DNA of 64,000 nucleotides from NCBI GenBank assembly GCA_964514595.1, contig CAZEQZ010000002.1:185663-249662 (forward strand). The letters are read 5' to 3'. Positions 1 through 64,000 of this stretch are shown piece by piece. Within the stretch, counting starts at the first letter, position 1. The number at the start of each line of letters is the position of its first letter. Source of the DNA: an uncultured Candidatus Saccharibacteria bacterium. Its GTDB lineage: Bacteria > Patescibacteriota > Dojkabacteria > SC72. The translations under genes were made by a program, and so were the position numbers. The notes beneath the pieces are model-generated. The model had not been told where the DNA came from and did not search any database. It saw only the letters and a list, made by a program, of their open reading frames with translations.

Positions 1-1790
1 TCCAATTCATGTCCATGAATTGCCATCTCCACATCCTCGACTATGTTTACTCTTTCTGGATTCAATTCTATTTTGTCTCCCTCTAGTTTGGCACTACTTA
101 ATAAGGTATTTATCAATTTAATCTCGTTATCTACAGCTGTCTTTATCCTCTTTAGATACAATTCAAATTTATCCCTATTATTAAGAAGATCCTCTGTGAA
201 ATTCTCTAGAAGCTCTGCATTTAACTTAACAACAGTAGCAGGTGTTCTTAATTCATGACCCATTATGTCTATCATGTCAGACTCTTTTCTGCGAGCTTCT
301 TCTAATTGCTCAATCTTTTCTTGGAGCTCCTTGGTTTGCTCAGATACTTTCTGTTGAAGAGAAAGATTCAGATCCTGAACTTGACTATATAATATAGATC
401 TACTGAATGCGACAGAAAAACTTACTATGAGCTCCTCTAGATAGTCTATATCTTCGACTGTAAACGGATTCTTATTATTCTTCCTACCAAGTACTATCAC
501 TCCATTTAAATGGACCTTCCGATTAAGCGGAAGAATTATTTCTATATCATCTTTCTCCATAAATGAAAGGATCCTTTGAAGATACGGATTATCTATTTTT
601 GAGGACAGTAGTTCCTCTTTAGCTATAACCGTACTATGACCTATTTCATCCCAATAGTAGATAACTTGCAGAAGATTTCTGTTATCCAAAGGTCTATCTT
701 GGAATTCTCTCAACTTTTTATATAATATCGTTGCGTTATCACTGTCAAATATTATTACTCCAGATTTATCCAAATCAAATATAACATCTATAGCCTTTAA
801 TACCACTATCCCTAGTTTCTCGATATTTAATTCTGTACTAATACTTCTTAAAAATTTCTCCCTTATCTCCTCAGCTCGTTCACTTTTAAATCCAACCACT
901 GGATTCAATTTTCTGTTTAAAAAGTCCCCTAGAATAGAGTATAAGAGGACAAATAATATAGATGTTCCTATACCGATAACATATGTCAAAAACACATCTT
1001 TTGTTAGTTCAAATGTGGGGAGTAGATTGAGAAGTAATACAAAAAACAGGAATGGTATTACGGTAAGGGAAGCGTAGTACGTTAACTTTCCTAAAAGGAA
1101 TTTAACACTGAACAAGCGATGGCTAGTAACAGTGTATGTTGTGATTACACTAAATATACTAACTGCTACTGGTCCCCAAAATGCTGAAGCAGAGCTTTTT
1201 GTTATTATTGGCAGTATTACATTTGTAAAGATTGCAAATATAGATGCCAGGACCATTCCTATTGTTATATATGACATTTGCAAGTATTCTAAGCCTCTCG
1301 AGATCTTTCTTAATTTGAATATAGAGTAGATCAGGTAACCTATACCTATGACAACAAAAAATACATATATTAATGCTAATATTCCAAATTCCACAGCTGG
1401 ATAATTTGAGCCCTCTACCGCAATCATTTCCCTCACCAAAAAAGGAGTGAAGGCAAAAAGAGCCATTAAAAACCCAAGTATATTTATAACTTTTTGTAAT
1501 ATTGACTTTTCTTCATCGGCATATGATGAAAAGAATGAGGTATAACTAGCTACTGCTATTGCTGTCGTGGAGAAGGTCAATCTTGCAAACCAAATTGCTA
1601 TTTCTAAATTAGTTGTTCTAGTTATTGAGAATATAGAGAGAACCCAAAGTACGATACTAACATTGAATAGAAAGAGACTCTTTAAACCTTTCTCTCTTTT
1701 CCTTAAAAGTACCCAAACCAAGTACACATGTAGAAGAATTTGCAAGCCAAATAGTGTATATTCAAACACATTAGAAAAGTTACTATTTTA
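1..1790 (-). CDS. Sensor histidine kinase, partial (C-terminal HATPase part lies beyond window start); N-terminal multi-TM region, GAF-like domain, HisKA
   Basis: Minus-strand translation is open from about 1787 to position 1 with no stop. It contains the H-box MIDIMGHELRTPATV (plus coordinates about 250-285), a preceding coiled-coil linker, a GAF-like segment and at least six hydrophobic helices near the N-terminus. The start codon is uncertain (no ATG near the 5' end; possibly GTG/TTG). Confidence 0.6.
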
Positions 1791-1810
1791 ACTTTCTTAA
1801 TATACTATAT

Positions 1811-3451
1811 TTACCTTCTAACTTCCATCTTCTCTTGGGGAACTTGAACATAGTACAGGGACACATTCATTGGAAATTTCCCTGTATCATTTATATTTTC
1901 ATAAATATAATTCATCTTTAGATCTTTCTCATTTGGCCAAAGCTCACTTACTGCAATATCCAAAGAAACATCCTTGTTCTCAATCATATACTCCCTTATC
2001 CTATTTAGGATTTCATCCCTCTTAACATTATCAAATCCGTCTTCTGTGAAAAAATATTTTGCTCCTGTAAGTATAGTTCTTATGTTGTCAGGGTCCTCCC
2101 TATTTAATTCCACTCCTTCGACCTTCTCAAATTCCTTAACTCCTAAATTTTTCAATATCCTATTAAAAAGCATTACTCTATCGGGGGTAGCAGTAAAGAA
2201 AAGGATCCCCAAATTCTGGTCATACACTTCTTTATAAATTCTTTCTATAACTCTCTTGATAGATTCCAAACCTATTCTATTGTATTCCTCACCGTATGCA
2301 CTTATAGTCCCCAATCTCCTTATTTCTCCTGTCTTTCTGTTTTGAGGAATAAGTTTGTCAAAATCTTTTGGTAAAACAAACAAATCTCCAAACTCCCAAG
2401 AATCTAAATTGTAATCTTCCTCTATATCGAAAGTAGCTATAGCACCTGGGACATTCATCCCTATGATCGATGCTAAAACTGTAAGGCTTTTCTTGTGTTT
2501 TTTATCCTGTTCATCCACTCCTGTTACTATTGGATTTATCTTCTCAGAATAATTTCTCTCTCTAAACCTTTCCAATAACTCTCTTGCTGAAGATGCGAGG
2601 ATGTCCAAAGCAAAGGTTCCATTAACTTTGGGTTCTACTTCATTTATTTTTCTTAGTTGTAAAGTAAGGTTGTGTCCTAGATAATCACCTCTTTTTAAAT
2701 ATTCTACTTCAAACAAACCTGTTTGCTTTATAAAATCTAACATCTCTTGCTCTCCAAAAAGCTGACTGGTAGGAAGTATTTCTTCCTTATTTCTTCTTAT
2801 GGCATTTTTAGTTTCAGGATTCTTTATATTTTTTATAGATTCAGAGATCTCTCCTCTCTTTGATGCAGAAGAAACTTCTTTCATTAGTCCCTTCATAGTG
2901 TTCATTAAACCAACATTTTGCGTAGAAGATAGGGGATCCGTAATTATCAAAGTTCCATTCTCCTTTAATAATCTCCAAGCATTCAGTAATACTGTCCATC
3001 GTCTATATAATGCTTCCTCTTTATCAAGGTGACCTATCCCTGTTGTGACTGCATACCAGGAATTTTCTAATATTACTGTGTCTAACAACTCTCCACCCCC
3101 TCCTAGATACCTTTCTACCAGAAACGGATCCGATATATTCGTATTAAAGAAAGAGAAATTCTTATCCTCCGGTAGATTACGAGACATTTCAAAACTATTG
3201 TCAAAACCTACTAATCTATACATATCCTTGCCCCAAGCCTTATTAAACTTGATCAAGACCTCGGATATAGGTGCAGGACCACATCCAAACTCTGCGATTA
3301 ATGAAGGAGTACTTGGATTATTATATGCATGTTCTTGGGTTATTAATTCGACAATACTTAAATCCAATTCTTTTTTGGCACTTGCGGTTGTAACTTCATT
3401 GTATTCTGTTTTTCCATACTGTCCCCAGATTTCTTTTGCTTCAGTTTCCAT
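1811..3451 (-). CDS. Class I SAM-dependent methyltransferase domain (N-terminal about 200 aa, motif I AEFGCGPAP) fused to a C-terminal domain of about 340 aa with unknown function
   Basis: The 546-aa ORF has a Rossmann-type MTase glycine-rich motif (EFGCGPAP) followed by an acidic residue at the end of beta-2 and a post-I motif (TLIITDP). The C-terminal half has no recognisable motif. Confidence 0.5.
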   Translation of the reverse strand: METEAKEIWGQYGKTEYNEVTTASAKKELDLSIVELITQEHAYNNPSTPSLIAEFGCGPAPISEVLIKFNKAWGKDMYRLVGFDNSFEMSRNLPEDKNFSFFNTNISDPFLVERYLGGGGELLDTVILENSWYAVTTGIGHLDKEEALYRRWTVLLNAWRLLKENGTLIITDPLSSTQNVGLMNTMKGLMKEVSSASKRGEISESIKNIKNPETKNAIRRNKEEILPTSQLFGEQEMLDFIKQTGLFEVEYLKRGDYLGHNLTLQLRKINEVEPKVNGTFALDILASSARELLERFRERNYSEKINPIVTGVDEQDKKHKKSLTVLASIIGMNVPGAIATFDIEEDYNLDSWEFGDLFVLPKDFDKLIPQNRKTGEIRRLGTISAYGEEYNRIGLESIKRVIERIYKEVYDQNLGILFFTATPDRVMLFNRILKNLGVKEFEKVEGVELNREDPDNIRTILTGAKYFFTEDGFDNVKRDEILNRIREYMIENKDVSLDIAVSELWPNEKDLKMNYIYENINDTGKFPMNVSLYYVQVPQEKMEVRR

Positions 3452-3525
3452 TCAGATTATAACCAATTTAACCTATAGTATTATATCCCAAATGATGTAT
3501 TTTTGTCCACTAAATACAATAAGAC

Positions 3526-4176
3526 TTAGATACTTATTATGAAAGCCTCTATCTTTCCATCCTTGCCTATAGATTCTATCTTCAAATCACTAAATTTTAC
3601 TAAATTAACAGAATAATCCTTTTCGTGGATAATCCAAAAACCAGTAGATATATGGTTTTCATTATAGAAATATTTAATCAATTTTCTAAACTCATGCAGT
3701 GAATCACCATCTATCCAATCATCACCTATCTTCCCCAGACCTAAATCCATTATATAGCCCACTCTTCCATACTTATTGCCTAAAGAATTTCTTAAAATAT
3801 TACTTAATATCTCGACGTGCTGCCTCTTACTATTCAAATCAATCGAATCAAATCCGTAGAGATTTATATCTAAGGCTTTTCTATAATCGTTCTCAAATTG
3901 ATTAATCATCTCCTCGGTTTCTCCACTACGTGCTAAAAGAAAACCAGCAGGATTTAATTCTTCGTCATCGTAAATAATACCACTGAAAACTGAAGTATCT
4001 CTTAAAATCTCTTCTAATTCTTCTTTAATAGCACCCCCATTCTCTTCCTTACCAAATGGAGGATTAGAGTATCTATCTACATAGTATTTAACAAATACTG
4101 AACTTGGGTCTACTTCTGAATTGTCACCTGTTGTAATTTCTTCTATTTCTCTATCCATACTTCCCTCCCATAGCAT
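3526..4176 (-). CDS. Hypothetical protein (about 216 aa); the ORF-track N-terminus (to 4305) overlaps rnpB and is rejected
   Basis: The ORF is open to 4305, but the first 43 codons lie inside the RNase P RNA gene. The first Met downstream of the RNA 3' end is at 4176 (alternatively 4158). It contains an NPPFG motif of unclear meaning. Confidence 0.4.
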   Translation of the reverse strand: MLWEGSMDREIEEITTGDNSEVDPSSVFVKYYVDRYSNPPFGKEENGGAIKEELEEILRDTSVFSGIIYDDEELNPAGFLLARSGETEEMINQFENDYRKALDINLYGFDSIDLNSKRQHVEILSNILRNSLGNKYGRVGYIMDLGLGKIGDDWIDGDSLHEFRKLIKYFYNENHISTGFWIIHEKDYSVNLVKFSDLKIESIGKDGKIEAFIISI

Positions 4177-4214
4177 AATAATATCAGTACTAAAGAAAGA
4201 TCTCAATATACCAA

Positions 4215-4512
4215 GAAAATACGCAAGTACACAATAAGCCGGATTCTGTATAACGATGATTATCTGTCTATGCGGTTTAACCTTGCTCCGGGTGGGGGTT
4301 ACCACGCAATACTGTATTACTACAGTACCCGGTAGTCTCTTACACTACCATTTCACCCTTACCTAATAAATTAGGCGGTATATCTTTCTGTTGCCCTTTT
4401 CTCCGAAAGATCACTCCCTCCCAACTCTCGTTGGCACCCTTTCGTGGAGTCCGGACTTTCCTCACTTACTTTAAAAAAGCAAGCGTAATCATCTAGTAGT
4501 ACTTGCGTGTTG
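4215..4512 (-). ncRNA. rnpB: RNase P RNA, bacterial type A (M1 RNA homologue), about 295 nt
   Basis: The minus-strand sequence contains GAGGAAAGTCCGGACTCCACGAAAGGGTGCCAAC (P4 strand), GGGCAACAGAAAGATATACCGCC, GGTAAGGGTGAAATGGTAGTGTAAGAGACTACC, CCCACCCGGAGCAAGG and ACAGAATCCGGCTTAT. These follow E. coli M1 RNA block by block. The P1 stem is formed by ACGCAAGTAC (4499-4508) pairing with GTACTTGCGT (4221-4230). Confidence 0.85.
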
Positions 4513-4520
4513 ATATTATA

Positions 4521-5426
4521 CTATTTTTTACGCTTTTTTTGAATCAATATGACCGGAACTACTATCAAGGCTATTACTGGAATGAATACAATCAACCATA
4601 TAATTCCACTCCCAACAAACTTTGCGAAACCAACTAAAGCCCTTATAGCATCCCTCAAGACACCCTCTGGTCTCCATTCATCCTCTACTAGATCTGCACC
4701 TACACTACTTTGAGATATATGCATATATATATACGAATATTTTGTTTGATTTCCTATGTTCTTTAATTCTGCTTCTACCCTCTCAATATTGTACCTAACC
4801 TCATTTAATTCTTTATAAATAGCTAATGTCTCTTCTACAGTTGTAGAATTTCCTAAAAGGGTTACAAACTGAGTTTCTACACTTTTATAATTACTTAATC
4901 TAGCTTCTAAATCTACTACCGTATCTGTCACATCACTCTCACTAATTGAAGAACTTAGAAATTCACCATCCAAATCTTTAAGTCTATTATATAACTCTTC
5001 AAATTTACTCTCTTCCACCTTTATTGTTAAACCAACACCCCTATCTTTCCCTTTTCCATAGTCATTTAGATTGATCACAGAGGCGTTAAATTCAGCCCTG
5101 ACAGCTGTTATCTCATCTAATGATTCATCTATATCATCTACAGCTATATTTATACTACCTGTTCTAATTATGCTTCTTGTTTCATCGGAATATTCATAAG
5201 AATAGCTTTCTTCCTTCATCATGACATCAGGCTCTATATATGCGCTATCCTCATACATCCCTGGGCCCCCATACCCCATTCCATAGCCTCCATAGTAGTC
5301 GTTTGTCGTATTCATATATCCATCTTTTACTTTGTATATCCAAAATCCAGCTAGAAAAACGAGAGGGATAAAGAAAATAATTGCCAAAGATATTAAAACA
5401 ATCTTTAGAGTTTTGTTATTTTTCAT
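4521..5426 (-). CDS. DUF4349-like membrane protein (N-terminal TM, coiled coil, C-terminal TM)
   Basis: The 301-aa protein has an N-terminal hydrophobic helix, a Gly/Tyr-rich low-complexity stretch, the DVTDTVVDLEARL...ELNEVRYNIERVEAEL coiled coil typical of DUF4349, and a C-terminal TM plus KKRKK tail. Confidence 0.5.
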   Translation of the reverse strand: MKNNKTLKIVLISLAIIFFIPLVFLAGFWIYKVKDGYMNTTNDYYGGYGMGYGGPGMYEDSAYIEPDVMMKEESYSYEYSDETRSIIRTGSINIAVDDIDESLDEITAVRAEFNASVINLNDYGKGKDRGVGLTIKVEESKFEELYNRLKDLDGEFLSSSISESDVTDTVVDLEARLSNYKSVETQFVTLLGNSTTVEETLAIYKELNEVRYNIERVEAELKNIGNQTKYSYIYMHISQSSVGADLVEDEWRPEGVLRDAIRALVGFAKFVGSGIIWLIVFIPVIALIVVPVILIQKKRKK

Positions 5427-5487
5427 ATGTGGAGATGATTAAATTATCCTAAATGATAGGGGATACTTATAAACATTACAATAGAAA

Positions 5488-5880
5488 CTACCTCTTTGAG
5501 AATTGAGGCTTCTTCCTAGCTTTAACATGATGATACTTCTTCCTTTCAACTGCCCTAGGATCTCTAGATACTAGCTTTTCTTTTCTCAATGTTGTTTTAA
5601 GCTCAGGATCCATTCCATACAATGCTCTAGCCAAGCCCAATCTTACAGCTTCCAACTGACCATTTATACCACCTCCAGATACCTTTGCCGTAAAGTAGTA
5701 CTTCCCTTCAAGACCTAACACTATTAAGGGTCTGTTTACAATTTTCTCCGCATCATTTTTAGCTGAAAAATATTCGCTAACTGCATTACCATTAACAGAA
5801 GACGCTTTATCTCCCTTGTATAGCCTCACTCTAGCTGTAGATGTTTTTCTTCTTCCTATTCCTTCTGTATACTTCTCCAC
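5488..5880 (-). CDS. rpsI: 30S ribosomal protein S9
   Basis: GRRKTSTARVRLY core and C-terminal RKKPQFSKR. Confidence 0.92.
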   Translation of the reverse strand: MEKYTEGIGRRKTSTARVRLYKGDKASSVNGNAVSEYFSAKNDAEKIVNRPLIVLGLEGKYYFTAKVSGGGINGQLEAVRLGLARALYGMDPELKTTLRKEKLVSRDPRAVERKKYHHVKARKKPQFSKR

Positions 5881-5891
5881 TATTTAAAATT

Positions 5892-6326
5892 TTATAATTT
5901 AATTTCAACTGGTTTTTGAGCAGAATTCTTATGTTCCAAATTCTTATAGACGATTAATCTGGTCATCCTCCTGTCTCTATGTTTATTCTGCGGTAACATG
6001 TTCTTTACTGAATCCTCTATAACCTTTCTCGAATCTTTAACCATCTGTTCATCAAATCTGGTCTCTTTATAACCACCAGGATACCCTGAGTGTCTATAAT
6101 ACATTTTCTTTTTCTCTTTGCCCCTTGTTAACTTAACAAAGTCACTATTTACTACTATTACATAATCTCCACAATCTACATTAGGAACTATCTCAGGTTT
6201 CTCTTTACCTATTAATAAGGATGCTATTTGGGTGGAGGCCCTGCCTAATATCTGATCCTTAACATCAATCAAGTACCACTTCCTTTCAACATCTTCTTTA
6301 TTTGTCCAACTAGTTTTATATTTCAT
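5892..6326 (-). CDS. rplM: 50S ribosomal protein L13
   Basis: KWYLIDVKDQILGRAST... signature; located directly upstream of rpsI. Confidence 0.9.
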   Translation of the reverse strand: MKYKTSWTNKEDVERKWYLIDVKDQILGRASTQIASLLIGKEKPEIVPNVDCGDYVIVVNSDFVKLTRGKEKKKMYYRHSGYPGGYKETRFDEQMVKDSRKVIEDSVKNMLPQNKHRDRRMTRLIVYKNLEHKNSAQKPVEIKL

Positions 6327-6342
6327 AATTTGTTAACCTCAA

Positions 6343-6855
6343 TTAAATACCTGCTCTACTTCTAGCTCTTTCTGTTTTTTTAATAACTGCAGTTTTATCA
6401 ACTCTCTTATCTACATCTAATTCAATTTTTCTATGTTCATCATGCTCATGATGCTTAGCTTCTTTCTCTTCTTTTTCTTCCTTCTTAACTACTTTCTTTC
6501 CTTTTTTCTCCAAACCTAGGAGAAACACCCTAGATTTCTCTGCATTATCACCATCTCTAAAACCAACTCTAACAAATCCAACTCCAGCACTATCCTTTTT
6601 AATATATTCAAAATACTTTTTAACCAAATCCTCTTTACCTAAAATGTTCTGAAGCTCCCTTCTGAAAGATAGTTCATCTTTTGTACCTTTACCTTTCTGT
6701 ATTATGGACATAGCTTCTTTTTTCAGAGCCTTCGCTTTAGGAGTAGTTGTTACTACATAGTTATTATCAAAGAGAGATCTTAGAAGATTACTTACTAAAG
6801 CATCTCTATGTGACTTCTTTCTTCCTAATTTTGCTCTCTTTACTCTTTTGTACAT
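6343..6855 (-). CDS. rplQ: 50S ribosomal protein L17 with K/E-rich C-terminal extension
   Basis: N-terminal KLGRKKSHRDALVSNLL... matches L17. It is 170 aa long with a charged tail and follows rpoA. Confidence 0.9.
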   Translation of the reverse strand: MYKRVKRAKLGRKKSHRDALVSNLLRSLFDNNYVVTTTPKAKALKKEAMSIIQKGKGTKDELSFRRELQNILGKEDLVKKYFEYIKKDSAGVGFVRVGFRDGDNAEKSRVFLLGLEKKGKKVVKKEEKEEKEAKHHEHDEHRKIELDVDKRVDKTAVIKKTERARSRAGI

Positions 6856-6860
6856 TCCCC

Positions 6861-7826
6861 CTATGCTCCTTTAATATTAATTCCATACTCAGTTAAAAGC
6901 TCCAAGACTTCATTCAATGACTTGTTACCGAACCCTGGCAAATTCAATAGTTCTGTGGCTGTAGTATTTCTAAGATCACCAACTGTTTTGAATCCACCAG
7001 AAAGAAGTCCTGTCTTAGATCTCTTTGATATTGGTAATTCTTCTATCTTCCATCCCCCTATCTCATCATCTTCCTGTCCAACTATCTCTTCAGAAGCTTC
7101 AACTTGATTGGCCTCTTCGGCTAATTCTATAACTTCCCTTTCTGACATACCCATAGCAATCATTACTTTACCTGCAAATTCTTGCAAAATTCTAGATGAC
7201 TGGACTAACGCATCTTTAGGAGAAATGCTTCCATCGGAAGTCACTCCTATCAACACTGCATCCAAATCGGTCTCCTGTCCTTTTCTAGCCTGCTCCACAC
7301 TTAAGCTAACTCTTTCTATTGGAGTAAAATCACAATCTAGAGGTATAAGACCTATCTCTTTCCTTTCCCCTGTATCAACTCCTCTATACCCTACTCCTGA
7401 TTCTACGGTAATATTCATTACCAGTTCAGAGGATGTATCTGTTAGTTCTGCCAAGACCAAATCCTTATTCACTACCTCCAAATCTCCGGTAATCTCAATA
7501 TCACCAGCTGTTACAACTTTCTTTCCTTTGGCTTCCAATTTACAGGAAAACACCTCATCCATCTCCGTTTTGAATTTAACCTGCTTAAGGTTCAAAATTA
7601 TATCCACAACTGTCTCTTTAACTCCGTCTAAAGTCGAATATTCATGATCAACCCCTTTTATCTGCACAGCTGTAATACCTGTACCCTTCAAACTAGAGTA
7701 AAGGATTCTCCTTAGGGCATTCCCAAGAGTATGACCATATCCTCTTGGAAGAGGAGATATTTCAAACAATCCGTAATTATCTTTCTCCTCCTTTATTGTT
7801 ACCTTTATATCTTTAAAAGCTTCCAT
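6861..7826 (-). CDS. rpoA: DNA-directed RNA polymerase subunit alpha
   Basis: N-terminal domain (GYGHTLGNALRRILLSS) and C-terminal domain (helix-hairpin-helix region LLNLPGFGNKSLNEV). Confidence 0.92.
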   Translation of the reverse strand: MEAFKDIKVTIKEEKDNYGLFEISPLPRGYGHTLGNALRRILYSSLKGTGITAVQIKGVDHEYSTLDGVKETVVDIILNLKQVKFKTEMDEVFSCKLEAKGKKVVTAGDIEITGDLEVVNKDLVLAELTDTSSELVMNITVESGVGYRGVDTGERKEIGLIPLDCDFTPIERVSLSVEQARKGQETDLDAVLIGVTSDGSISPKDALVQSSRILQEFAGKVMIAMGMSEREVIELAEEANQVEASEEIVGQEDDEIGGWKIEELPISKRSKTGLLSGGFKTVGDLRNTTATELLNLPGFGNKSLNEVLELLTEYGINIKGA

Positions 7827-7843
7827 TTAAAAAATATTTAAAA

Positions 7844-8455
7844 TTATCTAGAGTAGAACTCAATTATTAAGTTCTCCTTAATTCCTTCATCCATATCATC
7901 TCTTATCGGTAATCTTACAATCTTACATTTTGTATCCTTGCTCTCTATCCAATCAGGTGTCTTAAAAAACTTCTCTGTGGGAGCCAACTTTGCCTTTACC
8001 AACTCTACAGAATCTCCCTCCTTAAGCTCTAGAGAAGGAATACTTATTTTCTCCCCATTGACCTTCACATGACCATGAGTTACAAACTGCCTAGCAGAAG
8101 CTCTAGAAGGAGCCAAACCGGCAAGATATATCACATTGTCTAACCTAAGTTCTAAAAGTCTTAAAAACTCCAATCCTTTATCTGAGTTGAAAAATTTAGA
8201 CCTTCTGTCCGCTTCCTTAAAACTTAACTTCATCTTTTTTTCTCTAAGACCATACATTCTCTTCACCTTCTGCTTCTCTCTTAACTGAAAACCATAGTTA
8301 GACAACCTTGCCCTTCTCTGATTTCCATGCTGACCCGGAGGAAATGGCTTCCTTGCAAGGCCACTTTTCTCAGAAAATGATCTAGCACCCTTGAGATGCA
8401 GATTTACTCCCTCTCTCCTACTTAATTTTTCTTTTGGTCCTGTATATCTACCCAT
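7844..8455 (-). CDS. rpsD: 30S ribosomal protein S4
   Basis: MGRYTGPKEKLSRREG..., contains an S4 RNA-binding domain; conserved operon position. Confidence 0.92.
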   Translation of the reverse strand: MGRYTGPKEKLSRREGVNLHLKGARSFSEKSGLARKPFPPGQHGNQRRARLSNYGFQLREKQKVKRMYGLREKKMKLSFKEADRRSKFFNSDKGLEFLRLLELRLDNVIYLAGLAPSRASARQFVTHGHVKVNGEKISIPSLELKEGDSVELVKAKLAPTEKFFKTPDWIESKDTKCKIVRLPIRDDMDEGIKENLIIEFYSR

Positions 8456-8476
8456 TTATAACAAAAAATATATTAA

Positions 8477-8857
8477 TTACTTTCTAGGAGCTTTTCTCGG
8501 CCTACATCCATTATGTGGAATAGGGGTCCTATCAACCAACATAGTAATTCTTAAACCTGCTGAATCCAATCCTTTAACTGCTGCATTTCTTCCCGCTCCT
8601 GGCCCCTTTATGAAAACCTTTACCTCTTTAAGTCCATATTTCTTTATAACTCTTTCTGCCACCTCCATAGCAGCCTTAGTAGCTGCAAATGCTGTACTCC
8701 TTTTTGCTCCTTTAAATCCAACCCTCGCAGGACTTCCCTGTCCTAAAAGCTCACCTTCATTATCTGTCAAACTTATTATTGTATTGTTAAAAGTTGATTG
8801 AATAGACGCAATTCCACTCTGTACGCTCTTTTTTGTTTTACTTTTAACTTTAGCCAT
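8477..8857 (-). CDS. rpsK: 30S ribosomal protein S11
   Basis: C-terminal GLRITMLVDRTPIPHNGCRPRKAPR signature. Confidence 0.92.
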   Translation of the reverse strand: MAKVKSKTKKSVQSGIASIQSTFNNTIISLTDNEGELLGQGSPARVGFKGAKRSTAFAATKAAMEVAERVIKKYGLKEVKVFIKGPGAGRNAAVKGLDSAGLRITMLVDRTPIPHNGCRPRKAPRK

Positions 8858-8860
8858 ATT

Positions 8861-9244
8861 TTATGTTTTTTCTAATTTACGCTTTAATCCACCAACAGGT
8901 TTACTTCTACCTTTCCTTGTTCTTGCATTATGCCTAGTTCTCTGTCCCCTAACCGGCAAACCTAATTTATGCCTTATACCTCTATAACTTCTGGTATCCT
9001 TCAGTCTCTTTACATCCCTAAATATTCCCTGTCTTAATTCTCCCTCTACTTTGTAATTTTCTTCTATGTATTTTCTTATTACATCCAACTCTGCTTCACT
9101 CATATCTTTAACAAACTTATTTGCATCCAACCTTGTTTTCTCACATAACTCCTTGGCCTTACTCTCTCCTATCCCATAGACGCTTAAAAGAGAGACCCAG
9201 AGTCTCTTCTCGTTTGGTATTTCTATTCCAGCTACCCTTGCCAT
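8861..9244 (-). CDS. rpsM: 30S ribosomal protein S13
   Basis: MARVAGIEIP... and RGIRHKLGLPVRGQRTRHNARTRKG. Confidence 0.92.
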   Translation of the reverse strand: MARVAGIEIPNEKRLWVSLLSVYGIGESKAKELCEKTRLDANKFVKDMSEAELDVIRKYIEENYKVEGELRQGIFRDVKRLKDTRSYRGIRHKLGLPVRGQRTRHNARTRKGRSKPVGGLKRKLEKT

Positions 9245-9269
9245 TTAATAATCGTATAACTTAATTAAA

Positions 9270-9386
9270 TTATCCCTGCCTTTGCTTATGTTTAGGATTC
9301 TTCTTACAATATACATAAACTCTTCTTTTCCTCTTAACAACGTAACAATCCGGACATCTTTTTTTTGCTGACGCTTGAACTTTCAT
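9270..9386 (-). CDS. rpmJ: 50S ribosomal protein L36 (38 aa, zinc ribbon), absent from the ORF track
   Basis: Minus-strand translation gives [38 protein letters not shown], lying between rpsM and infA in the canonical position. Confidence 0.85.
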
Positions 9387-9393
9387 AACTACA

Positions 9394-9627
9394 TTAATTC
9401 ATATATCTATATGTTATTCGCCCCTTCTCTTTGTCATATGGAGTCATCTCAATCCTAACCTTATCCCCCTCTAAGATACGGATATAATGCATTCTCATCT
9501 TTCCGGAGAGATATCCAACTACCTCATGCTTCTTCCCTTCTACATCAATCTCCACAACGAATTGAGTGTTAGGCAAACATTCCTTCACTATACCATCGAA
9601 TTCAAATACTTTTTTGCTTTCTTTCAT
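9394..9627 (-). CDS. infA: Translation initiation factor IF-1
   Basis: A 77-aa protein with an S1-like fold and an infA-like core ([45 protein letters not shown]). Confidence 0.9.
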
Positions 9628-9773
9628 AAGTATCCCTTTTTCTCTTTGTAAATAGAGTCCTCAGAATTATATCAAAGGAATACCTTTAATTCAACAAAAA
9701 TAGTTGAACCATGGTTGTTTTCACTAACAAAGGAACAGAGAAAGCATAACAAAAAAAAAGAATATTTACAAGA

Positions 9774-10418
9774 TCATAGTCCGAGAACTTTAACAACATT
9801 ATCATGTATCTCCTCTATCCCAGGATTAGCGTCTATTTCTATCAATATCCCTCTATTTCTATACTCCTCCAAGATGGGAGTTATCGTCCTGCCGTATTCC
9901 AAAAGCCTTTTCACTATCTTCTCGGGCTTGTCATCCTCCCTTTGAGAAAGAATCGTACCACATTTATCACAGTATCCATCCACTTTTTCCTTCTTATATT
10001 TAGTGTGGTATGTCGCATCACAATTAGTACACACCCTTCTTAAAGACATCCTTTCTATTGCAGCATCCTCTCCGAGGTTGAAATGTACAAAATAATCTAA
10101 TTTTTTACCACTTTGCTTGAGAAGATTATCAAACATAGGGATTTGCCCCTCTTCTCTTACAACGGAAACGAATACCCAATCTTTAGAATCATCATACTCG
10201 TTCAACCACCTGGACAACATTCTGTACACAAGTTCATTGGGAACAAACAATCCCTTTGACCAATATTGATGAGCCCTAATACCATCCATATCACCATTCG
10301 CATACATCTTCCGAAACATTTCACCTGTCCCAATACTTTGAAAATCATACTTGGATACAAGCAATTCAGCTTGAGTATCCTTACCTGAGCCAGACGGACC
10401 ATGAAAAAGAATAGTCAT
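9774..10418 (-). CDS. adk: Adenylate kinase with zinc-binding LID
   Basis: P-loop GPSGSGKDTQ; LID with CTNCDATYH...CDKCG. Confidence 0.92.
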   Translation of the reverse strand: MTILFHGPSGSGKDTQAELLVSKYDFQSIGTGEMFRKMYANGDMDGIRAHQYWSKGLFVPNELVYRMLSRWLNEYDDSKDWVFVSVVREEGQIPMFDNLLKQSGKKLDYFVHFNLGEDAAIERMSLRRVCTNCDATYHTKYKKEKVDGYCDKCGTILSQREDDKPEKIVKRLLEYGRTITPILEEYRNRGILIEIDANPGIEEIHDNVVKVLGL

Positions 10419-10528
10419 AGTTATACTACGTCGAGTTTATTTGAGAATATTGTATCACAAATAACTATCGAGTTAATGTCAACAAGAATTAATATGCTAT
10501 GGGCATTTAATATAAATTTAATTTTTAT

Positions 10529-11002
10529 ATGATAAAACTAAACATGAAGAGAATAAAAAATAAAAAGAATATGATTCTGCACGTTTACAACAGAGGGAAC
10601 CGGAAGGAAGAAATTTGCCTCGATAGAAAAGACTACATCTTTCTATACAATTTATTTTCTTACCACTTTCAACAAAATAATTTTGATTTATTGAGCTTTT
10701 GTATCTTACCAAACCATTACCATTTACTTGCTGTACAAAAAGGTAATGTCGACATTGCCGTCCCTATGCAGGGGATTGCAGCCAGATACACTAAATACTT
10801 CAACAAAAAATACGGCTATTGTGGACACTTATTTCAAGGTCCTTATCAATGTAAAACAATTCATAACATTTACCAGCTTCAAATAGCGTCCAATTACTTG
10901 AACAGCAATCTGCCCAAAACAAAGAGATCTTATCCATATTTATATTTTAATCAAACCATCACACATTTTTACATCTTGAATTTTCACCTAGCCTCTTTGT
11001 GA
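10529..11002 (+). mobile_element. IS200/IS605-family Y1 (HUH) tyrosine transposase, RAYT-like (REP-associated tyrosine transposase)
   Basis: LHVYNRGNRKEEIC motif; HUH motif LPNHYHLL; GHLFQGPYQCKTI; C-terminal helix with Tyr (ASNYLNSNLP). It lies on the strand opposite to the flanking secY and adk. Confidence 0.6.
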
Positions 11003-11081
11003 GCCCTCAAAGACCGATAGAATATTAAATTTCGACACTAAAATCTGTATAGTCCCCTACAAACCAACAAAACTCGCAAAG

Positions 11082-12347
11082 CTAGAGGTATTTATCGTAA
11101 CTCCTTACAGTCATCATAGACTCTATCTGTCTTTTGACATCCAATACTACCCCAACAACTATCAAGAGTCCTGTTCCAGAAAAAACCGCTGCGGAGATAA
11201 GCCCAGTTCTTACAAATACGTCGGGAAGAATAGATAATGTCGCTAAAAATATGGCACCTACCGCAGTTAGTCTGAAACTCACCCTCCTCAAATAGTTTGC
11301 CGTATTTTCTCCCGGTCTTATTCCTTGTATGAAAGCACCCTGTTTTTGAAGATTTTCAGCCAATTCCTCTGTTTTAAATACAACGGTTAGATAGAAGAAG
11401 GAGAATGCAACTATCAATAGAAACGACAGAGTATTAAAAAAATACGGATTTTCTAAAAGATTCATTACCGTATTTGTGAAATTTGTAATATTTGGATTAA
11501 TATCCTTACTTATTATGAATTTTCCTATCAGTTGAGGGAAAGATAGAAATGACATAGCAAATATGACCGGCATCACTCCTGATTGTGTTAGCTTGATGGG
11601 TATGTAGCTTTCCAAAGCTCCTCCCGCTCTTACTCTTCGGGAGTATTGTATTTTTATTTGCCTTTCTGCTTGGGTAATAATTATTACTGCTACAACAAGA
11701 ATTATAGAGAAAACAATGAAGACTGTTTTTTGAAAGGAATCCATAGTTAGGAAATTAGACCTCAAGGTTCCAGGGATACCCGAAAGTATACCAAGCATAA
11801 TAAGGTATGAAGATCCGCCTCCGAGACCATCTTCGGAGACTATCTCTCCAAACCACATCATCATTATAGATCCAGCTGTTAAAGTGGCTGACATTGTTAT
11901 CAATTCAAGAGTACCTAGAGTTTCTATTAGTCCAAATCCTCTTAGGGTGGAGTAAATTACAAAAGATTGGAGTATTGCTAATGGAACGGTCACTAATCTT
12001 GTGTACATAGATATTTTTCTTCTCCCCTCTGCTCCCTCTTTATTCAATTCTTCTAGCTGAGGAATAACTGTACCTAGTAATTGGAAAATGATGGAAGCAT
12101 TGATATATGGAGTTAACCCAATTGCCACTATTGATGCGGTTTCTAAGACTCCCCCAGAGACTGTGGATAGTATATCTCCAAATCCGGTGCCTTCAAATAA
12201 CTGTACAATTGCTTCAGCTGGGATTCCAGATACTGGAACAGCTGAGAGTATTCTATAAACAATAAGAATTAAAAGGGAGAAGATTATTTTTTCCCTTATT
12301 TCCTTAGTCCTAAATATGGCTTTAAATCTTTCCGTTATTTTGTTCAT
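11082..12347 (-). CDS. secY: Protein translocase subunit SecY
   Basis: A 421-aa protein with 10 TM helices and SecY family blocks; positioned after rplO. Confidence 0.92.
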   Translation of the reverse strand: MNKITERFKAIFRTKEIREKIIFSLLILIVYRILSAVPVSGIPAEAIVQLFEGTGFGDILSTVSGGVLETASIVAIGLTPYINASIIFQLLGTVIPQLEELNKEGAEGRRKISMYTRLVTVPLAILQSFVIYSTLRGFGLIETLGTLELITMSATLTAGSIMMMWFGEIVSEDGLGGGSSYLIMLGILSGIPGTLRSNFLTMDSFQKTVFIVFSIILVVAVIIITQAERQIKIQYSRRVRAGGALESYIPIKLTQSGVMPVIFAMSFLSFPQLIGKFIISKDINPNITNFTNTVMNLLENPYFFNTLSFLLIVAFSFFYLTVVFKTEELAENLQKQGAFIQGIRPGENTANYLRRVSFRLTAVGAIFLATLSILPDVFVRTGLISAAVFSGTGLLIVVGVVLDVKRQIESMMTVRSYDKYL

Positions 12348-12358
12348 TAGCTTTAAGA

Positions 12359-12802
12359 CTATTTAACACTACCTCCGGCCTTTACTATTTTCTCTTCCGC
12401 AACAGGAGACATCAAGATTCCCTCTATGGAAACTTTCTTTGAAATTTCTCCTCTTCCTAATATTTTTATTTCAGTACTATTTTTCTTAACCAAACCCTTT
12501 TCCTTCAAAATCTCGGGAGTTACTTTATCACCAGATTTAAAGTTTTCTGCCACTGTATCTATATTTATAACTTGGGTTTTTATATTAGATTTGCTTTTAA
12601 AGCCATTATATTTAGGCATTCTTCTATAAAAAGGGACATTCCCTCCTTCAAATGCAACTAAGGATTTGTGACCAGACCTTGATTTCTGTCCTTTGGTACC
12701 TCTGCCCACTGTATGTCCACCTACACCAGATCCGTATCCTCTTCCCAATCTTTTGGCCTTCTTTATTCTGTTTTTTCTTTTTGGAATGTTTTCTAGGTAC
12801 AT
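12359..12802 (-). CDS. rplO: 50S ribosomal protein L15
   Basis: GRGYGSGVGGHTVGRGTKGQKSRSG signature. Confidence 0.9.
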   Translation of the reverse strand: MYLENIPKRKNRIKKAKRLGRGYGSGVGGHTVGRGTKGQKSRSGHKSLVAFEGGNVPFYRRMPKYNGFKSKSNIKTQVINIDTVAENFKSGDKVTPEILKEKGLVKKNSTEIKILGRGEISKKVSIEGILMSPVAEEKIVKAGGSVK

Positions 12803-13443
12803 TATTTTCTATTTCTAACTTTAGTATTTCTGTCTTTACTTCTACCTTTGCTCTTCTTTTCTGACATTCTTTTGTTTCTTTCCTGTTTTCTCTTTTTTTC
12901 ATCTTTGATTTGCTTCTCCTTATCCATTTCTTCTTTCAGCACTATTCTCTCTCTCATTCTTTTCATTTTCTTAAGAACCCTATCTTTCTTTAGTTCTTGT
13001 AAAGCTTTGAATGTACAATATGCGTTTGCATTAGGTTCTGGGCTTCCAAGTATTTTGCCATATACATTATCTACTCCTGCCAATTCCAATACTGTTCTAA
13101 CAGAAGATCCTGCTATTATTCCTGTACCTGGTCTAGCTGGCCTTAGTAGAACTTGAGCTGCTCCATACTTATATAAAATCTCGTGTGGAATCGTATCTCC
13201 TATTAACTCTATTTTCTTAATAGCTTTGGTTGCCAATCGCTCTCCTTGCTCTATAGCACTTCTTACATCAGCTCCCCTTCCTAGTGCTACTCCTACTGAT
13301 CCCTTTCTATCACCTACTACTACTACTGTACTAAATCTCAATCTCTTCCCCCCTTTAGTTACCTTAGCGACTCTCCTCACTGGGAGGGCCCTTTTATCAA
13401 ATTCCTTATTTTCTTTATTTCTGTTTCTGAAATCTCTTTCCAT
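12802..13443 (-). CDS. rpsE: 30S ribosomal protein S5 with lysine-rich C-terminal extension of about 50 aa; there is no rpmD (L30) downstream
   Basis: S5 dsRBD and C-terminal domain (GKRLRFSTVVVVGDRKGSVGVALGRG...) then a KEEMDKEKQIKDEKKRKQERNKR... tail. Its stop overlaps the rplO start. Confidence 0.9.
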   Translation of the reverse strand: MERDFRNRNKENKEFDKRALPVRRVAKVTKGGKRLRFSTVVVVGDRKGSVGVALGRGADVRSAIEQGERLATKAIKKIELIGDTIPHEILYKYGAAQVLLRPARPGTGIIAGSSVRTVLELAGVDNVYGKILGSPEPNANAYCTFKALQELKKDRVLKKMKRMRERIVLKEEMDKEKQIKDEKKRKQERNKRMSEKKSKGRSKDRNTKVRNRK

Positions 13444-13453
13444 TTATACTTTT

Positions 13454-13780
13454 CTAAATATTAACTTTTTGTTTTCTTAATTCTTCGGCGAATGTTTTAA
13501 CTAAGCCGTGATATCTATACCCACTTCTATCAAATACTAAGCTCTCGCTTTTTATTGCTTCTTTAGCAAACTTTTTAGCCATAGCAATTATATCATCACT
13601 GTTCTTTTTACACATGTATGATTTGATTACTACACTTTTTACATCGTCCGCTAATCCTGCATAGAAATATTTATTACTTTTAAAAACAAATATCCTAGGC
13701 TTAGAAGATGTCCCTCGCACATTTTTCCTGATGTGTGTTTTTCTTCTTTCTCTTTTTTGTTGTCTAGATTTTCTTACCAT
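13454..13780 (-). CDS. rplR: 50S ribosomal protein L18
   Basis: PRIFVFKSNKYFYAGLADD...FDRSGYRYHG. Confidence 0.9.
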   Translation of the reverse strand: MVRKSRQQKRERRKTHIRKNVRGTSSKPRIFVFKSNKYFYAGLADDVKSVVIKSYMCKKNSDDIIAMAKKFAKEAIKSESLVFDRSGYRYHGLVKTFAEELRKQKVNI

Positions 13781-13797
13781 ATTTATTATTACTTACT

Positions 13798-14343
13798 TTA
13801 GTCCGACCCTAAATTAGATTTTGAGCTCTTTCTTCTGATATATTCGTTTTCATATCTAATACCTTTTCCTTTGTATGGTTCTGGTTTCTTTAATTCCCTT
13901 ATCTTGGCAGCAAACTCCCCTACTTTCTGTTTGTTAAATCCTTTAATTATTATTTTCGTTTCTTCAGGTACTTCTATTTGTATACCTTCCTCGGGTTCCA
14001 TCTCTACTGGATGATTTAATCCAAGACTCATGACCAACTTATTTCCCTCCATCCTAGCCCTATATCCCACTCCTACTAATTCCAATGTTTTTGTAAAACC
14101 ATCCTTCACACCTTCTACTGCATTACTCAACAACATTCTGTAGGTACCGTAGTTTGATCTATCCTGTTTAGTTTCCCCTTTCAAAACAATTGTAGCTGAG
14201 TTTTCTTTCACTTCCACATCTATTCCCTCTGGTATGGTTATATTTATCTCTCCCAAAGGACCTCTGACTGAGATTATACTTCCTTCCTTACTTACGGTCA
14301 CCCCTTCTTTAATTGTTACTTCTTGTTCTCCTATTCTAGACAT
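13798..14343 (-). CDS. rplF: 50S ribosomal protein L6
   Basis: Two L6 alpha/beta repeats, VRGPLGE motif. Confidence 0.9.
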   Translation of the reverse strand: MSRIGEQEVTIKEGVTVSKEGSIISVRGPLGEINITIPEGIDVEVKENSATIVLKGETKQDRSNYGTYRMLLSNAVEGVKDGFTKTLELVGVGYRARMEGNKLVMSLGLNHPVEMEPEEGIQIEVPEETKIIIKGFNKQKVGEFAAKIRELKKPEPYKGKGIRYENEYIRRKSSKSNLGSD

Positions 14344-14346
14344 TTA

Positions 14347-14730
14347 TTACCAAATTTGACATATTAATTCTCCACCTAGTTTCTTACTCTTAGCCATAGC
14401 TCCAGACATAATTCCACTTGACGTACTAATTATCGATATTCCTCTACCATTCATAACTGGTTTAATCTCATTATGAGTTACATATATTCTTTGCCCTGGT
14501 TTACTAACCTTTTTAAGAGATGCTATGACTGATTCGTTTTCATCATATTTAAGAACCACTTCTACATATCTTTCTCCCTCATTAACTAAAAAGTCACTTA
14601 TCATCTCTTCCTGTTTTAGTACTTTCAAAATTTCGATATTCATCTTCGTGTTAGGAACATTTACCTCTTCTTTTTTCCTCATTATTGCATTTTGTATTCT
14701 TGCTAACATATCTGCTATTGTATCGTTCAT
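14347..14730 (-). CDS. rpsH: 30S ribosomal protein S8
   Basis: MNDTIADMLARIQNA... N-terminus and GGELICQIW C-terminus. Confidence 0.9.
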   Translation of the reverse strand: MNDTIADMLARIQNAIMRKKEEVNVPNTKMNIEILKVLKQEEMISDFLVNEGERYVEVVLKYDENESVIASLKKVSKPGQRIYVTHNEIKPVMNGRGISIISTSSGIMSGAMAKSKKLGGELICQIW

Positions 14731-14750
14731 TCTTTTTTACCTTAAATTAA

Positions 14751-14945
14751 TTACCAAATAGATTTCTTAACTCCTGGGATTTTACCCTCACTAGCTAATT
14801 TCCTAAAACATATCCTACAAAGACCATAATGCCTCATATATCCCCTAGCCCTGCCACATAATTCACATCTGTTGTGAACTCTTGTGCTAAACTTTGAGCT
14901 TTTCTTTAATTTTCTTGCTTTGTATTCTTTAGCTTCTGTTGACAT
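14751..14945 (-). CDS. rpsN: 30S ribosomal protein S14 type Z (zinc-binding, about 64 aa); start moved to the internal Met to avoid overlap with rplE
   Basis: [38 protein letters not shown] matches the Zn-ribbon of type-Z S14. Confidence 0.85.
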
Positions 14946-15483
14946 CTTTTCTAAAAGGGAATCCAAATTTATCTAAAAGAACTCTTGCGTCTTCATCATT
15001 CTTTGATGTCGTAACGATTGTAACCTGCAAACTTCTCACTTTTGTTACATTATTAGGATCTATTTCTATAAATACTGTATGATCTTCAATACCAATTGTG
15101 TAGTTACCTGCACCATCAAAAGAGTTAGGACTTAATCCTCTGAAGTCTTTTGTTCTGGGTAATACTATATTTACCAGTTTATCAAAAAACTCCCACATCC
15201 TTTTACCTCTTAATGTTACAGATACACCTACCTCCATTCCCTGCCTTACTTTGAATGCAGATATAGCTTTCTTAGCTTTGTTTACAACAGGTTTCTGTCC
15301 AGTTATCAACGTTAACATTTCTATTATTTCTTCTAAAGCAGCACCATTTGATACTGCCTCTCCTGCACCCACATTTACTATTATTTTCTCTAGTGTGGGT
15401 ACTCGCATAGGATTATCCCATCCTTTATCTTTCATTATCTCCTTTTTTATTTTTTTATTGTATTCTTCTATTAACCTTGGCAT
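14929..15483 (-). CDS. rplE: 50S ribosomal protein L5
   Basis: [13 protein letters not shown]... and [13 protein letters not shown]. Confidence 0.9.
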
Positions 15484-15899
15484 TACTCTTTCTTACTTTT
15501 TGATTTAGATTTACTTTTCTTAGTTGTCGATTTCTTCGCTACAGCTTTCTTCTCAACTTTTTTAATTTCTTTCTTCTCCTCGACTGCTGTTTTCTCCATA
15601 CTCTTACCACATTTTTTACATATTCTCTCTATTTCTTTTCCATTTTTGTTTATTCCAACTTTTGTGGGCTTATCACAAGATGGACAAACCAACATAACCT
15701 TAGACAGAGGAAATGGTTTTTCCACCGTTACTATCTCCGATGTCCTTGTCTTACCATCTCCTTTGAGATGCCTTTTGTAAAGGTTCAAGCCTTCTACTAC
15801 AACTCTGTCTCTCTTCATATCAACAGCAACCACAGGACCTCTCTTCCCTCTTTCCTTCCCGTATAGTATTTTTACTGTGTCTCCTTTTTTAATCTTCAT
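15483..15899 (-). CDS. rplX: 50S ribosomal protein L24 (KOW domain) with C-terminal CxxC...CxxC zinc-ribbon and K/S-rich tail
   Basis: KIKKGDTVKILYGKERGKRGPVVAV KOW core, then CPSCDKPTKVGINKNGKEIERICKKCGKSM and KSKSKSKSKKE. Confidence 0.88.
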   Translation of the reverse strand: MKIKKGDTVKILYGKERGKRGPVVAVDMKRDRVVVEGLNLYKRHLKGDGKTRTSEIVTVEKPFPLSKVMLVCPSCDKPTKVGINKNGKEIERICKKCGKSMEKTAVEEKKEIKKVEKKAVAKKSTTKKSKSKSKSKKE

Positions 15900-15913
15900 A
15901 TTATTAATTCTAA

Positions 15914-16285
15914 TTAAAGTACCTCCGGTGCAAGAGAAACTATTTTATCAAAACCTTTCTCTTTTAATTCCCTTGCGACTGGTCCAAATATTCTTGTTCC
16001 TTTCGGTGCTTTATTCTTAGGATCTATTATCACCAAAGCATTATCATCAAATCTAACATATGTGCCATCTTTTCTTTTCATTTCCTTGTGTGTCCTTACT
16101 ATCACAGCCTTTTGTACTTCGTGCCTTTTTATACCAGTATTAGGCAGGGCTTTTTGTACCGCTACAGCAACAATATCTCCTACTTTCGCATACCTTCTTT
16201 TTGAAGCTCCAGGTATACCTATTATCTTGGCTATCTTGGCTCCGCTATTATCTGCTACTTTTAGATTTGATTCTCTCTGTATCAT
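15914..16285 (-). CDS. rplN: 50S ribosomal protein L14
   Basis: [17 protein letters not shown]... signature. Confidence 0.92.
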
Positions 16286-16287
16286 AT

Positions 16288-16545
16288 TTATTCCTCCTTA
16301 CTTATTACTAACCATCTTACTTTCTTAGAGTATGGCCTACTTTCTCTTATTGTCACAACATCATTCACATTTAGTTCCATATCCGTATGAGCAAAGTATA
16401 CTTTCTTCCTTTTTACAACTTTTTTGTATACAGGATGAGCTTCTACAGTATCAACCCTAACCTTAACGGTTTTCTGCATTTTGTTGCCTATCACTACTCC
16501 CTTTATTTCTCTTTTTTTACCTATCTTTTTTATTTCTTTCTCCAT
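16288..16545 (-). CDS. rpsQ: 30S ribosomal protein S17
   Basis: An 85-aa OB-fold protein ([16 protein letters not shown]...[15 protein letters not shown]). Confidence 0.9.
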
Positions 16546-16602
16546 ATCTTTTTTATTTAAATAACGGCTTGTATTCTATCAATTATTGTTATTATACTCA
16601 AG

Positions 16603-17016
16603 CTATATCTCAGTCCTTTCAACAAACTTAGTCTTTACTGACAACTTATGTCCAGCTAATTTCAATGCATCTCTGGCTGATTTTTCATCTATTCCTCCTA
16701 TTTCTACTAAAATCGTTCCAGGATTTACAACTGCAACATAGCCCTCTACAGCTCCTTTTCCTCCCAACATCTTACTGTTTGCAGACTTTTGAGTATATGG
16801 CTTGTGAGGAAATACCTTTATCCAAACTCTTCCCTTTCTTTTCGTAAAGCCAGTCATCGCTCTCCTAGCAGCTTCTAACTCTCTTGCATTTATCCAACCG
16901 TTTTCCATAGATTTGAGTCCGTACTCTCCGAAATGAACTCTATTATTGGCAGATGCTACACCTCCCATCTTCCCCCTCATTTCTTTTCTGTATTTTCTTT
17001 TTTTAGGCTGTAACAT
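16603..17016 (-). CDS. rplP: 50S ribosomal protein L16
   Basis: MLQPKKRKYRKEMRG... N-terminus; standard 137-aa length. Confidence 0.9.
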   Translation of the reverse strand: MLQPKKRKYRKEMRGKMGGVASANNRVHFGEYGLKSMENGWINARELEAARRAMTGFTKRKGRVWIKVFPHKPYTQKSANSKMLGGKGAVEGYVAVVNPGTILVEIGGIDEKSARDALKLAGHKLSVKTKFVERTEI

Positions 17017-17033
17017 AGCTTTATATTAATATA

Positions 17034-17681
17034 TTATTCTTCTCTATCTATATCTTTTTTATCCCCTCTATATATCCATACCTTTACTCCCATCAATCCG
17101 GCATCAGCTGTGTTGGCAATTTCATTAGCATAATCCACGTCTGCACGAAGTGTTTGAGCTGGAACAGAGCCGGCAGAAGCTTTTACTGTTCTTGCTTGAC
17201 TAGCGTTATTTATTCTTCCAGCTACCCATATCCTCAAACCTTTAGCTCCGGATTGCATTATTTTCTCCTTAGCTGCGGCAACCAGTAACTTGGAAGGTTG
17301 TCTTCTTTCTATACCATCTGCTATTGATCTAGCAACTATTCTAGCTGACAGATCTGCTTTCTTAACCTCCCTCACTTTAAGTTCTACGTCTGATTGAGTA
17401 ATTCTTCTTAATTCCTTCTGTAGCATATCAATGCCCTCTCCACCTCTTCCTATGGCAACACCAGGTCTAGCAACATATGCTATTACTTCAATCTTATTTA
17501 AAGATTTGTGTACCTTAATACTATCCAATCCTGCGTCCTTCATAGCATCTCTAACCTTTTCCTTAATCAATATATCCTGTGCCAAGGACTTAGGATACTC
17601 CTTTTTATTAGAGTACCAAACAGAATCCCATGTTCTGTTAATTCCCATTCTTATAGCTTTTGGATTTACTTTTCTTCCCAT
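17034..17681 (-). CDS. rpsC: 30S ribosomal protein S3
   Basis: MGRKVNPKAIRMGINRTWDSVWYS and a KH domain. Confidence 0.92.
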   Translation of the reverse strand: MGRKVNPKAIRMGINRTWDSVWYSNKKEYPKSLAQDILIKEKVRDAMKDAGLDSIKVHKSLNKIEVIAYVARPGVAIGRGGEGIDMLQKELRRITQSDVELKVREVKKADLSARIVARSIADGIERRQPSKLLVAAAKEKIMQSGAKGLRIWVAGRINNASQARTVKASAGSVPAQTLRADVDYANEIANTADAGLMGVKVWIYRGDKKDIDREE

Positions 17682-17683
17682 AA

Positions 17684-18025
17684 TTATTTAACTTTTAATT
17701 CTAAATACAAATTAGATCTTCTTTTATTTATAACTGACACCCTACCTCTAGAAGCAAATCTTGTTCTTTTTAATGTTCTTGCCTCTCCAACCTCTATATT
17801 ACTTATGTCCAAATTTTCCTTATCTACACCATGTACCTCCCTTGCATTAGCTACACCTGAAAGAATTGCCTTAATTACGGTATCTTTACCCTTTCTCTGT
17901 ATTAGGCTCAATATATCTAGCGCTTCTTCAACACTCTTCCCCCTTACAGTATCAGCTACTAGCCTTAATTTGAGTGCTGATTGTGCTATATTCTTTACTT
18001 TTACTTTTACTATTTTTTCGTCCAT
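17684..18025 (-). CDS. rplV: 50S ribosomal protein L22
   Basis: L22 fold signature (AQSALKLRLVADTVRGKSVEEALDIL). Confidence 0.9.
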   Translation of the reverse strand: MDEKIVKVKVKNIAQSALKLRLVADTVRGKSVEEALDILSLIQRKGKDTVIKAILSGVANAREVHGVDKENLDISNIEVGEARTLKRTRFASRGRVSVINKRRSNLYLELKVK

Positions 18026-18041
18026 ATTTTTATTTATTTAA

Positions 18042-18347
18042 TTACTCTTCAAATCTACCTGTACTACCGTATACTTTAGACAGTTTTCCTTTCTTAGCAT
18101 GTCCTCTAAATTTTCTTGTTTGAGAAAACTCTCCTAATCTATGTCCTATCATTGATTCTATAATTAATACTTCTTCATGTTTTTTACCATTGTGTACCAA
18201 GAATTTCATCCCTACCATTTCTGGTGTTATGGTAGATGCTCTGGCCCAAGTTTTAATAGGGGACATATTACCCTCAGCTTTGGCTTTGATAATCTTTTTC
18301 ATCAATTTTTCGTCTGTATATGGTCCTTTCTTTAATGATCTAGACAT
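18042..18347 (-). CDS. rpsS: 30S ribosomal protein S19
   Basis: [15 protein letters not shown]...[11 protein letters not shown]...[11 protein letters not shown]. Confidence 0.92.
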
Positions 18348-18364
18348 AATTAAAAATCAATAAT

Positions 18365-19216
18365 TTATTTTTTAGCAAATGGTCTATTTTTAGTTCTTCT
18401 CCTTTTAACAATGAACTTTTCTGTTCTCTTATTCTTTCTTGTCCTTGTACCTATTCTATTTCCCCAAATATCTTTAGCCTGGCCTCCAACCTGTCCTTTA
18501 CCTTCTCCACCTCCATGTGGATGCTCTACTGCATGCATCGCCATACCCCTAACCTCTGGCCTCCATCCCAAGTTCCTTTTCCTACCTGCCTTCCCTAACT
18601 TAACATTCAACTTATCCTCATTACTTACCTGTCCAACAGTTGCCATACATTCTGCATATATCAATCTTATCTCCCCAGATGGCATCTTCACTTGCATATA
18701 CTTCCCCGACGTGTCTGGACCTTGTACTACAATTGCTTCTCCCGCCGACCTTCCATATTTTGCACCTCTTCCAGGATAGTCTTCTACACAGTGTACTGTG
18801 GTACCTGATGGTATATTTTTGATCATCATGGCATTCCCAGGCAATACATCTGCTTTCTCTGCAGACAGAATCTTATCCCCTATTTTAATCCCACGAGGAG
18901 CAATTATATACCTTTTTTCTCCATCAGCATACTGCAGAAGGGCCAAATGTGCTGTTCTGTTAGGATCAAAATAGAAACCTAACACTTTTGCAGGAATATT
19001 ATGTTTATCCCTCTTAAAATCAACAATCCTTACTCTCCTCTTGAAGCCACCACCTCTATGCCTAATGGTTATCTTACCTTGATTATTCCTTCCAGATCTC
19101 TGTTTTTTGGATACAGATAGCTTTCTAGGACCAGAGATCTTACTTAACTTTGATCTATCTTCTAGTTTTGTTTTTCTTCTCGTCGAAGTTGTGGGTTTAA
19201 ATGCTCTAACTGCCAT
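18365..19216 (-). CDS. rplB: 50S ribosomal protein L2
   Basis: A 283-aa protein with the conserved GRNNQGKITIRHRGGGFKRR and MHAVEHPHGGGEGK blocks. Confidence 0.92.
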   Translation of the reverse strand: MAVRAFKPTTSTRRKTKLEDRSKLSKISGPRKLSVSKKQRSGRNNQGKITIRHRGGGFKRRVRIVDFKRDKHNIPAKVLGFYFDPNRTAHLALLQYADGEKRYIIAPRGIKIGDKILSAEKADVLPGNAMMIKNIPSGTTVHCVEDYPGRGAKYGRSAGEAIVVQGPDTSGKYMQVKMPSGEIRLIYAECMATVGQVSNEDKLNVKLGKAGRKRNLGWRPEVRGMAMHAVEHPHGGGEGKGQVGGQAKDIWGNRIGTRTRKNKRTEKFIVKRRRTKNRPFAKK

Positions 19217-19217
19217 A

Positions 19218-19511
19218 TTATCCTTTCAAAAATTCATCTATTTTATCTCCCTTTTTAAGAGTTACTATTATTTTCAAATTGTCAGCTTTTCTACTAAATT
19301 TATTACTTCTCAAATCTCTTTTCAATTTACCTGGTCTAACAATACTATTCATATTAACTACCTTAACCTTGTATTTCTCTTCAACTGCCTTTGCCAACTC
19401 TATTTTATTTACTCCCCTAGGGACTAAAAATGTATATTTATTTAAAGCATTTGCCATAGCATAGCTTTTTTCAGATATAACTGGTTGTATTGCTATTTCT
19501 TTATTTCTCAT
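19218..19511 (-). CDS. rplW: 50S ribosomal protein L23
   Basis: QPVISEKSY...KYTFLVPRGVNKIELAKAVEEKYKVKV. Confidence 0.88.
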   Translation of the reverse strand: MRNKEIAIQPVISEKSYAMANALNKYTFLVPRGVNKIELAKAVEEKYKVKVVNMNSIVRPGKLKRDLRSNKFSRKADNLKIIVTLKKGDKIDEFLKG

Positions 19512-20094
19512 TCGTTAATCTACTTTCCAAAATCTTAATATTCTCACTATCTACCAATACTTTCTTACTTGAAGCCAAATGTTTTGCATTTAACTTCGTC
19601 GGACTAACAGTATTTACTTTCTTGTTGTTTCTAAGCGTTAAGGCTACATCTTCTTTGTCTGTAATTACCAAGGTGTTCTTTTCATTAGCATCTCTTAATT
19701 TTTTAGCTTGTGCCTGTGTTAATTTCACAAAATCCAAATCTTTCTTTCTTAATCTGTCTGAAAGCATTACACATGTAGCTTTCTTGGCCATTTTCTTATT
19801 TATTTTTCTACTAAAATTCCTATCTACACTTGCGAATGTGACTCCACCACCAACCCACAATGGAGATCTAATTGATCCATGTCTGGCCCTTCCTGTACCC
19901 TTCTGTTTCCAAGGTTTCTTTCCTCCTCCAGATACTTCCCCTCTAGATTTCTGCTTTATGGTACCTTTCCTTTCATTGGAGAAGTAGACATAGAGGACCT
20001 GAGCAACTAAGTCCCCATTGTATGGTAACTCCCATACTGAGGGATTTAATACTAATTTTTCTTCTTTTTTAGTTGTTTTTTTTGTTTCTGCCAT
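19501..20094 (-). CDS. rplD: 50S ribosomal protein L4
   Basis: GGGKKPWKQKGTGRARHGSIRSPLWVGGGVTF block. Confidence 0.9.
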   Translation of the reverse strand: MAETKKTTKKEEKLVLNPSVWELPYNGDLVAQVLYVYFSNERKGTIKQKSRGEVSGGGKKPWKQKGTGRARHGSIRSPLWVGGGVTFASVDRNFSRKINKKMAKKATCVMLSDRLRKKDLDFVKLTQAQAKKLRDANEKNTLVITDKEDVALTLRNNKKVNTVSPTKLNAKHLASSKKVLVDSENIKILESRLTNEK

Positions 20095-20096
20095 TT

Positions 20097-20681
20097 CTAT
20101 TCTGAATATATTGCTACTACATCTCCTTTAGAACCTGGTATTGGTCCTAAAATCAATATTAGACTATCTTTAATATCAATTATCTCCCTACCTTTTAGGG
20201 TAATCCTGTCCTGCCCCATTCTCCCACCCATCTTCTTTCCTTTAAGTACTCTACCTGGATCTGTACCTGCTCCTATGGATCCTGGTGCTCTTTGTCTATC
20301 TGATTGACCATGTGTCCTTGGACCACCTTTAAATCCCCACCTTTTTACAACTCCCTGAAACCCTTTTCCTTTAGAAGTTCCACTAATTGTTACCTTATCT
20401 CCAGCCACAAATGTCTCAGCTTTTATTTCACTTCCAGGAGTTATTTCCTCCGAAAGTGATCCTTTAAAATATTCCCTGTTCATAGGTACCTTTCCTGTGG
20501 CTTTATATTTACCCTCCATTGACTTAATTGAGCTTTTCTTTTGGCCTAACCCCAATTCGAAACCTTCTGGTTCTAAATGAGAAAGGACACATCCCTCTGT
20601 GTCTATGACAGTAACGGGGACGACTTTGTCATCCTTAAAAACCCTTGTCATTCCTTTTTTTATTCCAATTAAAGCTTTCAT
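20097..20681 (-). CDS. rplC: 50S ribosomal protein L3
   Basis: MKALIGIKKGMTRVF... and KGKGFQGVVKRWGFKGGPRTHGQS. Confidence 0.92.
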   Translation of the reverse strand: MKALIGIKKGMTRVFKDDKVVPVTVIDTEGCVLSHLEPEGFELGLGQKKSSIKSMEGKYKATGKVPMNREYFKGSLSEEITPGSEIKAETFVAGDKVTISGTSKGKGFQGVVKRWGFKGGPRTHGQSDRQRAPGSIGAGTDPGRVLKGKKMGGRMGQDRITLKGREIIDIKDSLILILGPIPGSKGDVVAIYSE

Positions 20682-20697
20682 TAAGCTAATATATAAT

Positions 20698-21009
20698 TTA
20701 TTGTATTCCTATATCCACACCGGCAGGCATCTGAAGATGCTGTAGGGCATCTATTGTCTTAGGGGTAGGATCAATGATATCTATTATTCTTTTATGAGTG
20801 TTAATCTCAAAGTGTTCAATTGAGCTTTTGTAAATAAATGGCGAACGATTGACTGCTACTTTTCTTTTTCTTGTTGGTAGTGGTATAGGACCAGCCACCT
20901 TAGCACCCGTGCTTATAGCGGTCTCTATAATACTTCTTGCTGATTTATCTACTACAACAGAGTCATAACCCTTAAGTTTTACTCTAATTTTTGCAGTGTT
21001 ATTAGCCAT
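20698..21009 (-). CDS. rpsJ: 30S ribosomal protein S10
   Basis: [39 protein letters not shown]. Confidence 0.92.
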
Positions 21010-21043
21010 TCTATTTAAAAGAGCTAAATTAAATTATTATGCT

Positions 21044-21067
21044 CAGAGGGCAGATACCTGCCCTCTG
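21044..21067 (-). promoter_or_regulatory. Stable 10-bp stem-loop (CAGAGGGCAG-ATAC-CTGCCCTCTG) in the tuf-rpsJ spacer; possible attenuator, processing site or weak terminator
   Basis: Perfect inverted repeat, GC-rich for this genome. It sits 10 nt after the tuf stop, but the U-tract on the minus strand is poor. Confidence 0.35.
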
Positions 21068-21076
21068 ATACTTAAC

Positions 21077-22246
21077 CTACTTTATAATCTCAGTAACTAC
21101 TCCGTGACCTACTGTTTGACCACCTTCTCTAATTGCAAATGTAACACCCTTTTCTATTGCAACTTGAGATACTAACTTAACGGTAAATTCAGTATTATCA
21201 CCAGGAGCTACCATCTCAGTACCTTCCTCCAACACAACCTCACCTGTAACATCAGCTGTTCTTACATAGAACTGAGGCTTATACCCTGTTACGAAAGGAG
21301 TGTGTCTTCCACCTTCCTCTTTACTTAACACATATACCTCTGCCTTAAATTCTGTATGAGTTGTAACAGATCCTGGTATTGCCAATATCTGACCTCTTTC
21401 AATATCTTCCCTCTTAAGACCTCTTAATAGGATACCGACATTATCTCCTGCTTGACCTTCGTTCAATGTTTTATTAAACATCTCTACTCCAGTTACTGCT
21501 GTCTTCTGAGCTTTTCTTCCCATTCCAAGTATTTCTACATCCTGACCTACTTTTATTACTCCTCTCTCAATTCTTCCTGTTGCAACTGTTCCTCTTCCTT
21601 CGATAGAGAATACATCTTCTACAGGCATAAGGAATGGTTTGTCTATATCTCTTTCTGGCAAATCAATATATTCGTCAACTGCCTTCATCAATTCTCTTAC
21701 TGATTCCAATCCCTCTTCCTCACCCTTCTCTGCCTTTAATGCATCACCTACAACTATTGGTGCATTTCCATCATAGCCATACTTCTCTAAAAGATCTTGT
21801 ATGTCGGCCTTGATGAGCTCCAATATCTCCTCATCTGCTTCACCAAACTTGTTGATGTATACCACAACCTTAGGAACCCCTACCTGCTTAGCTAGCAAAA
21901 GGTGCTCTTTTGTTTGAGGCATAGCACCATCATTGGACGATATAACTAAAATTGCACCATCCATCTGTGCTGCACCTGTGATCATATTCTTAATATAGTC
22001 TTTATGACCAGGGCAATCTACAAGTGCGTAGTGCCTATTATCAGTCTCTAACTCAACGTGTGCTACTGATATTGTAATGGACTTAGCTCTAGACTCTGGA
22101 TCTTTATCTAGCTTGTCCTTAATGCTGTCTGCTGAATCTCCAGCGAAAGCGTTTAGAATACCACGAACCAAAGTAGTCTTACCGTGATCAATATGACCTA
22201 AGGTTCCGATATTCATGTGTGGCTTTGTTCTTTCAAAATCTGCCAT
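21077..22246 (-). CDS. tuf: Elongation factor Tu
   Basis: [18 protein letters not shown] and NKFG GTPase motifs, then EF-Tu domains 2 and 3. Confidence 0.95.
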
Positions 22247-22364
22247 GAATATATTGTTAAAAAATTAAATATATTTTCTTTTAATACACAAATTCTCTCA
22301 AATTGAGAACCTGCGATGAATATTATCAAAAAGTAGTGATAGTTGCAAGAGGATTATACTATAT

Positions 22365-23192
22365 TTACCAGTTTTTCGTATCCTTTCTGTGCAACTCTAT
22401 TCCCTTTGTCACAATACTGACTGTTAACATTAGAAACATAACTGTACTTAAAGCAAAAACCCCCAGATCATACTGTGTAGCTATATATCCATATATGTCA
22501 TAGTAGTTGATGGGCAAGAAAAACATTACTACAGCGACCATTATTCCGATTATCCTTATCTCAGTAGGTCCAAACCAACCAAATGAATTCTGACATTTAT
22601 TTTCTACATATACCAACAAATCAACGTTTAACATCATTGCAAGGTATACGCAGACTAGGAGGAGGGAGATCTCTATCTTAACAAAACCTGATAGTCCCAA
22701 ACCTAATCCAAACATTATTATGACGATCGCATCTACTATTTTATCTATATAATATCCATAGTGAGGTCTTGTTTTCTTCCTATACCTAGCAATGCTTCCG
22801 TCAAATGAGTCTCCAAACCAATTAACTATTAATCCGATAATTACGAGAACAAGGTAGTATCTGTTAAAAAATCCTAATACAAATCCCGCTGATACCATAG
22901 CAACTCCTAAAATCCCTATTGCTGTCAAATGATCAGGATTCATCCACAATGGGATTCTTGGGCATATTATCTCCTTCAATTTTTCTTCGACCTTTGCTGT
23001 GATTGCAGTATTAACTGTATCCTGAGTATCTCTCTTATACCTTACCTTAAGATTCTCTAAGTCAAACACTATTTCACCCATCCTAATATCCTCTATCCAA
23101 TGCCTTATCTCATCTACAACATTTTGAAATTTACCTTCCCTAAGGTATTCATTTATCTTGTTTATTCTATTTTTAGAGAATTTTTCTGACAT
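22365..23192 (-). CDS. CDP-alcohol phosphatidyltransferase family membrane protein with cytoplasmic N-terminal extension of about 80 aa
   Basis: DSFDGSIARYRKKTRPHYGYYIDKIVD matches D-G-x2-A-R-x8-G-x3-D-x3-D. The remainder has six or more TM helices. Confidence 0.7.
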   Translation of the reverse strand: MSEKFSKNRINKINEYLREGKFQNVVDEIRHWIEDIRMGEIVFDLENLKVRYKRDTQDTVNTAITAKVEEKLKEIICPRIPLWMNPDHLTAIGILGVAMVSAGFVLGFFNRYYLVLVIIGLIVNWFGDSFDGSIARYRKKTRPHYGYYIDKIVDAIVIIMFGLGLGLSGFVKIEISLLLVCVYLAMMLNVDLLVYVENKCQNSFGWFGPTEIRIIGIMVAVVMFFLPINYYDIYGYIATQYDLGVFALSTVMFLMLTVSIVTKGIELHRKDTKNW

Positions 23193-23194
23193 AT

Positions 23195-25297
23195 TTATGC
23201 ATTTTTACCAGAAATTTCTTCTGCTACATTTTTAGGAACCTCTGCATAGTGGGAAGGTTCAATATTTGGCGTACCTCTACCACTAGTTATAGATCTTAAC
23301 TCATTTGTATACCCAAACAACTCCGAGAGAGGAACCATTGCAGTAATTCTACTGATACTGTTCCCCAAGCTTTCGGTTCCTTGTATTTGGCCTCTCTTGC
23401 TACTCAATGATCCCGTGACATCACCCATGTGGGCATCAGGAGTTTCTACCTCTACTTTCATAATTGGCTCCAAAAGAATAGGATCTCCATTTCTACAACC
23501 ATCCTTAAATGCCATAGATCCAGCAACTTTAAATGCAGCTTCAGAGGAGTCCACCTCGTGGTATGAACCATCATATAGTGTGACCTTTATATCTACTACT
23601 GGATAGCCAGCAACTACACCTGTCTTCATTGCTTCCTCTACACCCTTCTGTATAGCTGGGATAAATTCTCTAGGTATTGCTCCACCTTTAATAGCATTAA
23701 CAAATTCGAAACCTTTTCCAGATTCATTAGGTTCAAGTTTCAACCAACAGTGACCATACTGTCCTTTACCACCAGACTGTTTTACATATCTACCCTCAGA
23801 TTGCTCAACTACTCTCTTAATAGTTTCTCTGTATGCTACCTGCGGTTTACCAACATTAGCAATTACACCAAATTCTCTCTTCATCCTATCTACAATTATC
23901 TCCAAATGAAGCTCTCCCATACCGTGTATTATTGTTTGACCCGTTTCTTGATTGCTTGAAACATGGAATGTCGGATCTTCCTTCACCAACCTTCCCAAAG
24001 CTTCTGACATCTTCTCTTCATCTGATTTAGTAGCTGGTTCAATTGCTTGTGATACAACTGGTTCAGCAAATGATATTTTTTCAAGTATTATTGGGTTACT
24101 TTCATCACAAAGAGTATCTCCTGTTACAGAATCTTTAAGACCTACAATTGCCCCGATATCTCCTACTCTTAACGAATCAACTTCCTCTCTCTCATCCGCA
24201 TGCATTAGTATCAATCTACTAACTCTCTCTCTTTGTCCTTTTGTAGAGTTTAAGACATATGAACCCGCATCTATCTTTCCAGAATATATTCTGAAATAGG
24301 ATAGGTTCCCAATATGAGGATCATTTACTATCTTAAACACCAAAGAGGAGAATGGTTCCGACTCTTCGGCTTTTCTTTCAATCTCTTCTTGTGTCTTTGG
24401 ATGTATTCCCTTAACTGGAGGGGTCTCTGTCGGAGATGGAAGACATATTGTTATGTAGTCTAGTAGTGTTTTGGCCATTGCTGTTCTTGAATCTCCACCT
24501 AATACAGGAAATATTTTCCCCTCTAATGTTCCTTTCCTCAAAGCAGAGTATAGCTCGTCAGTACTTAACTCCTCCCCAGAGAAATATTTCTCCATTAAAG
24601 CATCATCCTGCTCTGCCAATATCTCTACCAATTCCTCCCTCAATTTATTAACCGTATCTTTGATGTCATCAGGAATCTCTACCTCTATTAAGTCGGGGGT
24701 ATCTATCCCTTTATACTCATACGCTTGCATTTTAACTAAGTCAACATATCCATGTAGCTGTTGCTCTTTTCCTATAGGGAATGTTACTGCTATTGCTTTA
24801 TTACTTAACCTATCCTTTATGGTCTTAAAACTTGTTTCAAAGCTTCCACCTATAAGATTTATTTTATTCATAAAGCAGATACGAGGAACTTTGTATTTAT
24901 TGGCTTGTCTCCATACAGTCTCTGATTGTGGTTCAACTCCCTTTCTTCCGTCAAATACTACTACGGCACCATCCAATACTCTTAATGATCTTTCAACTTC
25001 TGCTGTAAAATCAACATGACCTGGGGTATCTATTATGTTTATTCTATATCGATCGCCCTTATAATCCCAGAAACATGTAACGGCTGCGGACATTATTGTA
25101 ATACCTCTTTCCTTTTCCTGTTCCATGAAATCTGTAGTAGCAGCTCCTTCATGCACCTCCCCTATTTTGTGTACCTGCCCTGTGAAGTATAGAAGTCTTT
25201 CTGTAGTTGTAGTTTTACCAGCATCAATATGTGCTATTATTCCAATATTTCTTACCTTGTCCAAGGGCATTTTGACATTATATGTACTCTTATCCAT
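23195..25297 (-). CDS. fusA: Elongation factor G
   Basis: AHIDAGKTTTTE, DTPGHVDF and NKID G-domain motifs; 700 aa. Confidence 0.95.
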   Translation of the reverse strand: MDKSTYNVKMPLDKVRNIGIIAHIDAGKTTTTERLLYFTGQVHKIGEVHEGAATTDFMEQEKERGITIMSAAVTCFWDYKGDRYRINIIDTPGHVDFTAEVERSLRVLDGAVVVFDGRKGVEPQSETVWRQANKYKVPRICFMNKINLIGGSFETSFKTIKDRLSNKAIAVTFPIGKEQQLHGYVDLVKMQAYEYKGIDTPDLIEVEIPDDIKDTVNKLREELVEILAEQDDALMEKYFSGEELSTDELYSALRKGTLEGKIFPVLGGDSRTAMAKTLLDYITICLPSPTETPPVKGIHPKTQEEIERKAEESEPFSSLVFKIVNDPHIGNLSYFRIYSGKIDAGSYVLNSTKGQRERVSRLILMHADEREEVDSLRVGDIGAIVGLKDSVTGDTLCDESNPIILEKISFAEPVVSQAIEPATKSDEEKMSEALGRLVKEDPTFHVSSNQETGQTIIHGMGELHLEIIVDRMKREFGVIANVGKPQVAYRETIKRVVEQSEGRYVKQSGGKGQYGHCWLKLEPNESGKGFEFVNAIKGGAIPREFIPAIQKGVEEAMKTGVVAGYPVVDIKVTLYDGSYHEVDSSEAAFKVAGSMAFKDGCRNGDPILLEPIMKVEVETPDAHMGDVTGSLSSKRGQIQGTESLGNSISRITAMVPLSELFGYTNELRSITSGRGTPNIEPSHYAEVPKNVAEEISGKNA

Positions 25298-25364
25298 TAT
25301 ATTTATCTAAAAATTAACAAAAGGAAGGGAAGTTAAGACCTTCGCAGTTGCGATTATAGCAAAA

Positions 25365-26810
25365 CTACCTTAAAGAAGACAACAGCTTTCTCGCTTCCTC
25401 CGTAACTTCATATTCTAAATCGTACTCTATGGCCTTTTCCAATGATTGGATGGCTAATTCTACTTCGTTATCCTTGATCTGTGTTTGAGCGAGGAAAAGG
25501 TTATAGTATGGATTAAACTTATCTATACTAACCAACTTAACCATATATTCATCCACATCACCATCTGATTCTAGGAGTACCATTATCTTCCATTGGAGAT
25601 ACTCTTTCTCATCACTTCCAGTTAATTCCAATCCCTCCAGTTTACTAAGATAAAAATCCACCTTAACACTTTCATTCAAATTATAATGTGTTTTAACGGA
25701 GAGGAGATTTAGATACGGTTCATCGGGAAGCAAGAGTAGCAGGTCCTTAACTAATTCATTTGCCTTCAACCCCTGTTTATTATCCAGCAGAATATCTATA
25801 TATTCCTTTACCAAATCTGAGTTAACTTCAGCCCCTGCATAACCAATTGCCCCATCATAGCTCTTAACCATATTATCTAAATCATTATCCATAAGGTACG
25901 CTCTAGCTTTTGTCCAAAGAATTTCAGTTTCCATTCCACCCAAGGTTAGGGCTCTGTCTAAAGTTTCTATTGCTTTTTCGTAGTCACCAAAGTCAAAATA
26001 CGCCCTACCCAAGAAATACATACCCTCCAGATATTCTGACATATTCTCCTTTAGTGGCCCAAGCACTAATATTGCCAAATATGGATATCCATTATTAATA
26101 TATATCCTGGCTAACTTAGATGCGTTAAATTTCTCATCATCATCCAATGAATCCAATACACCCTTAAATTCCTCATAATTCACCTGCATACTTCCAGATG
26201 GCTTCACAGAAGAGAGAGTTTTTTTTGCATTAGAGACATCCTCTACAGCATATATATATGCGAGGAGAAGATTGGCTTCCATCTTAACTTCCTCTTCATA
26301 TCCCTGTTTTTGGAACTGCTTTTTTGCTTGATTAATATCACCCAATTTTAGAAATATTTTTCCTAAAGATAGTTCTAATTGCATATTTTTTACCCCCAGA
26401 ACTAATCCTGCATCGTACATATCAAATGCTTCCCTATATTTTCCGACATCAGAATATGCATCACCTATCATATTGTATAGTATGGACCTATCGTTATTAC
26501 TAAGTGGTTTTGCAGATTTCTCTACGACCTGTTTTGCATCATCTATTCTGTTTTTTAATAACAGTACCGAAACAATACCCTCATATGCCTCAACCTTTTT
26601 GGGAACTATATCAACCGCTTCGTAATACTTCTCTATGGCCACAGAGTACTGCCTAGCTTCAGCGTGTGTTGCTGCTTCTTCCACTCTTTCGTTATAGAGT
26701 TCTAGTTGTTCTTGAGTTACTCTTCTACTTAGAACATACCAAAGGGATAGCGAAAGAATTACTAAAAGCAAAATTATCCAAGGAATATATTTCTTTAACT
26801 CTTTTTTCAT
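25365..26810 (-). CDS. Membrane-anchored tetratricopeptide-repeat (TPR) protein
   Basis: N-terminal TM (IPWIILLLVILSLSLWYVL) then multiple 34-aa TPR-like repeats (W/LG/Y-A-F-A-P pattern). Confidence 0.6.
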   Translation of the reverse strand: MKKELKKYIPWIILLLVILSLSLWYVLSRRVTQEQLELYNERVEEAATHAEARQYSVAIEKYYEAVDIVPKKVEAYEGIVSVLLLKNRIDDAKQVVEKSAKPLSNNDRSILYNMIGDAYSDVGKYREAFDMYDAGLVLGVKNMQLELSLGKIFLKLGDINQAKKQFQKQGYEEEVKMEANLLLAYIYAVEDVSNAKKTLSSVKPSGSMQVNYEEFKGVLDSLDDDEKFNASKLARIYINNGYPYLAILVLGPLKENMSEYLEGMYFLGRAYFDFGDYEKAIETLDRALTLGGMETEILWTKARAYLMDNDLDNMVKSYDGAIGYAGAEVNSDLVKEYIDILLDNKQGLKANELVKDLLLLLPDEPYLNLLSVKTHYNLNESVKVDFYLSKLEGLELTGSDEKEYLQWKIMVLLESDGDVDEYMVKLVSIDKFNPYYNLFLAQTQIKDNEVELAIQSLEKAIEYDLEYEVTEEARKLLSSLR

Positions 26811-26878
26811 TACTTTAATATATGTATGATAGAGGTAGTTGTCAATGACTTTAAATTATGTGATAGAATAGCATACTT

Positions 26879-27802
26879 ATGTACAAGAATAGTTTTGTGC
26901 ACGTACTGGTACTTTTATTCGGCATTTTTCTTCTCAATGGTGTATATTTGCTATATCCTAGGGAAACCAAATCAAAGGAATTACCGGGAAAGATCTATGA
27001 GATATATAGGGTGGATCCCGTAGAGGCAAGGCATGGAAGTCACATTAAGTTGATAACTGTAAACTATGACGGCACTATTACAAAGCATCTGTGTAGATCA
27101 TATTCGCCGGTAACTGCACTTATAGAGTTGGGATATCATATTAGTAATATGAATAAGATTACTGCCACCTCACCAATATCACAGCTTTATACTAACTCTT
27201 TTATTCTTGTTGAGACATATAGGACTACCATAGACGAAGTATTACTTGAGATACCCTTTCAAACCGTGATGAAGGGCAATGTACTATGCAAGAGTTTGTC
27301 CCAAGAGGTCAAAGAGCAAGAGGGAGTGTTGGGATTGATGACTCAGAAGGTAAAGAGGATATATCGTGGGAATACACTTATTGCAGAAGAGATTATTGAA
27401 GAACATATGGAGAGAGAAGCTAGACCTGAAATAATTATAATTCGAGGGCCAGAAGATCTGCCTACCTCTGTTCCTCAGAGAGGATACAACTGTGCATATT
27501 GGAGTGCATATATCGATGGTATTGATGCAACAATCCAAGAGAAAGAGTGGCTAAAGTTTGTAATGAGATGGGAATCAGGATGCAATGCGGAAAGTAACAA
27601 ATCTTTTCACAAAGGTCTATACCAATGGGATCCATGTTTATGGTACAAACAGTATCCTAATGAGAATATTTTTGATGGAGAGGCACAGATTAGGAGGACA
27701 CTGGAAAAGTTAAGAAACGGGGCCAATCCAAGCAGGATGTGGCCTGCAGTACATAAAAAATATTTAAGCAATTGTATCAACTGGGAAAACGGATGTTTGT
27801 AG
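26879..27802 (+). CDS. RpfB-like secreted protein with DUF348-like, G5-like and transglycosylase-like (Rpf) domains
   Basis: N-terminal signal anchor. KLITVNYDGTITKH...ALIELGY (DUF348 pattern). TIDEVLLEIPFQTV...IIIIRGPED (G5 pattern). The C-terminal FVMRWESGCNAESN...YQW resembles the W-x-CESGG-N core of Rpf/transglycosylase-like domains. Confidence 0.5.
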   Translation: MYKNSFVHVLVLLFGIFLLNGVYLLYPRETKSKELPGKIYEIYRVDPVEARHGSHIKLITVNYDGTITKHLCRSYSPVTALIELGYHISNMNKITATSPISQLYTNSFILVETYRTTIDEVLLEIPFQTVMKGNVLCKSLSQEVKEQEGVLGLMTQKVKRIYRGNTLIAEEIIEEHMEREARPEIIIIRGPEDLPTSVPQRGYNCAYWSAYIDGIDATIQEKEWLKFVMRWESGCNAESNKSFHKGLYQWDPCLWYKQYPNENIFDGEAQIRRTLEKLRNGANPSRMWPAVHKKYLSNCINWENGCL

Positions 27803-27811
27803 TATTTTAGA

Positions 27812-29824
27812 TCAGAAATTATTCCAACTGTAATAATCACATATTTCTTGAGGAATTTCTCCCAGAAATCTGGATGGTATTTGAGATGAGTATCCATCCC
27901 TTGTTTGCCTCCTCTCTGCGAATGTAAGGAATAGTTTCTGCTTTGCCCTAGTAATACCAACATAACAAAGTCTTCGCTCCTCTTCCATATCATCCTCTTC
28001 TAAAAATGACCTTGAGTGTGGTAGTAATCCCTCCTCCATACCAACTATAAATACATATTCAAATTCTAATCCCTTAGAAGAGTGAAGTGTCATGAGGTTA
28101 ATGTAGTTCCCACTACCATCTTGATTTTTATCCTGCTCCTGCTCTATCAAATTAATTTCATTTAGAAACATCTCTAAGCTCTTTCTTCCGTTCTTATCAG
28201 CATATGAGGAAGCAACATTCTTCAACTCAATAATATTTTCTTTTTTCATCTCGGCCTGCTCACTCCTGTCATCAAACCATTGCACATACTTAGTTTTCTC
28301 AAGTATAAAATCTATGATTTCTAAAACATCCTTTTCTTTAGAGAAGAAATATATATTTCCAAATGTATTTATTAAAGAGAAATATTTACCCCAAACATCT
28401 TTCTGAGAAGATATCTTCTCCAATGTTCCCTTACTCATTCTTATATCCTTTTCATATTCACTATTACCAACAACATACGCCCCAACTATATACTCTCCCA
28501 ATGTACAACCTGCTTCTTTAGATAGTTGGTGTAACTGAGCAACAGATTTTGGACCCATTTTCCTCGCAGGAACATTGATTATTCTATCTACACTTAATTC
28601 ATCTTTTAGATTGAAACAGAATCTAAGATAGCTAATGATATCCTTGATTTCCTTTCTTTCGTAGAATCTAAATCCGCCTACTAGTTTGTACGGAAGTCCT
28701 GACTTAAGTAGCGCTTCCTCCACTGCCCTCGATTGATAATTGGTCCTATATAATACTGCTATATCTTTCAGAGAAACCCCCATTCTTTGTAGGTATGTTA
28801 TTTGCTCTACGACATACTCTGCTTCATTTTCCTGATCACTTGCTTGATATACGGTAATGGTTTCCCCATCATTATTATCCGTCCATAGGACTTTCTCCAC
28901 CCTTGCATTGTTTTGCTCAATAACCTGAACCGCTGCTCTTATGACATTCTTCGTGGATCTGTAGTTCTGTTCTAATTTAATAACAGTTACATTCTTAAAG
29001 TCATTTGCAAATGATTGGATGTTTTTAATATTTGCTCCCCTCCATGCGTATATACCCTGATCATCATCTCCGACCACACATATATTTTGATGTTTCTCTG
29101 AGAGTAGCTTTGCAAATCTGTATTGTGCTAGGTTAGTATCCTGGTATTCATCTATTAATATATATTTATATTTCTCTTGATATCTCTTCCTAATATCTTC
29201 ATTCTCATCTAATATTTTTACTGTTAAATAGAGAAGGTCTCCGAAATCGACAGAGTTTTGCGCAAGTAGCTGTTTTTGGTACTCTGGATATATTTCTGCA
29301 GCTATATCTTCTATGTATCCTCCGTAGTGGAATTTAAATTTCTGAGGAGATATCATCTCATTTTTAGCAGCACTTATGAAGTGAGATATAGCAGCTGGTT
29401 TAATCTGTTTAATATCTATATCTCTTTCTAAGAGCAACTCCTTTATCATGTTGTCAGAATCATCGGAATCGTATATGGAGAAATTATTTGTAAGTCCCAA
29501 TTCTTTTGCATTCTGCCTTAATATCATCGCTCCTATGGAATGAAATGTGCCTATGGTGGGGATATCTTTAGATTTTACCTCCAAATCCTTAAGCAAGGAT
29601 GTTATTCTTTCTTGCATCTCTCCTGCAGCTTTTTTAGTGAATGTAACAGCTAATATGTTGTTAGGGTTAACATTCTTTTCTGTGATTAGGTATGCAATCC
29701 TATTAGTTATGACTCTGGTCTTTCCCGAACCTGCTCCTGCGAAAACTAAAAGGGGACCCTCTGTACACATAACTGCTTTCTTCTGCTCTGGATTTAATTT
29801 GTCCAGAATAGTATTGGAATCCAC
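27812..29824 (-). CDS. uvrD: ATP-dependent DNA helicase, UvrD/PcrA/Rep family (SF1)
   Basis: LNPEQKKAV, Walker A AGAGSGKT, DEYQDTN and a 670-aa SF1 architecture. Confidence 0.9.
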   Translation of the reverse strand: MDSNTILDKLNPEQKKAVMCTEGPLLVFAGAGSGKTRVITNRIAYLITEKNVNPNNILAVTFTKKAAGEMQERITSLLKDLEVKSKDIPTIGTFHSIGAMILRQNAKELGLTNNFSIYDSDDSDNMIKELLLERDIDIKQIKPAAISHFISAAKNEMISPQKFKFHYGGYIEDIAAEIYPEYQKQLLAQNSVDFGDLLYLTVKILDENEDIRKRYQEKYKYILIDEYQDTNLAQYRFAKLLSEKHQNICVVGDDDQGIYAWRGANIKNIQSFANDFKNVTVIKLEQNYRSTKNVIRAAVQVIEQNNARVEKVLWTDNNDGETITVYQASDQENEAEYVVEQITYLQRMGVSLKDIAVLYRTNYQSRAVEEALLKSGLPYKLVGGFRFYERKEIKDIISYLRFCFNLKDELSVDRIINVPARKMGPKSVAQLHQLSKEAGCTLGEYIVGAYVVGNSEYEKDIRMSKGTLEKISSQKDVWGKYFSLINTFGNIYFFSKEKDVLEIIDFILEKTKYVQWFDDRSEQAEMKKENIIELKNVASSYADKNGRKSLEMFLNEINLIEQEQDKNQDGSGNYINLMTLHSSKGLEFEYVFIVGMEEGLLPHSRSFLEEDDMEEERRLCYVGITRAKQKLFLTFAERRQTRDGYSSQIPSRFLGEIPQEICDYYSWNNF

Positions 29825-29859
29825 TATATATGAATAGTAAAAAGTAATTTAAAGGAATA

Positions 29860-31038
29860 CTATATTTTTACCAAGTATCTTGCACTTACCCACCCTACTA
29901 AATCAGCTCCATACTGTACCTGATACCAACCTTCCTCCTCCCCTAGTAAAATGAAGACAGTACCATCATCTGCACTGTCCAATATTTTACAACTTGACCA
30001 CCTACACTCTCTAATATTCACGAAATTATATGTCGGAGAAGATACTTCCACTAATTGCTTCTCTCCCCGAGAGATTTCAAATTTAACATCAAAAGAGGAT
30101 CCTTCAAATGGCTTTCCTTCAAACTTAAGCAATTCGAACGATTCAGTAGCTTCTCCTAATAAGACTCTTGCTTCCAATTCAAACTCCACCTCCACGGATT
30201 CTCCAGGTAGTATGTTCTTATCCGATACACTCACAGGCTTACTAAAACTTTCCCATTCCTGATTTATTGCAAAGCTACTCTCCTTCCCATCTTTTACAGA
30301 TATATATACTGGATCCCTGTCTGTGAACCAAATAAAGTCATTATTATTCTTAAATTTCACCTTCACCTTTAGCCTTTCTCCTATCTCCAATTGCTCTTCA
30401 TGCACCACCTCTTCTATTCTCGCTCGATATTCTAGGTTCTCCGCTTCATATCCTTCCCAGCCTGAAAGTACTTCCAATACTGAATTAGCAAACTCTCCAG
30501 ATATTTCCTCAGCTGTTATGGTAGATAGTTTTCCTTCTTCCTGGTTAATATTTAGCTTTACTACAGAAAGTTGAGATATTCCCCAATTAGAGGATATCTC
30601 CTCTACCATTTGATTTAAAGAATCGGTAGCCCTATTTGAAAGTATGGAGTTGTTTGACATATATCCTATTGTGACTGCACCTTCCACTTCTCTAAGCTCT
30701 GGATTAGCACCAACACCACCCTCTTTGCCTTGATATATTATCCCATTCTCATCAAGGAGGTATGTATATGGGAGGTCGGAGAAGTGTAGTCTGGTTATAC
30801 TGTAGTAGTAGAGAGTCTTAACCCATTTTGCAGGATCTCTAAGTAGTATGTCGGAATCTGTTGTTACTTGAGTTATGTATATCTTAACTGGATTACTGTA
30901 TATGGTATTAGACTTGTCTGATAGTGAAGTGTCAAATTTCTGACTTTGCGTTGAGTAGTATGAAAATGCCAAAGCAGATGTTGGCTTAAATAGTGCCAAA
31001 GTAAGAAGGAGTGTCAAAAAAAGAATTGTTTTCTTCAT
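29860..31038 (-). CDS. Secreted protein with a degenerate PGRP/amidase_2-like domain and C-terminal bacterial SH3 (SH3b) domain
   Basis: Signal peptide MKKTILFLTLLLTLALFKPTSALA. YTYLLDENGIIYQGKEGGVGAN...TIGYMSNN resembles the amidase_2 core, but the Zn-ligand His residues are replaced. The C-terminal GWYQVQYGADLVGWVSARYL is SH3b-like. Confidence 0.35.
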   Translation of the reverse strand: MKKTILFLTLLLTLALFKPTSALAFSYYSTQSQKFDTSLSDKSNTIYSNPVKIYITQVTTDSDILLRDPAKWVKTLYYYSITRLHFSDLPYTYLLDENGIIYQGKEGGVGANPELREVEGAVTIGYMSNNSILSNRATDSLNQMVEEISSNWGISQLSVVKLNINQEEGKLSTITAEEISGEFANSVLEVLSGWEGYEAENLEYRARIEEVVHEEQLEIGERLKVKVKFKNNNDFIWFTDRDPVYISVKDGKESSFAINQEWESFSKPVSVSDKNILPGESVEVEFELEARVLLGEATESFELLKFEGKPFEGSSFDVKFEISRGEKQLVEVSSPTYNFVNIRECRWSSCKILDSADDGTVFILLGEEEGWYQVQYGADLVGWVSARYLVKI

Positions 31039-31078
31039 TCTAGATATCTTATCAACTATTGTTGTAAATTTGAAGTGA

Positions 31079-32122
31079 TTATTCGGGTGCGGGATCTAGT
31101 AACTCTATCTCTTCTGTTTGCTTCTCTATTAAATATTCTGGATTTATACCACATAGATATACTTGTATTTCAGCAAGGTATGTACTTTTGGTAGAATCCA
31201 GCAGTTTTCCAGTTCCTGTTAATTTATACGCAGGGAAGACATATGAGTAATCATAGTTCATAAATACGTATAAATTATCTACGCCTTCAACTTCCAAAGA
31301 TGAGAGTCTAGCAGAAGAACGTACTAAAATATCTTGTTCCCAAAATCTTTCTTCCACAGAGTTTCTCATAAGGTGCATTGGATATTTTGTAAATTTGAGT
31401 ATCTCATCAACTGATATGGTAGGCATCTTCTGTATGGGAACCAATCCTCTCTCAACATCATGAAGAAGAATTGCAAGTGAATACATTCTATTATCCCCCT
31501 CAATACGAATTTCAAATGCATTTCCCTCTAGATATAAAGATCCATACTTAATACCATCCTTTACAAAGAATCCTTTATATAAGTATGAATTCTCGGACTG
31601 CTTCTTTGTCTCTAAAAGCTCTATCTTCTCAATATTAAAATATGTCTTTAAAAATATATCCAAGTCTTTTGCAGAATTAATTTTCATATCTAAGTTAAGT
31701 CCTGTTTGAGATGTAACATAAAATACTCCTGTGTCTTCATCGTATAAGAATGTGTCTGTTTCAAAGGTCTCGTATAATTGATTCTCGTTTGCAATATAAC
31801 GATCGTCCAAATCGTAGAAGTTCTTTATAAAGTTTCTTGCCACAGAGAGATCTGGCTTGTGTAGCTTATATACCATCTGATACTTATCGAATTCTGAGCT
31901 TTCTCCCTGGAGGTTTAATGTAAAATTATCGCTTAATTCCGCAAATGGACTCTCTATGGAGATTATCTCTCCTGCGGGGATATCTTCTTCAACCTTCTTT
32001 GATTTTAGAAAGATTATTGCAATAACAGATAAACCCAGAACAATTCCTATTATTATATACACACCGTAATTTTTTATTATTTTTTTTATTCTATCCATCT
32101 TATCTAGCAAATCCTTTAACAT
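31079..32122 (-). CDS. Bitopic membrane protein (N-terminal TM anchor, extracytoplasmic domain of about 300 aa), unknown function
   Basis: The single hydrophobic helix VYIIIGIVLGLSVIAIIFL follows a basic N-terminus. No catalytic motif was recognised. Confidence 0.4.
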   Translation of the reverse strand: MLKDLLDKMDRIKKIIKNYGVYIIIGIVLGLSVIAIIFLKSKKVEEDIPAGEIISIESPFAELSDNFTLNLQGESSEFDKYQMVYKLHKPDLSVARNFIKNFYDLDDRYIANENQLYETFETDTFLYDEDTGVFYVTSQTGLNLDMKINSAKDLDIFLKTYFNIEKIELLETKKQSENSYLYKGFFVKDGIKYGSLYLEGNAFEIRIEGDNRMYSLAILLHDVERGLVPIQKMPTISVDEILKFTKYPMHLMRNSVEERFWEQDILVRSSARLSSLEVEGVDNLYVFMNYDYSYVFPAYKLTGTGKLLDSTKSTYLAEIQVYLCGINPEYLIEKQTEEIELLDPAPE

Positions 32123-34649
32123 AACTCTTTATCTCAGAATCTAGTTTAGCTGTGCCCGAACTAGAAATACCTTTAGACCAATCTTCCAAGGTCTGTTGAT
32201 CATATCCTCTAGATAACATTGCATCCCTAATCTGTGTTCCAGATTTCACACCATCTATCGTATGAAATTTATATCCTCCATAATTTCCAGAGATTATCTC
32301 AGCTCCCACTTCCATTCCTAGAGGATTTCCATTTAACCCTCCGCTTCTATACTGTACTAGGTGCGTAACCTCATGGACCATGAGACCTTGGAAGTATGAT
32401 AATCCCGCAGAACCCGCCTTTGAAGAATTACATATTATTCCATTATACCTAGCTACACACCAAGCCCATTCACTATACGTACTAGAGAATGTTCCATCAT
32501 CCACAAAGGTCAAAGAAACTCCACTGAGTCCAAATCTTTCTAGGATACTATCGAAGATTTCTTGATAATCGCCTCCCAATAGTTGCCCTATCATATCCTC
32601 CTTCCCTACGGGAGTCCCCGTGGGATCTATTTCATCTATCATATCAGGAGCACCACATGATACTACTTCAAATGGAGCTACATGAGAATGTACCCCCAAA
32701 AGAGAGCTCCCGAATATGATGACAAATCCCGCAAGAGCAACTATTCCCGCTAGGAAATAAACCAAACCCTCCACACCTATCTTAATAGCGTGAGCACTCA
32801 TCTTCATTAAAGGTTGGGATAGTTTGTATACTAACTCAGAAGCAAGGAAACTAATTAATCCTGCGATAGGAGTTCCTACAACCCCAAGTGCAGACGAAAT
32901 TGCTGTAGTGATACCTTTAACTAAGGTTTGTACCCCTCCTTTCAACATCCAATCCTTTACTAAGGCAACTGCTACCGAATTTTTTATACCCAACAATAGT
33001 ACTTTTCCTACAGCATTTCTAACATGAGAAAGAACATGTTTATTTATTAATCCATCTATTTTATCCCTAATTCTTGATATTGTTCCAAATGTCTTATACA
33101 GGTTAGACAACCTCGCATCTTTTTTTAGAAATTTATCTATCATCTCCATTTGTTGAGTAGATACTCTTCCTGCCAAACTTCGTACATATGCATCATCTCC
33201 CTTCTCTAATTCTGCAAGAAATCTAGTCCAATCGAAATTCGATATCTCTCCTAAAATTTGTTTCTTAAACTTTTCCTGCGATCTATACGCTAGATATCCA
33301 AAGCCCTCTCCATCTATCAATGTCTTAACCCAAGCAGCCGGAGAAAGGTAGTAGACAGAATTCATTTTATCGAAGTATGCCTGCTGGAATCGATTAGTTG
33401 CTTCTTTTGCTGCATGGATCTTCAAACTATGCCCCCTTCTTGTAAATGCTTGCTCTTTAGATGGTTGTAACCAATTAATTTGATTATATTTATCTGCAAA
33501 GAATTTCCCGTTAAGAATATTCCCCATAAGGTTTCCGTCTATAAACAAATCTTTTGCAGAATAATACATTCCTTCCCATTGACCTAATTGCCCTGCAAAA
33601 TCTTCGAATCTAGACATTCTGATATCACCCTGTATGCTTCTCATTGAATTTTTTAGTTCCCTTATCTTCACATGCTTGTCTGGGTCGTTACTTCTTTGTA
33701 GTTGAGATATTGCATTAGAGATACTATTTAAATCTCCCTCTAATTTGTTTCTAAATGCTCTTGCAGCTGTTTGATCATATACATTGGCTACAACATCACT
33801 GGCTCTTTGATATTTCTCTGCCTTATCCATATCCCCCGCCATTCTTGCATCTACTGATTTTTTAGAAAGGTTAGCCTTTTCTAAGACGGTATATAGTTCA
33901 CGATTAACAAGTAATTCGTCTCTTATTTTTTCAAAGTTATTATTACTCAAGTGGGTGGAGTAGCTTTGTCTCCATTTTCTATATTGGTTCCACTTCATAT
34001 CCGCCTGTGCATCCCCTAGAGTACCACCGAACATATTTCTAAACTCCTGTCTTGTGAATTCCCTACTATTAGGATCTAGGTATCTTTGTGCTAATTTCTC
34101 ATTTCTGTATGTCACACCAAAGGTGTCGTATTGAGTTCTCATACCTATTGGTTTTTTTGTAAACTCATCTACTTTACCCCCTCTTCCTGCTGCAACCATT
34201 GCTTCTTGAGTATCCTTATCCAATCCATATTTCTTTGCCCACATGTATCCAACTATACCTCTCATTTCCTCCCCTGCCCAAGCTATTCGTTGCTGTTTTC
34301 TAATACCCTCTATCTTCTTGTATTGAGCATCTATGTATGTGCTCGGATTTTCCATCAACTTTTTCAGCTCTCCAAGATTGAACTTGATATTATCTGGAAC
34401 TCTCTTTCCTACACTTACGGTACCCACATCCACATCGAAGGCGTTATTGAAGGCCTCCATTGTCGTCTTATTTACATATAGGAGGGGATTTTCTAGTACA
34501 GCAGTTAAAGCATCAACCATTTCAGAGGAACCATCTACACCAGTGACCTTAACTGGCTTAACTTTATTGGGAGGCTTTTGGGACTCTTCAAATATGAAAT
34601 CAAAAACCGATCCCAGGGCATCTTCGTATTGCTTCTTTTGCTGTGGCAT
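32100..34649 (-). CDS. Large (849 aa) protein: soluble N-terminal region of about 640 aa, cluster of TM helices, C-terminal HExxH zincin-like domain
   Basis: No signal peptide. Hydrophobic helices around residues 640-730 (GLISFLASELVY, LVYFLAGIVALAGFVIIFGSSLL). Motif GLMVHEVTHLVQY with a downstream Glu (GMEVGAE) near the C-terminus. Confidence 0.45.
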   Translation of the reverse strand: MPQQKKQYEDALGSVFDFIFEESQKPPNKVKPVKVTGVDGSSEMVDALTAVLENPLLYVNKTTMEAFNNAFDVDVGTVSVGKRVPDNIKFNLGELKKLMENPSTYIDAQYKKIEGIRKQQRIAWAGEEMRGIVGYMWAKKYGLDKDTQEAMVAAGRGGKVDEFTKKPIGMRTQYDTFGVTYRNEKLAQRYLDPNSREFTRQEFRNMFGGTLGDAQADMKWNQYRKWRQSYSTHLSNNNFEKIRDELLVNRELYTVLEKANLSKKSVDARMAGDMDKAEKYQRASDVVANVYDQTAARAFRNKLEGDLNSISNAISQLQRSNDPDKHVKIRELKNSMRSIQGDIRMSRFEDFAGQLGQWEGMYYSAKDLFIDGNLMGNILNGKFFADKYNQINWLQPSKEQAFTRRGHSLKIHAAKEATNRFQQAYFDKMNSVYYLSPAAWVKTLIDGEGFGYLAYRSQEKFKKQILGEISNFDWTRFLAELEKGDDAYVRSLAGRVSTQQMEMIDKFLKKDARLSNLYKTFGTISRIRDKIDGLINKHVLSHVRNAVGKVLLLGIKNSVAVALVKDWMLKGGVQTLVKGITTAISSALGVVGTPIAGLISFLASELVYKLSQPLMKMSAHAIKIGVEGLVYFLAGIVALAGFVIIFGSSLLGVHSHVAPFEVVSCGAPDMIDEIDPTGTPVGKEDMIGQLLGGDYQEIFDSILERFGLSGVSLTFVDDGTFSSTYSEWAWCVARYNGIICNSSKAGSAGLSYFQGLMVHEVTHLVQYRSGGLNGNPLGMEVGAEIISGNYGGYKFHTIDGVKSGTQIRDAMLSRGYDQQTLEDWSKGISSSGTAKLDSEIKSYVKGFAR

Positions 34650-34662
34650 AGATATTTAAAAA

Positions 34663-35970
34663 CTATTTAAACATACTTCCAACAAATGGAACTTTTCCAA
34701 ATCCTTCCTTAATTGCCGCAGCTGCATCTGCACCACTCTTGGATGCTGTGGGAGGAATTATTGCTTTTGCCAAGGCAGGAGCTTGAACTGCAGCATAGAT
34801 AGCTATTAATTTTGCTAAAGCGATTAGCATAGGGCCCATATCTCCTATGCTTGCCTGATCACCTGTAAGAGATTTAGGAAAATCTATTGATATGTTTTTT
34901 GTTTCTAGATAGAAGGGTATGTTAACTATGGCAAATGCTATTGGAAAGACTAGGGCATTACGAAATATTGATTTAAATATATTAACTATACTAGCATCAT
35001 TTCCTGGTAAGGAGCCTAACATTATTGATAATGGAGCAACTATCACATTCAACAGTATAGCTAAGTATGATTTAACTAATGTAATCCAAAGCTTTATTGC
35101 TCCAACTAAGGCCGCTCCAGCAATAATTATTCCCAATATAATGGGGATTAATCCGGCTACCGCATTCAGTGTTGCTAACCCCAAGACTATTCCAACTAGA
35201 GATATTGAGGAACCTGTCTGAGCTCCTCCACTCCAAGTTACTGCCCAAATATCATGTATTGGGACCCCACTTCCTAGAAGACTTTTTATTACTGTCATAA
35301 GGACACCGCATATGTCAATAATTACTCCCGCTATGGCAAAACTAAAGGTTACCAAGACTAATGATATTACAACCCTTGGAAGTGTATTACCTAATGTTAC
35401 CAAGGTCTGACCTCCCAGTTTACTTCTAAACATTATCATAAAGCCTACTGCAATCATCACTACAACAAAGGCAAGGTACGCTATATTTCTTGTAAAGGAC
35501 CATATTTCATCAACACCGGTACTCCTAATATCATCATAACCTGAAGCATATATAGATTGTGTCTCTTTATATCCTGGAACCCATTCCCTTGAGAGATGTG
35601 CTATGACATCAATCCTTGGTTGAGAATCAAACATGGCTGTAACTTGACGTTCAGCGGTACCTAATAAACCGTATTTCATCTGATCAGGATAATTTCCTGT
35701 TTGTATCCTAGGATTCGCTTCCGTACACTCTGGACAAAGTATAGCAAGTATGAATTCTCCTATTCCCGTAATGATTTTCCCTACAAACTGGGCTATACTT
35801 TCCCCTACAAAGCCAGTCAGATCTCCAACAAAGGAAACTATATGTTCCCATGTGGTCTTTGTGTCTATGGGTTCACCTAGCGTATCTTGGGCCAGTATAG
35901 GGGAACTTAAGCTTGTGATGAATACAAATAGTGTGGTCATCAATACAACAATTATCCTAAGAGCTTTCAT
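34663..35970 (-). CDS. Polytopic membrane protein, TrbL/VirB6-like topology (signal peptide, extracytoplasmic loop with a Cys pair, about 6 TM helices, Ala-rich C-terminus)
   Basis: Hydropathy pattern. CPECTEANP loop. TM-rich Gly/Ala/Ile core. The family assignment is by architecture only. Confidence 0.35.
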   Translation of the reverse strand: MKALRIIVVLMTTLFVFITSLSSPILAQDTLGEPIDTKTTWEHIVSFVGDLTGFVGESIAQFVGKIITGIGEFILAILCPECTEANPRIQTGNYPDQMKYGLLGTAERQVTAMFDSQPRIDVIAHLSREWVPGYKETQSIYASGYDDIRSTGVDEIWSFTRNIAYLAFVVVMIAVGFMIMFRSKLGGQTLVTLGNTLPRVVISLVLVTFSFAIAGVIIDICGVLMTVIKSLLGSGVPIHDIWAVTWSGGAQTGSSISLVGIVLGLATLNAVAGLIPIILGIIIAGAALVGAIKLWITLVKSYLAILLNVIVAPLSIMLGSLPGNDASIVNIFKSIFRNALVFPIAFAIVNIPFYLETKNISIDFPKSLTGDQASIGDMGPMLIALAKLIAIYAAVQAPALAKAIIPPTASKSGADAAAAIKEGFGKVPFVGSMFK

Positions 35971-35997
35971 ATTTTTATATAATTAAATTTAAAGATA

Positions 35998-37440
35998 TTA
36001 TATTAACAAATAATGCTTTGCTGATTCTCTGTTTAATTCCAAAACTTCATTCCAATACTCTATAAACGTTGGAATAAAGTCTTCTTGACCAGGAGCCTTG
36101 TCTTTAGCCTGCATTCTATAATTCATTAGGAAAGGTGTCGCATCCCATAGACACCACACATCAAATTCTCCTGTTGCTCCATTATCATAAGTTGCTATAC
36201 CACTACATTGTGTAGCTACATAGAACATTAAACTATCTTCAATATTATTAGAGACCTCCTTCTTAGAGGCTGTTTGAAAAGGAGCCTGTGTAGCAAGGTA
36301 TGTGTATGTCATAAAAGCATTAGAACATATACCATTATTACAATCATATGTGTTCCCAAATATTGGTGTCATTTCTACCATGAGACCCCTAGATCTAGGA
36401 CATTTCTCACGCTTAATAGATTTATTCCCCTCTTCATCTATAATTTCAACACCATCTTCATCACAGTAGTCCCATTGATTGGAGCTAAACGTTTGTCTAA
36501 AAAGACCCTTGAAGCGTGTATATATTGATCTTTGGTCACACGCCTTCCATACCCCATCATTAGTACCTAAAAAAGTAACACTAACACTACTCAAACACTC
36601 CGCTTCTCGTTGATAATCATAATTATCTCCTCCTGGGATTTGCTGTCTCGTAAAGCCACCCCCGCTATCTCCCCTCAGATTACTAGCCCCAACGTTGAAA
36701 TCGCTTGTACTAACCTCACGAGGACAGTTACACGCGGGATCATTTTCCGCATTATCTATGTTATATCTTCCATCTCTCTTTTCCTGCTCCTGATTAGCAG
36801 AGACAGTTAATTGACCAGTAACTTCAAATGCCTGTCTTTCAGTAGCTGGCAACTCTTTCACGAAGGCATCGGACTGATATGGAGCCATAGTCTTTTCCAC
36901 TATCGCACCTTCCCACTCTCCACTAGAAGAATACGACGGATCATCCACTCTAATCTGTCTGTTACTATCCTTCATAGTATATGGACCTAACCAGAGAGCG
37001 AGAGGATATGTGACCATAGTAAGTTCAAAATCAACTATATTTTCCACCTCAACTTCATCTCCGGAGAATCCCACAGGATCACCTCCATAATTAGGAACTT
37101 CATAGTGAATCTGTGCACCACCAGATGAGCAAAGCCTTCTCTCCAAATCTACAATATTAGCAGGTTGTCTACACAAAGATGATATCTCTCCCTTAACCTC
37201 TCCTCCCTCTGCATACTCGGTAGCGTTACTATCTTCCAAAAATACATACTCTACATTCTCTGTTACTATATTTTCTTCCCTACTAGGAGAGCATGTTGAG
37301 CACTGTTGCGCATCTTTATTCAACCACCTCCCATCGAACGAAACCTTTATACTTTTAGCTAGGTATACTGAGAAAAGAGCAAAGAATAGCATGCCTAAAA
37401 GAAACAAGATCCCATTTTTCCTACTATTTTTTATACTCAT
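35998..37440 (-). CDS. Secreted cysteine-rich protein (480 aa, about 17 Cys)
   Basis: N-terminal signal anchor (ILFLLGMLFFALFSVYLA). Cys clusters (CSTCSP, PACNCPRE, DYCDEDG, YDCNNGICSN). No known catalytic motif. Confidence 0.4.
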   Translation of the reverse strand: MSIKNSRKNGILFLLGMLFFALFSVYLAKSIKVSFDGRWLNKDAQQCSTCSPSREENIVTENVEYVFLEDSNATEYAEGGEVKGEISSLCRQPANIVDLERRLCSSGGAQIHYEVPNYGGDPVGFSGDEVEVENIVDFELTMVTYPLALWLGPYTMKDSNRQIRVDDPSYSSSGEWEGAIVEKTMAPYQSDAFVKELPATERQAFEVTGQLTVSANQEQEKRDGRYNIDNAENDPACNCPREVSTSDFNVGASNLRGDSGGGFTRQQIPGGDNYDYQREAECLSSVSVTFLGTNDGVWKACDQRSIYTRFKGLFRQTFSSNQWDYCDEDGVEIIDEEGNKSIKREKCPRSRGLMVEMTPIFGNTYDCNNGICSNAFMTYTYLATQAPFQTASKKEVSNNIEDSLMFYVATQCSGIATYDNGATGEFDVWCLWDATPFLMNYRMQAKDKAPGQEDFIPTFIEYWNEVLELNRESAKHYLLI

Positions 37441-39293
37441 AATGCTCTAATCATTTTACCCCCTTTCCTTTGTCTTGTCACACTTCCTTTATATGTGACT
37501 ACCCCTATAGAGATAAGGGCAAAGGAAAGCAATATTAAGTATACTACATTATCCAATATTCCTGTTTTTGGAGTTTCTATCCCCGAATCTACTTCATACT
37601 CTGAATCGTCTGGAGTAACTACTAAATCAGGATTTACACCCGTACTATGTCCTAAGATTCCGTAGTTCTGAAGTAGCTCTACCCTTGTATACCCCACTCC
37701 TGAGCTAGAATTCCCCTCTACGGATATTTCAACATCCCTATCACTTATGCCTTGCATTTTCTCTGTATGTGTACTTGCTGAGAATGTTGTTACCAAATTT
37801 ACATTAAGCGAATCTTCAGACGTATACTCAAAGTATGAGGTACCGTCCTGAACTCTACTTTCGGCTATTGATAGTATCCATTTACCATTCTCATCAACTA
37901 GGGTAGAGAGTTTTAGACTTTCTCCCTTACTTCCTGCACCATCTTCATCCTTAATATGTACCGTAACTACTACTTCCTTATGCTCTGGCATACCATCTAT
38001 CACTCCAGTCACAGATTCGAATGGTGGAGGAGATGTAAGTGTAGAGAAAGTTTTCACTACATATTTATTCCCCCCATTATCGTATTTATTATCCCCTGAT
38101 TCTATCTCAAAGAAATACTCAGTATCTGGTTGTAGTCTACTTAGAACTACAGAGTGGATATAGTAGTTACTTTTTGTTGTAAGGCCATCTCTTTCATCAG
38201 TAGCTTGACTAGACAAAGAATCACGGGAAGTTCCATAGTTAATATGACCTTTCTCTTTATTCTCTGATATCCAAAGAACCGTAAAGCCTGTGTCTGTTAG
38301 GTTTGTTGTTTGCACACTTGCAGCACCAGACACACCCGAGACTGCTGATCCATCTCCCGTGACCATATCTATCCATTGCAAATTATGTACTATCCTAAAT
38401 ACTCTTCCTGTGTTTCCAGTTGGAGTATCATCTGTCTCCTGGGCTGGAGGGGTTGTCGGAGTTGTTGGCGTTGTCGGTTGTGTGGGCTCTTCTGGTTCTG
38501 CTACAAATGCCTCCAACATAGATACAGGAGGAAAGTCGTTGTATAGAGAGGAATTATCGCCAATTGTTAAGGCATACACATCCTTCAATTTACCACTGCT
38601 ATCAAATAGTTCGGAGTATGTACCTTCCTGTACTGCACCTTTATTAGGACCGGAGATAGCAACAAGAACTATGTTAGTAGAATTGGTAACTACAATAGGG
38701 GTCTTATTGGCAATACTTCTAAATGCAGAGAGGTCTATAACCCAATTACCTCCTGTGGGAATGGTGGTTGATACAGGATACGCAGATTTATCTTTAAGAA
38801 GGGCATATATTATTACATCGTCTCCCACTACCCCCTTAATTCCTCCATGTATGGGATTGGGAGTTGCAGACGTCTCTGTTATTGGAGCAGTTTTGAATGC
38901 AAAGTTTTTGTTTCCTTCACTACGATACTTCTCTCTATCCGATACTATTACAAATTCGTATTGAGTATTTGGATCTAAGTCTTCAATATCGATATGGTGC
39001 GTGTATCTTCTTCTATTACCTCTTTTTGTATCAACAATGGGACTTTTTTCTATTCCATTTTGGATAGGTATTACAGAACCAAATGACTGTACATCTGTGA
39101 CCCAGCTTACGGTAACGGCACTTGTAGTTAATTTACTAATAACAACATTACGAGGTTGTGCCTCTGCTGACGCTCTCGTTATGAGTTGGTATGCTTGGTA
39201 TGATGCAAAAACTACCAAAGGTATTCCTATTAACAGTATCCCTATTATCGTGAGATCTCTTCTTCTTTTACTAGGTACAGTAGCTATTCTCAT
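37437..39293 (-). CDS. Cell-surface protein: N-terminal TM, two purple-acid-phosphatase-N-type fibronectin-III-like domains, Pro/Thr linker, C-terminal TM anchor with basic tail
   Basis: VVISKLTTSAVTVSWVTD...YTHHIDIEDLDPNTQYEFVI and FTVLWISENKEKGHINYG...YYIHSVVLSRLQPDTEYFFEI. PTQPTTPTTPTTPP linker. The C-terminal ETPKTG + LILLSFALISIGVV + RQRKGGK. Confidence 0.5.
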   Translation of the reverse strand: MRIATVPSKRRRDLTIIGILLIGIPLVVFASYQAYQLITRASAEAQPRNVVISKLTTSAVTVSWVTDVQSFGSVIPIQNGIEKSPIVDTKRGNRRRYTHHIDIEDLDPNTQYEFVIVSDREKYRSEGNKNFAFKTAPITETSATPNPIHGGIKGVVGDDVIIYALLKDKSAYPVSTTIPTGGNWVIDLSAFRSIANKTPIVVTNSTNIVLVAISGPNKGAVQEGTYSELFDSSGKLKDVYALTIGDNSSLYNDFPPVSMLEAFVAEPEEPTQPTTPTTPTTPPAQETDDTPTGNTGRVFRIVHNLQWIDMVTGDGSAVSGVSGAASVQTTNLTDTGFTVLWISENKEKGHINYGTSRDSLSSQATDERDGLTTKSNYYIHSVVLSRLQPDTEYFFEIESGDNKYDNGGNKYVVKTFSTLTSPPPFESVTGVIDGMPEHKEVVVTVHIKDEDGAGSKGESLKLSTLVDENGKWILSIAESRVQDGTSYFEYTSEDSLNVNLVTTFSASTHTEKMQGISDRDVEISVEGNSSSGVGYTRVELLQNYGILGHSTGVNPDLVVTPDDSEYEVDSGIETPKTGILDNVVYLILLSFALISIGVVTYKGSVTRQRKGGKMIRAL

Positions 39294-39341
39294 TAATGAT
39301 TATGATACCTGTAATAAGGCTAGAAAACAATCTATGTATTA

Positions 39342-42300
39342 TTATCTTACACTAGGATGCCAGTTACCTACACCCTTTATAACCCTTACGAAGTATGATC
39401 TTTGTTTTTCTATAGGAAAATCAAAGCCGTAGGTTTGAGCACTACCCTCTACAGAAGTATCTCTTTGAAAACCTTCATACGACCCCTTACTCTCTTGCCA
39501 CCTAGTAACATTATCTGCATCAAAATCTATACCTTTGTAGTTAGCTATGTCTTCTAATAATGATTTAGCTGTGTATGATTTAGCCTTAGAACCGTATACC
39601 CCTACTAAGTTCCATCCAGGAATTAGTAGTATGGGTGCAGAATCTCCTATTTGTTCATATTTTATTTCTTTACCAAAGAGAGAAACTCTTATATCCTTTT
39701 TAACATTTAACAGATATCCCTCACCTGGGAGTATCCTAAAGTCATTCTGATCATAGTTACCTGCATTAGCTCCAACTGAGATCCATTTACCATTTTCTAA
39801 TTTTGATATAGAGGAAACAGAATTACCAATGACACTGTTTAGATATTTAATAAGACCGGAAGCTTTATTTAATTCAGATCTTTCATTTATAAAAGGAAAG
39901 GATATCAAATTGAAACCTTTTTTAAGGTCATACCTGTATTCTCTTTGTATTGTAATAACCTCTAAGGTTTCAAAATCTTTACTTAGATTAGTATCTCCTG
40001 AGTCTATTATTCCGTTACCATTAGAGTCCAAGTATACATCAGCACCTTTTGAGTCTGTATCATTTATTATAGCTAAGTAATAATCACCATTTACATTGAA
40101 TATATGCACCCCTCTTCCTACCCTCTCCAAGATGTCTTCTTTTGTATTTATAATATATGACTCGAACTCCTCTGTCTCTTCAGCAAAAACTTTCCCTAAG
40201 ATACTAAATCCTTTGCTCTCAAAGCTTAAGCTTTTATCTTCATTTGTATTCTGAATACTACACCTAGTGTATCTCCCTGAGCCCGAGCCACATACTCCAA
40301 AGTCTTCTATATACGTTTTTATAGCAAAATTTCTATCTTGTGTTGCTTTCATACTCTCGTATTTTTCCTGAGTAATAGGGACCCACTCTTCCTCTGCTGT
40401 AAATTCGTTAATTAATATAGTGGCTACTACAACTCCCCCTACCACAAGAGCTGCTGTTCCCAATCCGACACCCGTTGTTGCCGCTGCTGCTTCTGTAGTT
40501 ATATATATTGTTGGCGCCTGACTAACCGCAAGAGCTGAAGTAGAAGTAGATGCGGCTGTGGTAGCTAGCGATGAGCCTGTGTATACTGTAAGTGCTTTGG
40601 TCCCTACGTAGGGGACAATAGGATACAAACTAGCAGAGGCATATGGCATATCATCAAGTATCTTCTGTATTTCAGGATCTGGTTCTTTTGCATTATTTTC
40701 TTTAAACTTTGCCCATAGTCGATCTACTGCACCTATACTATCACAGTGATAATACATACCTGTATCCGCATTATGATATAGAGTACCCGCTTGCCCATCA
40801 CATTCCTTTCCTGACAAATTGTCAGCCGGAGGGACTTGTAGAAAAGGCATTGCCTGAGCACCAGCTTCTGCATCTATACCAACCCCTTCATCTGGACTCA
40901 TAGAAATACCGTACTCATGTCCTTCGATCCCCCAACGTTTCGTTTCTCCATTACATTTAAGACTACCATCTATGGTAACATAGCCATCACTAAACCAACA
41001 TTTATATGTATAACTATAACAATCCCGTGTAGTACCTGTATTAAATCCTCCACATAGACCTCTACTGTCGGCTTCATCCGCCATTCTATCCCTTAATTCA
41101 TCTGTATATTTATCTTCCGTATCTGGATGTACTTTCACTCTTCCATCTGGGGTACATAAGCACATTTGTGCTGGACCGATGGGTTTTTGTTCATTTGCAC
41201 ACGCACAATCACACTCTTGACTATTACTATATCCACACATCCCCATGTGTCCACAAATATCACCTACACATGTACCTTGTACTCTATTAAAATTAATCTC
41301 ACAATCAGAAGTAAAAACGTCAAAGGTCCCAAGACCAGAAACATTAATTCTTTTACACATTGGAATATCTACCCCATCTATTTTTTTTGTACATGCGTCG
41401 TTAAAACAACTTCCCAGTTCACAACTAACTGAACCTTGCCCCCCACTTGTATCTCTTCCATTAGAACCTGCAAATATCTGTTCATTTATATCCGCATCTA
41501 TAGGGTCCGTACAAGAACCATCAAGCGGATCTAAACAATACCCACCATCATTACTAGGTTCAAATTTAGGAGTACAATCGGGATCCCCCCACCCCAATCT
41601 AGAATCACTACAAACTTCACATTGATTATTATCTCCTCCATCTGTATCCTCCGCACTCACTCCGAAAACAAAAGCTCTTAAATCTATACCATTGAAATCC
41701 TTATTTGTATTAACTACCTCCTTATTCTCTTTCCCAAAAGAATTACCCTCATATATGACACTCTCATCTAACTCATCATCCATTCTCATATCTATAGCCT
41801 TTGCAGGTGCCTTATTATATACATCTATCTCAGTACTCCATCTCCCTTTCCACGTATTCTCTATCGTTAACTTAAGTTTTATATATGTACCTTCATAATC
41901 CTTTACACTATCCCAAAAAGTTGTACCATCCTCCATATATGCATTCATAATATCTAAATACCATCCACCTTCTTCATTTGTAATAGATGAAATCATCTCA
42001 GATTCCACTTGATATATCTCTTCATATACCGTCGCATACACTATTGCATCAGAAGGCCTCTCATAGCCAACCACATCATCTACGTAGTACCTAACAACTC
42101 CATATGCTGGTTCAGGAGTCCTAATTTCCTCAATCTCTTTTCCTGTCTTAAAAGAGTATTCCCCAGTATTCTCAGAAGAAACCCTCTTAAACACATTCCC
42201 ATCCCCAATCATGAAATAGTACTCTTTATTAGATTCCAAACCTCGTATGGTAGCATGATGGACATAATATTCACCCATATCTGTAACTACTATATCGGTA

Positions 42301-42731
42301 AATATCTCCCCTGCATCCACACTACTACTTCCTTCCTCTGATACTTTCTCAGAATTCCTCTGTGCCTCATCTAATTCAGCCTTAGTATAGTCTCTATCAT
42401 CATATGCTAACAAAGAGTTTCCAATCTTGGGCATAAAGGGAAGAATAAAATTTCTCTCCTGATACATAACCATCCCAGGAGTTGGCTCTTCTGTAATCCA
42501 AGATACTGTTGCTGATCCTGCAGTCACATTACTAACCATTACCCTATATGGCACAAAAGAGGATGCCTTATACCATCCCCATATACCTATTCCTATAACG
42601 GCTACTAAACAAACAACTAATACAGGAATAATTACTTTAAGGAAATTAAACTTACCCTTTTCTTTAACCTCAACTTGCTGAACCTGCGGTTCTACGACTG
42701 AAGGAGGAGTCTCTTGATTACCTTCGTACAT
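39342..42731 (-). CDS. Giant (1129 aa) surface protein: N-terminal TM, PAP-N-type Fn3-like domain, long Cys-rich extracellular module, internal hydrophobic segment, C-terminal domain
   Basis: MVSNVTAGSATVSWITEEPTPGMVMYQE...YYVHHATIRGLESNKEYYFMIGDG is paralogous to the neighbouring 618-aa protein. More than 40 Cys lie between residues about 365-660. A TM-like GVGLGTAALVVGGVVVATIL segment follows. Confidence 0.5.
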   Translation of the reverse strand: MYEGNQETPPSVVEPQVQQVEVKEKGKFNFLKVIIPVLVVCLVAVIGIGIWGWYKASSFVPYRVMVSNVTAGSATVSWITEEPTPGMVMYQERNFILPFMPKIGNSLLAYDDRDYTKAELDEAQRNSEKVSEEGSSSVDAGEIFTDIVVTDMGEYYVHHATIRGLESNKEYYFMIGDGNVFKRVSSENTGEYSFKTGKEIEEIRTPEPAYGVVRYYVDDVVGYERPSDAIVYATVYEEIYQVESEMISSITNEEGGWYLDIMNAYMEDGTTFWDSVKDYEGTYIKLKLTIENTWKGRWSTEIDVYNKAPAKAIDMRMDDELDESVIYEGNSFGKENKEVVNTNKDFNGIDLRAFVFGVSAEDTDGGDNNQCEVCSDSRLGWGDPDCTPKFEPSNDGGYCLDPLDGSCTDPIDADINEQIFAGSNGRDTSGGQGSVSCELGSCFNDACTKKIDGVDIPMCKRINVSGLGTFDVFTSDCEINFNRVQGTCVGDICGHMGMCGYSNSQECDCACANEQKPIGPAQMCLCTPDGRVKVHPDTEDKYTDELRDRMADEADSRGLCGGFNTGTTRDCYSYTYKCWFSDGYVTIDGSLKCNGETKRWGIEGHEYGISMSPDEGVGIDAEAGAQAMPFLQVPPADNLSGKECDGQAGTLYHNADTGMYYHCDSIGAVDRLWAKFKENNAKEPDPEIQKILDDMPYASASLYPIVPYVGTKALTVYTGSSLATTAASTSTSALAVSQAPTIYITTEAAAATTGVGLGTAALVVGGVVVATILINEFTAEEEWVPITQEKYESMKATQDRNFAIKTYIEDFGVCGSGSGRYTRCSIQNTNEDKSLSFESKGFSILGKVFAEETEEFESYIINTKEDILERVGRGVHIFNVNGDYYLAIINDTDSKGADVYLDSNGNGIIDSGDTNLSKDFETLEVITIQREYRYDLKKGFNLISFPFINERSELNKASGLIKYLNSVIGNSVSSISKLENGKWISVGANAGNYDQNDFRILPGEGYLLNVKKDIRVSLFGKEIKYEQIGDSAPILLIPGWNLVGVYGSKAKSYTAKSLLEDIANYKGIDFDADNVTRWQESKGSYEGFQRDTSVEGSAQTYGFDFPIEKQRSYFVRVIKGVGNWHPSVR

Positions 42732-42802
42732 AGAAAATTTCTATCAAATTATTACTTAAAATTAACACAACAGACCTAAGAATACAAGCATTCTCTATAG
42801 CT

Positions 42803-43126
42803 CTACTTCTTCAAACCTGAGAAAAAATCTCCTACTATTGATATTGTACTACCTATCTTCTTAATGGGTATTAGTATAGCTTCATTTATCTTCCCAACAG
42901 TACCTTTTACTGTGGACACCATATCCTGCACATCATCTACTATGAGAGTAGCCTGTTCCATTATCTTGTTAGCATTCTTTATTATCTCTCTGGAATCTTT
43001 AACAGCATCCTTCGATTCCCTTATGAGCATAGCCAAATAGTATAGAACCAAGGAGAACATAATCGTAATGGCCGATACAATAATCATCCAAAATATCGCC
43101 GGTATTTCTGACATAGTAATAATCAT
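42803..43126 (-). CDS. Small membrane protein, DUF948-like (N-terminal TM plus coiled coil)
   Basis: A 107-aa protein. An N-terminal hydrophobic helix is followed by a charged helical segment (KDAVKDSREIIKNANKIMEQATLIVDDVQDMVSTVKG). Confidence 0.4.
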   Translation of the reverse strand: MIITMSEIPAIFWMIIVSAITIMFSLVLYYLAMLIRESKDAVKDSREIIKNANKIMEQATLIVDDVQDMVSTVKGTVGKINEAILIPIKKIGSTISIVGDFFSGLKK

Positions 43127-43196
43127 AAAAGTTTAATTTATACCTATATATAATAGAAAAATGATTAATATGTCAAATATAATGATATAATCACTA

Positions 43197-43934
43197 ATGC
43201 AAAAATTCTTTATTAGACACAAATTAAAGGTTGGAGATATAACTAACCTCTCTGATTCAGACAGTGAGATAGTTATTAAGGGAGGAAAACTCAACATAGA
43301 GGATATTGTGGAGATAGAGACATATGAAAAAATATTCTATGCACAAATAACTGACATTACGAAATCAAGTGTTGAGGTAGAGATTATAGAAGAGATCGGA
43401 GAAAGAAATAGTGAATATGTTCCTAGTATCACAATAATACAGTCACTGAGTCATGACAGTAAGTTTAACTATTTTATAGAAAAGAGTGTGGAAATTGGTA
43501 TAGAAAAAATAATACCTATACAATCTAAATACTCTCTAAAGACAAAAGCTAAAGCTATTAAAGATGTTGGATTTTGGAACAAGTTAGTAAAAGATGCAGT
43601 AGAACAATCCAGGAATATATTCCCCACTATAATTGAAAGACCCATTAGAATAGATGAACTCAAAGAATATACATTTCCAACGGATAGTATAAAGATATGT
43701 CTTAGTACAGAAACTGTGGACTCTAAATACCTTAATCAGATAGTTAAAAACATAGATCTGTCTAAACCAATATATATAGCCATAGGTCCTGAGAAAGGAT
43801 GGAGTTCATCTGACTTAAATGTATTTAAGGAATTAGACTTTAAATTTGTTAAATTAAGGGGAAATATCCTCAGAACAGAGACAACTGGTTTAGTTATTGG
43901 TAGTATACTTAAATATTTGAAAGGAGAGATATAG
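43197..43934 (+). CDS. rsmE: 16S rRNA (uracil1498-N3)-methyltransferase, RsmE family (SPOUT)
   Basis: C-terminal IYIAIGPEKGWSSSDL...LRGNILRTETTGLVIGSIL matches the RsmE knot region; N-terminal PUA-like domain. Confidence 0.8.
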   Translation: MQKFFIRHKLKVGDITNLSDSDSEIVIKGGKLNIEDIVEIETYEKIFYAQITDITKSSVEVEIIEEIGERNSEYVPSITIIQSLSHDSKFNYFIEKSVEIGIEKIIPIQSKYSLKTKAKAIKDVGFWNKLVKDAVEQSRNIFPTIIERPIRIDELKEYTFPTDSIKICLSTETVDSKYLNQIVKNIDLSKPIYIAIGPEKGWSSSDLNVFKELDFKFVKLRGNILRTETTGLVIGSILKYLKGEI

Positions 43935-44932
43935 TGAAAAAAAGAAGATCAAATTATAAACAATCTAGAAAGAAGGATTATAGTAAGCCAGACAGATTCT
44001 ATACTAAAGAAGATATATTCATATCTAGAATGGCCAGTATACTGATGCTTCCCAAATCTAAGATAGTGCCTCTATTCTCTCAGAGGTCCATAACAACCAT
44101 TAGATTAAATCCATTAAAAGGAGATGTTATTAGAATGAAAAATTCGTTAATCAAGAAGGGATACAATCTGGAAGAGATAAATGGTGTTGCTAATGCATAC
44201 TTTGTTTTAAATAAGGATAAGAGTGAGATATCACAAACTGATGAATATTTTAGTGGGAAATTCTACATACAAAATCTCTCTAGTATACTTCCTTCCATAC
44301 TACTAGATCCTAAGGAAGATGAAGTTATTTTGGATATGTGCGCTGCACCTGGTAGTAAAACTACTCACCTAGCTGCATTAATGAATAATAAAGGTGAGAT
44401 TATTGCAAATGATTCGGAAATGTCTAGGGTATCATCTTTAAAAAATGTACTTGAGCAATTTGGTGTAAAGAATACAAAGGTTGTAATGAGTGATGCTAGA
44501 GATTTTGGGAAGCAGTATCCTGCTACCTTTGATAAAGTATTATTGGATGCACCATGTAGTGGGGAGGGATTAATATATTTTAGAGGATCCAAACCATTGA
44601 GATTTTGGGGTATAGATAGAATAAAAAGATATACATTCCTACAAAGAGAGTTACTGGAGAGTGCATTTTTAGCATTAAAGCATGGGAAACATATGATCTA
44701 CTCCACATGTACATTAGAGCCAGAAGAGAATGAAGGAGTAGTTACATACCTATTAAACAAATATCCCAATGCCAGATTAGAGGAAATCAAAATGGACAAG
44801 GATATACAGTATGTAGGTGGCATAAGAAAATGGAGTGGTAATATATATGATCCTTCTATAAAGAAGAGTATACGTATACTACCAACAAGCAAGACTATGG
44901 CATTTTACATTGCTAAAATATTTAAGGAGTAG
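43934..44932 (+). CDS. rRNA cytosine-C5 methyltransferase, RsmB/NOL1/NOP2/Sun family
   Basis: DMCAAPGSKT (motif I), DAPCSGEG (motif IV with catalytic Cys), TCT (motif VI Cys). Confidence 0.85.
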   Translation: MKKRRSNYKQSRKKDYSKPDRFYTKEDIFISRMASILMLPKSKIVPLFSQRSITTIRLNPLKGDVIRMKNSLIKKGYNLEEINGVANAYFVLNKDKSEISQTDEYFSGKFYIQNLSSILPSILLDPKEDEVILDMCAAPGSKTTHLAALMNNKGEIIANDSEMSRVSSLKNVLEQFGVKNTKVVMSDARDFGKQYPATFDKVLLDAPCSGEGLIYFRGSKPLRFWGIDRIKRYTFLQRELLESAFLALKHGKHMIYSTCTLEPEENEGVVTYLLNKYPNARLEEIKMDKDIQYVGGIRKWSGNIYDPSIKKSIRILPTSKTMAFYIAKIFKE

Positions 44933-44940
44933 AAAAATTT

Positions 44941-45903
44941 TTATTCTTGAAAGCAATCCTCAATAATCTCAAGAAGATAACTCTTATCAATAGCTTCATC
45001 TTCTAAATACTCCTTCAGTTTTGTTATCTCTGATAGAGAAATATCTTTATCATCCAAATCATTACATGTCCTAATATTTGTAATAGAATCTCCATCCCAT
45101 ACTTCCCAAATTAATGGTTCAATATCTCCATTTAACTTACTTTTACTAAAATAAAATATGTTTCTTTCTGTGGATTGGTGATTAAAAGTAGTAAGTACTC
45201 TAATTTCACTTTCGTTTTCAAAAATATTAAATAATAAGATGTTGTTATCATCATCTACATCTATATAATGTGTTCTTTTAATAGATTCGGTTGGAAAAGA
45301 TTCAAATATTTTTGAATGTTCTTTCTCTATTTCTTCAATGGTTTCTGTTGTTCCAAGATAACCAAAATGGATATAATACTCTTCTGGAGAATCAGTATAA
45401 TAAGCCTTAATAATAAAATACATATCTGAGCCATTTTCCCAAACCTCCGAAACCTCATAGAATACCCCTCCACTATAAGGACTTAATATCTGACGTTTAG
45501 AATCTCTTTCAAAATCATTTTCTATTAAGATACTAGAGAGATTGTTGTATAAAGAATTTGACTTGCTATTATTTAATCCTTCTGAACTTCTTAACCATAA
45601 CATTTCTGAATATCTAACAATGAATCTAAAGCCATAGCTCTCATTGGCCCAATCAATTTTTTTATGACTTATTCCTTCATCTGAGTTTTTCCAGTTTGTT
45701 AGTTCGTAGACATCATCCATTAAATCCTCAGACGAATACTCTTTATTTAGTTCAGAGGAAAAGAAACTTTTGTAACAGAATATAGCAAGAAGAGAAAAGC
45801 CAACGAAGAACAGAACAAAGAATAACGTTTTCAGATATAATTTATTCTGAAAAACTGGTATCTTACTACCAATTTCTTCAGCCCATCTTCTTATAGTTTC
45901 CAT
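44941..45903 (-). CDS. Hypothetical membrane-anchored protein
   Basis: A 320-aa protein with one N-terminal TM (LFFVLFFVGFSLLAIFCY) and an acidic C-terminal half. Confidence 0.35.
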   Translation of the reverse strand: METIRRWAEEIGSKIPVFQNKLYLKTLFFVLFFVGFSLLAIFCYKSFFSSELNKEYSSEDLMDDVYELTNWKNSDEGISHKKIDWANESYGFRFIVRYSEMLWLRSSEGLNNSKSNSLYNNLSSILIENDFERDSKRQILSPYSGGVFYEVSEVWENGSDMYFIIKAYYTDSPEEYYIHFGYLGTTETIEEIEKEHSKIFESFPTESIKRTHYIDVDDDNNILLFNIFENESEIRVLTTFNHQSTERNIFYFSKSKLNGDIEPLIWEVWDGDSITNIRTCNDLDDKDISLSEITKLKEYLEDEAIDKSYLLEIIEDCFQE

Positions 45904-45919
45904 TGAGAGCGAGTATTAA

Positions 45920-45961
45920 ACTTAAGTAGCTTAAGTCCATAATACTACTTAAGTTTTTTTG
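45920..45961 (-). terminator. Inverted repeat ACTTAAGTAG-N15-CTACTTAAGT flanked by an A7/T7 tract; bidirectional-type terminator downstream of pnp
   Basis: Perfect 10-bp stem seen directly. A T7 run follows the stem on the plus strand, and the minus strand has TTTAAT after the stem. Confidence 0.4.
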
Positions 45962-45989
45962 ATACAACAAAGAAGAGATTACTCCACTA

Positions 45990-48071
45990 TTACTTCTCCA
46001 ATCCCTTTATACTAAGCTTTATCTTTCCCTGACTATCTACACCTACTACCTTTACTTTTATGATGTCTCCTTCATTGACATACTTTCTTACGTCCTTGAT
46101 AAATTCGTCCGCTATCTCGGATACATGAAGTAATCCTGCTACACCTGGTGCTAGATCTACAAATGCACCGTAGTTCATTATAGATGCAACCTTACCCTCA
46201 TATATCTCTCCGACCTCAGGTTTAAAATCGTATCCTGCTACTAACTTCTTAGCCATCTCTATAGATTCCTCCGATGAACTATATATATTTACAGTACCAT
46301 CCTCCTCTATCTCTAATTCTGCTCCTGTTCTCTCTGATATCTCACGGATATTTTTACCTCCTGGTCCAATTATTTCTCCTATCTTATCCTTTGGTACTTT
46401 AATCTGTACTACCCTGGGAGCATACTTAGACATATTTGTTCTGGGCTCTGCTATAGCCTCTGCCATTTTTTCTAATACCTTCAACCTTGCCTCTTTCGAT
46501 TGTTTAAATGTTTGTTCAACAATCTCCATACTCAAACCCTTCAATTTGGTATCCATCTGTACTGCTGTAACTCCATCTGTAGTACCTATGATTTTGAAAT
46601 CCATATCCCCGTAGAAATCCTCCACACCTTGCATATCAGTTAGAACCTTAAAGTTTCCTTTTTCATCCGTTACCAAACCACAAGCTATACCTCCTACTGC
46701 CTTCTTTATAGGGACTCCTGCTCCCATCAATGCCATTGTAGATCCACAGGCTGAAGCCATGGAACTTGATCCATTCTCTCCCTGTATTTCACTCATTACT
46801 AGCATTGTATATGGAAATTCTTCTTCTGATGGTATCACAGGCCAAAGACCTTTTTCTGCTAACATACCATGCCCTATGGCTCTTCTACTTGGCATTAATT
46901 TGACCCTATCTGCATCACCGTATGCAAATGGAAGATCATTATAGAAGTGCATATACCTTTGCTCTCTTTCCCCTTCCATATCATCTACTAATCTAACATC
47001 CCTAAGACTACCTAATGTAGCTATTGTCAATGTCTGTGTTACACCTCTGGTAAATAAAGCGGACCCGTGTACCCTAGGCAGAAGATCCATTTCTACTTCC
47101 ATCTCCCTAATCTCCTCCATTTTTCTTCCATCAGATCTAACATCTTCATTCATAACCAGTTTCCTTAATGCTTTCTTAAGTAATAAATCATACGCCTCAT
47201 TCATGTTAGTTTTAGAATATTTACCTTCAAACTTTTCATACAACTCCTTCTTAGCAATATCGTGAATAGTAGAGTCTGATGCTTGAAGATTTTCGGTAAT
47301 TCTTTTTTCAGTCAAAAATTCTTTTACCTTCTCTATCAACTCCTCTGGAGTAGTGATAGATTCGTATGACTTGTCCTTACTCTCTAATTTCTTTAAAAAA
47401 CTGCCCTGAGCATCCAACCACACCTTCATATATTTCAAAGACTCCTTCATACCCTCTATCATTTTCCCTTCTTCAACTTCATATGCCCCTGCGTCTATCA
47501 TGGTGAATGTTTGACCATCACCTGCTACTACATAATTCATTTTCTCCTCCTGTGATGTCAAATCCATAGATTTAAGGATATTTGTTGGAGAGTCATTTTC
47601 TAAACCAACCCTTACACCTGCTATTGGTCCCTCAAATGGAGACTTAGAATTCATCAAAGCAACAGATACTGCATTAATAGCCAATATCAAAGGATCATTC
47701 TCCACGTCATATGACATTACTGTAACTATTACACTTACCTCATTCTTATAATCATGGGGGAATCTTGGCCTAATAGCCCTATCTATCATCCTCGCTTTAA
47801 GTACTGCATCATCCGTAGGGAATCTCTCTCTTTTTACAAATCTAGACCCACTAATCTTTCCTGAAGCATAGAATTTTTCTATGTATTCTACTGAAAGAGG
47901 AAAATAATCAAACTCACCAGACGATGGTTTACTGTTTACATTAACTGTAATTACTGTATCACCCATTCTTGCTAATATGGATGACTCTGATCTGAGAGCT
48001 AATTTTCCTGTTTCAAAGGAACACTTTCTACCCTCTATTTCAAACTCATGTTTTATTTCTTTAAACAACAT
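45990..48071 (-). CDS. pnp: Polyribonucleotide nucleotidyltransferase (PNPase)
   Basis: Two RNase PH-like domains, then KH (GPGGKNIREI) and S1 domains at the C-terminus. Follows rpsO. Confidence 0.92.
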   Translation of the reverse strand: MLFKEIKHEFEIEGRKCSFETGKLALRSESSILARMGDTVITVNVNSKPSSGEFDYFPLSVEYIEKFYASGKISGSRFVKRERFPTDDAVLKARMIDRAIRPRFPHDYKNEVSVIVTVMSYDVENDPLILAINAVSVALMNSKSPFEGPIAGVRVGLENDSPTNILKSMDLTSQEEKMNYVVAGDGQTFTMIDAGAYEVEEGKMIEGMKESLKYMKVWLDAQGSFLKKLESKDKSYESITTPEELIEKVKEFLTEKRITENLQASDSTIHDIAKKELYEKFEGKYSKTNMNEAYDLLLKKALRKLVMNEDVRSDGRKMEEIREMEVEMDLLPRVHGSALFTRGVTQTLTIATLGSLRDVRLVDDMEGEREQRYMHFYNDLPFAYGDADRVKLMPSRRAIGHGMLAEKGLWPVIPSEEEFPYTMLVMSEIQGENGSSSMASACGSTMALMGAGVPIKKAVGGIACGLVTDEKGNFKVLTDMQGVEDFYGDMDFKIIGTTDGVTAVQMDTKLKGLSMEIVEQTFKQSKEARLKVLEKMAEAIAEPRTNMSKYAPRVVQIKVPKDKIGEIIGPGGKNIREISERTGAELEIEEDGTVNIYSSSEESIEMAKKLVAGYDFKPEVGEIYEGKVASIMNYGAFVDLAPGVAGLLHVSEIADEFIKDVRKYVNEGDIIKVKVVGVDSQGKIKLSIKGLEK

Positions 48072-48166
48072 TTAAATATATATTTATTAATTTAATTTTA
48101 AGATCAAAAAACTGATCTATTTATTTTAATTGGAAAGTTTTTACAAAGAAAGAGGGGAAGAGGATA

Positions 48167-48448
48167 TTATATCTTCAACTTTTTTGAAAAGGTCTCGTAT
48201 CTTTCTGGTTCGCTACTCTTTAAATACTGTATTAACCTTCTTCTTTTACCAACCATATTTAAAAGACCTCTTCTAGAGTGGTTATCTTTCTTGTGAGTTT
48301 TAAGATGTTCACTTAGATCATTTATCTGTTGGGAGAGTAGTGCAATTTGTACTTCTGGGGAACCTGTATCACCCTCGTGGAGGGCGAACTTATCTACAAT
48401 CTCAGACTTTGCTTCCTTGGTTAATGACATATTAGTATAGGTTAGCAT
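48167..48448 (-). CDS. rpsO: 30S ribosomal protein S15
   Basis: [38 protein letters not shown]. Confidence 0.92.
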
Positions 48449-48536
48449 TATATAATTACATAATCAAGAGAGAATCCAACAAAATGGAAACGATAGCTAT
48501 TGTATACTTTTATAGGACATCTGTCAAGCATAATGG

Positions 48537-50096
48537 CTATTTAATAACCTTATAACAATGTATTTCGTCACCCTCTTTGACATCTATCTGATCTATTAAT
48601 TGAATTCCACAATCAAATCCAGTTTTCACCTCATTAACAGTATCTTTATTTATCCTCAAAGTCTTTATTTTTGATTCCCCAATTATCTCATCATCTCTTA
48701 CTATATCAACCTTACAATCCTTCTTAAGGTAGCCCTTGCTTACTCTACAACCCACTATCGTAGTACCATCGGACAGAGTAAATAGTGCCTTCACCTTTGC
48801 ACTTCCTATCTCCTCTTCCTTGCTTGTTGGCAATGACATCAATGATACGGCTTCCTGAACTTCTTCTATCAACTTATATATGATTTCATATGTTTTAACC
48901 AATATTCTTTTCTTTTTAGAATAGTCCATAACACCAGATTCTATTCCCACCTCAAATCCTAAAAGTATTGCTTTAGAAAGTTCTGCTAACTCCGCATCAC
49001 CCAAACTAATATTACCTACACCTGCGTTAACTATCTTAACCTTATATCCATCTTCCTCTATTTTACTCAGTGAATTAACTATAGCTTCTAAAGAACCTTC
49101 AGAAGAGCTTTTCACTACAACATTTAGGAAATCTCCTAAGTCTTCTTCACTCAAGGTGAAAAACTCTTCTAAAGTTACATCCTCTTCCTCGTCTTCTTTT
49201 TTTTCTTCTTTGTACATAGATCTTAATTTTGCTTCGTCCTTTTTTTCTAGAATATATATCTGGGTACCAAGCTCTAAGAGATTTGACACTCCAATAATCT
49301 TCCCTCCACAACCGCAATCAAGCATGCATAGATTTTCTCCTTCCTCTGTTATTATCCCCTTTACCTTCTCTAGAACAAATTCGCCATCTAATTTGTATCC
49401 TAACCAATTTCCTTGACACACCTCTCCCTGGATTAATGCTATTGAGGACATATTGCCTTTAAATTTATCCTTTACCGATTCCAACACGAATGCCTTCCCT
49501 AATATCCCAGAAGGAAGTTCATCAGACTCTCTTACTCCCTCTACTTCTGCAACGAGAAGTATTAAATCCAAAAGTTCTGGAATACCTTTTCCTGTTTTAC
49601 CAGAAACCTCGATCACAGGTACGCTTCCTCCATACCCTTCTAACTGAAGACCGTTATTAACTATATCTCTTTTTACCTTATCTAAAGATATATCTGGAAG
49701 ATCTGTTTTATTTATCACAGCAATTGGTTTGGCATCAGAATTGTTAATTATCTCTATTGATTCTTTTGTTTGAGGTTTAACACCATCATCAGCAGCTACT
49801 ACTAAAAGTACAATATCCGCAATACTACCTCCTCTAGATCTCATTAAATCAAATGCTTCATGGCCAGGAGTATCAACAAAAGTTACTCTCTCTCCATTAG
49901 GAATCTGTACTGTGAATACTGATACTTTCTGCGTTATACCACCTGCTTCACAACCCTGAACGTTGCTTTCTCTAATTTTATCTAGTATGGTGGTCTTTCC
50001 GTGATCTACATGTCCTAAGATAGTTACAATAGGGGGTCTAGCACAACCTTGTGTGCTTTTAGAGTCCTTGTTTGTAACCTTCTTTGCCTTAGGCAT
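48537..50096 (-). CDS. infB: Translation initiation factor IF-2, short form (519 aa, no long N-terminal region)
   Basis: G-domain GHVDHGKTTILD, DTPGHEAF and NKTD motifs, then beta-barrel domains. Confidence 0.9.
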   Translation of the reverse strand: MPKAKKVTNKDSKSTQGCARPPIVTILGHVDHGKTTILDKIRESNVQGCEAGGITQKVSVFTVQIPNGERVTFVDTPGHEAFDLMRSRGGSIADIVLLVVAADDGVKPQTKESIEIINNSDAKPIAVINKTDLPDISLDKVKRDIVNNGLQLEGYGGSVPVIEVSGKTGKGIPELLDLILLVAEVEGVRESDELPSGILGKAFVLESVKDKFKGNMSSIALIQGEVCQGNWLGYKLDGEFVLEKVKGIITEEGENLCMLDCGCGGKIIGVSNLLELGTQIYILEKKDEAKLRSMYKEEKKEDEEEDVTLEEFFTLSEEDLGDFLNVVVKSSSEGSLEAIVNSLSKIEEDGYKVKIVNAGVGNISLGDAELAELSKAILLGFEVGIESGVMDYSKKKRILVKTYEIIYKLIEEVQEAVSLMSLPTSKEEEIGSAKVKALFTLSDGTTIVGCRVSKGYLKKDCKVDIVRDDEIIGESKIKTLRINKDTVNEVKTGFDCGIQLIDQIDVKEGDEIHCYKVIK

Positions 50097-50117
50097 TGTA
50101 GTATATTAATTATTAAA

Positions 50118-51305
50118 TTATTCCTCTTTCTCATCACTTTCTTCTGATGGTTCTTCTGTTTTAATATTTTCCTCCTCTATACTCTTTTCAGCAACATCTT
50201 CTTTCTCCTCAGTTTGCTTTTCAGTTGCTTTTTCCTCCATATCTTCTTTCGTAACGACCTCACCTCCCGATCCAACTATGTCTATCTTAAAACCTGTCAA
50301 TTTCCAAGCTAATCTAACATTCTGTCCGTCTCTTCCTATTGCCAAAGATAGTTGGTCATCTGCCACAGTTACTGTTGCAGTGTCATCTTCTATTTTAACC
50401 TCATCTATTTTAGCTGGGCTTAGTGCATTGGCAACAAATTGCTCTGGCTCCTCGTCCCACTCTATTATATCAATCTTTTCTTCTCCTAGCTCGTTCATTA
50501 CATTTGCGATACGAATACCTCTCTGTCCGACACACGAACCTATTGGATCAACACCATCTTGCGTGGAGTTCACCGCCATTTTACTTCTAGATCCTGCCTC
50601 CCTTGCAATTGCTTTGACTTCTAAAACTCCAGATTCTATTTCAGGAACTTCCAACTTAAAGAGCTCTATTAAGAAATTAGGATCTGCTCTAGATACCATC
50701 ATCTGAGAATCTACTATATCTTTCAAAAGTACTTTGTACCTATCCCCCAATCTGTAGAATTCGTTTGGTATCTGCTCCTCTACAGGCATATATGCAGTAG
50801 CTTTTCCTATTTCAAATATAACCTGTCCTTTCTGCATCCTTTGCATAAGAGCTGTAAAGACCTCCCCAACCTTGTCACTATACTCACTTATTACTGCATC
50901 TTTTTCAGATTCTCTTATTTTCTGAAGAATTACCTGCTTTGCCGTTTGTGCTGCTATTCTACCGAAATCCTCTGTGGGCATCTCTATCTGAATTGAATCT
51001 CCAACCTCAACGCTTGGGGATATTAGCTCAGCTTCTGATACAGATATTTCCATATCATGATCTTTTACTTTTTTTACAACTTCTTTTGTAGCTATTAGTT
51101 TGTAATCTCCTGTTTCTCTATCCATTTCTACTGAAAGGTTGCTACCCTGCTCATCTTCCTCATCTCTATCTATATTTGTATATTTTTCCTTCTTATATGC
51201 CACTAATATAGCCGACTCAAGAGCTTGGAATATTTCCTCCTTCTCTATACCTCTTTCTGCAGCTATTTGATTAATAGCGGCAACAAATTCTGATATCATT
51301 GCCAT
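50118..51305 (-). CDS. nusA: Transcription termination/antitermination factor NusA with acidic C-terminal tail
   Basis: N-terminal domain, S1 domain and two KH domains (GSCVGQRGIRI, GRDGQNVRLA). Confidence 0.9.
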   Translation of the reverse strand: MAMISEFVAAINQIAAERGIEKEEIFQALESAILVAYKKEKYTNIDRDEEDEQGSNLSVEMDRETGDYKLIATKEVVKKVKDHDMEISVSEAELISPSVEVGDSIQIEMPTEDFGRIAAQTAKQVILQKIRESEKDAVISEYSDKVGEVFTALMQRMQKGQVIFEIGKATAYMPVEEQIPNEFYRLGDRYKVLLKDIVDSQMMVSRADPNFLIELFKLEVPEIESGVLEVKAIAREAGSRSKMAVNSTQDGVDPIGSCVGQRGIRIANVMNELGEEKIDIIEWDEEPEQFVANALSPAKIDEVKIEDDTATVTVADDQLSLAIGRDGQNVRLAWKLTGFKIDIVGSGGEVVTKEDMEEKATEKQTEEKEDVAEKSIEEENIKTEEPSEESDEKEE

Positions 51306-51337
51306 TTTAGTTTGTTAATCAATTTAAATTTATACCT

Positions 51338-51368
51338 AAAAAAAAAGGTGAGAATATTTATCCTCACC
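51338..51368 (-). terminator. Rho-independent terminator (GGTGAG-N10-CTCACC followed by T9 on the minus strand) downstream of the dockerin-like gene, upstream of nusA
   Basis: A 6-bp GC-rich stem plus a 9-nt U tract seen directly in the sequence. Confidence 0.65.
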
Positions 51369-51440
51369 CTCCTCTTTGTATAACTTTCAATTAAGAGTAT
51401 AGCATAACGAAAAAGGAAAGCCAACAAATTTGAAATTATT

Positions 51441-52424
51441 TCAATTCAAATTAATAATTGTTGTCCTTTGAATCAAACGTGTACTCTCAGGATCAAATTC
51501 TCGGTGTATTCCCAAAATTATATTCGAAGAACCACTACTAGCTATTGCTTTAAAATAATAAGTTACAGTAGTTGTATTTCCACCGACCAAACCATTTCCT
51601 ACACTAGAGACATCTCTACCTATTAATTCCATCAGATTTGGATTGTATTGCGGATCAAAATCTGTGTAACCTGTTGTTACATTATACTCAACCGTGAATT
51701 TAACTATTTCTCCTTCCTTCATAGAAATACTCTTATTATCGCTTTCGTCACCATTTATTATCTCAGACTCCGATCTTTGTACATAAAAAATAAAATCGTA
51801 ATTTTTCCCTACATTTACTACCCCCTCTTTCTCAAAATCTTTAATCACTTGGGCACAAACAGTATCTGCAGAGGGAGAAGTAATCAATAATGTAACATTA
51901 ATAATTTTACTCTCCAAATCCTTCTTCGTTGATACCGTTGCCCCGTAACAAGGATTGGGTAAGGTTCCAGTTACAACGTATTTCCATCTACTATCTCCTT
52001 TGTATGTAGCAATTAATTTGAATCCCTCAACAGACCTATTTAGTCCAATATTCTCGGAAATCTCTTCCTTCGTAGGGATATTCCCCGCCTTGTACTCTCT
52101 CCACAACCTTAACCAAAGAGAAAAATCCATCAGTGTTATATTATTATCCGAATCTAAATCTCCTACCAAATTAATTTGGTTTTGTTTATTTTTAAATTTT
52201 CTAAAATTATCCAACCATATGCTAAAGTCTTTTAATGAAATAGAGTTATCATCATCTAAATCTGCTTGTTTAAATTTTTCTCCTAACTCAGCAATCTGTC
52301 CAGCACTACTTCTAGTGTCGAAAACCCCAGATCCCTCTAGAACATAGAATATTGTTAATGGAGTAATTAAGAAAAATCCTATTAGATAAAACAGTACTCT
52401 AACATTATTGTTTAACTTAAACAT
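51441..52424 (-). CDS. Membrane-anchored protein with two dockerin-type (EF-hand-like) repeats and C-terminal beta-rich domain
   Basis: N-terminal TM. The paired repeats DLDDDNSISLKDFSIWL and GDLDSDNNITLMDFSLWL match the D-x-D-x-D-x-x-I-x-x-x-D 12-residue calcium-loop pattern of dockerin repeats. Confidence 0.45.
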   Translation of the reverse strand: MFKLNNNVRVLFYLIGFFLITPLTIFYVLEGSGVFDTRSSAGQIAELGEKFKQADLDDDNSISLKDFSIWLDNFRKFKNKQNQINLVGDLDSDNNITLMDFSLWLRLWREYKAGNIPTKEEISENIGLNRSVEGFKLIATYKGDSRWKYVVTGTLPNPCYGATVSTKKDLESKIINVTLLITSPSADTVCAQVIKDFEKEGVVNVGKNYDFIFYVQRSESEIINGDESDNKSISMKEGEIVKFTVEYNVTTGYTDFDPQYNPNLMELIGRDVSSVGNGLVGGNTTTVTYYFKAIASSGSSNIILGIHREFDPESTRLIQRTTIINLN

Positions 52425-52486
52425 AATTTTATTTCCCCAATATATATTATATTAGTCTATGAAATCCTTTTAGAAAAAACAATATG

Positions 52487-53584
52487 TCAATATTCTTTTG
52501 AAAGCTTGTCCCATAATTCCTTTTCTCTCCTGTTTAACCTTGTTGGTATATCGACATTTATCCTAACATACTGATCTCCCCTTTCTCCCTCTCTATTAAA
52601 TACAGGACATCCCTTGTTTTTAAGTTTAAATATTGTCCCAGACTGTGTACCTTTAGGAATTTTTAATTTAACATCCCCTGTTATTGTTTCCACAGATATC
52701 GTTCCTCCTAAAACTGCAACGGGTACCGGGATATTTTCTTCTGAATAAATATCATTACCCCTCCTATCAAACTTCTCTGATGCTTCAACTTCTATTTCAA
52801 TATATAGATCTCCCACTGTACCTTGATTCCTTCCTGTATTCCCCCCACCTCTAAACCTAAGAACCATACCATCGTATGCACCTGCAGGGATTTTAATGGT
52901 TAATGTTTCTTCCTTACTTTTTACTCCTGTACCTTTACACTCCTTACACGGATTTTCTATAACCTTGCCTGTACCTTGACAATTGGAACATGTTGACATC
53001 ACTGCCATCTGCCCAAGAATTGTATTTCTAACCTGTCTCTGTTGACCTGTTCCATTACAGACAGGACATTCCTTTGTCTTACCATCATCACTACCAGTAC
53101 CTTCACATTTTTCACACCTATCTTCTCTCTTAATCTTTATCTTATACTCTCCCCCCTTCATTGCTTCATCAAAACTAACCCTAACCTTATACCTTATATC
53201 TGAGCCAACATCTTCCCTAGGACCTCTACCCTGTGTACCAAAATCAAAACCAAATCCACTGCCAAAATTACCTCCTCCAAAGAAGGTATTGAAGATATCA
53301 CCCATATCAAACGGAGTACCTTGAAAATCGTATCCATTTCCCGCAGTTCCGGGATTAAATCCTGCTGTACCAGCATGACCGTACTGATCGTATGCCTTTC
53401 TCTTTCCTTCATCCGAGAGAGTTTCGTATGCCTCCTGTATTTCTTTAAATTTCTCTTCTGCATCCGATTCCTTATTTACATCAGGATGATATTTTTTAAC
53501 AAGCTTTCTGTATGCTTTTTTAAGCTGATCACCGCTTGCATCTTTTTTAACACCTAATACTTCATAGTAGTCTCGTTTTTCCAT
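52487..53584 (-). CDS. dnaJ: Chaperone DnaJ (J domain, Gly/Phe region, four CxxCxGxG zinc-finger repeats, C-terminal domains)
   Basis: DYYEVLGV...HPD J-domain; [32 protein letters not shown]. Confidence 0.92.
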
Positions 53585-53663
53585 AACAGAATGATTTTAG
53601 CAAAGTATGTATATATTTGCTACCCATTTTATCTACAATCTTAAATCTGCTAATATCTATACT

Positions 53664-54458
53664 ATGGAAAATAGTTGGAACGTACAAACACATAGTGAAA
53701 ACAAAGTACGAAGAATACGCATATGGATATCTGCTGTATTGGCACTGTCTGGTTTAGTTATAGTTTCCAGCCAGGTTATACCTTTGACAAAATCATACGT
53801 GGAGGGAGTGGTGGAACAAAGGAGAGTTGACATAAAGGTGGATCCTGTACCAGAGTCGTATAAAAAATATATAGAAGAAGAGTTCGCATATTATGATCCT
53901 GGGAAGAGCTACTTTGCAAATCTTTCCCAGCAGTTGGGGAATTTAGACATTACAGGACAATACTCATATAACCCAGATACCAAGACACAAAGAGAAGTTC
54001 TAATAGACAGAGAGTACAAGACGGATATGTCCGTCACTATTGAGAGTGTAGGGATTAAAAATATTAAAATATCATCGAACGTGGAGAGTTCTAATGAATC
54101 TGTATACAATCAATATCTTAAAAATGGTGTTGCCCACTTTAAAGGTACACCTCTTCCGGGAGATGGAGGAAATTCGTTCATATATGGGCATAGCGCTGTT
54201 GAATCATTTTTTAGTAGACATAGGGATTTGCCTGAAACAATATTTTCTAGACTGAATGATATAGATATTGGACAAAAGGTTGTTGTAAATAGAGAGGATA
54301 AAGTATTAGAATATATCGTAAGGAACAAGAAGATTGTAGATCCTGATGATTTTACAATCCTACAACCTTTACACAACAAAGAAACAGTAACATTAATGAC
54401 TTGTTGGCCTTTGGGTATAGGAACTAAGAGATTAATAGTAGTTGCTGAAAGGAGATAA
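53664..54458 (+). CDS. Sortase (cysteine transpeptidase); the ORF is open from 53607, but the second Met at 53664 is the more plausible start
   Basis: N-terminal TM anchor. Catalytic His in NSFIYGHSAV. TLxTC motif VTLMTCWP. Conserved Arg nine residues later (TKRLIVVAE). Confidence 0.7.
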   Translation: MENSWNVQTHSENKVRRIRIWISAVLALSGLVIVSSQVIPLTKSYVEGVVEQRRVDIKVDPVPESYKKYIEEEFAYYDPGKSYFANLSQQLGNLDITGQYSYNPDTKTQREVLIDREYKTDMSVTIESVGIKNIKISSNVESSNESVYNQYLKNGVAHFKGTPLPGDGGNSFIYGHSAVESFFSRHRDLPETIFSRLNDIDIGQKVVVNREDKVLEYIVRNKKIVDPDDFTILQPLHNKETVTLMTCWPLGIGTKRLIVVAERR

Positions 54459-54475
54459 CTTTTTAAAACTAGAAC

Positions 54476-55816
54476 ATGGACGATAAACAGAGGAAGACAT
54501 TGATAATTGTGGGAGTTGTTCTATTAATTCTAATGATATCGACTGCAATATTACTTCTGGTAAATAGGAATAAAGGAGGTAATGACCAAGAGCAAATATT
54601 TTCGGGCGAAACGATTGAGTTAACATATTGGGGATTATGGGAACCCTCTTCTGTTATGCAACCAATCATAGATGAGTTTGAAGATAAATATCCAAATATT
54701 AAAATATTGTACTCTCAACAAACTTTCACTAACTATGAATCCAGATTGTATACAAGATTGGAGCAAGCTACAGGATCAGCAGAACCTGCGCCTGACATAT
54801 TTAGAATTCATAATACATGGACACCGAAATACTATTCCTATCTTTCTCCGCTACCATCTTCAGTTATGAATCCACAGGAATATGGTGAGCTATTCTATCC
54901 CACAGCCATAGAAGATTTTTCGGCTAAAGATGGGAATATATATGCCATACCGTGGGAGATAGACGGGTTAATGGTTTACTACAATAAACAGCTTCTATCA
55001 GAGATAGGTACAGACAAACCACCTGAGGATTGGGATTCGTTCTTTGAGTTAGCCCAAAGATTGACCAAAAAGGATGCTAGCGGAAGAATTACTCAATCAG
55101 GTTTGGCAATAGGAACATCGAGAAATATTAGACACTCTGCTGAAATCCTTTCCTTCTTGCTTCTACAAGAGGAGGTCAATGTGATTGACCAAACACGAAC
55201 CAGAGTTACACTGGACACTCCTAAAGTTCAGAAGGTATTTGAAACATATACGAATTTCGCGAGAGGAGATACTGCTATATGGTCCTCCACCTTAAGAACT
55301 GATCTGGAGATGTTCTTTAGTGGTGATCTGGCCATGATGATTGGGCCTAGCTGGAGAGCTTTTGACATTATTGAAGCAGCTCCAACTATTGAGTTTGATA
55401 CTGCCCCACTACCACAGTTGGAAGCTAATCAAGAAAAAATATTCTTTGCCACATACTGGGGAGATGCGGTGAGCAGAACTGCATCTAATCCTGAAGCTGC
55501 GTGGATGTTTATAAAATTCTTGGCAGAAAAAGAGCAACAAATGAAACTGTACTCAAACGCTTCAAAAATCAGAGCATTTGGGGAACCATACTCCTTAGTT
55601 GGACTAAATGAGCAGATGTTAGGAAAACCATACGTCTCAGCAATCGCAGAAATGGCACCGTATATGAGATCGTGGCAAAAGGGTGATGAAATGAGTGTAA
55701 ACACAGCTATTGATGAGGCTATAACAGATATCATTGAAAATGGACAAGATATTAGTACTGCTCTCAAGAAAGCTCAAGAAGCAATTAATGCTAAAATAGA
55801 GGTGACAAATAAATAA
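54476..55816 (+). CDS. Extracellular solute-binding protein, ABC-transporter SBP family 1 (sugar/oligosaccharide type), N-terminally membrane-anchored
   Basis: N-terminal TM. The pattern LTYWGLWEP...PDIF..HNTW...NIYAIPWEIDGLMVYYNKQLL is typical of family-1 SBPs. Confidence 0.7.
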   Translation: MDDKQRKTLIIVGVVLLILMISTAILLLVNRNKGGNDQEQIFSGETIELTYWGLWEPSSVMQPIIDEFEDKYPNIKILYSQQTFTNYESRLYTRLEQATGSAEPAPDIFRIHNTWTPKYYSYLSPLPSSVMNPQEYGELFYPTAIEDFSAKDGNIYAIPWEIDGLMVYYNKQLLSEIGTDKPPEDWDSFFELAQRLTKKDASGRITQSGLAIGTSRNIRHSAEILSFLLLQEEVNVIDQTRTRVTLDTPKVQKVFETYTNFARGDTAIWSSTLRTDLEMFFSGDLAMMIGPSWRAFDIIEAAPTIEFDTAPLPQLEANQEKIFFATYWGDAVSRTASNPEAAWMFIKFLAEKEQQMKLYSNASKIRAFGEPYSLVGLNEQMLGKPYVSAIAEMAPYMRSWQKGDEMSVNTAIDEAITDIIENGQDISTALKKAQEAINAKIEVTNK

Positions 55817-55832
55817 TTAATTAATATAGTAA

Positions 55833-57860
55833 ATGCCCAGAAGAAGTGCCCCAAAACAATACGCCCAAAGATCAGTTATATATCTGACATTTTTTCTCTT
55901 GCTATCTATTCCTGTAGTACTATATGGATTGGCACAAGAGAATCTGGATACCAGAAGACGAGCTTTTGAAGATCTGGAGCTCAGTGAAGAACACCCATGT
56001 TTAATATCACTTCCCAATGTTAACCCATACTCTTTGCAAGTTGGGAGAACAGTTACTATACAGGTAGATGCACTACTCAAGGATGACTACATAGATGAAT
56101 TAGAAATATCTGACTCATCTGGCGACATAATCTATCAAGAAACATTCGAAGGTGCTCCTCTAGAAATAGCTACTAGTTTTCCATTTACACCAAAAGAGTC
56201 GGGAGAGGTAGATATGCTAGGTATTATAAAAAAGGGACAGGGAGGTCGCGTAGAATGTGAAATAAGTAGCCCATACGACATAAAGGGCCTTAGAGCAATA
56301 ACTAATAACAGCTCTCCTGAGTTCACATCCAATCCATCACAATCAGAACCTTCTCAAAATATTGTAACGGGGGATCAGTATGAATATACTGTAACTGCTA
56401 CAGATGCAGATGGTGATAGAATAAACTACAGCTACTCTTTCACGCCCAGGGCTGATTGGTTAAAACCTGTGATCATAGAAGATGGTTCTAATGGGAAATT
56501 AACTATAAAGTTCAGAGGATCTTCGAATAAAGCTGCTAGCTACCTAGCTAACATTTTCATACATGATGGATATAGCAAACATCTAAGATCTCAATCTTGG
56601 GTAATCAGTGTAAGTCCAAAAGAGAATGATATCCCTATTGTCAGAATCATAGACCCCATACAAAGTATTAGAATAGATAGAGGAACTTCGTTTAAAACAT
56701 CTTGGGAAGCTACAGATCTTAATCATATTATTAGATATGAACTATATATTACCAACAACCCCGCAAACGAGGAGTCCTGGAAAGCAATAGATACAGACAT
56801 TGATTATAATACAACTTCATATACTGTAGAGACCCAAGATATTACCCCAGGGACGTATAAAATAATAACCAAGGCAATAGATAATCAAAATCCTGCAGGT
56901 GTAGGTATGGGTGTTTCCTCTGAAATAGTGATAAGTGGAAGTACAGAACAAGAGGAGAAAGATGACGTTGTTACCTTGGAACAGCCTCAGGTCGTAAATA
57001 TGTCCCCTATCAGTACAGAAGAAATTACAAATAAAAGGGTCACTGTGAGAGCTACCATTATTGCCAGTAAAGACTCCACCGTTGATGAGAACAGTATTAA
57101 ATTCACCTTGGATGGAAATGATATAACAGACTCTATCAAGATAAATAGAATCACAAGTAGTGAGCTAACTCTAATATATCAACCGGAGGAAGATCTAGAG
57201 GAGGGAGTACATAAAGCAGAGGTTAGATTTTTGGATAGTAAAGGACTGAGTGTGTCAAAATCTTGGAACTTCACTATACAGGGAGACAGTAGTACTAAAG
57301 AAGATACGTATACAATATTTGGATATGAAATTGCTCAAAACATTGTACTCATAGTGGGAATAGGTGTAATAACAGTCATCCTAGCCTTAGTGGCACCATT
57401 TGTAATATTCACAATTTGGAAGGAGGATAAAGGAGAGAGCGATTTCTATGGACAGCCAAATAGCAAACTTCCTCCATCTACTCCTGTTGATAATACACCG
57501 TATATACTATCCGATGAGAACAACCGAATCAAAGAAAAGGTTGATACTAAGCCAACATCAGAGAAGAAAGAGGAAGATGTTTGGGATATGTATTCCGCTG
57601 CTAAACCAGTGGTAACAGAAGAACAAAAGAGTAAAGATTTGGAGGACCTACAACAGAAAGATTCCATGGAACCATCACCCACCCCACAAAACCAACCTGC
57701 GCTAGAACCAACCGTTAAAGCAGAGCAAGAAATTCCTGTTTCAGAACCTGTAATCCCTGAGCCGGAGATTCCTGACGCTCAGGATTTAGAAAAGATATTT
57801 CAACAAATACAACAGGCTAAGCAAGAAGAGAAACAACAACCTCCTGTAGTTAATGAATAG
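55833..57860 (+). CDS. Cell-surface protein with Ig/cadherin-like beta-sandwich repeats, C-terminal TM and P/E/Q-rich cytoplasmic tail of about 130 aa
   Basis: N-terminal TM. YEYTVTATDADGDRINYSYSF (cadherin-like/Big motif). TM IVLIVGIGVITVILALVAPFVIF. Tail rich in P, E, Q. Confidence 0.45.
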   Translation: MPRRSAPKQYAQRSVIYLTFFLLLSIPVVLYGLAQENLDTRRRAFEDLELSEEHPCLISLPNVNPYSLQVGRTVTIQVDALLKDDYIDELEISDSSGDIIYQETFEGAPLEIATSFPFTPKESGEVDMLGIIKKGQGGRVECEISSPYDIKGLRAITNNSSPEFTSNPSQSEPSQNIVTGDQYEYTVTATDADGDRINYSYSFTPRADWLKPVIIEDGSNGKLTIKFRGSSNKAASYLANIFIHDGYSKHLRSQSWVISVSPKENDIPIVRIIDPIQSIRIDRGTSFKTSWEATDLNHIIRYELYITNNPANEESWKAIDTDIDYNTTSYTVETQDITPGTYKIITKAIDNQNPAGVGMGVSSEIVISGSTEQEEKDDVVTLEQPQVVNMSPISTEEITNKRVTVRATIIASKDSTVDENSIKFTLDGNDITDSIKINRITSSELTLIYQPEEDLEEGVHKAEVRFLDSKGLSVSKSWNFTIQGDSSTKEDTYTIFGYEIAQNIVLIVGIGVITVILALVAPFVIFTIWKEDKGESDFYGQPNSKLPPSTPVDNTPYILSDENNRIKEKVDTKPTSEKKEEDVWDMYSAAKPVVTEEQKSKDLEDLQQKDSMEPSPTPQNQPALEPTVKAEQEIPVSEPVIPEPEIPDAQDLEKIFQQIQQAKQEEKQQPPVVNE

Positions 57861-59685
57861 AGAAGTTGGTATAATCAACGCTATGAACAAAACTCATACG
57901 TACAAAGAAATAAGAGATAAATATATTGAATTTTTCAAAGAGAAAGGTCATGCTGTAATCCCAAGTGCATCCTTAGTACCTGAAGATGACCCTTCTGTAC
58001 TTTTTGTAAATGCTGGGATGTTTCCTCTTGTCCCATTTCTAAAGGGAGAAAAACACCCCAAGGGGAATAGATTAACAAATTCACAGAGATGTATAAGAAC
58101 TGGAGATATAGAAGAGGTAGGAAACAAATATCACTGTACTGCATTTGAGATGTTGGGGAACTGGTCACTAAACGATTATTTTAAAAGAGAAGCTATATCA
58201 TACTCTGTGGAATTTTTTGTTAAAGAGCTTGGATTAGATATTAATCATATCTACGCATCTGTCTTTGGAGGAGAGGACGGGATACCAGAAGATGAAGTTT
58301 CCATATCCGTATGGAAAGAAATATTTAAAGAGTACGGTATAGATGCCAAAGTTGGTCCAAATGAAAGAATTCAGAAATTTGGCAAAAAAGAAAATTGGTG
58401 GGGACTAGAATCTGGAGGACCTTGTGGACCTGATTCAGAGATTTTCTTTGATACTGAAAAAGAGAAATGTTCTGATGAGTGTAATGTGTCTTGTAATTGT
58501 GGTAAATATGTAGAGATTGGAAATAATGTCTTTATGGAGTATCTCAAACAGGGAGATGAACTTAAACCATTAGGTAGACATAATGTGGATTTTGGTGGTG
58601 GTTTGGAAAGAATCACTGCGCTAATTCAAAATGTGAACAGTGTATACGATATTGACATATACAAGCCCATACTAGAGAAAGTAAGAGGTATTTCTAAAAC
58701 AGATGATATTAGATCCCAGAGGATAATAGTAGATCATATGAAGGCTTCGTGTTTAATAGTAATGGATGGAATTGTTCCTGGAAGAAATCAACAGGGATAT
58801 ATCTTAAGAAGATTGATAAGAAGAGCAGTCAGACACGGCAAAAAACTTGGCATAGAGAAACCCTTTACAAAGGAAATAGCATTAGCTGTTATAGAACAAT
58901 TTTCTAAAATATATGATGATTTGGAAATTAAGAAAGAGCAAATAATAAAAATCATAGAGGATGAGGAAGTTAAATTTAACAGAACAATAGAAAGTGGTCT
59001 TCGAGAACTAGATAGACTACTTGAAAAAGAAAGTGGTGTTGACGGAGCAGTAGCTTTTCAATTATACGAGACATACGGACTACCCCTAGAGGTCACTGAG
59101 GAGATACTCCAAGAAAAAAACTTAAATCTTAATAATCGAGACACCTTTTTTGAATCTGAGAGAGAACATCAAGAAAAATCTAGAACATCTTCTAAAGGCA
59201 TGTTCAAAGGAGGATTATCTGACACCTCAGATATGTCTACCAAATACCACACTGCAACTCACCTACTTCTTGCATCGCTAAGGAAAGTATTAGGGGATCA
59301 CATCTATCAAATGGGAAGCAATATCACACCAGAGAGATTAAGATTAGATTTCCCAAATGAAACTAAACTAACACCAGAAGAAATAACGAAAGTAGAGAAC
59401 TTGGTAAATGAGACTGTCGATAAGGGCTTAGATATTACATATGAAGAGAAAAGTAAGGATGAAGCTTTAGAAATTATTCAGAAATACTCCTCCACAGCAT
59501 CATTTACTGAAAGATATGGAGATATTCTAAAAGTCTACTATGTTGGACCTAAGGAAGATCCATTTTCGGTAGAGATATGTAATGGCCCTCATGTTGAAAA
59601 TACCAAAGAGCTTGGGAAATTAAAAATCACTAAGCAAGAGAACGTAGGGGCAGGAATTAAGAGAATAAAAGCTGTGTTAGAATAA
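57853..59685 (+). CDS. alaS: Alanine--tRNA ligase, short form (610 aa; catalytic, tRNA-recognition and editing HxxxH region, no C-Ala domain)
   Basis: FEMLGNWSLNDYFK class-II AlaRS signature. Editing-domain TATHLLLASLRKVLGDH. It terminates about 260 aa earlier than canonical AlaRS. Confidence 0.85.
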   Translation: MNREVGIINAMNKTHTYKEIRDKYIEFFKEKGHAVIPSASLVPEDDPSVLFVNAGMFPLVPFLKGEKHPKGNRLTNSQRCIRTGDIEEVGNKYHCTAFEMLGNWSLNDYFKREAISYSVEFFVKELGLDINHIYASVFGGEDGIPEDEVSISVWKEIFKEYGIDAKVGPNERIQKFGKKENWWGLESGGPCGPDSEIFFDTEKEKCSDECNVSCNCGKYVEIGNNVFMEYLKQGDELKPLGRHNVDFGGGLERITALIQNVNSVYDIDIYKPILEKVRGISKTDDIRSQRIIVDHMKASCLIVMDGIVPGRNQQGYILRRLIRRAVRHGKKLGIEKPFTKEIALAVIEQFSKIYDDLEIKKEQIIKIIEDEEVKFNRTIESGLRELDRLLEKESGVDGAVAFQLYETYGLPLEVTEEILQEKNLNLNNRDTFFESEREHQEKSRTSSKGMFKGGLSDTSDMSTKYHTATHLLLASLRKVLGDHIYQMGSNITPERLRLDFPNETKLTPEEITKVENLVNETVDKGLDITYEEKSKDEALEIIQKYSSTASFTERYGDILKVYYVGPKEDPFSVEICNGPHVENTKELGKLKITKQENVGAGIKRIKAVLE

Positions 59686-59688
59686 AAT

Positions 59689-60129
59689 ATGGAAGAGTAC
59701 CCAATCCTAGCTATAGATTATGGAGAGAAGAATTTTGGTCTTGCAATATCAGACTCTAAAGGAATTATGGCCACACCACTAGATACAGTCTCCATAACGA
59801 AGAAAAGAGATATTAATTTTGTGATACAAGACATATTAAGACTCTGCGAAGAGTACAATGTGAAAGGAATACTGGTAGGAAAGCCTCAAGTATTTAGTGA
59901 AAATCAAGAAAAAACTGAGAAAAAAATTTCTAAATTTATATCACTGCTCAAAAACAGTACCAATATACCACTTAATACATACGATGAAAGCTTTTCTACA
60001 ACTGAAGCTCAAAATGTGTTAACATCTTCTGGACAGAATTACAAAAGCTACAAGAACAAGATTGACAGTGTAGCTGCTACAGTATTTTTACAAGAATTTC
60101 TAAATTCAAAAAACAAAAAAAATGAATGA
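59689..60129 (+). CDS. ruvX: Holliday-junction resolvase-like YqgF/RuvX
   Basis: ILAIDYGEKNFGLAISD... RNase H-like N-terminus; 146 aa. Confidence 0.8.
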   Translation: MEEYPILAIDYGEKNFGLAISDSKGIMATPLDTVSITKKRDINFVIQDILRLCEEYNVKGILVGKPQVFSENQEKTEKKISKFISLLKNSTNIPLNTYDESFSTTEAQNVLTSSGQNYKSYKNKIDSVAATVFLQEFLNSKNKKNE

Positions 60130-61132
60130 GAGGAAAGGTTCTTCATCCAAAATTTTAATTTTTTTAGTATTACTAACCTTCGTACTAATTGGAGTACTCA
60201 AATTGGACTATGATAGGTCTCTTAAAAAATCTAGTAGTGAAAGCTCGGAAAAAGTTGTAATAGAGGTAACAGAAGGTGAGAGTGTAGATAATATACTCAA
60301 ATCCCTAATAGATAACGAACTAATACAAAAAAAATACCTCTACTACACCAAGCTTTATCTCAAAATCAATAACTTGGGAAGTAAGCTTCAGGCTGGGACA
60401 TATGAACTCCCAAAAAATTTAAGTATTATAGAGCTCATTGACACCTTGCAATTTGGGAGAAGTCAAGATGTTTGGGTCTCCATACCCGAGGGATTAAGGA
60501 AAGATGAGATAGCAGATATAGTTGCTACAGAATTAGGAAGATACAATACATCCTCTTTTTATCAAAGTGATTTCCTCTCTTTGACTACAGACTCTTCATT
60601 CATTAGTACACTTGACCTGCCTATACAAATTACTGATTTAGAAGGTTTTCTTTTTCCAGACAAGTATGCACTTCCAAAGGATGCAAATACTGAGTTTGTT
60701 CTAAGAATGTTGGTAGACAATTTTAAGAGGAAGGTAGGGGAAAACTATACCTATCAAGATATTATCTTGGCAAGTATTGTTGAGAGAGAGGGCTTTAATG
60801 GAAATGACAGACCAATAATAGCTGGAATCATTATTAAGAGATTTAATGAAGGTTGGCTACTTCAAACGGATGCAACGCTTCTCTATCCTGTTAAAGATTG
60901 GAAGCATGCCATTACCGTTGTAGACAAAGAAGATGATAATCCATACAACACATACAAACGAATTGGATTGCCTCCGACACCAATATGTAACCCAGGATTG
61001 CAATCTATAGAGGCGGTATGGAATCCTACGGAAACAAACTACTATTACTACATACACGACAAAGACAGAAATCCCCACTACGGTGCAACATTAAGTGAAC
61101 ACAATGCTAACGTAAATAAATATCTTAGATAG
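60122..61132 (+). CDS. mltG: Endolytic murein transglycosylase MltG (YceG family)
   Basis: N-terminal TM. LQAGTYELPKNLS, YNTYKRIGLPPTPICNPG. Confidence 0.85.
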   Translation: MNERKGSSSKILIFLVLLTFVLIGVLKLDYDRSLKKSSSESSEKVVIEVTEGESVDNILKSLIDNELIQKKYLYYTKLYLKINNLGSKLQAGTYELPKNLSIIELIDTLQFGRSQDVWVSIPEGLRKDEIADIVATELGRYNTSSFYQSDFLSLTTDSSFISTLDLPIQITDLEGFLFPDKYALPKDANTEFVLRMLVDNFKRKVGENYTYQDIILASIVEREGFNGNDRPIIAGIIIKRFNEGWLLQTDATLLYPVKDWKHAITVVDKEDDNPYNTYKRIGLPPTPICNPGLQSIEAVWNPTETNYYYYIHDKDRNPHYGATLSEHNANVNKYLR

Positions 61133-61145
61133 ATATTAAAAGAAA

Positions 61146-62591
61146 ATGACTATAGATATTGATCTAAAAGATAGTAAATTGGATGATAAAATAAAGATTC
61201 CAAAGAGCTCAAGGAAGAAAAATATCACTCCCCTTTCTACCGAAGAAAAAATCAAAAGAAGAAAAAAAAGAGTTACTCTATTTCTTTTTTCACTCTCTTT
61301 TTTCATCATTCTAGGAATAGGCTTTCTTGTATATAAGGGATATATATTTTCAAAGGGGATAGGTTTTAAATTTGACCCAACCTCTTTGATTTCTGCACAA
61401 AACAAGGAACTGAAGAAAGATTCATCCGGCCAATATACTAATATGCTACTTGTTGGTATAGATACTAGAGAAAGTGGAGGATTACTCAATACTGATACTA
61501 TAATACTTGCTTCATATGACCATACTAATCACGACATCACTATGCTATCAATACCACGAGACTTCCATGTCGAAGTTTCAAAAGATACTGCTTGGTATGT
61601 GAGAATCAATAGTATATATGCCAGCGCAGAAGGGAAAGAGAAAGACTCTGGAATGGATGCCTTGGTTGGTAGTGTAGAGAGATTAACTGGACAAGATATT
61701 CAGTACTACGCTATGGTAGATTTTAGAGCATTTGTAGAGATAATAGATGCCGTAGGAGGGATAGACGTAAATGTGGAAAACAGCTTTACGGACTATATGT
61801 ACCCCAAAGGACTAGGATATATGACTGTGACATTCAAGGCTGGTCCACAAACTATGGATGGTGAGACAGCACTCATATACTCAAGATCTAGACATGCACA
61901 ACAAAACAATGAAGGAACCGATTTCGCAAGAGCACGAAGACAACAGAAGGTCATCATAGCACTTAAGGAAAAGATTTCCACAAATGCTTCTTTTTCAGAC
62001 CCTAAAACATTGATGAGTATAGTATCCTCTATTGCTGGGAATATCAAAGTATCCGAATTTACAATAAAGGACATAGAGGCAGCATTTGAGTTATCAAAAA
62101 AATATGACGAAGCCGAAGGTAGTGTGTTTTCTTTTGTACTAGATCCAAGTAGTGGAGGTGGCCTAATAGTAGATAGAAAGAACATGGAAAGTGGAGCCTA
62201 TGCAATTGGACCTAAGCTTGGATTTGGGAAGTACGATGATATACAAGAATTCATTTCCCTAATTAGAAAAAATCCAAAACTGTATTCAGAGGATCCCAAA
62301 ATTGTTGTGTATGACACAGGATTAGGTTTCCAAAAAGCCAAGGAACAAGTAGAGGAACTTAAGGATGAATTCCCATATCTAAACATTACATTCGCAGGAA
62401 CACTATTCAGAGATAAAGAGGGAATAGTAATATACCCAAAGGAGGAGGAAGAGAAATTAGAAAGTATCAAAATGTTAAGTGAATTCTTCAATACAAAACT
62501 TAATGAAAAACCTGAATACATCACTTCAAATCTGAATGGTCAAGATGTTACAATCTTATTAGGTAAAAGTATTCAATTAAACGAAGAATAA
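61146..62591 (+). CDS. LytR-CpsA-Psr (LCP) family cell-wall polymer transferase with C-terminal accessory domain
   Basis: TM. LLVGIDTRESGGLLNTDTIILASYDHTNHDITMLSIPRDFHVEV, then RSRHA...GTDFARARRQQKV. Confidence 0.85.
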   Translation: MTIDIDLKDSKLDDKIKIPKSSRKKNITPLSTEEKIKRRKKRVTLFLFSLSFFIILGIGFLVYKGYIFSKGIGFKFDPTSLISAQNKELKKDSSGQYTNMLLVGIDTRESGGLLNTDTIILASYDHTNHDITMLSIPRDFHVEVSKDTAWYVRINSIYASAEGKEKDSGMDALVGSVERLTGQDIQYYAMVDFRAFVEIIDAVGGIDVNVENSFTDYMYPKGLGYMTVTFKAGPQTMDGETALIYSRSRHAQQNNEGTDFARARRQQKVIIALKEKISTNASFSDPKTLMSIVSSIAGNIKVSEFTIKDIEAAFELSKKYDEAEGSVFSFVLDPSSGGGLIVDRKNMESGAYAIGPKLGFGKYDDIQEFISLIRKNPKLYSEDPKIVVYDTGLGFQKAKEQVEELKDEFPYLNITFAGTLFRDKEGIVIYPKEEEEKLESIKMLSEFFNTKLNEKPEYITSNLNGQDVTILLGKSIQLNEE

Positions 62592-62592
62592 A

Positions 62593-63534
62593 GTGAAATA
62601 TAAACTGTATCATGGTACATCTCCATATCTGTCCCTCAGGGCAGTACACACATATATAGATGGCATAGCAAAAAAATCTCCCTCTGCTGTCCTCACCCTA
62701 CTCGAAGCAGATACACTCAAACCAAAAGATATTGTCGATTCAATATCTTCCCCTTCGCTCTTCTCATCAAAAAGAATTATCTTTCTAAAAAGAGTCTACA
62801 AAAATAAAGAAAAAAGTATTCTCATTGAGAAGATATTAGAGCTTTTAGGAAATGGAAATTCTGAAGATGTTTTGATTATTTGGGAGGATCAAAAAATTAA
62901 ATCTAATACAAAGTACTATAAATTTTTTAAAGAAAGGAGAGCACTGGAGGAAATAGAAGATCTGAATAAAAGAACTTTCCTTACATGGTTAAGACAGGAA
63001 TTAGAATTAAATGAATTGAAGATAGACCCTGTTGCTGTTAAAGAATTTGCTGAAAGAACAAATTACGACCCTGAGAGATGTGCAAGCGAAATAAAAAAGT
63101 TCAAACTAAATCATGAATCAAAAATCATACGAAAGGAAGACATAGAGGAATTAATTGCGGACACACTAGAAAGAGACATTTGGGATCTAACAGATGCAAT
63201 AAACGAAGGAAATAAGGTTGAGAGCATGCAAATATTAGAGAAATTAAACCAACAATTTGTGGATGTTAATTACATAATATCTATGCTAGCAAGAAATCTT
63301 AGATTAATAACATTGACCAAATCTCTTAACGAAGATGGAACAGATTATAGAAAAATATCTTCTATTCTCAAAATTCCCCCATTTACTACTCCATCATTAG
63401 TGAAATCTTCTAAGAAATACACTGAGGAAAGAATCAGTAGATTGTACTCCAAATTATCCAATTTAGATTATCAAATTAAAACCGGTAAAATAGATGGAAA
63501 TCTTGGGCTCACACTTATTTGCCCCTACCTCTAA
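62593..63534 (+). CDS. holA: DNA polymerase III delta subunit (probable)
   Basis: A 313-aa protein. N-terminal clamp-loader-like fold (SLFSSKRIIFLKRV), a central DIWDLTDAINEGN helix typical of delta, and a C-terminal helical domain. Confidence 0.55.
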   Translation: MKYKLYHGTSPYLSLRAVHTYIDGIAKKSPSAVLTLLEADTLKPKDIVDSISSPSLFSSKRIIFLKRVYKNKEKSILIEKILELLGNGNSEDVLIIWEDQKIKSNTKYYKFFKERRALEEIEDLNKRTFLTWLRQELELNELKIDPVAVKEFAERTNYDPERCASEIKKFKLNHESKIIRKEDIEELIADTLERDIWDLTDAINEGNKVESMQILEKLNQQFVDVNYIISMLARNLRLITLTKSLNEDGTDYRKISSILKIPPFTTPSLVKSSKKYTEERISRLYSKLSNLDYQIKTGKIDGNLGLTLICPYL

Positions 63535-63567
63535 ACTGGTAAAGAGCAAATTCGTAAAAACTTCGTA

Positions 63568-63596
63568 TTGACACTAGATTACTATTAAACTAAACT
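63568..63596 (+). promoter_or_regulatory. Sigma-70-like promoter: TTGACA -N17- TAAACT upstream of the last gene
   Basis: Exact -35 consensus at 63568-63573, a 17-nt spacer, and a -10-like TAAACT at 63591-63596. It lies about 30 nt upstream of the ATG at 63627. Confidence 0.45.
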
Positions 63597-63626
63597 TTAT
63601 TAATGCAATAAGTTTTGACTGCCCTT

Positions 63627-64000
63627 AATGGAAGAGGTTAGAAGAGTTACTACTACACGAAAACCAAAGAGAAGAACCGTAATATTATTAACCTTAGTTG
63701 GGATATTGGGGCTTGGATTAATAGGGGCTGCAATATATTTCTATGCAATTGGTGATACTTCTGACAGTACAACCACCTCCGAAACCACCTGTGCCTGTTA
63801 CTACATAGACCCCTCTGTCATATCCGAATGTGGAGATCCAAGAAGAGGCTTTATGTTTGAAACAGCTACAGTCACTGGAGATCAGGTTTGTAGAGCTTCT
63901 TGTGCTACTAACAAACTCTCTGTAAATCTACTTAACAGTAATACTAAACAAGATCTATACCAAATATGTCAAATACAGAGTGTACAAGATAAAAGATGTT
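63627..64000 (+). CDS. Membrane-anchored hypothetical protein, partial (runs off window end)
   Basis: The ORF is open from ATG 63627 to the window end. A basic N-terminus is followed by the TM VILLTLVGILGLGLIGAAIYFYAI and then a Cys-rich segment. Confidence 0.4.

Follow-up and report, generated by a model that had tools for sequence, protein, structure and literature searches.

The region described here lies on the minus strand of a 64-kb stretch of chromosomal DNA (hereafter the window, about 35% G+C) and carries rnpB, which encodes the RNA component of RNase P, an enzyme responsible for trimming the precursors of tRNA. A minus-strand ribosomal-protein operon, encoding L14 ... SecY, Adk, IF1, S13, S11, S4, RpoA, L17, L13 and S9, is followed by a gene for a DUF4349 membrane protein, by rnpB, and then by two open reading frames (ORFs) without a Pfam family. 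The features of the locus are collected in Table 1, in which the helices of the RNA were assigned from the RF00010 model alignment and from direct pairing.

Table 1. Features of the rnpB locus, in coordinates of the window; helices are named as in class A RNase P RNA
Feature	Position	Strand	Remarks
rnpB, RNase P RNA subunit, bacterial class A, reduced form	4221..4508	-	RF00010 match and P1 pairing
Conserved block GAGGAAAGTCCGGACTCC	4463-4446	-	
Conserved block AGGGTGCCAAC	4440-4430	-	
Conserved block GGGCAACAGAAAG	4396-4384	-	
Conserved block GGTAAGGGTGAAATGG	4363-4348	-	
Conserved block CACCCGGAGCAAGG	4294-4281	-	
Conserved block ACAGAATCCGGCTTAT	4249-4234	-	
P1	4508-4499 with 4230-4221	-	10 perfect bp, bulged U, then 2 more pairs
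P2	4493-4486 with 4262-4255	-	Compensatory changes in 5 of 8 pairs
P3 hairpin, short	4485-4463	-	Compensatory changes in 6 of 9 pairs
P4, 5' strand AAG-U-CCGG	4451..4458	-	Bulged U at 4455; within the GAGGAAAGUCCGG block
P4, 3' strand CCGGCUU	4236..4242	-	Within the ACAGAAUCCGGCUUA block; pseudoknot with the 5' strand
P5		-	CUCC with GGAG
P7		-	GGGUG with CACCC
Specificity domain, P7 5' strand through P14	4295..4439	-	Covariance-model alignment; joiners ACAGAAAG and GGGUGAAAU
P8			GAGA loop
P9			GUGA loop
P10/P11 and P13			Present
P12			Very short, 8 bp, UUUA loop
P14			GUAA loop
Vestigial P15, GGU-UAA-ACC	4274..4282	-	3 bp and triloop; replaces 43 model positions (L15, P16, P17)
Joiner GCAUAGACAGA	4263..4273	-	Leads from P15 directly to the P2 3' strand; P18 absent
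Promoter-like sequence upstream of rnpB	4515..4543	-	TTCAAA (4543-4538), 17-nt spacer, TATAAT (4520-4515); 10 of 12 consensus matches
DUF4349 membrane-protein gene	4521..5426	-	Pfam PF14257, E 1.2e-40
Spurious N-terminal extension of the downstream ORF	4159..4305	-	49 codons, 147 nt; 4221-4305 inside rnpB
Promoter-like sequence downstream of rnpB	4178..4206	-	TTGAGA-17-(TG)TATTAT; 10 of 12 consensus matches and TG extension; consensus match only
Ribosome-binding site GGGAGGG	4169-4163	-	5 nt upstream of ATG 4158
Downstream protein gene, 210 aa	3526..4158	-	Likely start ATG 4158; no Pfam match
ORF, 546 aa	1811..3451	-	No Pfam family
Y1 tyrosine transposase gene, 157 aa	10529..11002	+	PF01797, IS200/IS605 TnpA or REP-associated type

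Genomic setting and promoter

The transcription start predicted from the promoter-like sequence upstream of the RNA falls at about 4508, where P1 begins. All 36 related loci examined (see below) have a T(A/G)GTATAAT box at a distance of 6-8 nt before P1, whichever gene lies upstream; since the box is kept even with a different upstream gene, rnpB has its own conserved promoter. After the RNA, no intrinsic terminator was found on the minus strand, and the short U-run that follows P1 is not conserved.

The stop codon of the DUF4349 gene abuts the -10 box of rnpB. By tblastn, a DUF4349 homologue was detected upstream of rnpB in 31 related loci, so that this gene is a conserved neighbour, and the gap between the two genes amounts to a few tens of bases in many loci and to about 600-750 nt in others (L019, L020, L023, L031, L037 and L038). 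Several relatives carry a small ORF between DUF4349 and rnpB. The one in L019 (4839..5123, 94 aa, beginning MMVKITYSKTFLKRYKKLKK) may encode a RelE/YafQ-type toxin, judging from its size and sequence. In L011, L020, L023, L031, L037 and L038, the 50 nt upstream of rnpB hold a conserved small-ORF 3' end (...catgagggaaa.cttctgtttata.gt.a), which abuts the rnpB -10 box.

A phage-borne origin of the gene was rejected, given that the pattern describing the P15-P18 deletion had no matches in a viral contig collection and that the context is a chromosomal ribosomal-protein operon. Within this operon, a Y1 tyrosine transposase gene is located between secY and adk, on the strand opposite to the otherwise co-directional genes, and a second Y1_Tnp gene occurs about 8 kb past the left end of the window on the same-species contig L046 (7928..8359). 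Elsewhere in the window, gene orientation switches at about 53584/53607, from minus up to dnaJ (52487..53584) to plus from a sortase gene at 53607, and at about 54 kb, the cumulative-skew minimum, the negative GC skew changes sign and becomes positive. The skew and the orientation switch at about 54 kb amount to a predicted replication-origin signature, yet no dnaA is adjacent.

The RNase P RNA and its relatives

When all 4227 Rfam families were scanned against the 64-kb window, RF00010 (RNaseP_bact_a) was the sole match. It runs from 4505 to 4220 on the minus strand with a score of 177.9 bits (E 8.8e-56) and spans model positions 1-367 without truncation, so that the curated gathering score of 100 is far exceeded over the full model. 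The initial annotation had proposed such a covariance-model search, together with a check of folding and covariation, after placing a class A RNase P RNA of about 295 nt at 4215..4512 and reading P4 and its neighbouring conserved blocks, in order, on the minus strand. A block search recovered all six blocks in that order, with one copy each and on the minus strand only. The proposed boundaries were essentially right, if a few bases generous: P1 closes the mature RNA at 4508..4221, giving a length of about 288 nt, which agrees with the earlier observation that the molecule is shorter than E. coli M1 RNA (377 nt). The structural check was favourable as well: helices P1 to P4 are all formed, the pseudoknot of P4 and its bulged U among them, and the relatives covary. 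The minimum free energy of the RNA is -88.6 kcal/mol (z = -4.03), a value that none of 200 shuffles equalled, and the minimum free energy fold alone recovers P1, P3, P4, P8, P13 and P14.

Assignment to class B (RF00011) was considered and rejected, class A being retained in the clan competition of cmscan. The hallmarks of class B are P5.1, P10.1 and P15.1 without P13/P14/P18, and the RNA in the window has P13 and P14; its J5/7 is only 6 nt long, or 8 nt if the first two bases of P7 are counted.

The core helices P1, P2, P3, P5 and P7-P11 all form in the window sequence, and the conserved strands of P4 pair as a long-range pseudoknot. With class A RNAs of RF00010, such as E. coli M1 and Thermotoga maritima P RNA, the molecule shares P1-P5, P7-P11, P12 and the class A-specific P13/P14, the P4 pseudoknot GAGGAAAGUCCGG...ACAGAAUCCGGCUUA with a bulged U, the conserved joiners J11/12 (ACAGAAA) and J12/13 (GGGUGAAA), and GNRA-type loops on P8, P9 and P14. 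It differs from them in its length of about 288 nt and in the absence of 43 model positions (L15/P16/P17) and a further 24 (P18); moreover, P15 amounts to a hairpin of 3 bp, both P3 and P12 are short, and P6 is impossible because P17 is absent. In the model alignment, the deletion of 43 positions leaves 0 nt between the two strands of P15, and the deletion of 24 positions, corresponding to P18, likewise leaves 0 nt. A 9-nt P15 remnant is what stays of the P15/L15/P16/P17/P6 module, and the docking of P18 into P8 has been lost. In E. coli M1, the region between the P15 strands holds the L15 internal loop, whose GGU pairs with the tRNA 3'-CCA, as well as P16 and P17.

Reduction of this kind is already on record. 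A Dojkabacteria RNase P RNA with near-complete absence of P15 has been reported for genome SRX1775579_bin_0 (S7 Fig of Lui, Nielsen, Arkin 2021, PLoS Comput Biol, PMC8172020), and in the same study 23 of 35 RNase P RNAs of the candidate phyla radiation were without the CCA-binding motif, while loss of P13, P14, P16, P17 or P18 was described as 'not unusual' (PMC8172020). On account of that study, the loss of L15/P16/P17/P6 and of P18 is regarded as a matter of variable family features and not of a strict requirement. The RNA in the window, an otherwise class A molecule in which P15 is almost entirely missing, belongs to this published Dojkabacteria type, and L021 (HGW-Dojkabacteria-1) has the same P15-P18 deletion. 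Compared with the published type, the RNA of the window's subclade is smaller, lacks a hairpin between P5 and P7, and has a minimal P12. Other reduced RNAs include the P18-less RNA of Chlorobium, the cyanobacterial and plastid RNAs without the L15 motif, the 276-nt class B RNA of Mycoplasma fermentans, and the archaeal types M and T, which show that natural RNase P RNAs can do without P12-P14, P16-P18 and the CCA-binding loop. These come from other lineages, in which other sets of helices have been lost, whereas in the window RNA the specificity domain is intact and the lost periphery is all in the catalytic domain.

Relatives were collected with the pattern GGAGCAAGG-N(20-45)-ACAGAANCCGGCTTA, which demands that P16/P17 and P18 be missing, in one genome per species across 185,579 species; as an exact-match pattern, it provides a lower bound on the spread of the reduced form. 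The scan returned 43 loci, about 38 of which share the junction GG-YNNNR-CC-GCAUAGAYAGAU. They carry the label Candidatus Dojkabacteria or candidate division WS6, with some automated MAG records reading 'Saccharibacteria' or 'Microgenomates'. All full-length relatives are matches to RF00010, with scores of 144-176 bits and lengths of 284-353 nt. Five of the 43 loci were set aside for their different architecture: L009 (Ruminococcaceae) and L032 (a truncated 'Thermococci' contig) do not have the reduced Dojkabacteria-type architecture, and L015 (Clostridia), L018 (Rokuibacteriota) and L041 (Fermentibacteraceae) score 226-270 bits against RF00010 and have different inserts. The matches in the last three lie at 112..451 in L015, 7191..7481 in L018 and 912..1361 in L041. 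The Rokuibacteriota RNA is only 291 nt long, so that class A RNAs have become compact in other phyla as well, through other deletions.

The structure of the window RNA was projected onto an alignment (A1) of 36 related genes and the window. Across the 36 genes, standard pairs occupy 96.8% of the cells, a share that drops to 35-46% once the 3' partners are slid over 1-3 columns, and changes on both sides are seen in 33 of 89 pairs, as against 1-7 after sliding; none of 500 shuffles matched the observed pairing or covariation score. Compensatory changes extend over P1, P2, P3, P7, P8, P9, P12, P13 and P14. By helix, the pairs concerned number 4 in P1, 5 in P2, 6 in P3, 4 in P7, 2 in P8, 2 in P9 and 5 in P14, with at least 1 each in P12 and P13. 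All 7 pairs of P4 are invariant in 36 of 36 genes, and P5 likewise never varies, which is the expectation for a universal core; the support for P4 is therefore one of conservation, not covariation. At the third pair of the P15 remnant, 28 relatives have U-A and 6 have C-G, and this switch argues for a real 3-bp hairpin and against a free GGU.

In 28 of the 36 Dojkabacteria-type RNAs, a hairpin of ~20 nt is inserted between P5 and P7 (A1 columns about 68-92). Its carriers include L005 (3633-3960, minus strand), L004 and L021, and it is absent from the window (4445-4440) and from the rest of a hairpin-less subclade (L019, L045, L014, L036, L033, L016 and L007). The stem covaries strongly, as in GUUCCAA/UUGGAAU, GCUGUGA/UCACAGU and GUCUAGA/UCUAGAU. 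The loop AACAUAU is conserved, and immediately 5' of the hairpin stands an invariant AUGU that complements the ACAU of the loop, so that a small AUGU-ACAU pseudoknot is possible. The hairpin sits where class B RNAs have P5.1 and may compensate for the lost P15-P18 periphery.

Start of the downstream reading frame

Downstream of rnpB, a minus-strand ORF of 259 aa with a GTG start (3526..4305) begins inside P14/P11 of the RNA. The initial annotation had correctly pointed out that its start is read from within the RNA, as borne out by GTG 4305 and by public gene calls, but its figure of 129 nt for the overlap needs revision. That distance separates GTG 4305 from the in-frame ATG 4176, whereas the ORF and the RNA overlap by 85 nt (4305..4221) and the whole extension measures 147 nt. 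The 259-aa product is present in public gene calls for same-species contigs (L046, 54..833; L048, 1281..2060), and the ORF artefact is thus a real one. It is an artefact of longest-ORF choice. The true start is likely ATG 4158, behind the GGGAGGG ribosome-binding site, with a predicted N-terminus of MDREIEEITTGDN.

Among the related loci, L019 has the single homologue of the 210-aa protein, a weak one (24% identity, E 2e-6) with a shorter N-terminus. This homologue begins at an ATG after the RNA, and the frame that matches ATG 4176 is closed by a TAG (ATG CTA TAG). The comparison excludes read-through of the RNA and argues against ATG 4176, although it does not prove 4158. For annotation purposes, rnpB should be added at 4221..4508 (minus strand), where standard Rfam annotation would find it, and the downstream protein should be cut back from 259 to 210 aa, since the longer version, which is being passed on through public calls, has a chimeric N-terminus that is a translation of RNase P RNA. 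The 546-aa ORF farther downstream has a 55%-identical homologue in one related locus only (L034).

Function and alternative explanations

Taken as a whole, the sequence evidence confirms the region as a genuine, ordinary housekeeping rnpB in the reduced form already described for its lineage. It is very probably a functional rnpB of an uncultured member of the Patescibacteria (candidate phyla radiation), most likely of the Dojkabacteria (WS6), with its own promoter and with the overlapping 259-aa ORF artefactual. The idea that AT-rich DNA resembles RNase P motifs here merely by chance has nothing in its favour except the short length of the RNA, and its probability is practically nil, being refuted by the E value of 8.8e-56 and by covariation far above that of the controls. 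The reduction itself might alternatively be read as decay, with a non-functional rnpB left as a relic and 5' processing carried out by a protein-only RNase P or by a second rnpB elsewhere; the absence of both the elements for substrate 3'-end binding and those for domain docking would fit this reading. However, about 38 species-level genomes share this architecture, their RNAs show compensatory changes while the catalytic core never varies, and the promoter box is conserved as well. The kept architecture, the compensatory changes and the promoter box point to purifying selection instead of decay, and a relic is highly unlikely. In addition, complete genomes of the candidate phyla radiation have been reported in which a reduced form is the sole RNase P RNA (PMC8172020).

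Dual use of the overlapping DNA, in which the 259-aa ORF would be a real protein whose N-terminus is encoded inside the RNA gene, draws on the open frame from GTG 4305 and on the automatic callers that report the product on same-species contigs. Against it, a tblastn search with the 259-aa sequence gave 10 relatives whose match starts at residue 1 and breaks off near residue 30 (range about 24-38), with the RNA-encoded part covered and nothing beyond it; moreover, variation in this stretch tracks the base-pairing of the RNA. The strong GGGAGGG only 5 nt before ATG 4158 and the L019 homologue, which starts downstream of the RNA with its upstream frame shut by a TAG, also speak against such a protein, and dual use is accordingly rated as extremely unlikely.

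Both the kind of gene and its reduced architecture are already known, and the copy in the window is another member of the published type. It adds one more species to the bacteria of the candidate phyla radiation that do without the CCA-binding P15-P17 module and P18. Such RNAs would be useful as natural minimal constructs for RNase P enzymology, and nothing known is changed by the present example.

With regard to function, rnpB would be transcribed from its own promoter, right after the ribosomal-protein operon and the DUF4349 gene, and the transcript of roughly 288 nt is predicted to fold as a class A RNase P RNA with a catalytic core of P1-P5, including the P4 pseudoknot. By analogy with established class A RNase P, the active site would be formed by P4 and the adjacent joiners, the complete specificity domain (P7-P14) would bind the T-loop of the pre-tRNA, and the 5' leader would be bound by the protein RnpA, whose gene must lie in another part of the genome. 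Together, RNA and RnpA are expected to cleave the 5' leaders of pre-tRNAs, both catalysis and partner being predicted from family membership. No RnpA RNR motif was found in the six frames of the 64-kb window, and rnpA is usually located elsewhere. The substrate's 3' end would probably be bound without the GGU-CCA pairing of L15, with more reliance on the specificity domain and the protein. As the L15 GGU motif and the stabilising L18-P8 contact are both missing, activity of the RNA alone may be weak.

The 64-kb window, the 36 related loci and about 20 kb of flanking same-species sequence (L046, L049) yielded no tRNA genes. The tRNA-free stretch comprises the window, these flanks of about 20 kb and about 250 kb of syntenic Dojkabacteria loci, which is long for a genome of about 0.7 Mb but may simply reflect shared synteny. 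A related metagenome contig (L051) carries a tRNA-Glu(CUC) gene that encodes CCA. On this single case (n=1), the sole tRNA found, CCA-less tRNA genes are not supported as the reason for the loss of L15, which would thus not stem simply from CCA-less precursors. A speculative and rather unlikely extension is that the subclade of the window represents a near-minimal class A ribozyme still handling CCA-bearing pre-tRNAs, in which the P15 remnant might open to offer the 3' end of the tRNA a minimal docking site that can be switched, or in which 3'-end recognition might have passed entirely to the protein. In the P15 remnant, GGU pairs with ACC just as L15 does with A73-C74-C75 of tRNA.

Follow-up and report, generated by a model that had tools for sequence, protein, structure and literature searches.

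The locus described here raises the question of how a gene of a transposase family has come to lie within a ribosomal superoperon, at a highly conserved bacterial gene junction, and in what capacity it has remained there. In the window, which is the whole stretch of DNA analysed (64,000 nucleotides, or 64 kb, of a ~760-kb genome), the minus strand carries a long series of ribosomal-protein genes containing adk and secY. The Y1 gene lies between these two in antisense orientation, so that secY and Y1 are convergent. This arrangement was given in a preliminary description of the DNA, and the identity of both flanking genes is confirmed by Pfam. The genes of the junction and the catalytic codons of Y1 are located as follows.

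9774..10418, minus strand: adk (Pfam ADK and ADK_lid), heading a downstream unit of adk-infA-rpmJ-rpsM and onward, in which the identity of rpmJ was verified
10529..11002, plus strand: Y1 HUH gene (TnpA_Y1 class 2, RAYT/TIRYT-like), identified from the ORF, PF01797, a database protein and a structure model
10715..10723, plus strand: HUH motif codons, H63-Y64-H65 within PNHYHLL, from sequence and alignment
10895..10897, plus strand: catalytic Tyr codon, Y123 in the motif Y-L-N-S-N, from alignment and matching the Tyr helix of 4ER8
11082..12347, minus strand: secY (Pfam SecY, 313.7 bits), the last gene of an upstream spc-type unit

The maximal Y1 ORF encodes 157 aa; read from the ATG at 10544 (M6), it encodes 152 aa. 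An identical 152-aa database protein (P0001) is annotated from M6, and the orthologues have start positions equivalent to 10544. Because the public protein and the orthologues both begin there, the ATG at 10544 is the likelier start, and the true product is probably of 152 aa. In a profile search the sole Pfam match in the protein is PF01797, Y1_Tnp (40.9 bits against a cut-off of 23, E=2.7e-10, profile positions 3–120 of 121), and the assignment of the ORF to the Y1 HUH transposase family in the preliminary description thus stands. The HUH motif, the GHLFQGPY segment and the C-terminal Tyr singled out in that description are all present; H63, H65, the GHLFQG(PY) segment and Tyr123 are invariant in a 28-sequence alignment of homologues. 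The protein terminates 34 residues past the catalytic Tyr.

An AlphaFold2 model of the Y1 protein (pLDDT 87.8, pTM 0.82) was matched by Foldseek with a probability of 1.00 to the TnpA proteins of IS608, ISDra2 and IS200 and to 4ER8. The best superposition is on 4ER8, the E. coli TnpA-REP (TM 0.65, rmsd 3.6 Å, 140 columns), which is also the top sequence-profile match among solved structures (E=2.8e-5). No PADLOC defence family or PHROGs phage family was matched. The GC content of the gene is 0.325 and that of the window 0.361, a host-like composition. No further Y1 copy was found by tblastn and blastn-short in the 64-kb window of the ~760-kb genome.

The protein was compared with the motifs in Table 1 of Quentin et al. 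(2018; PMC6006769). There, subclass 2.1 has the motifs NH[YF]H, FQ and Y[IV]xxNP and is typified by a C-terminal HTH (Bac_DnaA_C, HTH_23 or HTH_28), and the IS200/IS605 TnpA proteins form subclass 1.1, with the signature DH[VI]H and Y---Q (PMC6006769). The motifs NHYH, FQ and Y---N[P] place Y1, as far as its sequence goes, in TnpA_Y1 class 2, with subclass 2.1/TIRYT nearest. The label 'IS200', which the gene had first been given, does not agree with these class 2 motifs (NHYH, FQ, Y---N). The form Y[IL]xxNP is found in most of the orthologues; the Pro has been lost from the window protein, which reads Y---NL.

To place the junction in its wider context, loci were gathered via Y1 homologues, SecY homologues and a SecY scan of metagenome contigs, and SecY, Adk and Y1 were placed in each locus by tblastn. 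The closest Y1 proteins are from MAGs of Candidatus Dojkabacteria (WS6, Patescibacteria). The records of some contigs that cluster with Dojkabacteria ones carry the label 'Saccharibacteria'. Among loci with a SecY 66–88% identical to that of the window, the secY–adk gap falls into two classes, of 14–82 nt or of 655–728 nt. The longer gap carries Y1, 38–58% identical to that of the window, in ~22 distinct loci; the shorter is empty of Y1 in ~23 distinct loci. The gene is antisense between adk and secY in L001–L012 and in many metagenome loci, and all filled loci carry it in this orientation except L130, where it is in the sense orientation. The case that all relatives carry the gene at the same site, raised in the preliminary description, holds in part: the gene is there in about half of them and missing from the rest.

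In more distant loci, among them L133, with a SecY that is 55% identical, and further CPR loci, Y1 is absent from the junction. Since secY and adk are adjacent in these outgroups, the ancestral junction was uninterrupted and Y1 arose as an insertion, which agrees with the origin first proposed for it. Within the literature searched, no paper describes a Y1 gene at the secY–adk junction.

The spacers around the gene in the window are of 110 nt on the adk side (125 nt from M6) and 79 nt on the secY side, close to the ~110 and ~80 nt noted initially. As also noted then, typical REP hairpins were not seen; neither spacer contains GC-rich REP-type hairpins or convincing subterminal hairpins, the latter having been put forward as a feature to look for. 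The immediate neighbours of Y1 are adk and secY only, and tnpB is absent beside it. An intrinsic terminator was not found 3' of secY, and no Rfam RNA family was matched in 9000–12600 up to E=1. A candidate promoter for adk lies in the adk-side spacer.

10449..10476, minus strand: candidate adk promoter, TTAACT, 16 nt, TG-n-TACAAT (extended -10), predicted by a consensus scan

The adk -10 element, TGnTAnnAT, is conserved across all Y1-carrying loci and in the empty spacers of 61–82 nt; the promoter is absent from very short empty spacers (14–36 nt). In filled loci, one end of the insert falls just past the secY stop; the other falls a short way upstream of the adk -10, at most ~25 nt before it. 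Exact element ends were sought in filled/empty pairs and set aside in favour of approximate boundaries, because synonymous differences are spread along the whole of even the closest pairs. Neither a target-site duplication nor a TTAC-like target was callable from the filled/empty comparisons.

The history of the gene at the junction was followed in neighbour-joining trees of one or two genes, in which Y1 and SecY give the same clades; the pairwise identities of the two proteins are correlated (r=0.77). In five unsaturated close pairs, the dS of Y1 is approximately that of the flanking genes. For L011–L012 it is 0.221, against 0.226 for secY and 0.050 for adk; in further pairs it is 0.78 against 0.59 and 0.80, and 1.34 against 1.00 and 1.23, for secY and adk, respectively. 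The dN/dS of Y1 is 0.06–0.12, compared with 0.025–0.05 for secY. The Y1 ORF is intact in 19 of the 20 filled loci with a full-length SecY, and a single frameshift in the Y1 of L129 falls after the Tyr codon. Taken together, these findings show a protein-coding gene under purifying selection that has diverged alongside its neighbours. A recently active insertion sequence is argued against by the dS values, the selection, the congruence of the trees, the composition of the gene and its single copy in the window.

There are two anomalies in this record. The SecY of L130 is 89% identical to that of L131, but their Y1 proteins are only 44% identical; conversely, the Y1 of L131 is 79% identical to that of L011, and the SecY only 78%. 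The description of the inheritance as vertical is thus an approximation, because both cases indicate horizontal recombination at the locus.

The presence and absence of Y1 are patchy over the SecY tree. In nucleotide trees, empty loci are nested in filled clades with bootstrap values of 99–100%. The empty L113 groups with the filled L109 (100%), the empty L119 with the filled L008 and L121 (99%), and the empty L111 with the filled L009 (100%), the last pair inside a group of L009, L108 and L111. A sliding-window comparison of L111 finds secY and adk to be 94–100% L009-like, while over the spacer and the initial 60 nt of adk it shares 97% identity with the empty L105 and only 76% with L009. As the spacer is L105-like and the flanks are L009-like, L111 received its empty allele by homologous recombination. 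There is a hint of the converse exchange in L131, in which the secY side is nearer L130 and Y1 and adk are nearer L011, the signal being modest.

The empty spacers of 61–82 nt still contain a stretch, including the promoter, that is homologous to the filled allele at its adk-proximal edge, and we infer that these longer empty spacers may be deletion scars. L113 and L119 have identical empty boundaries. Precise excision was considered as a reading of these boundaries and set aside as the less probable one, since empty alleles spread by homologous recombination, as in L111 and L105. With about half of the related genomes lacking Y1, and with its high rate of loss, the distribution argues that the gene is probably dispensable and has been lost repeatedly.

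The locus L130 bears on the past mobility of the family. Its related Y1 gene, in the sense and therefore opposite orientation, encodes protein P0019, whose identity to any of the antisense residents, the one in the SecY sister L131 among them, is at most 44%. P0019 is 54% identical to P0022, the gene for which is situated between MATCAP-like and RimK-like genes. An origin of the sense copy by inversion between flanking repeats was rejected, as P0019 is nearer to this element from another locus than to its neighbours. The elements of L130, L174 and L015, at two different loci, align end to end, terminal repeats (core ACCTGGT) included, and the terminal repeats of this L130-type element are of 13–24 nt. 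The presence of a related element at two different loci shows that the family has moved. In L130, a 24-nt repeat takes the place of the adk-side outer arm of the window (see below), and the right repeat of the element is the source of the first codons of adk. Among CPR paralogues, those of L019, L021, L026 and L034 have GC-rich REP-like hairpins or inverted repeats alongside.

Read in the direction of Y1, the filled loci have a nested inverted-repeat layout of U1, U2, ORF, D1 and D2, with a pair of outer arms, one beside the secY stop and one beside the adk start. In the window, these are placed as follows.

10432..10443, plus strand: outer arm on the adk side, CGAGTTTATTTG, 10/12 complementary and weak in the window
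10462..10470, plus strand: box U1, degenerate TAACTATCG in the window and GACTATAT in orthologues, abutting the adk -10
10489..10503, plus strand: box U2, TTAATATGCTATGGG, 26–40 nt 5' of the ORF, the inverted-repeat partner of D1
11014..11028, minus strand: box D1, TTAATATTCTATCGG, 12 nt past the Y1 stop, an inverted copy of U2
11047..11057, minus strand: box D2, GGGGACTATAC (TATAGT on the plus strand at 11048–11053), ATATAGTC in orthologues, mirroring U1
11065..11076, plus strand: outer arm on the secY side, CAACAAAACTCG, beginning 6 nt from the secY stop

In the window, TTAATATNCTATNGG is matched perfectly at only two places, U2 (plus strand) and D1 (minus strand), on either side of the ORF. 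In the orthologues, the consensus of U2 is TTTAATATTCTATAGGG, 25–35 nt inward of U1, and that of D1 is CCTATAGAATATTAAA, which overlaps the Y1 stop codon in several of them. U2 is conserved 5' of the orthologues and occurs also in the L130, L174 and L015 elements; it is a possible promoter of Y1 or a possible binding site.

Clear repeats are present in L098, L120, L124, L129, L010, L011, L012 and L130, as well as in the elements of L174 and L015; those of the window are weak. In a local-alignment test, the U2/D1 pair of the window (13/15 nt) was equalled in 36 of 500 shuffles, a marginal result (p ~0.07); for the inverted repeats of L098, L120, L124 and L129, with lengths of up to ~65 nt, the count was 0–3/500, and 0/500 in L098. 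The outer arms differ in sequence between clades, and include a 24-nt pair with a single mismatch in L130, 11/11 in L010 and 9/9 in L011, L012 and L131. Those of the window (10/12) are not significant alone (p ~0.3); the equivalent arms of L010, L011, L012, L131 and L108 are significant, and the arms of 13 lineages, which are not fully independent, give a combined p of 0.0016. The TATAGT of D2 is the core of a 14-mer, GGTAAATATAGTAT, with three occurrences upstream of genes in the window, and for this reason some of the boxes may be promoter elements instead of, or besides, protein-binding sites. Dispersed copies of the flanking boxes or k-mers were in no excess over chance in k-mer counts and pattern searches covering 64 kb of the ~760-kb genome.

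These features can be set against three known systems. TIRYTs are the proteins of 'TIRtrons', TIR-flanked genes (Di Nocera et al., 2013; PMC3733652), and correspond to subclass 2.1, as do the Bertels Group 1 RAYTs, which are low-copy, not REP-associated, patchy and housekeeping-like (PMC5581495). The Y1 of the window resembles TIRYTs in its NH[YF]H, FQ and Y..xN(P) motifs, in its lack of REP hairpins, in the inverted repeats, clear in relatives, that bracket the gene and in some cases overlap its 3' end, in its low copy number within the 64 kb searched and in its patchy taxonomic spread with loss. It differs in being compact (152–157 aa) and, in a Pfam search of the window protein, in having no C-terminal HTH such as typifies subclass 2.1. 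The motif GGGGWSAS, found in the repeats of most, but not all, TIRYTs (PMC3733652), is absent from the repeats here, which are weak in the window; the nearest sequence to it is GGGGACTA at 11047–11057, with 6/8 positions. A further difference is the fixed position of Y1 inside the ribosomal superoperon, and a text search of PMC6006769 found no mention of a Patescibacteria host in that paper.

The likeness to RAYT and TnpA-REP proteins consists of the best profile and structure match (4ER8) and a class 2 Y1 HUH core, together with an effectively single copy, vertical inheritance and purifying selection; the gene at this junction, however, has often been lost. The NCBIfam model for REP-associated proteins (NF047646, REP_Tyr_transpos) scored 27.9 bits, under its cut-off of 80. 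TnpA-REP has DHLH as its HUH motif, where Y1 has NHYH. Unlike a REPtron, the window gene has no GTAG/GTGG-tagged GC-rich REP hairpins beside it, and no dispersed REP/REPIN population was found within the 64 kb searched.

With the TnpA proteins of IS200/IS605 (IS608, ISDra2, IS200), Y1 shares the fold, the HUH motif and the single Tyr on a C-terminal helix. Because fold and catalytic architecture are shared, the ssDNA chemistry is presumably the same. The differences are a Y---N motif in place of Y---Q, the lack of subterminal hairpin ends and of tnpB, the lack of multiple identical copies in the 64-kb window, and the occupation of one site across species-level and deeper divergence. On these comparisons, the window gene is not, so far as its sequence can tell, an IS200/IS605 transposase in the narrow sense.

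The explanation favoured here, with a probability of roughly 0.6, is that Y1 is what remains, after long residence, of a small 'TIRtron'-like element of the RAYT/TIRYT class with inverted repeats at its flanks. The element would have entered the short secY–adk spacer in the ancestor of a Dojkabacteria subclade and afterwards have been passed on with the locus, its protein being kept under purifying selection. Repeated loss would have come about by deletion and by replacement with empty alleles through homologous recombination. The protein is predicted to be an active ssDNA nicking and joining enzyme, the likeliest substrates of which would be the conserved boxes that surround its gene as nested inverted repeats (U1/U2 on the upstream side, D1/D2 on the downstream side); such a choice of substrate would parallel, by analogy, that of TnpA-REP with REPs and of TIRYTs with terminal repeats. 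Transcription of Y1, probably from the promoter-like U2, would run head-on against read-through from secY, and its expression would therefore stay low. The genes adk, infA, rpmJ and rpsM and those that follow would be served by the extended -10 promoter at the edge of the element. With adk and the downstream genes transcribed from this promoter, the ribosomal superoperon would be split at Y1.

Of the options offered in the preliminary description, a domesticated or tolerated RAYT-like gene is the best supported, in view of the presence of Y1 at the same site in about half of the relatives (~22 filled loci), its dS and its dN/dS. The qualifier to be added is that the gene appears to be dispensable and repeatedly lost.

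A stronger form of the same idea, full domestication tied to the locus, is unlikely. Here the protein might, for example, regulate the promoter of adk and the alpha operon by binding U1 and D2, or might drive an antisense transcript into secY, and the gene would be retained on that account. Strong purifying selection and a long stay at one site are in keeping with such a role, as are the position of U1 inside the adk promoter spacer, the mirrored TATAGT box toward secY and the description of RAYT-class genes as housekeeping-like (PMC5581495). A function required at this locus is difficult to reconcile, however, with the absence of the gene from about half of the relatives, some of them close to carriers, or with the occurrence of the adk promoter in empty alleles as well. 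In addition, the Y1 protein has a rate of evolution two to four times that of the neighbouring genes' products.

It is likewise unlikely that Y1 is a homing-like selfish element, the nuclease of which would recognise the empty spacer or the incoming DNA of relatives and copy itself into the one site. Patchy presence at a single site, recombination tracts that stop at the spacer and retention of an intact nuclease all speak for such an element. The occurrence of two related element types in the same spacer, in opposite orientations, also points this way, the L130 type being nearer to an element from another locus (54%) than to any resident (at most 44%). Against this, the clade-level congruence with the host tree and the equal dS values fit plain co-inheritance, the one resolved transfer carried an empty allele, and no conserved target hairpin was seen in the short empty spacers. 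A further point against homing is that it is not known for any Y1 enzyme. Similarly unlikely is a broader version, in which a site-restricted, homing-like or operon-remodelling element would repeatedly enter the secY–adk junction of Dojkabacteria in either orientation, its outward promoters taking over adk and the alpha operon, to give a long-lived polymorphism shuffled by recombination.

An active IS200/IS605-type insertion sequence, recently transposed into the operon, is very improbable. The Pfam match is to 'Transposase IS200 like', the catalytic residues are intact and the wider family is found at different loci; an active mobile element was also among the options first listed. The orthologues at the same site are, however, only 38–58% identical, with dS values like those of the neighbouring genes, and Y1 occurs just once in the window. 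In addition, the motifs are NHYH and Y---N, not DH[VI]H and Y---Q, subterminal hairpins and tnpB are lacking, and the composition of the gene has converged on that of the host.

A spurious or decaying antisense pseudogene in the operon spacer, to which the faster evolution relative to the neighbours and the L129 frameshift might point, can be dismissed given the intact ORF in 19 of 20 loci, a dN/dS of ~0.1, the invariant catalytic residues and the confident fold.

If Y1 is indeed the long-resident remnant of a 'TIRtron'-like element, a highly conserved bacterial gene junction can host a transposase-derived gene over a long evolutionary time, even in a reduced CPR genome, and the downstream ribosomal and RNA-polymerase genes would then run from a promoter of their own. 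The locus would add to the RAYT/TIRYT class a compact, HTH-less, inverted-repeat-flanked Y1 lineage from the Patescibacteria. The set of loci, roughly half of them filled and half empty, constitutes a natural experiment on the role of 'domesticated' Y1 nucleases and on their effect on the host operon.

Three copies of the 14-mer GGTAAATATAGTAT are present in the window, each of them intergenic and just 5' of minus-strand genes; the sequence is probably the −10 promoter region of the host organism. Its TATAGT core is also found in the conserved inverted-repeat boxes around the Y1 transposase-family gene. The three copies are as follows.

1797-1811, minus strand, 14-mer, intergenic, upstream of genes
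22351-22365, minus strand, 14-mer, intergenic, upstream of genes
29852-29866, minus strand, 14-mer, intergenic, upstream of genes

The gap between adk and infA in the window (9627-9774) is only 147 nt, so the gene map is absent from this position. At the same position, two other loci with Y1 in the secY-adk spacer carry extra DNA, about 0.8 kb in L011 (2423-3212) and about 2.4 kb in L012 (782-3212). One small gene of this operon, too short for the length limit of the ORF lists of the window and therefore absent from them, is given here.

9245-9394, minus strand, rpmJ (ribosomal protein L36, 38 aa), between infA and rpsM

On the other side of secY, the ribosomal protein S5 gene (12802-13443) encodes 213 aa with lysine/arginine-rich extensions at both the N- and C-terminus, and its stop codon and the start of L15 overlap at 12802.

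Three relatives (L008, L009 and L010) are labelled 'uncultured Candidatus Saccharibacteria'. Their SecY proteins, 72–76% identical to that of the window, cluster inside the Dojkabacteria loci, and the labels are likely to be automatic mislabelling. Locus L004, on a contig with 0.5x coverage, has the same adk-Y1-secY context as other filled loci. Its secY contains many apparent frameshifts, with 47% identity; the reading of L004 as a different gene context was set aside in favour of poor assembly. The Y1 orthologue of L129 (1959-2321) has a one-base frameshift just 3' of the catalytic Tyr codon. The frameshift could reflect genuine decay or be an artefact of assembly; L145 and L124 carry near-identical copies that are intact.

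One Dojkabacteria paralogue of Y1 (L043, 2740-3550) has an approximately 80-nt direct repeat on either side (...GCTATATGCAAATTTCTTAATCCAGAAGCAGGTTAAG...GTGCCAGACCC), which may have arisen by duplication of the gene end or of the target. In L013 (4447-4600), a sequence that looks like a tRNA gene, GGGCCTGTAGCTCAGTTTGG..., lies directly downstream of another Y1 paralogue.

In L130 (3424-4079), a related Y1 element occupies the secY-adk spacer as elsewhere, but in sense orientation and between the two arms of a 24-nt inverted repeat; the right arm supplies the first adk codons (MMNQVGV).

Comparison of L111, which lacks Y1, with L105 (also empty) and L009 (filled) reveals a mosaic locus (1456-1590). 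Both secY and adk of L111 are L009-like, but identity to L105 is 97% in the spacer and over the initial 60 nt of adk. An L105-like patch is also present in adk of L108. The secY-adk junction resembles a hot spot for recombination.

Follow-up and report, generated by a model that had tools for sequence, protein, structure and literature searches.

An eight-gene run on the minus strand

The 64,000-nucleotide stretch of DNA analysed here (the window), from an ultra-small genome of the Dojkabacteria (CPR), contains, at positions 29860–43126, a run of eight co-directional and nearly gap-free minus-strand genes, termed g0 to g7, whose products in the list of open reading frames are membrane, secreted or surface proteins. 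An earlier note on this DNA had described a block of seven near gap-free genes, g1 to g7, all of which are present, and had placed the small DUF948-like protein g0 outside it as a flank; g0 instead belongs to the conserved cluster. The core genes named as flanks were also seen, with uvrD on one side and rsmE, accompanied by rsmB, on the other. Intergenic distances from g0 to g7 range from −23 to +71 bp, and a sequence scan revealed no terminator-like site in any of these gaps. A promoter-like site (43176–43203, minus strand, 9 of 12 matches in a consensus scan) lies just upstream of g0 in the divergent rsmE/g0 intergenic region and is a weak candidate for the start of a transcription unit; promoter-like sites around rsmE/g0 are rarer than in shuffled sequence. 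A gene for a G5-domain wall protein lies near the block, and YceG and LytR-Cps2A-Psr genes are located further away.

Gene order was compared across 164 related loci. The complete order, consisting of one or two Fn3 genes, the Cys-rich gene and the genes for the 435-, 849-, 347- and 392-aa proteins, was found in 62 loci, and the remaining cluster-bearing loci contain shortened copies of the same order, with none rearranged, so the arrangement is not due to chance. All relatives examined, which are apparently all Candidatus Dojkabacteria, keep this order. The neighbouring genes for rsmE, rsmB, uvrD, the G5 protein and a TPR protein are, however, as syntenic as the cluster in the related loci, and conserved order alone is therefore no proof of a functional unit. 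For four of the eight block proteins there were no recognisable relatives.

The VirB6-like protein g4 and its neighbour g5

The best conserved member of the block is g4 (34663–35970, minus strand, 435 aa), a polytopic protein with multiple hydrophobic segments. Its N-terminus resembles a signal peptide, and its outer N-terminal region has a CxxC motif that is kept in about half of the orthologues. Its family comprises 3,753 clusters at 50% identity. Distant relatives in other loci lie between arrays of two to nine T4SS pilins (PF18895, E 5.5e-9, for the one array member tested) and, on the other side, PrgI/VirB3 (PF12666), a conserved gene of 211–334 aa and a VirB4-type ATPase (P-loop_TraG, E 1e-28). 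Where enough flanking DNA was available, pilins, PrgI and VirB4 accompanied the g4 family in every other context seen. A profile built solely from the cluster's own g4 orthologues matched these T4SS-locus relatives at E 1e-37 to 1e-54. Pfam TrbL was not detected in g4, and only 1 of 36 distant relatives gave a weak TrbL match.

The AlphaFold model of g4, which is of modest confidence (pLDDT 61), was compared with 350,542 PDB chains using Foldseek. TrwI/VirB6 chains occupied ranks 1–4 (probability 0.93–1.0, E-values 0.02–0.4, TM-scores 0.30–0.47), and TrwI/VirB6 and DotA were the top structural matches in both searches, with 210–226 residues aligned. An identical search with the g5 model returned only noise; the g4 match is thus not a generic helical artefact. 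TrwI/VirB6 of plasmid R388 and DotA from the Dot/Icm system of Legionella are solved T4SS channel or stalk subunits. Both come from diderm systems and share only 9–14% sequence identity with g4, which also differs from them in its signal-peptide-like N-terminus and outer CxxC region. Three independent lines of evidence, from sequence comparison and from the predicted model, establish g4 as VirB6-like in homology and predicted fold, as the earlier note had proposed, and g4 is the anchor of the whole T4SS assignment.

The adjacent gene, g5 (32100–34649, minus strand, 849 aa), encodes a protein with three hydrophobic segments, predicted to be TM segments, within residues 546–646, preceded by a helical region of about 545 aa that has none (pLDDT 70–90 at residues ~100–560 in the AlphaFold model). 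The N-terminal region is probably cytoplasmic and the C-terminal domain extracytoplasmic. The C-terminal domain contains HExxHxxQ...E, with HEVTHLVQ as the HExxH motif that the earlier note had reported, and is exchanged within the family: the alignment shows an M23 domain in most orthologues (Pfam Peptidase_M23 in 16 of 35) and the HExxH domain here, a version shared with P0293–P0295. The g5 family also matches the ShyA endopeptidase at E 1e-3; the model itself gave no meaningful Foldseek match. The N-terminus of g5 is homologous to that of F3 (hhalign probability 98%, E 4e-14). One pilin-bearing T4SS locus encodes a 947-aa Gly-zipper and M23 protein. Elsewhere, near dnaA, there is a paralogous g4'–g5' pair, one instance of which is from a Dojkabacteria MAG, and no VirB4-type ATPase was present near the pair in the genes examined. 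Either copy may therefore serve the ATPase.

Surface, secreted and wall-binding proteins

The run opens with g0 (42803–43126, minus strand, 107 aa), which has a single N-terminal TM segment (hydrophobic residues 10–28) and a helical tail, and whose DUF948 and holin matches were below threshold. A g0 homologue precedes the 618-aa Fn3 gene in relatives whose loci extend that far. A T4SS pilin was considered for g0 and rejected, with no match to the pilin HMM.

The 1129-aa product of g1 (39342–42731, minus strand), a Cys-rich surface protein, has 27 Cys residues and two hydrophobic segments, arranged as an N-terminal TM segment, an Fn3-like domain (Pur_ac_phosph_N, E 6e-9), a central part rich in Cys, the other TM segment at 756–774 and a 355-aa C-terminal region; no sequence match was found in PDB. 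It is the variable member of the cluster: relatives have 0, 1 or 2 copies, usually placed upstream of g0 and not downstream as here. Domain content was shown for g2, g5 and g7. In g2 (37437–39293, minus strand, 618 aa) two Fn3 domains (Pur_ac_phosph_N, E 2e-17; fn3, E 3e-8) are followed by a Pro/Thr linker and, at the C-terminus, by the sortase-type signal TPKTG, a TM segment and a basic tail, bearing out the C-terminal anchor noted earlier. The same arrangement, with the signal [TI]P[KNQE]TG, was found in 16 of 32 aligned g2 orthologues, and the others end without an anchor. g2 is a candidate wall-anchored adhesin, and a sortase encoded outside the block (53607–54458, plus strand; Pfam Sortase, E 8e-24) is the candidate enzyme for anchoring it. 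g1 and g2 had been called paralogues; this holds for the N-terminal ~230 residues (22–25% identity, E 9e-8) and not for the remainder.

Directly upstream of g4, g3 (35998–37440, minus strand, 480 aa) encodes a second Cys-rich protein, as noted earlier, with 14 Cys residues and an N-terminal hydrophobic segment, and is secreted or N-terminally anchored. Across 32 orthologues seven Cys never vary and an eighth almost never does. g3 had no Pfam, NCBIfam or PDB match, and profile–profile comparison did not relate it to the proteins occupying the corresponding position in pilin-bearing T4SS loci. Further along the run, g6 (31079–32122, minus strand, 347 aa) is bitopic, as had been described, with its single TM segment at residues 21–39, and is fast-evolving: only two sequence relatives were found, positional orthologues are 12–32% identical, and there was no significant PDB match. 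No sequence method ties g0, g1, g3 or g6 to T4SS components.

The last gene, g7 (29860–31038, minus strand, 392 aa), encodes a secreted protein made up of a degenerate PGRP/amidase_2-like domain, a middle domain and, at the C-terminus, an SH3b domain, in agreement with the earlier description. The SH3b domain was detected directly (SH3_3, E 2e-9) and through the orthologue profile, which matches autolysin SH3b at E 2e-5; the PGRP-like region was detected only by that profile, which matched many PGRPs (best E 5e-4). Within residues 36–190 of the orthologue alignment no His or Cys is invariant or nearly so, and therefore the Zn ligands of active amidase_2 enzymes are apparently absent. Judged from its sequence, g7 is probably a peptidoglycan binder rather than a hydrolase.

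Relation to T4SS loci

No VirB4-type ATPase is encoded within the window, as the earlier note had stated, but this does not extend to the contig. A PrgI/VirB3 gene (27.9 bits against a cut-off of 27) lies on the same contig, 8.3 kb past the right end of the window and about 29 kb from the block, and its last codons are overlapped by a TraC-like gene whose product matches, at E 7e-51, that of the gene lying between PrgI and VirB4 in T4SS loci elsewhere. The contig sequence examined to the right of the window extends to inside the TraC-like gene; a VirB4 gene is expected beyond it. Neither the window and its 10-kb extensions nor the relatives' cluster-bearing loci yielded a VirB2-type pilin.

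In the pCF10 prg/pcf system, PrgA, PrgB and PrgC are adhesins, PrgH is VirB6-like, PrgK is a hydrolase carrying a LytM/M23-type domain, and PrgL is VirB8-like. The likeness to the adhesin-plus-channel part of such Gram-positive loci, already remarked upon, is evident in the layout of the block, with putative wall-anchored adhesins upstream of a polytopic VirB6-like protein, a large, multidomain, membrane-anchored peptidoglycan hydrolase and bitopic proteins. Unlike in pCF10, the block is not on a mobile element, a relaxase and a coupling protein are missing from the window, and the ATPase genes do not lie next to the block. Its adhesins are built on Fn3 domains and have no sequence relationship to those of pCF10, and the hydrolase has a 545-aa, putatively cytoplasmic N-terminal domain. 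Sequence comparison placed no block protein in the pCF10-type MPF-FATA families.

Patescibacterial (CPR) T4SSs are known from Saccharibacteria (Ca. Southlakia epibionticum ML1) and from a survey of the CPR as a whole (Quinonero-Coronel et al. 2025, PMC12102498; review PMC12857230), and the Dojkabacteria assemblies examined in Table S1 of a published survey are scored VirB4-positive. The present genes resemble these systems in being monoderm-type and chromosomal (no relaxase or integrase in the window), in combining a VirB6-type polytopic protein, a peptidoglycan hydrolase, and PrgI/VirB3 with a TraC/TrsD-like gene in one genome, and in that the g4 family occupies the slot between pilin array and PrgI–VirB4 in other loci. 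They differ in lying in two loci ~29 kb apart, with no VirB2-like pilin array found near either, and in a VirB6-like protein undetected by Pfam TrbL. The block also adds Fn3 surface, Cys-rich secreted and PGRP-like/SH3b proteins, of which the available portions of PMC12102498 and PMC12857230 make no mention in CPR T4SS loci.

The earlier note had proposed a stripped-down apparatus or something not yet described, and had named a complete T4SS elsewhere as what would make the block a known system. The PrgI and TraC-like genes on the contig, together with VirB4-positive Dojkabacteria, supply part of such a system, and both proposals are therefore less likely than that the block is part of the known patescibacterial T4SS, encoded in two places. 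We favour the view, with a probability of about 0.6, that these genes specify the envelope and surface half of the Dojkabacteria version of the patescibacterial (MPF-FATA-like) T4SS, at a distance from its ATPase half. Most likely it is a lineage-specific, split variant of the known system and not a new type of machine.

A T4SS-derived organelle that dispenses with VirB4, acting as a static attachment or contact structure or as a passive conduit at the host interface, would account for the lack of ATPase, VirB3 and pilin genes in the block or within 10 kb across about 120 loci, for the similar lack of a VirB4-type ATPase among the genes examined near the g4'–g5' pair, and for the wealth of adhesin-like and wall-binding proteins. 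It is nevertheless unlikely, given PrgI and TraC-like genes only ~29 kb away and the constant company of pilins, PrgI and VirB4 around the g4 family in the other contexts with enough flanking DNA; to our knowledge, VirB6 proteins have not been reported to function without an ATPase. Somewhat less probable again is a machine serving wall growth or division of the cell itself, in which a g4–g5–g6 membrane complex would place the M23-type or zincin peptidase and the peptidoglycan-binding g7 so as to remodel the bacterium's own peptidoglycan, with the Fn3 proteins as ordinary components of the wall. M23 and PGRP/SH3b domains are commonly seen in autolysin systems, the block has a fixed chromosomal place among housekeeping genes, and the G5, YceG and LytR-Cps2A-Psr genes would fit; the match of the g4 fold to VirB6 and DotA, the embedding of its family in T4SS loci, the lack of any match to FtsX, FtsW/RodA, MreCD or other divisome and elongasome families, and the apparent lack of catalytic residues in the PGRP-like domain of g7 do not. 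That the block is no functional module, and that unrelated envelope genes remain neighbours only through the frozen gene order of these reduced genomes, we regard as the least probable reading: the collinear housekeeping flanks and the erratic presence and position of g1 are consistent with it, but the genes follow one another closely or overlap, all on one strand and without intergenic terminators, g4–g5 recurs as a paralogous pair at another genomic location, the g5 and F3 N-termini are homologous, and all eight products are envelope proteins.

In a split T4SS, g4, as the polytopic subunit of VirB6 type, would form the membrane channel or an assembly platform. g5 would be a large membrane scaffold whose outer peptidase domain opens peptidoglycan, as VirB1- and PrgK-type hydrolases do, this domain being exchangeable between M23 in most relatives and a zincin-like HExxH domain here. 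By binding peptidoglycan without cutting it, g7 may keep the apparatus in place within the wall or against that of the host. The sortase-anchored Fn3 protein g2 and the variable g1 would serve as surface adhesins in place of the LPXTG adhesins of Gram-positive conjugation loci, with g0, g3 and g6 as possible lineage-specific structural partners. The ATPase expected after the PrgI and TraC-like genes, which start about 29 kb from the block, would supply the energy, and we infer that the two loci work together. In published work on a saccharibacterium, epibiotic growth requires the T4SS; the machine of Dojkabacteria may, by analogy with Saccharibacteria, be directed at a host bacterium, mediating attachment and the exchange of macromolecules.

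Organization and conservation of the block

ORF calling recovered, position for position, the seven consecutive minus-strand ORFs of the envelope block (29860-43126) that the earlier note had described as a near gap-free run, with spacings between block genes of -23 to +71 bp. In transcription order, the block encodes proteins of 107 aa (g0, 42803-43126), 1129 aa (g1), 618 aa (g2), 480 aa (g3), 435 aa (g4), 849 aa (g5), 347 aa (g6) and 392 aa (g7), all from the minus strand. A site scan revealed a promoter-like site in the divergent rsmE/g0 spacer and no terminator-like sites in the block's intergenic gaps. Housekeeping genes border the block on both sides: rsmE and rsmB lie upstream, in divergent orientation, whereas the downstream side has uvrD and genes for a G5-domain protein, a TPR protein and EF-G. 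Adjoining uvrD is the gene for a 307-aa protein (26879-27802, plus strand) whose orthologues contain a G5 domain and, in relatives, always lie beside uvrD on the opposite strand; its Cys- and Trp-rich C-terminus looks like a wall-acting domain.

The genome is reduced and the window has a low GC content (about 36%); a 2-kb GC profile gave 0.36-0.39 across the block versus 0.31-0.39 elsewhere, with no marked island. A mobile-element origin of the block was rejected because it occupies the same site between rsmE and uvrD in all relatives examined, and Pfam revealed neither an integrase nor a relaxase in the window proteins that were scanned. The sole mobile-element gene observed in the neighbourhood encodes a Y1 (IS200-type) transposase, about 5 kb past the window's left end (L166:7928-8359, in the DNA that extends the window leftwards). 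Two large ORFs of the window, of 675 aa (55833-57860, plus strand) and 546 aa (1811-3451, minus strand), had no Pfam match at E<=1e-5. At about 53,600, between dnaJ (minus strand) and a sortase gene (plus strand), gene orientation and GC skew change sign: the genes diverge and cumulative skew reaches its minimum. A replication origin near 53.6 kb is not supported, given a spacer of just 22 bp and no enrichment of DnaA boxes in the window.

The 435-aa and 849-aa proteins both occur, with 100% identity, on a contig of 760,270 bp. Their named relatives come almost entirely from 'Candidatus Dojkabacteria' (WS6, Patescibacteria/CPR). Scanning one genome per species identified 327 stretches that encode a g4 relative, and a metagenome scan added at least 562. 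For the synteny count, ORFs were called in 164 loci and scored with a profile of each block gene. The complete order, with one or two Fn3 genes followed by g3-g4-g5-g6-g7, was found in 62 of these, the remaining cluster-bearing loci had truncated versions of the same order, and none was rearranged; g4 identity among the cluster relatives drops to about 32%. Copy number of g1 in relatives is 0, 1 or 2, and the gene is normally upstream of g0; in the window it is downstream. The housekeeping flanks are as collinear as the block, so that gene order alone is no proof of a functional unit.

A VirB6-like protein and its probable partner g5

The protein g4, which the earlier note had called a TrbL/VirB6-like polytopic membrane protein, contains at least six hydrophobic segments by hydropathy, VirB6/TrbL proteins being polytopic with five or more helices. 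No match to the Pfam TrbL family (PF04610) was obtained at E<=0.1, and g4 had no Pfam, NCBIfam or PDB sequence match; a profile of the distant g4 family likewise matched nothing in the PDB, and a single distant member among 36 matched TrbL (E 0.005). The AlphaFold model of g4 is all-helical, with long helices (pLDDT 61, pTM 0.50). When this model was compared with 350,542 PDB chains using Foldseek, R388 TrwI/VirB6 chains took ranks 1-4 (probability 0.93-1.0, E 0.02-0.36), a similarity of predicted fold to solved VirB6-type subunits; the g5 model in the same search returned only noise.

A profile of 20 g4 orthologues was also searched against a library of 1.84 billion proteins, yielding a family that forms 3,753 clusters at 50% identity, with 942 clusters scoring below 1e-30. 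Distant members lie in loci with a recurrent layout. On one side of the g4 homologue, an array of 2-9 small two-helix proteins and a large protein are encoded; on the other come an opposite-strand large gene, a PrgI-family (VirB3-like) gene, a gene for 211-334 aa and an ATPase. Pfam identified the PrgI family and assigned P-loop_TraG/AAA_10 domains, of VirB4 type, to the ATPase, and the one small array protein tested is a type IV secretion system (T4SS) pilin (PF18895, E 5.5e-9). These loci are patescibacterial T4SSs with a pilin array, as described in the literature (Quinonero-Coronel et al., 2025). The profile made from the cluster's own g4 orthologues matched T4SS-locus proteins at E 1e-37 to 1e-54. 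Genomic context and two structure searches therefore converge on a predicted VirB6-like identity for g4, as the earlier note had proposed, outside Pfam's TrbL family. Profile-profile comparison of g2, g3, g5, g6 and g7 with the large proteins adjoining VirB6-like genes in pilin-bearing loci revealed no relation.

The N-terminal ~545 residues of g5 contain no hydrophobic segment and are helical in the AlphaFold model (pLDDT 70-90); three predicted TM segments and a C-terminal domain follow. By inference, the N-terminal region would face the cytoplasm and the C-terminal domain would lie outside the membrane. The C-terminal domain was poorly predicted, and Foldseek gave no meaningful match for the model. 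Pfam detected Peptidase_M23 at the C-terminus of 16 of 35 g5 orthologues; its motifs are visible in more (ShyA, E 1e-3), SH...AID and GxHLHLE being present in most. In this genome and three relatives, M23 is replaced by an invariant HExxHxxQ...E domain. The g5 of the window had no M23/LytM (PF01551) match, and its C-terminus aligned with this domain; the HExxH domain noted earlier in the 849-aa protein is indeed present, as HEVTHLVQ, a motif invariant in three sequences. Profile searches gave it no significant Pfam or PDB match, the DUF4157/eCIS_core family (PF13699) reaching only E 0.28 over 17 residues. A few long orthologues (~1,170 aa; L010:5142-8654 and L027:11346-14837, in related loci) contain an outer insert of ~250 aa. 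An HMM search (E 1e-31 to 1e-36) showed this insert to be homologous to the C-terminal part of a large protein of T4SS loci, the one whose gene separates the pilin array from the VirB6-like gene. The M23, HExxH and insert variants indicate that the outer domain is modular. In most orthologues this domain is, by its sequence, a predicted wall peptidase. The M23 domain of the 16 orthologues is a candidate for a VirB1-like peptidoglycan (PG) hydrolase; the window's g5 has the unclassified HExxHxxQ...E domain in its place.

Genes like g4 and g5 are paired again elsewhere. In related loci (L085-L093, e.g. L092:9295-13744, and L081, which is from a Dojkabacteria MAG), a 235-aa gene, a g4 paralogue of ~600 aa and a gene for ~650 aa occur together, and the ~650-aa protein shares homology with the g5 N-terminus over its first ~150 residues (hhalign probability 98%, E 4e-14). 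Thus g4 and g5 stay together in a second genomic setting, an argument for a joint function. In L092, the one such locus with Pfam annotation, the trio follows dnaA, yidC and jag at a distance of a few genes, and no VirB4-type ATPase was found among the L092 genes scanned. This trio also adjoins Baseplate_J-like and FtsA/PilM-like genes.

Predicted wall-binding and surface proteins

Pfam and NCBIfam scans of all eight block proteins gave matches limited to Fn3/PAP_N and SH3b. The g7 protein has a signal peptide, a PGRP/amidase_2-like region and SH3b. Its single sequence had no Pfam match to PGRP/amidase_2; a profile of its orthologues matched many PGRP and amidase structures, weakly but consistently (best E 5e-4), in agreement with the secreted PGRP-like plus SH3b protein described in the earlier note. 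The zinc ligands of active amidases (His, His, Cys) appear not to be conserved, as residues 36-190 contain no invariant or nearly invariant His or Cys across 37 orthologues, and where PGRPs have their His-containing strand, the g7 sequence appears to be IYITQVTT. Judged on these residues, g7 is most likely a binder, not an enzyme.

Both g1 and g2 begin with a TM segment and a domain of the Fn3/purple-acid-phosphatase-N type. Their kinship is confined to an N-terminal module of ~230 residues (E 9e-8); the two had been called paralogues, which holds for this module and not for the rest of either protein. In g2 another Fn3 domain comes next, then a Pro/Thr linker and, at the C-terminus, a sorting signal. 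The C-terminus consists of TPKTG, a 19-residue hydrophobic segment and RQRKGGK, so that the C-terminal anchor claimed for this protein takes the form of an LPXTG-like motif, hydrophobic segment and basic tail, and the genome has a sortase gene (53607-54458, plus strand). Although TPKTG differs from LPXTG at the first position, a [TI]P[KNQE]TG signal is common to half of the aligned g2 orthologues (16 of 32). The C-terminal signal and the sortase gene make g2 a candidate sortase substrate. Just past the window, in the DNA that extends it rightwards (L167:11036-13642), are three further surface proteins near T4SS genes: one of 595 aa with a weak DUF11 match, one of 135 aa that has Fn3 only and is matched by the g2 profile, and one of 140 aa with a He_PIG Ig domain.

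The remaining proteins, g0, g1, g3 and g6, have no recognisable relative outside these loci. Seven Cys of g3 are invariant and one nearly so; no relative was detected outside the cluster, and a PDB sequence-profile search returned nothing. In the Agrobacterium operon virB5 precedes virB6, and by analogy the position of g3 may correspond to that of virB5. The bitopic membrane protein g6 evolves very fast, with positional orthologues only 12-32% identical and just 2 database relatives in a homologue search. Considered as a possible VirB8-like protein (NTF2-like fold), it shares the bitopic topology, and its PDB profile matches were at chance level. A PDB sequence-profile search with g1 gave no match. 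A VirB2 pilin identity for g0 was rejected, as it did not match the pilin HMM.

A proposed split secretion system and its rivals

HMMs for the pilin, PrgI, the PrgI-VirB4 spacer and VirB4 (the last built from two VirB4-type proteins) had no match in the window, nor in those of the first 84 loci that bear the cluster. VirB4 was absent from the window ORFs by HMM and from the Pfam-scanned window proteins, and neither a relaxase nor a coupling protein was found among the window proteins scanned. Published CPR work reports that relaxases are absent from most CPR T4SS loci. The earlier statement that there is no VirB4/VirD4-type ATPase, relaxase or integrase accordingly stands for the window. A further 10 kb of contig sequence, reached by way of the window's last gene (holA) and identical over the overlap, contains PrgI/VirB3 and TraC-like genes 8.3 kb past the right end (L167:19704-20941, about 72,296-73,533 in continued window numbering). 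The PrgI protein (275 aa) scored 27.9 bits against a cut-off of 27, and E 1.3e-27 with the T4SS-locus HMM. The TraC-like gene overlaps the last codons of PrgI, has a precomputed TraC-like match (PF26593) and encodes a product matching the spacer gene of T4SS loci (E 7e-51); the sequence covered past the window ends inside this gene, short of any VirB4 gene. These two genes are the probable start of a T4SS ATPase module. VirB4, VirB3 and pilins are co-located in distant g4-family loci; here PrgI and the TraC-like gene are ~29 kb from the block, and pilins were not found. Table S1 of the published CPR survey includes Dojkabacteria assemblies scored VirB4-positive. Either g4 copy, that of the block or the dnaA-side one, may serve the ATPase.

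We interpret the block as the envelope and surface half of a split, lineage-specific patescibacterial T4SS variant (probability about 0.6). In such a machine the VirB6-type channel or platform would be formed by g4, while g5 would serve as a scaffold whose wall peptidase is exchangeable, and g7 would bind the wall; g2 and g1 would be sortase-anchored or membrane-anchored adhesins, and g0, g3 and g6 further partners. A contact organelle derived from a T4SS and independent of an ATPase is a rather unlikely alternative next to the PrgI and TraC-like genes on the same contig, and a machine for the cell's own wall, to which a wall peptidase and a wall binder might also belong, is unlikelier still. 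Least probable is that the arrangement is frozen synteny and nothing else: the equally collinear flanks speak for it, but a functional unit is supported by the close spacing of the genes and by a g4-g5 pair that recurs elsewhere.

The split-T4SS reading can be taken further, tentatively and with low confidence. The g4 family would be the 'missing', highly diverged VirB6 of most Patescibacteria, and Dojkabacteria would have rebuilt the outer T4SS around g4. In place of the VirB2 pilin array there would be Fn3 proteins anchored by sortase, a secreted Cys-rich protein where VirB5 is expected, and a wall-binder of PGRP/SH3b type without catalytic function. Such a machine would be a conduit to the host that depends on contact and has no pilus, possibly VirB4-independent, since the second g4-g5 pair near dnaA has no adjoining ATPase.

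The earlier note had envisaged a stripped-down or undescribed apparatus. The patescibacterial T4SS has been described, however, and an essential role shown in one saccharibacterium (PMC12102498; PMC12857230), so the block falls within a known kind of system. Its novelty is confined to the split arrangement, with no nearby pilin array found, the Fn3/Cys-rich/PGRP-like complement and the swappable peptidase domain, together with a VirB6-like family that is large and unannotated, has no match to a Pfam model and may escape curated T4SS profiles as well. According to the published CPR survey, VirB6 homologues are scarce or absent in Microgenomatia and Gracilibacteria, where its authors suspected extreme divergence. 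As an unannotated polytopic protein tied to pilin/PrgI/VirB4 loci, the g4 family could supply profiles that fill this VirB6 gap. Patescibacteria are a large share of bacterial diversity, and to our knowledge little is known of the parts of monoderm T4SSs that touch the wall or the host. In the one patescibacterial system tested genetically, the T4SS is needed to live on the host (PMC12102498; PMC12857230). The block supplies conserved candidates for these wall- and host-touching parts: an exchangeable peptidase domain, a PG binder, Fn3 adhesins and a Cys-rich protein.

Follow-up and report, generated by a model that had tools for sequence, protein, structure and literature searches.

The window that we analyzed is a 64,000-nucleotide (64-kb) stretch of DNA from an uncultured Dojkabacteria bacterium of the candidate phyla radiation. 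It carries on its minus strand an eight-gene envelope operon whose gene order is kept at all related Dojkabacteria loci that are long enough to show it (approximately 40 were retrieved). The operon neighbors PcrA and EF-G, a housekeeping setting, and is present in single copy in all loci. The small single-TM protein g107 (42803..43126) was recognized by its homology to an 89-106-aa gene that elsewhere is placed between g1129 and g618. The first large gene of the operon, g1129 (39342..42731), encodes an N-terminally anchored ectoprotein with an fn3-like domain and a Cys-rich region. It is followed by g618 (37437..39293), an N-terminally anchored protein with two fn3-like domains (Pur_ac_phosph_N at 2.3e-17, fn3 at 3.4e-8) and a C-terminal sortase-type sorting signal (TPKTG, TM segment and basic tail) that most orthologues keep as [T/I]PxTG-TM-K/R, and by g480 (35998..37440), an N-terminally anchored Cys-rich ectoprotein. 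The hydrophobicity profile of g435 (34663..35970) is that of a signal peptide followed by a polytopic membrane protein; g435 adjoins g849 directly upstream at every locus and has no match in Pfam, NCBIfam or the PDB, VirB6/TrbL included (E < 0.1 for Pfam and NCBIfam). Beyond g849 and g347 lies g392 (29860..31038), a secreted wall-binding protein, 51-74% identical across loci, with a PGRP-like N-terminal region (a series of weak PGRP matches over residues 50-147, best E 0.044), an Ig-like middle and a C-terminal SH3_3 domain (2.2e-9). The window also encodes a sortase, MltG/YceG and LCP.

The ORF call, homologues and synteny identify g849 (32100..34649, minus strand) as an 849-aa bitopic envelope protein whose synteny holds across all related loci. 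It has 28 full-length homologues of approximately 850 aa each, and their N-termini align with that of g849 (MPxKKKQYEDALGSVFDFIF), indicating that its ATG start codon is correctly assigned. Searches of Pfam, NCBIfam and PHROG with g849 yielded no matches, in agreement with a preliminary description of this DNA in which no family could be named for the protein. As that description also stated, there is no signal peptide at the N-terminus.

Residues 1-40 of g849 (34530..34649, minus strand) comprise a conserved peptide (...SVFDFIF...K..KP.K.TG.DG) in which D17, F18, F20, K25, K29 and P32 are invariant or nearly so among 62 sequences, and for which AF2 predicts a helix at low confidence. The N-terminal domain that it begins (residues 1-545; 33015..34649, minus strand) is predicted by AF2 to be compact and all-helical apart from two small beta hairpins (pLDDT 83, pTM 0.72). 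No structural relatives are known for this confidently predicted fold, and its earlier description as coiled-coil-rich was overstated. The hydrophobic region that follows (residues 546-654; 32688..33014, minus strand) was thought to contain three to four TM helices. Kyte-Doolittle scans and charge reduce this number to one firm TM helix and one or two doubtful amphipathic or hydrophobic helices, since residues 625-653 (nucleotides 32691-32777) are the sole segment that is strongly hydrophobic in all orthologues, segment 578-603 is of moderate hydrophobicity, and segment 546-564 is lysine-rich and non-hydrophobic throughout the family (mean KD 0.26, 4.4 K+R).

A positive-inside pattern is seen family-wide, with 2.6 K+R in the loop preceding the last helix, and 3.7 D+E and 0.6 K+R after it. 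Most orthologue tails contain 8-9 Cys, compared with 0 in the approximately 660 N-terminal residues. Hydropathy, charge and Cys statistics therefore point to a cytoplasmic N-terminal region of approximately 620 aa and a tail that is probably outside, consistent with the preliminary placement of the two on opposite sides of the membrane. Directly past the TM helix lies a conserved juxtamembrane motif, SHVAP (residues 655-659; 32673..32687, minus strand), in which P659 is invariant and H656 nearly invariant among 62 sequences, and which may be a processing or docking site. The alignment and pLDDT indicate that it is followed by a disordered, acidic, Pro/Gly-rich linker (residues 660-690; 32580..32672, minus strand), which has a pLDDT below 50 over residues 1-29 of the C-terminal model and varies in length and sequence between homologues.

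The remainder of the protein (residues 691-849; 32103..32579, minus strand), to which we refer as the head, is a predicted zincin domain of the gluzincin type that belongs to a family without a Pfam model. Its putative zinc-binding and catalytic motif, HEVTH (residues 759-763; nucleotides 32361-32375, minus strand), comprises H759, E760 and H763 and is followed by Q766. As noted previously, it is the only HExxH among the eight operon proteins, and 0.009 such motifs would be expected in g849 by chance. We assembled a set of 79 HExxH-type representatives sharing at most 50% identity with each other (some alignment columns have n = 78), in which HExxH is present in 79/79 and Q766 in 74/79. The putative third zinc ligand, E780, begins a "glutamate helix" signature of the ExxxD/E type (E780-V-G-A-E784; 32298..32312, minus strand), the family form of which is E[W]GA[D/E]. 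E780 is conserved in 78/78 representatives, D or E occupies position 784 in 75/79, and G782 and A783 are found in 74-75/78, Y793 in 77/78 and F795 in 75/78. In the C-terminal model, HExxH falls on a predicted helix (residues 96-115), and E780, which is 21 residues past H759 and so close to the 24 or so first estimated, falls on the next one (122-133). A beta-sheet subdomain and a backing helix are predicted ahead of the active-site helix, as in the zincin fold, and a conserved HExxH on a helix with a downstream Glu on a helix is the arrangement of gluzincins (MEROPS clan MA(E)). The preliminary assignment had been made to depend on a zincin fold around HExxH and on conservation of the HEVTH residues among orthologues; the model agrees with the former and the alignment with the latter. 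The head has a conserved Cys pair (C731/C740), in line with a location outside the membrane, and a second pair, present in approximately 90% of the HExxH family, is missing from the window protein. By its sequence and predicted fold, the head of g849 is thus a gluzincin-type zinc metallopeptidase, and no named family was matched by it.

We compared the head with characterized zincins. Minigluzincins (projannalysin, proabylysin and selecase) and SprT/Spartan-type minimal zincins share only 10-14% identity with it, which reveals no sequence-level relationship. The new family differs from them in its conserved GGYxF hairpin, three C-terminal helices and disulfides; the head of g849 is probably extracytoplasmic and membrane-tethered, whereas the minigluzincins are archaeal cytosolic peptidases and the SprT-type proteins act in DNA-protein crosslink repair. 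The combination of HExxH with ExxxD/E (EWGA[D/E]) parallels the signature of the thermolysin-like gluzincins (M4, M13), the ExxxD glutamate-helix motif being that of thermolysin and neprilysin. There is also a motif-level likeness to the clostridial collagenases (M9), namely to LFRHEYTHYLQ of ColH (E 0.05). The only Pfam family matched repeatedly is DUF4157 (PF13699, "eCIS_core"), which was hit by 5/33 members over the HExxHxxQ helix with a best E of 0.018. All of these matches lie below the gathering score (22 bits) and cover 17/79 profile positions; the window protein scores 11.8-11.9 bits (E 0.27, profile positions 62-78 of 79), and no eCIS genes are present near g849. DUF4157 is a small HExxH domain, a putative metallopeptidase, that has been tied to toxins and, in mycobacteria, to the NlpC/P60 hydrolase gene ripC (PMC12067865). 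Taken together, the alignments and the predicted fold indicate that the tail of g849 is a predicted zinc protease of a new kind.

What the head might act upon is suggested by its exchange among orthologues. One N-terminal scaffold carries alternative heads: in most orthologues the tail position is occupied by an M23 peptidase (PF01551, precomputed; E 7e-4 in P0002; HLHLE conserved), and in some by a lysozyme-like region with CHAP, as in an orthologue type of approximately 1170 aa (PF05257, E 3.5e-6). The window protein has no match to M23 (PF01551; HxxxD and HxH motifs), and its zincin head replaces M23 and is unrelated to it. The exchange border falls right behind SHVAP, the motif at the 5' edge of the exchanged cassette. 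Inserts with a lysozyme-like label, which is weak (Glucosaminidase E 0.08), sit upstream of HExxH, M23 or CHAP, so that longer relatives carry the HExxH head behind such an insert, and HExxH and M23 occur together in single proteins (P0105 and P0107). M23 and CHAP are almost exclusively peptidoglycan hydrolases, and a glycan-cutter with a peptide-cutter is a classic pairing. The preliminary guess of a peptidoglycan-metallopeptidase-like domain therefore gains strong, if indirect, support from the presence of M23 and CHAP at the same position in orthologues.

The exchange extends to the next gene. The product of g347 (31079..32122, minus strand), which overlaps g849 by 23 nt, is a 347-aa type-II membrane protein with an N-terminal TM segment and an ectodomain, and it has no family or PDB match (Pfam, NCBIfam, PDB). 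The window g347 matches the downstream genes at 5/5 HExxH-type loci tested and at L042 (E 1e-21 to 1e-56), and does not match the downstream gene of the closest relative, L006, which is M23-type (20.8% identity, E 0.004). Homologues of g347 thus track head type against the phylogeny of the remaining operon, whose flanking genes g435 and g392 follow a species-like tree. Homology nevertheless persists between the downstream proteins of the two locus types, M23 and HExxH (22-29% identity over approximately 230 residues). Because g347 co-varies with head type, it most likely binds the head as a specific regulator, inhibitor or docking partner, and would be its cognate partner.

Given that the tails of its relatives are standard wall-cutting enzymes that are exchanged with the next gene, g849 is probably a cell-wall hydrolase with a partner of its own. 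With moderate confidence, we take it to be a gluzincin that is held at the membrane, probably acts on peptidoglycan and has a cognate partner in the same envelope operon. The SH3_3 and PGRP-like regions of g392, the sortase signal of g618 and the sortase, MltG/YceG and LCP of the window fit this reading. The operon would be Dojkabacteria-specific, vertically inherited and of cell-envelope function, with g849 as a bitopic member. The Cys-free, basic helical region of approximately 620 aa (the N-terminal domain and the doubtful helices 546-603) would stay in the cytoplasm, TM helix 625-653 would cross the membrane, and SHVAP and the disordered linker of approximately 30 aa would tether a 160-aa head outside. 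There, H759 and H763 of HEVTH would coordinate zinc along with E780 of the following helix, E760 would act as the general base, and D/E784 would match the thermolysin-like ExxxD position. The presence of M23 or lysozyme-like and CHAP domains at the head position of orthologues suggests that the substrate would be cell-wall peptide bonds, whether of peptidoglycan stems, cross-bridges or wall-linked protein, and g347 may serve as the regulator, inhibitor or docking partner of the head. Least certain is the role, which might be a locally controlled opening or remodeling of the cell's own wall for an operon-encoded surface complex; this would include the sortase-anchored fn3 protein and the SH3/PGRP-like wall binder, and the cytoplasmic domain of g849 would supply positioning or control.

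A different reading of the exchanged cassette, which we weighed and regard as unlikely, is that of a polymorphic-toxin-like weapon in which the conserved N-terminal body would deliver or display an exchangeable hydrolase (zincin, M23 or CHAP). The hydrolase, either set free (perhaps at SHVAP) or displayed, would attack the wall of a host or competitor cell, and g347 would shield the producer as the cognate immunity protein. A head that swaps as a unit with the next gene alone, against the locus phylogeny, is a hallmark of polymorphic toxins, whose toxin-immunity cassettes exchange an enzymatic C-terminus along with the neighboring gene (PMC3482391). The 23-nt overlap of g849 and g347, the weak similarity of the head to DUF4157, which is associated with eCIS and polymorphic toxins, and the mostly episymbiotic habit of Patescibacteria (PMC12102498) are consistent with it. 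Like these cassettes, and like the T6SS metallopeptidase toxin VgrG2b with its immunity protein (PMC6899460) and the Listeria metzincin with its TIMP-like inhibitor (PMC8235301), g849 appears to pair a zincin in the wall compartment with a cognate binding protein that co-evolves or is exchanged with it. The toxin layout first proposed is borne out in part, in that a variable C-terminal domain and a co-varying downstream gene are both seen. The partners of different heads are homologous, however, whereas immunity proteins that serve different toxin folds are unrelated to each other. In addition, neither a known trafficking domain (LXG, Rhs, PT-HINT etc.) nor a secretion ATPase was found, no orphan cassette arrays were seen, all loci are single-copy in housekeeping, core-genome surroundings, and the head would lie only approximately 30 residues from the producer's own membrane.

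It is rather improbable, in our view, that the head spares peptidoglycan and instead processes or sheds envelope proteins (the fn3 or Cys-rich ectoproteins of the operon, or an S-layer) or host surface proteins. The characterized relatives of its fold all act on proteins and peptides, the only PDB proteins that resemble it at the level of a sequence motif are clostridial collagenases (E 0.05), and the HExxH domain also occurs within g1129-like ectoproteins (internally in P0094 and P0104, homologues from other lineages) and in a probable archaeon. To our knowledge, peptidoglycan metallopeptidases are of the LAS type (M15, M23, M74) and not HExxH zincins, so a protein substrate for the head is quite possible. 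Against a head that spares peptidoglycan, M23 and CHAP replace it in orthologues, and lysozyme-like inserts are combined with it.

The operon also recalls the hydrolases of conjugation machines. CwlT of ICEBs1 is a monoderm two-domain peptidoglycan hydrolase attached to an envelope machine, and so are TraG of pIP501 and PrgK of pCF10 (PMC12102498). Like these proteins, the g849 family is membrane-anchored, has glycan- and peptide-cleaving modules (lysozyme-like with M23, CHAP or HExxH) and presumably opens the wall locally for a surface apparatus; unlike them, it has a 600-aa cytoplasmic domain in place of a short N-terminal anchor, and its locus lacks the VirB4 of their T4SS loci. We know of no zincin head among hydrolases of this type. 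That g849 is a VirB1-like hydrolase or a ConG/PrgH-like part of a Gram-positive-type type IV secretion system, as the preliminary analogy had it, is very doubtful. Monoderm T4SS hydrolases do join a glycosidase domain to a peptidase domain, M23 is present in some patescibacterial VirB1 homologues (PMC12102498), and polytopic g435 lies directly upstream of g849. Signatures of VirB4, T4CP (VirD4), VirB6/TrbL, VirB8 and pilin are nevertheless absent from the operon, the 64-kb window and the syntenic loci, which lie in housekeeping surroundings, and no T4SS genes occur within +/-10 kb of loci with Pfam-annotated genes. Neither g849 nor g435 matches SLT, CHAP, VirB6, TrbL or PrgH models (Pfam, NCBIfam, E < 0.1), all other loci have the identical gene order with zero extra genes inserted, and we know of no VirB1-like protein with a cytoplasmic domain of approximately 600 aa. 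A domesticated phage tape-measure-like protein, with the long helical body, hydrophobic segments and C-terminal muralytic domain of phage T5 Pb2, would fit the layout and length of g849 but is extremely improbable and was set aside, there being no PHROG or Pfam tape-measure match, nothing significant in a BFVD Foldseek search (best E 0.08, TM ~0.1), an AF2 model that is a compact domain (pTM 0.72) and not an extended rod, and no phage tail or other phage gene near this chromosomally conserved operon.

Patescibacteria account for much of bacterial diversity, and almost nothing is known about their envelope biology. With its conserved operon, a head whose active-site residues are plain to see, and a predicted cognate partner, the locus is a module that lends itself to testing. 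Should the head prove to cut peptidoglycan, it would bring a zincin family to the wall enzymes, among which LAS-type, NlpC/P60, CHAP and amidase families now predominate. The cassette-like exchange of head and partner inside a vertically inherited operon points to either autolysis control or antagonism in episymbionts. New Pfam families would be justified both for the head and for the 650-aa N-terminal domain, whose confidently predicted fold has no known relative. A broader proposal, which we consider speculative and not likely, is that the operon encodes an envelope-spanning apparatus, not described so far, in Dojkabacteria and related Patescibacteria, which may act at host contact. In it, g849 would connect a new cytoplasmic domain across the membrane with a wall-cutting head that can be exchanged and is checked by co-evolving g347; the head would then represent the first zincin-fold peptidoglycan endopeptidase family, a wall-breaching tool shared with DPANN-like archaea.

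The HExxH domain is also found in proteins of approximately 470 aa from an apparent archaeon. An archaeon would itself lack peptidoglycan, and the presence of the domain there speaks against a wall substrate.

The g849 gene lies on the minus strand at positions 32100 to 34649 and encodes a membrane protein of 849 amino acids from an ATG start codon, which we take to be correct because residues 1-40 line up with the N-terminus of every homologue. The HEVTH sequence at residues 759 to 763 (nucleotides 32361 to 32375) had been described as the only HExxH motif in the cluster. This is borne out, since it is the sole HExxH among the eight operon proteins, with 0.009 expected by chance in g849.

The C-terminal module that carries this motif, here called the head, is not claimed by any curated family in Pfam or NCBIfam, and a PDB sequence search with the tail alone gave no match. 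A profile of the tail gave only motif-level matches in the PDB, to the clostridial collagenase ColH (E 0.05). An exhaustive search of 1.84 billion representative proteins with a profile from an alignment of three tails retrieved 83 proteins at E < 1e-3, 62 of them at E < 1e-10, and conservation was counted over 79 of these proteins. The proposal of a zincin-like module depends on conservation of HEVTH among orthologues and on its location within a zincin fold. H759, E760 and H763 are present in 79/79 relatives. The glutamate that the preliminary description placed about 24 residues after the motif is E780, located 21 residues past H759 and present in 78/78. Other conserved positions are Q766 (74/79), G782 and A783 (74-75/78), an Asp or Glu at position 784 (75/79), Y793 and F795 (77/78 and 75/78, respectively), and C731 and C740 (75-76/76). 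Together, the conserved positions define the signature HExxHxxQ-x13-E[W]GA[D/E]. In thermolysin and neprilysin, the "glutamate helix" bears both the Glu that binds the metal and, four residues on, an Asp; this is the gluzincin pattern, and at the level of sequence the head signature fits it. The window's g849 lacks a second Cys pair (816 and 836; Cys in approximately 90% of the family) and the common Cys at 723; its catalytic head (32100-32579) has 3 Cys, as against 8-9 in most orthologues.

An AlphaFold2 model of the head, based on a 33-sequence alignment (pLDDT 85.7, pTM 0.82), predicts a zincin fold in which approximately 30 disordered residues are followed by a backing helix, a three-stranded sheet, the HExxH helix, and a helix bearing E780. 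The fold relatives of this model, with the figure listed for each, are projannalysin (8.1), the Spartan SprT domain (8.1), M32 carboxypeptidase (7.3), proabylysin (7.2), selecase (6.8), and the VgrG2b effector domain (4.6); M1 aminopeptidases, M48 and thermolysin have lower figures than the leading relatives. Neither the conservation count nor the fold prediction thus refutes the zincin-like module. The consensus of DUF4157 (PF13699, eCIS_core) had raised the suspicion that the head belongs to this family. Matches to DUF4157 came from 5/33 head-family members, the best at E 0.018, and as they do not reach Pfam thresholds we rejected the assignment. By sequence, the head is like known families at the motif level only, and the model makes it a new family whose predicted fold is a known one.

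The preliminary description placed three to four hydrophobic helices before the head. That number does not hold, as strong hydrophobicity is common to all orthologues only at residues 625-653. The helix at 546-564 is Lys-rich and not hydrophobic across the family, and both this helix and that at 578-603 are doubtful membrane segments. Family-wide, the segment preceding helix 625-653 is basic and the 25 residues past it are acidic (K+R 0.6, D+E 3.7), and most orthologues have 0 Cys in the approximately 660 N-terminal residues versus 8-9 in tails of approximately 195 residues. From hydrophobicity, flanking charge and Cys distribution we infer an N-in, C-out topology, and to that extent the proposed placement of the head and the large domain on opposite sides of the membrane is retained. 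Directly after the transmembrane helix lies the SHVAP motif (residues 655-659), which is among the best-conserved features of g849; P659 is invariant in 62 sequences. The N-terminal region, or body, was modeled with AlphaFold2 from 62 homologues as a compact, mainly helical and confident structure (pLDDT 83.3, pTM 0.72). A Foldseek comparison with BFVD found nothing meaningful (best E 0.08, TM ~0.1), and neither a PDB sequence profile nor PHROGs yielded relatives. As modeled, the body is a new N-terminal fold.

The window derives from the chromosome, is low in G+C (~36%) and also encodes a ribosomal-protein region, EF-G, PcrA, PNPase, IF-2, NusA, DnaJ and AlaRS; outside the operon, its wall-related genes encode MltG/YceG, an LCP protein and a sortase. 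Homologues bear the names Candidatus Dojkabacteria or WS6. The target comes sixth in an operon of closely spaced genes, all on the minus strand. In order, the others, named by protein length, are g107 (42803-43126; a single transmembrane segment), g1129 (39342-42731; an N-terminal anchor, an fn3-like domain and a Cys-rich region), g618 (37437-39293; two fn3-like domains and a C-terminal TPKTG, transmembrane segment and basic tail), g480 (35998-37440; an N-terminally anchored, Cys-rich ectoprotein), g435 (34663-35970; a signal peptide, polytopic), and, beyond g849, g347 (31079-32122; an N-terminal anchor plus ectodomain) and g392 (29860-31038; a signal peptide, a PGRP-like region and SH3_3). 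This order, beside PcrA and EF-G, is kept wherever a related locus offers enough DNA (approximately 40 loci, 36 of them from a one-genome-per-species collection). A scan for promoters and terminators was uninformative, with promoter-like sites rarer than in shuffled sequence and no intergenic terminator within the operon. Scans of all operon proteins against Pfam, NCBIfam and PHROGs gave no family for g347, g435, g480 or g849, in agreement with the earlier statement that g849 matches no nameable family, and PDB sequence searches with g347 and g435 gave no match. We did not find the operon or the head domain described in the literature. The zincin family and the N-terminal fold that g849 combines, both as predicted, are new, and the gene lies in a conserved, uncharacterised envelope operon of Patescibacteria.

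Several neighbors have features of their own. The g618 C-terminus carries a sortase-type sorting signal with a non-LPXTG motif; [T/I]PxTG, a transmembrane segment and K/R occur in 22/29 ORFs examined, and a sortase gene lies 14 kb from g618 (53607-54458, plus strand). Residues 50-147 of g392 give consistent weak PGRP (amidase_2 fold) matches (best E 0.044), besides SH3_3 at the C-terminus; by sequence, g392 could be either a wall-binding protein or an amidase that has degenerated. The g107 gene is upstream of g1129 in the window and between g1129 and g618 in most other loci (4899-5219 in L001, 4892-5161 in L002), indicating that gene order has changed locally in an operon that is otherwise fixed.

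In most orthologues, the 650 N-terminal residues are shared with g849 but the protein ends in an M23 peptidase, as judged from a conserved HLHLE, precomputed PF01551 matches, and the match of P0002 at E 7e-4. A third type of the protein, approximately 1170 residues long, has a lysozyme-like region and a terminal CHAP domain (PF05257, E 3.5e-6). Longer HExxH-type members carry a lysozyme-like insert between the transmembrane helix and the zincin, with the motif HESGASNY or MEGGMR and only a weak Glucosaminidase match (E 0.08). An insert of this kind is paired with M23 in P0015, and M23 and HExxH occur within one protein in P0105 and P0107. In these arrangements, the zincin fills the "peptide-cutter" slot of a wall hydrolase built from modules. 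Homologues of g1129 from other lineages (P0094 and P0104) enclose the HExxH domain.

The head is exchanged together with the downstream gene. L006, the locus most closely related to the window, is M23-type; its g435, g849 body and g392 are 66%, 53% and 74% identical to those of the window, whereas g347 similarity is not detectable (20.8% over 231 residues, E 0.004). In every HExxH-type locus, by contrast, a g347 homologue is readily recognised (24-33% identity, E 1e-21 to 1e-56), even though the g849 bodies of these loci share only 24-38% identity with that of the window. Four HExxH loci (the window, L001, L007 and L039) were compared by N-terminal body, and in each case the nearest locus is M23-type. 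Thus, g347 follows head type against body kinship, and head and g347 co-vary and travel together. SHVAP marks one boundary of the exchanged unit and the start of g392 marks the other; in the window g849 and g347 overlap by 23 nt.

We propose that the head would cut the wall, with peptidoglycan peptide as substrate, that g347 would be its cognate binder or regulator, and that g849 would provide controlled, local wall opening for a surface complex encoded by the operon. In this it would resemble the two-module hydrolases that are anchored in the membrane as parts of monoderm envelope machines (PMC12102498), and also enzyme-inhibitor pairs such as VgrG2b with its immunity protein (PMC6899460) and a Listeria metzincin with a TIMP-like partner (PMC8235301), although g849 belongs to none of these families. 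The travelling pair could also be read as a polymorphic-toxin-like weapon with g347 as its immunity protein. We consider this reading unlikely. The downstream proteins of M23- and HExxH-type loci are still distant homologues (22-29% identity over approximately 230 residues), a pattern better explained by a conserved partner that co-evolves with the head than by immunity genes unrelated to one another. It is rather doubtful that the head is a protease of surface proteins; the peptide-cutter slot, the main if indirect argument, points to a cell-wall substrate. A role as a type IV secretion component, suggested earlier by analogy to Gram-positive ConG/PrgH, is very improbable, and we reject it: family scans of operon and window found no ATPase and no T4SS or VirB signature. 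Phage genes are absent as well. The preliminary description stands in its observation and, without that analogy, in part of its interpretation. A tape-measure relic is scarcely credible, and the PHROG and BFVD searches reject it.

P0094 (L045, 9686-12715) lies in a shorter locus near FtsW and MurG, followed by three unknown genes. At L044 (957-2366, P0071, and neighbors), a group of proteins of approximately 470 residues has an N-terminal transmembrane segment, an unknown ectodomain and the same HExxH domain. They lie beside a GatD-type gene (GatD_N plus asparaginase domains) on a groundwater contig; as GatD is typical of archaea, DPANN-like archaea may share the domain. In the MAG CAYRDH01, contigs L016 and L020 each carry a copy of the lysozyme-like plus CHAP gene with a short, 175-residue downstream gene, which could reflect strain heterogeneity or duplication. 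At approximately 53.6-54 kb of the window, gene orientation and GC skew change sign and cumulative GC skew is minimal, with minus-strand genes to the left of 53.6 kb and plus-strand genes to the right. Since the intergenic gap there is only 22 bp, the switch may stem from the strand bias of coding sequences and not from an origin of replication.
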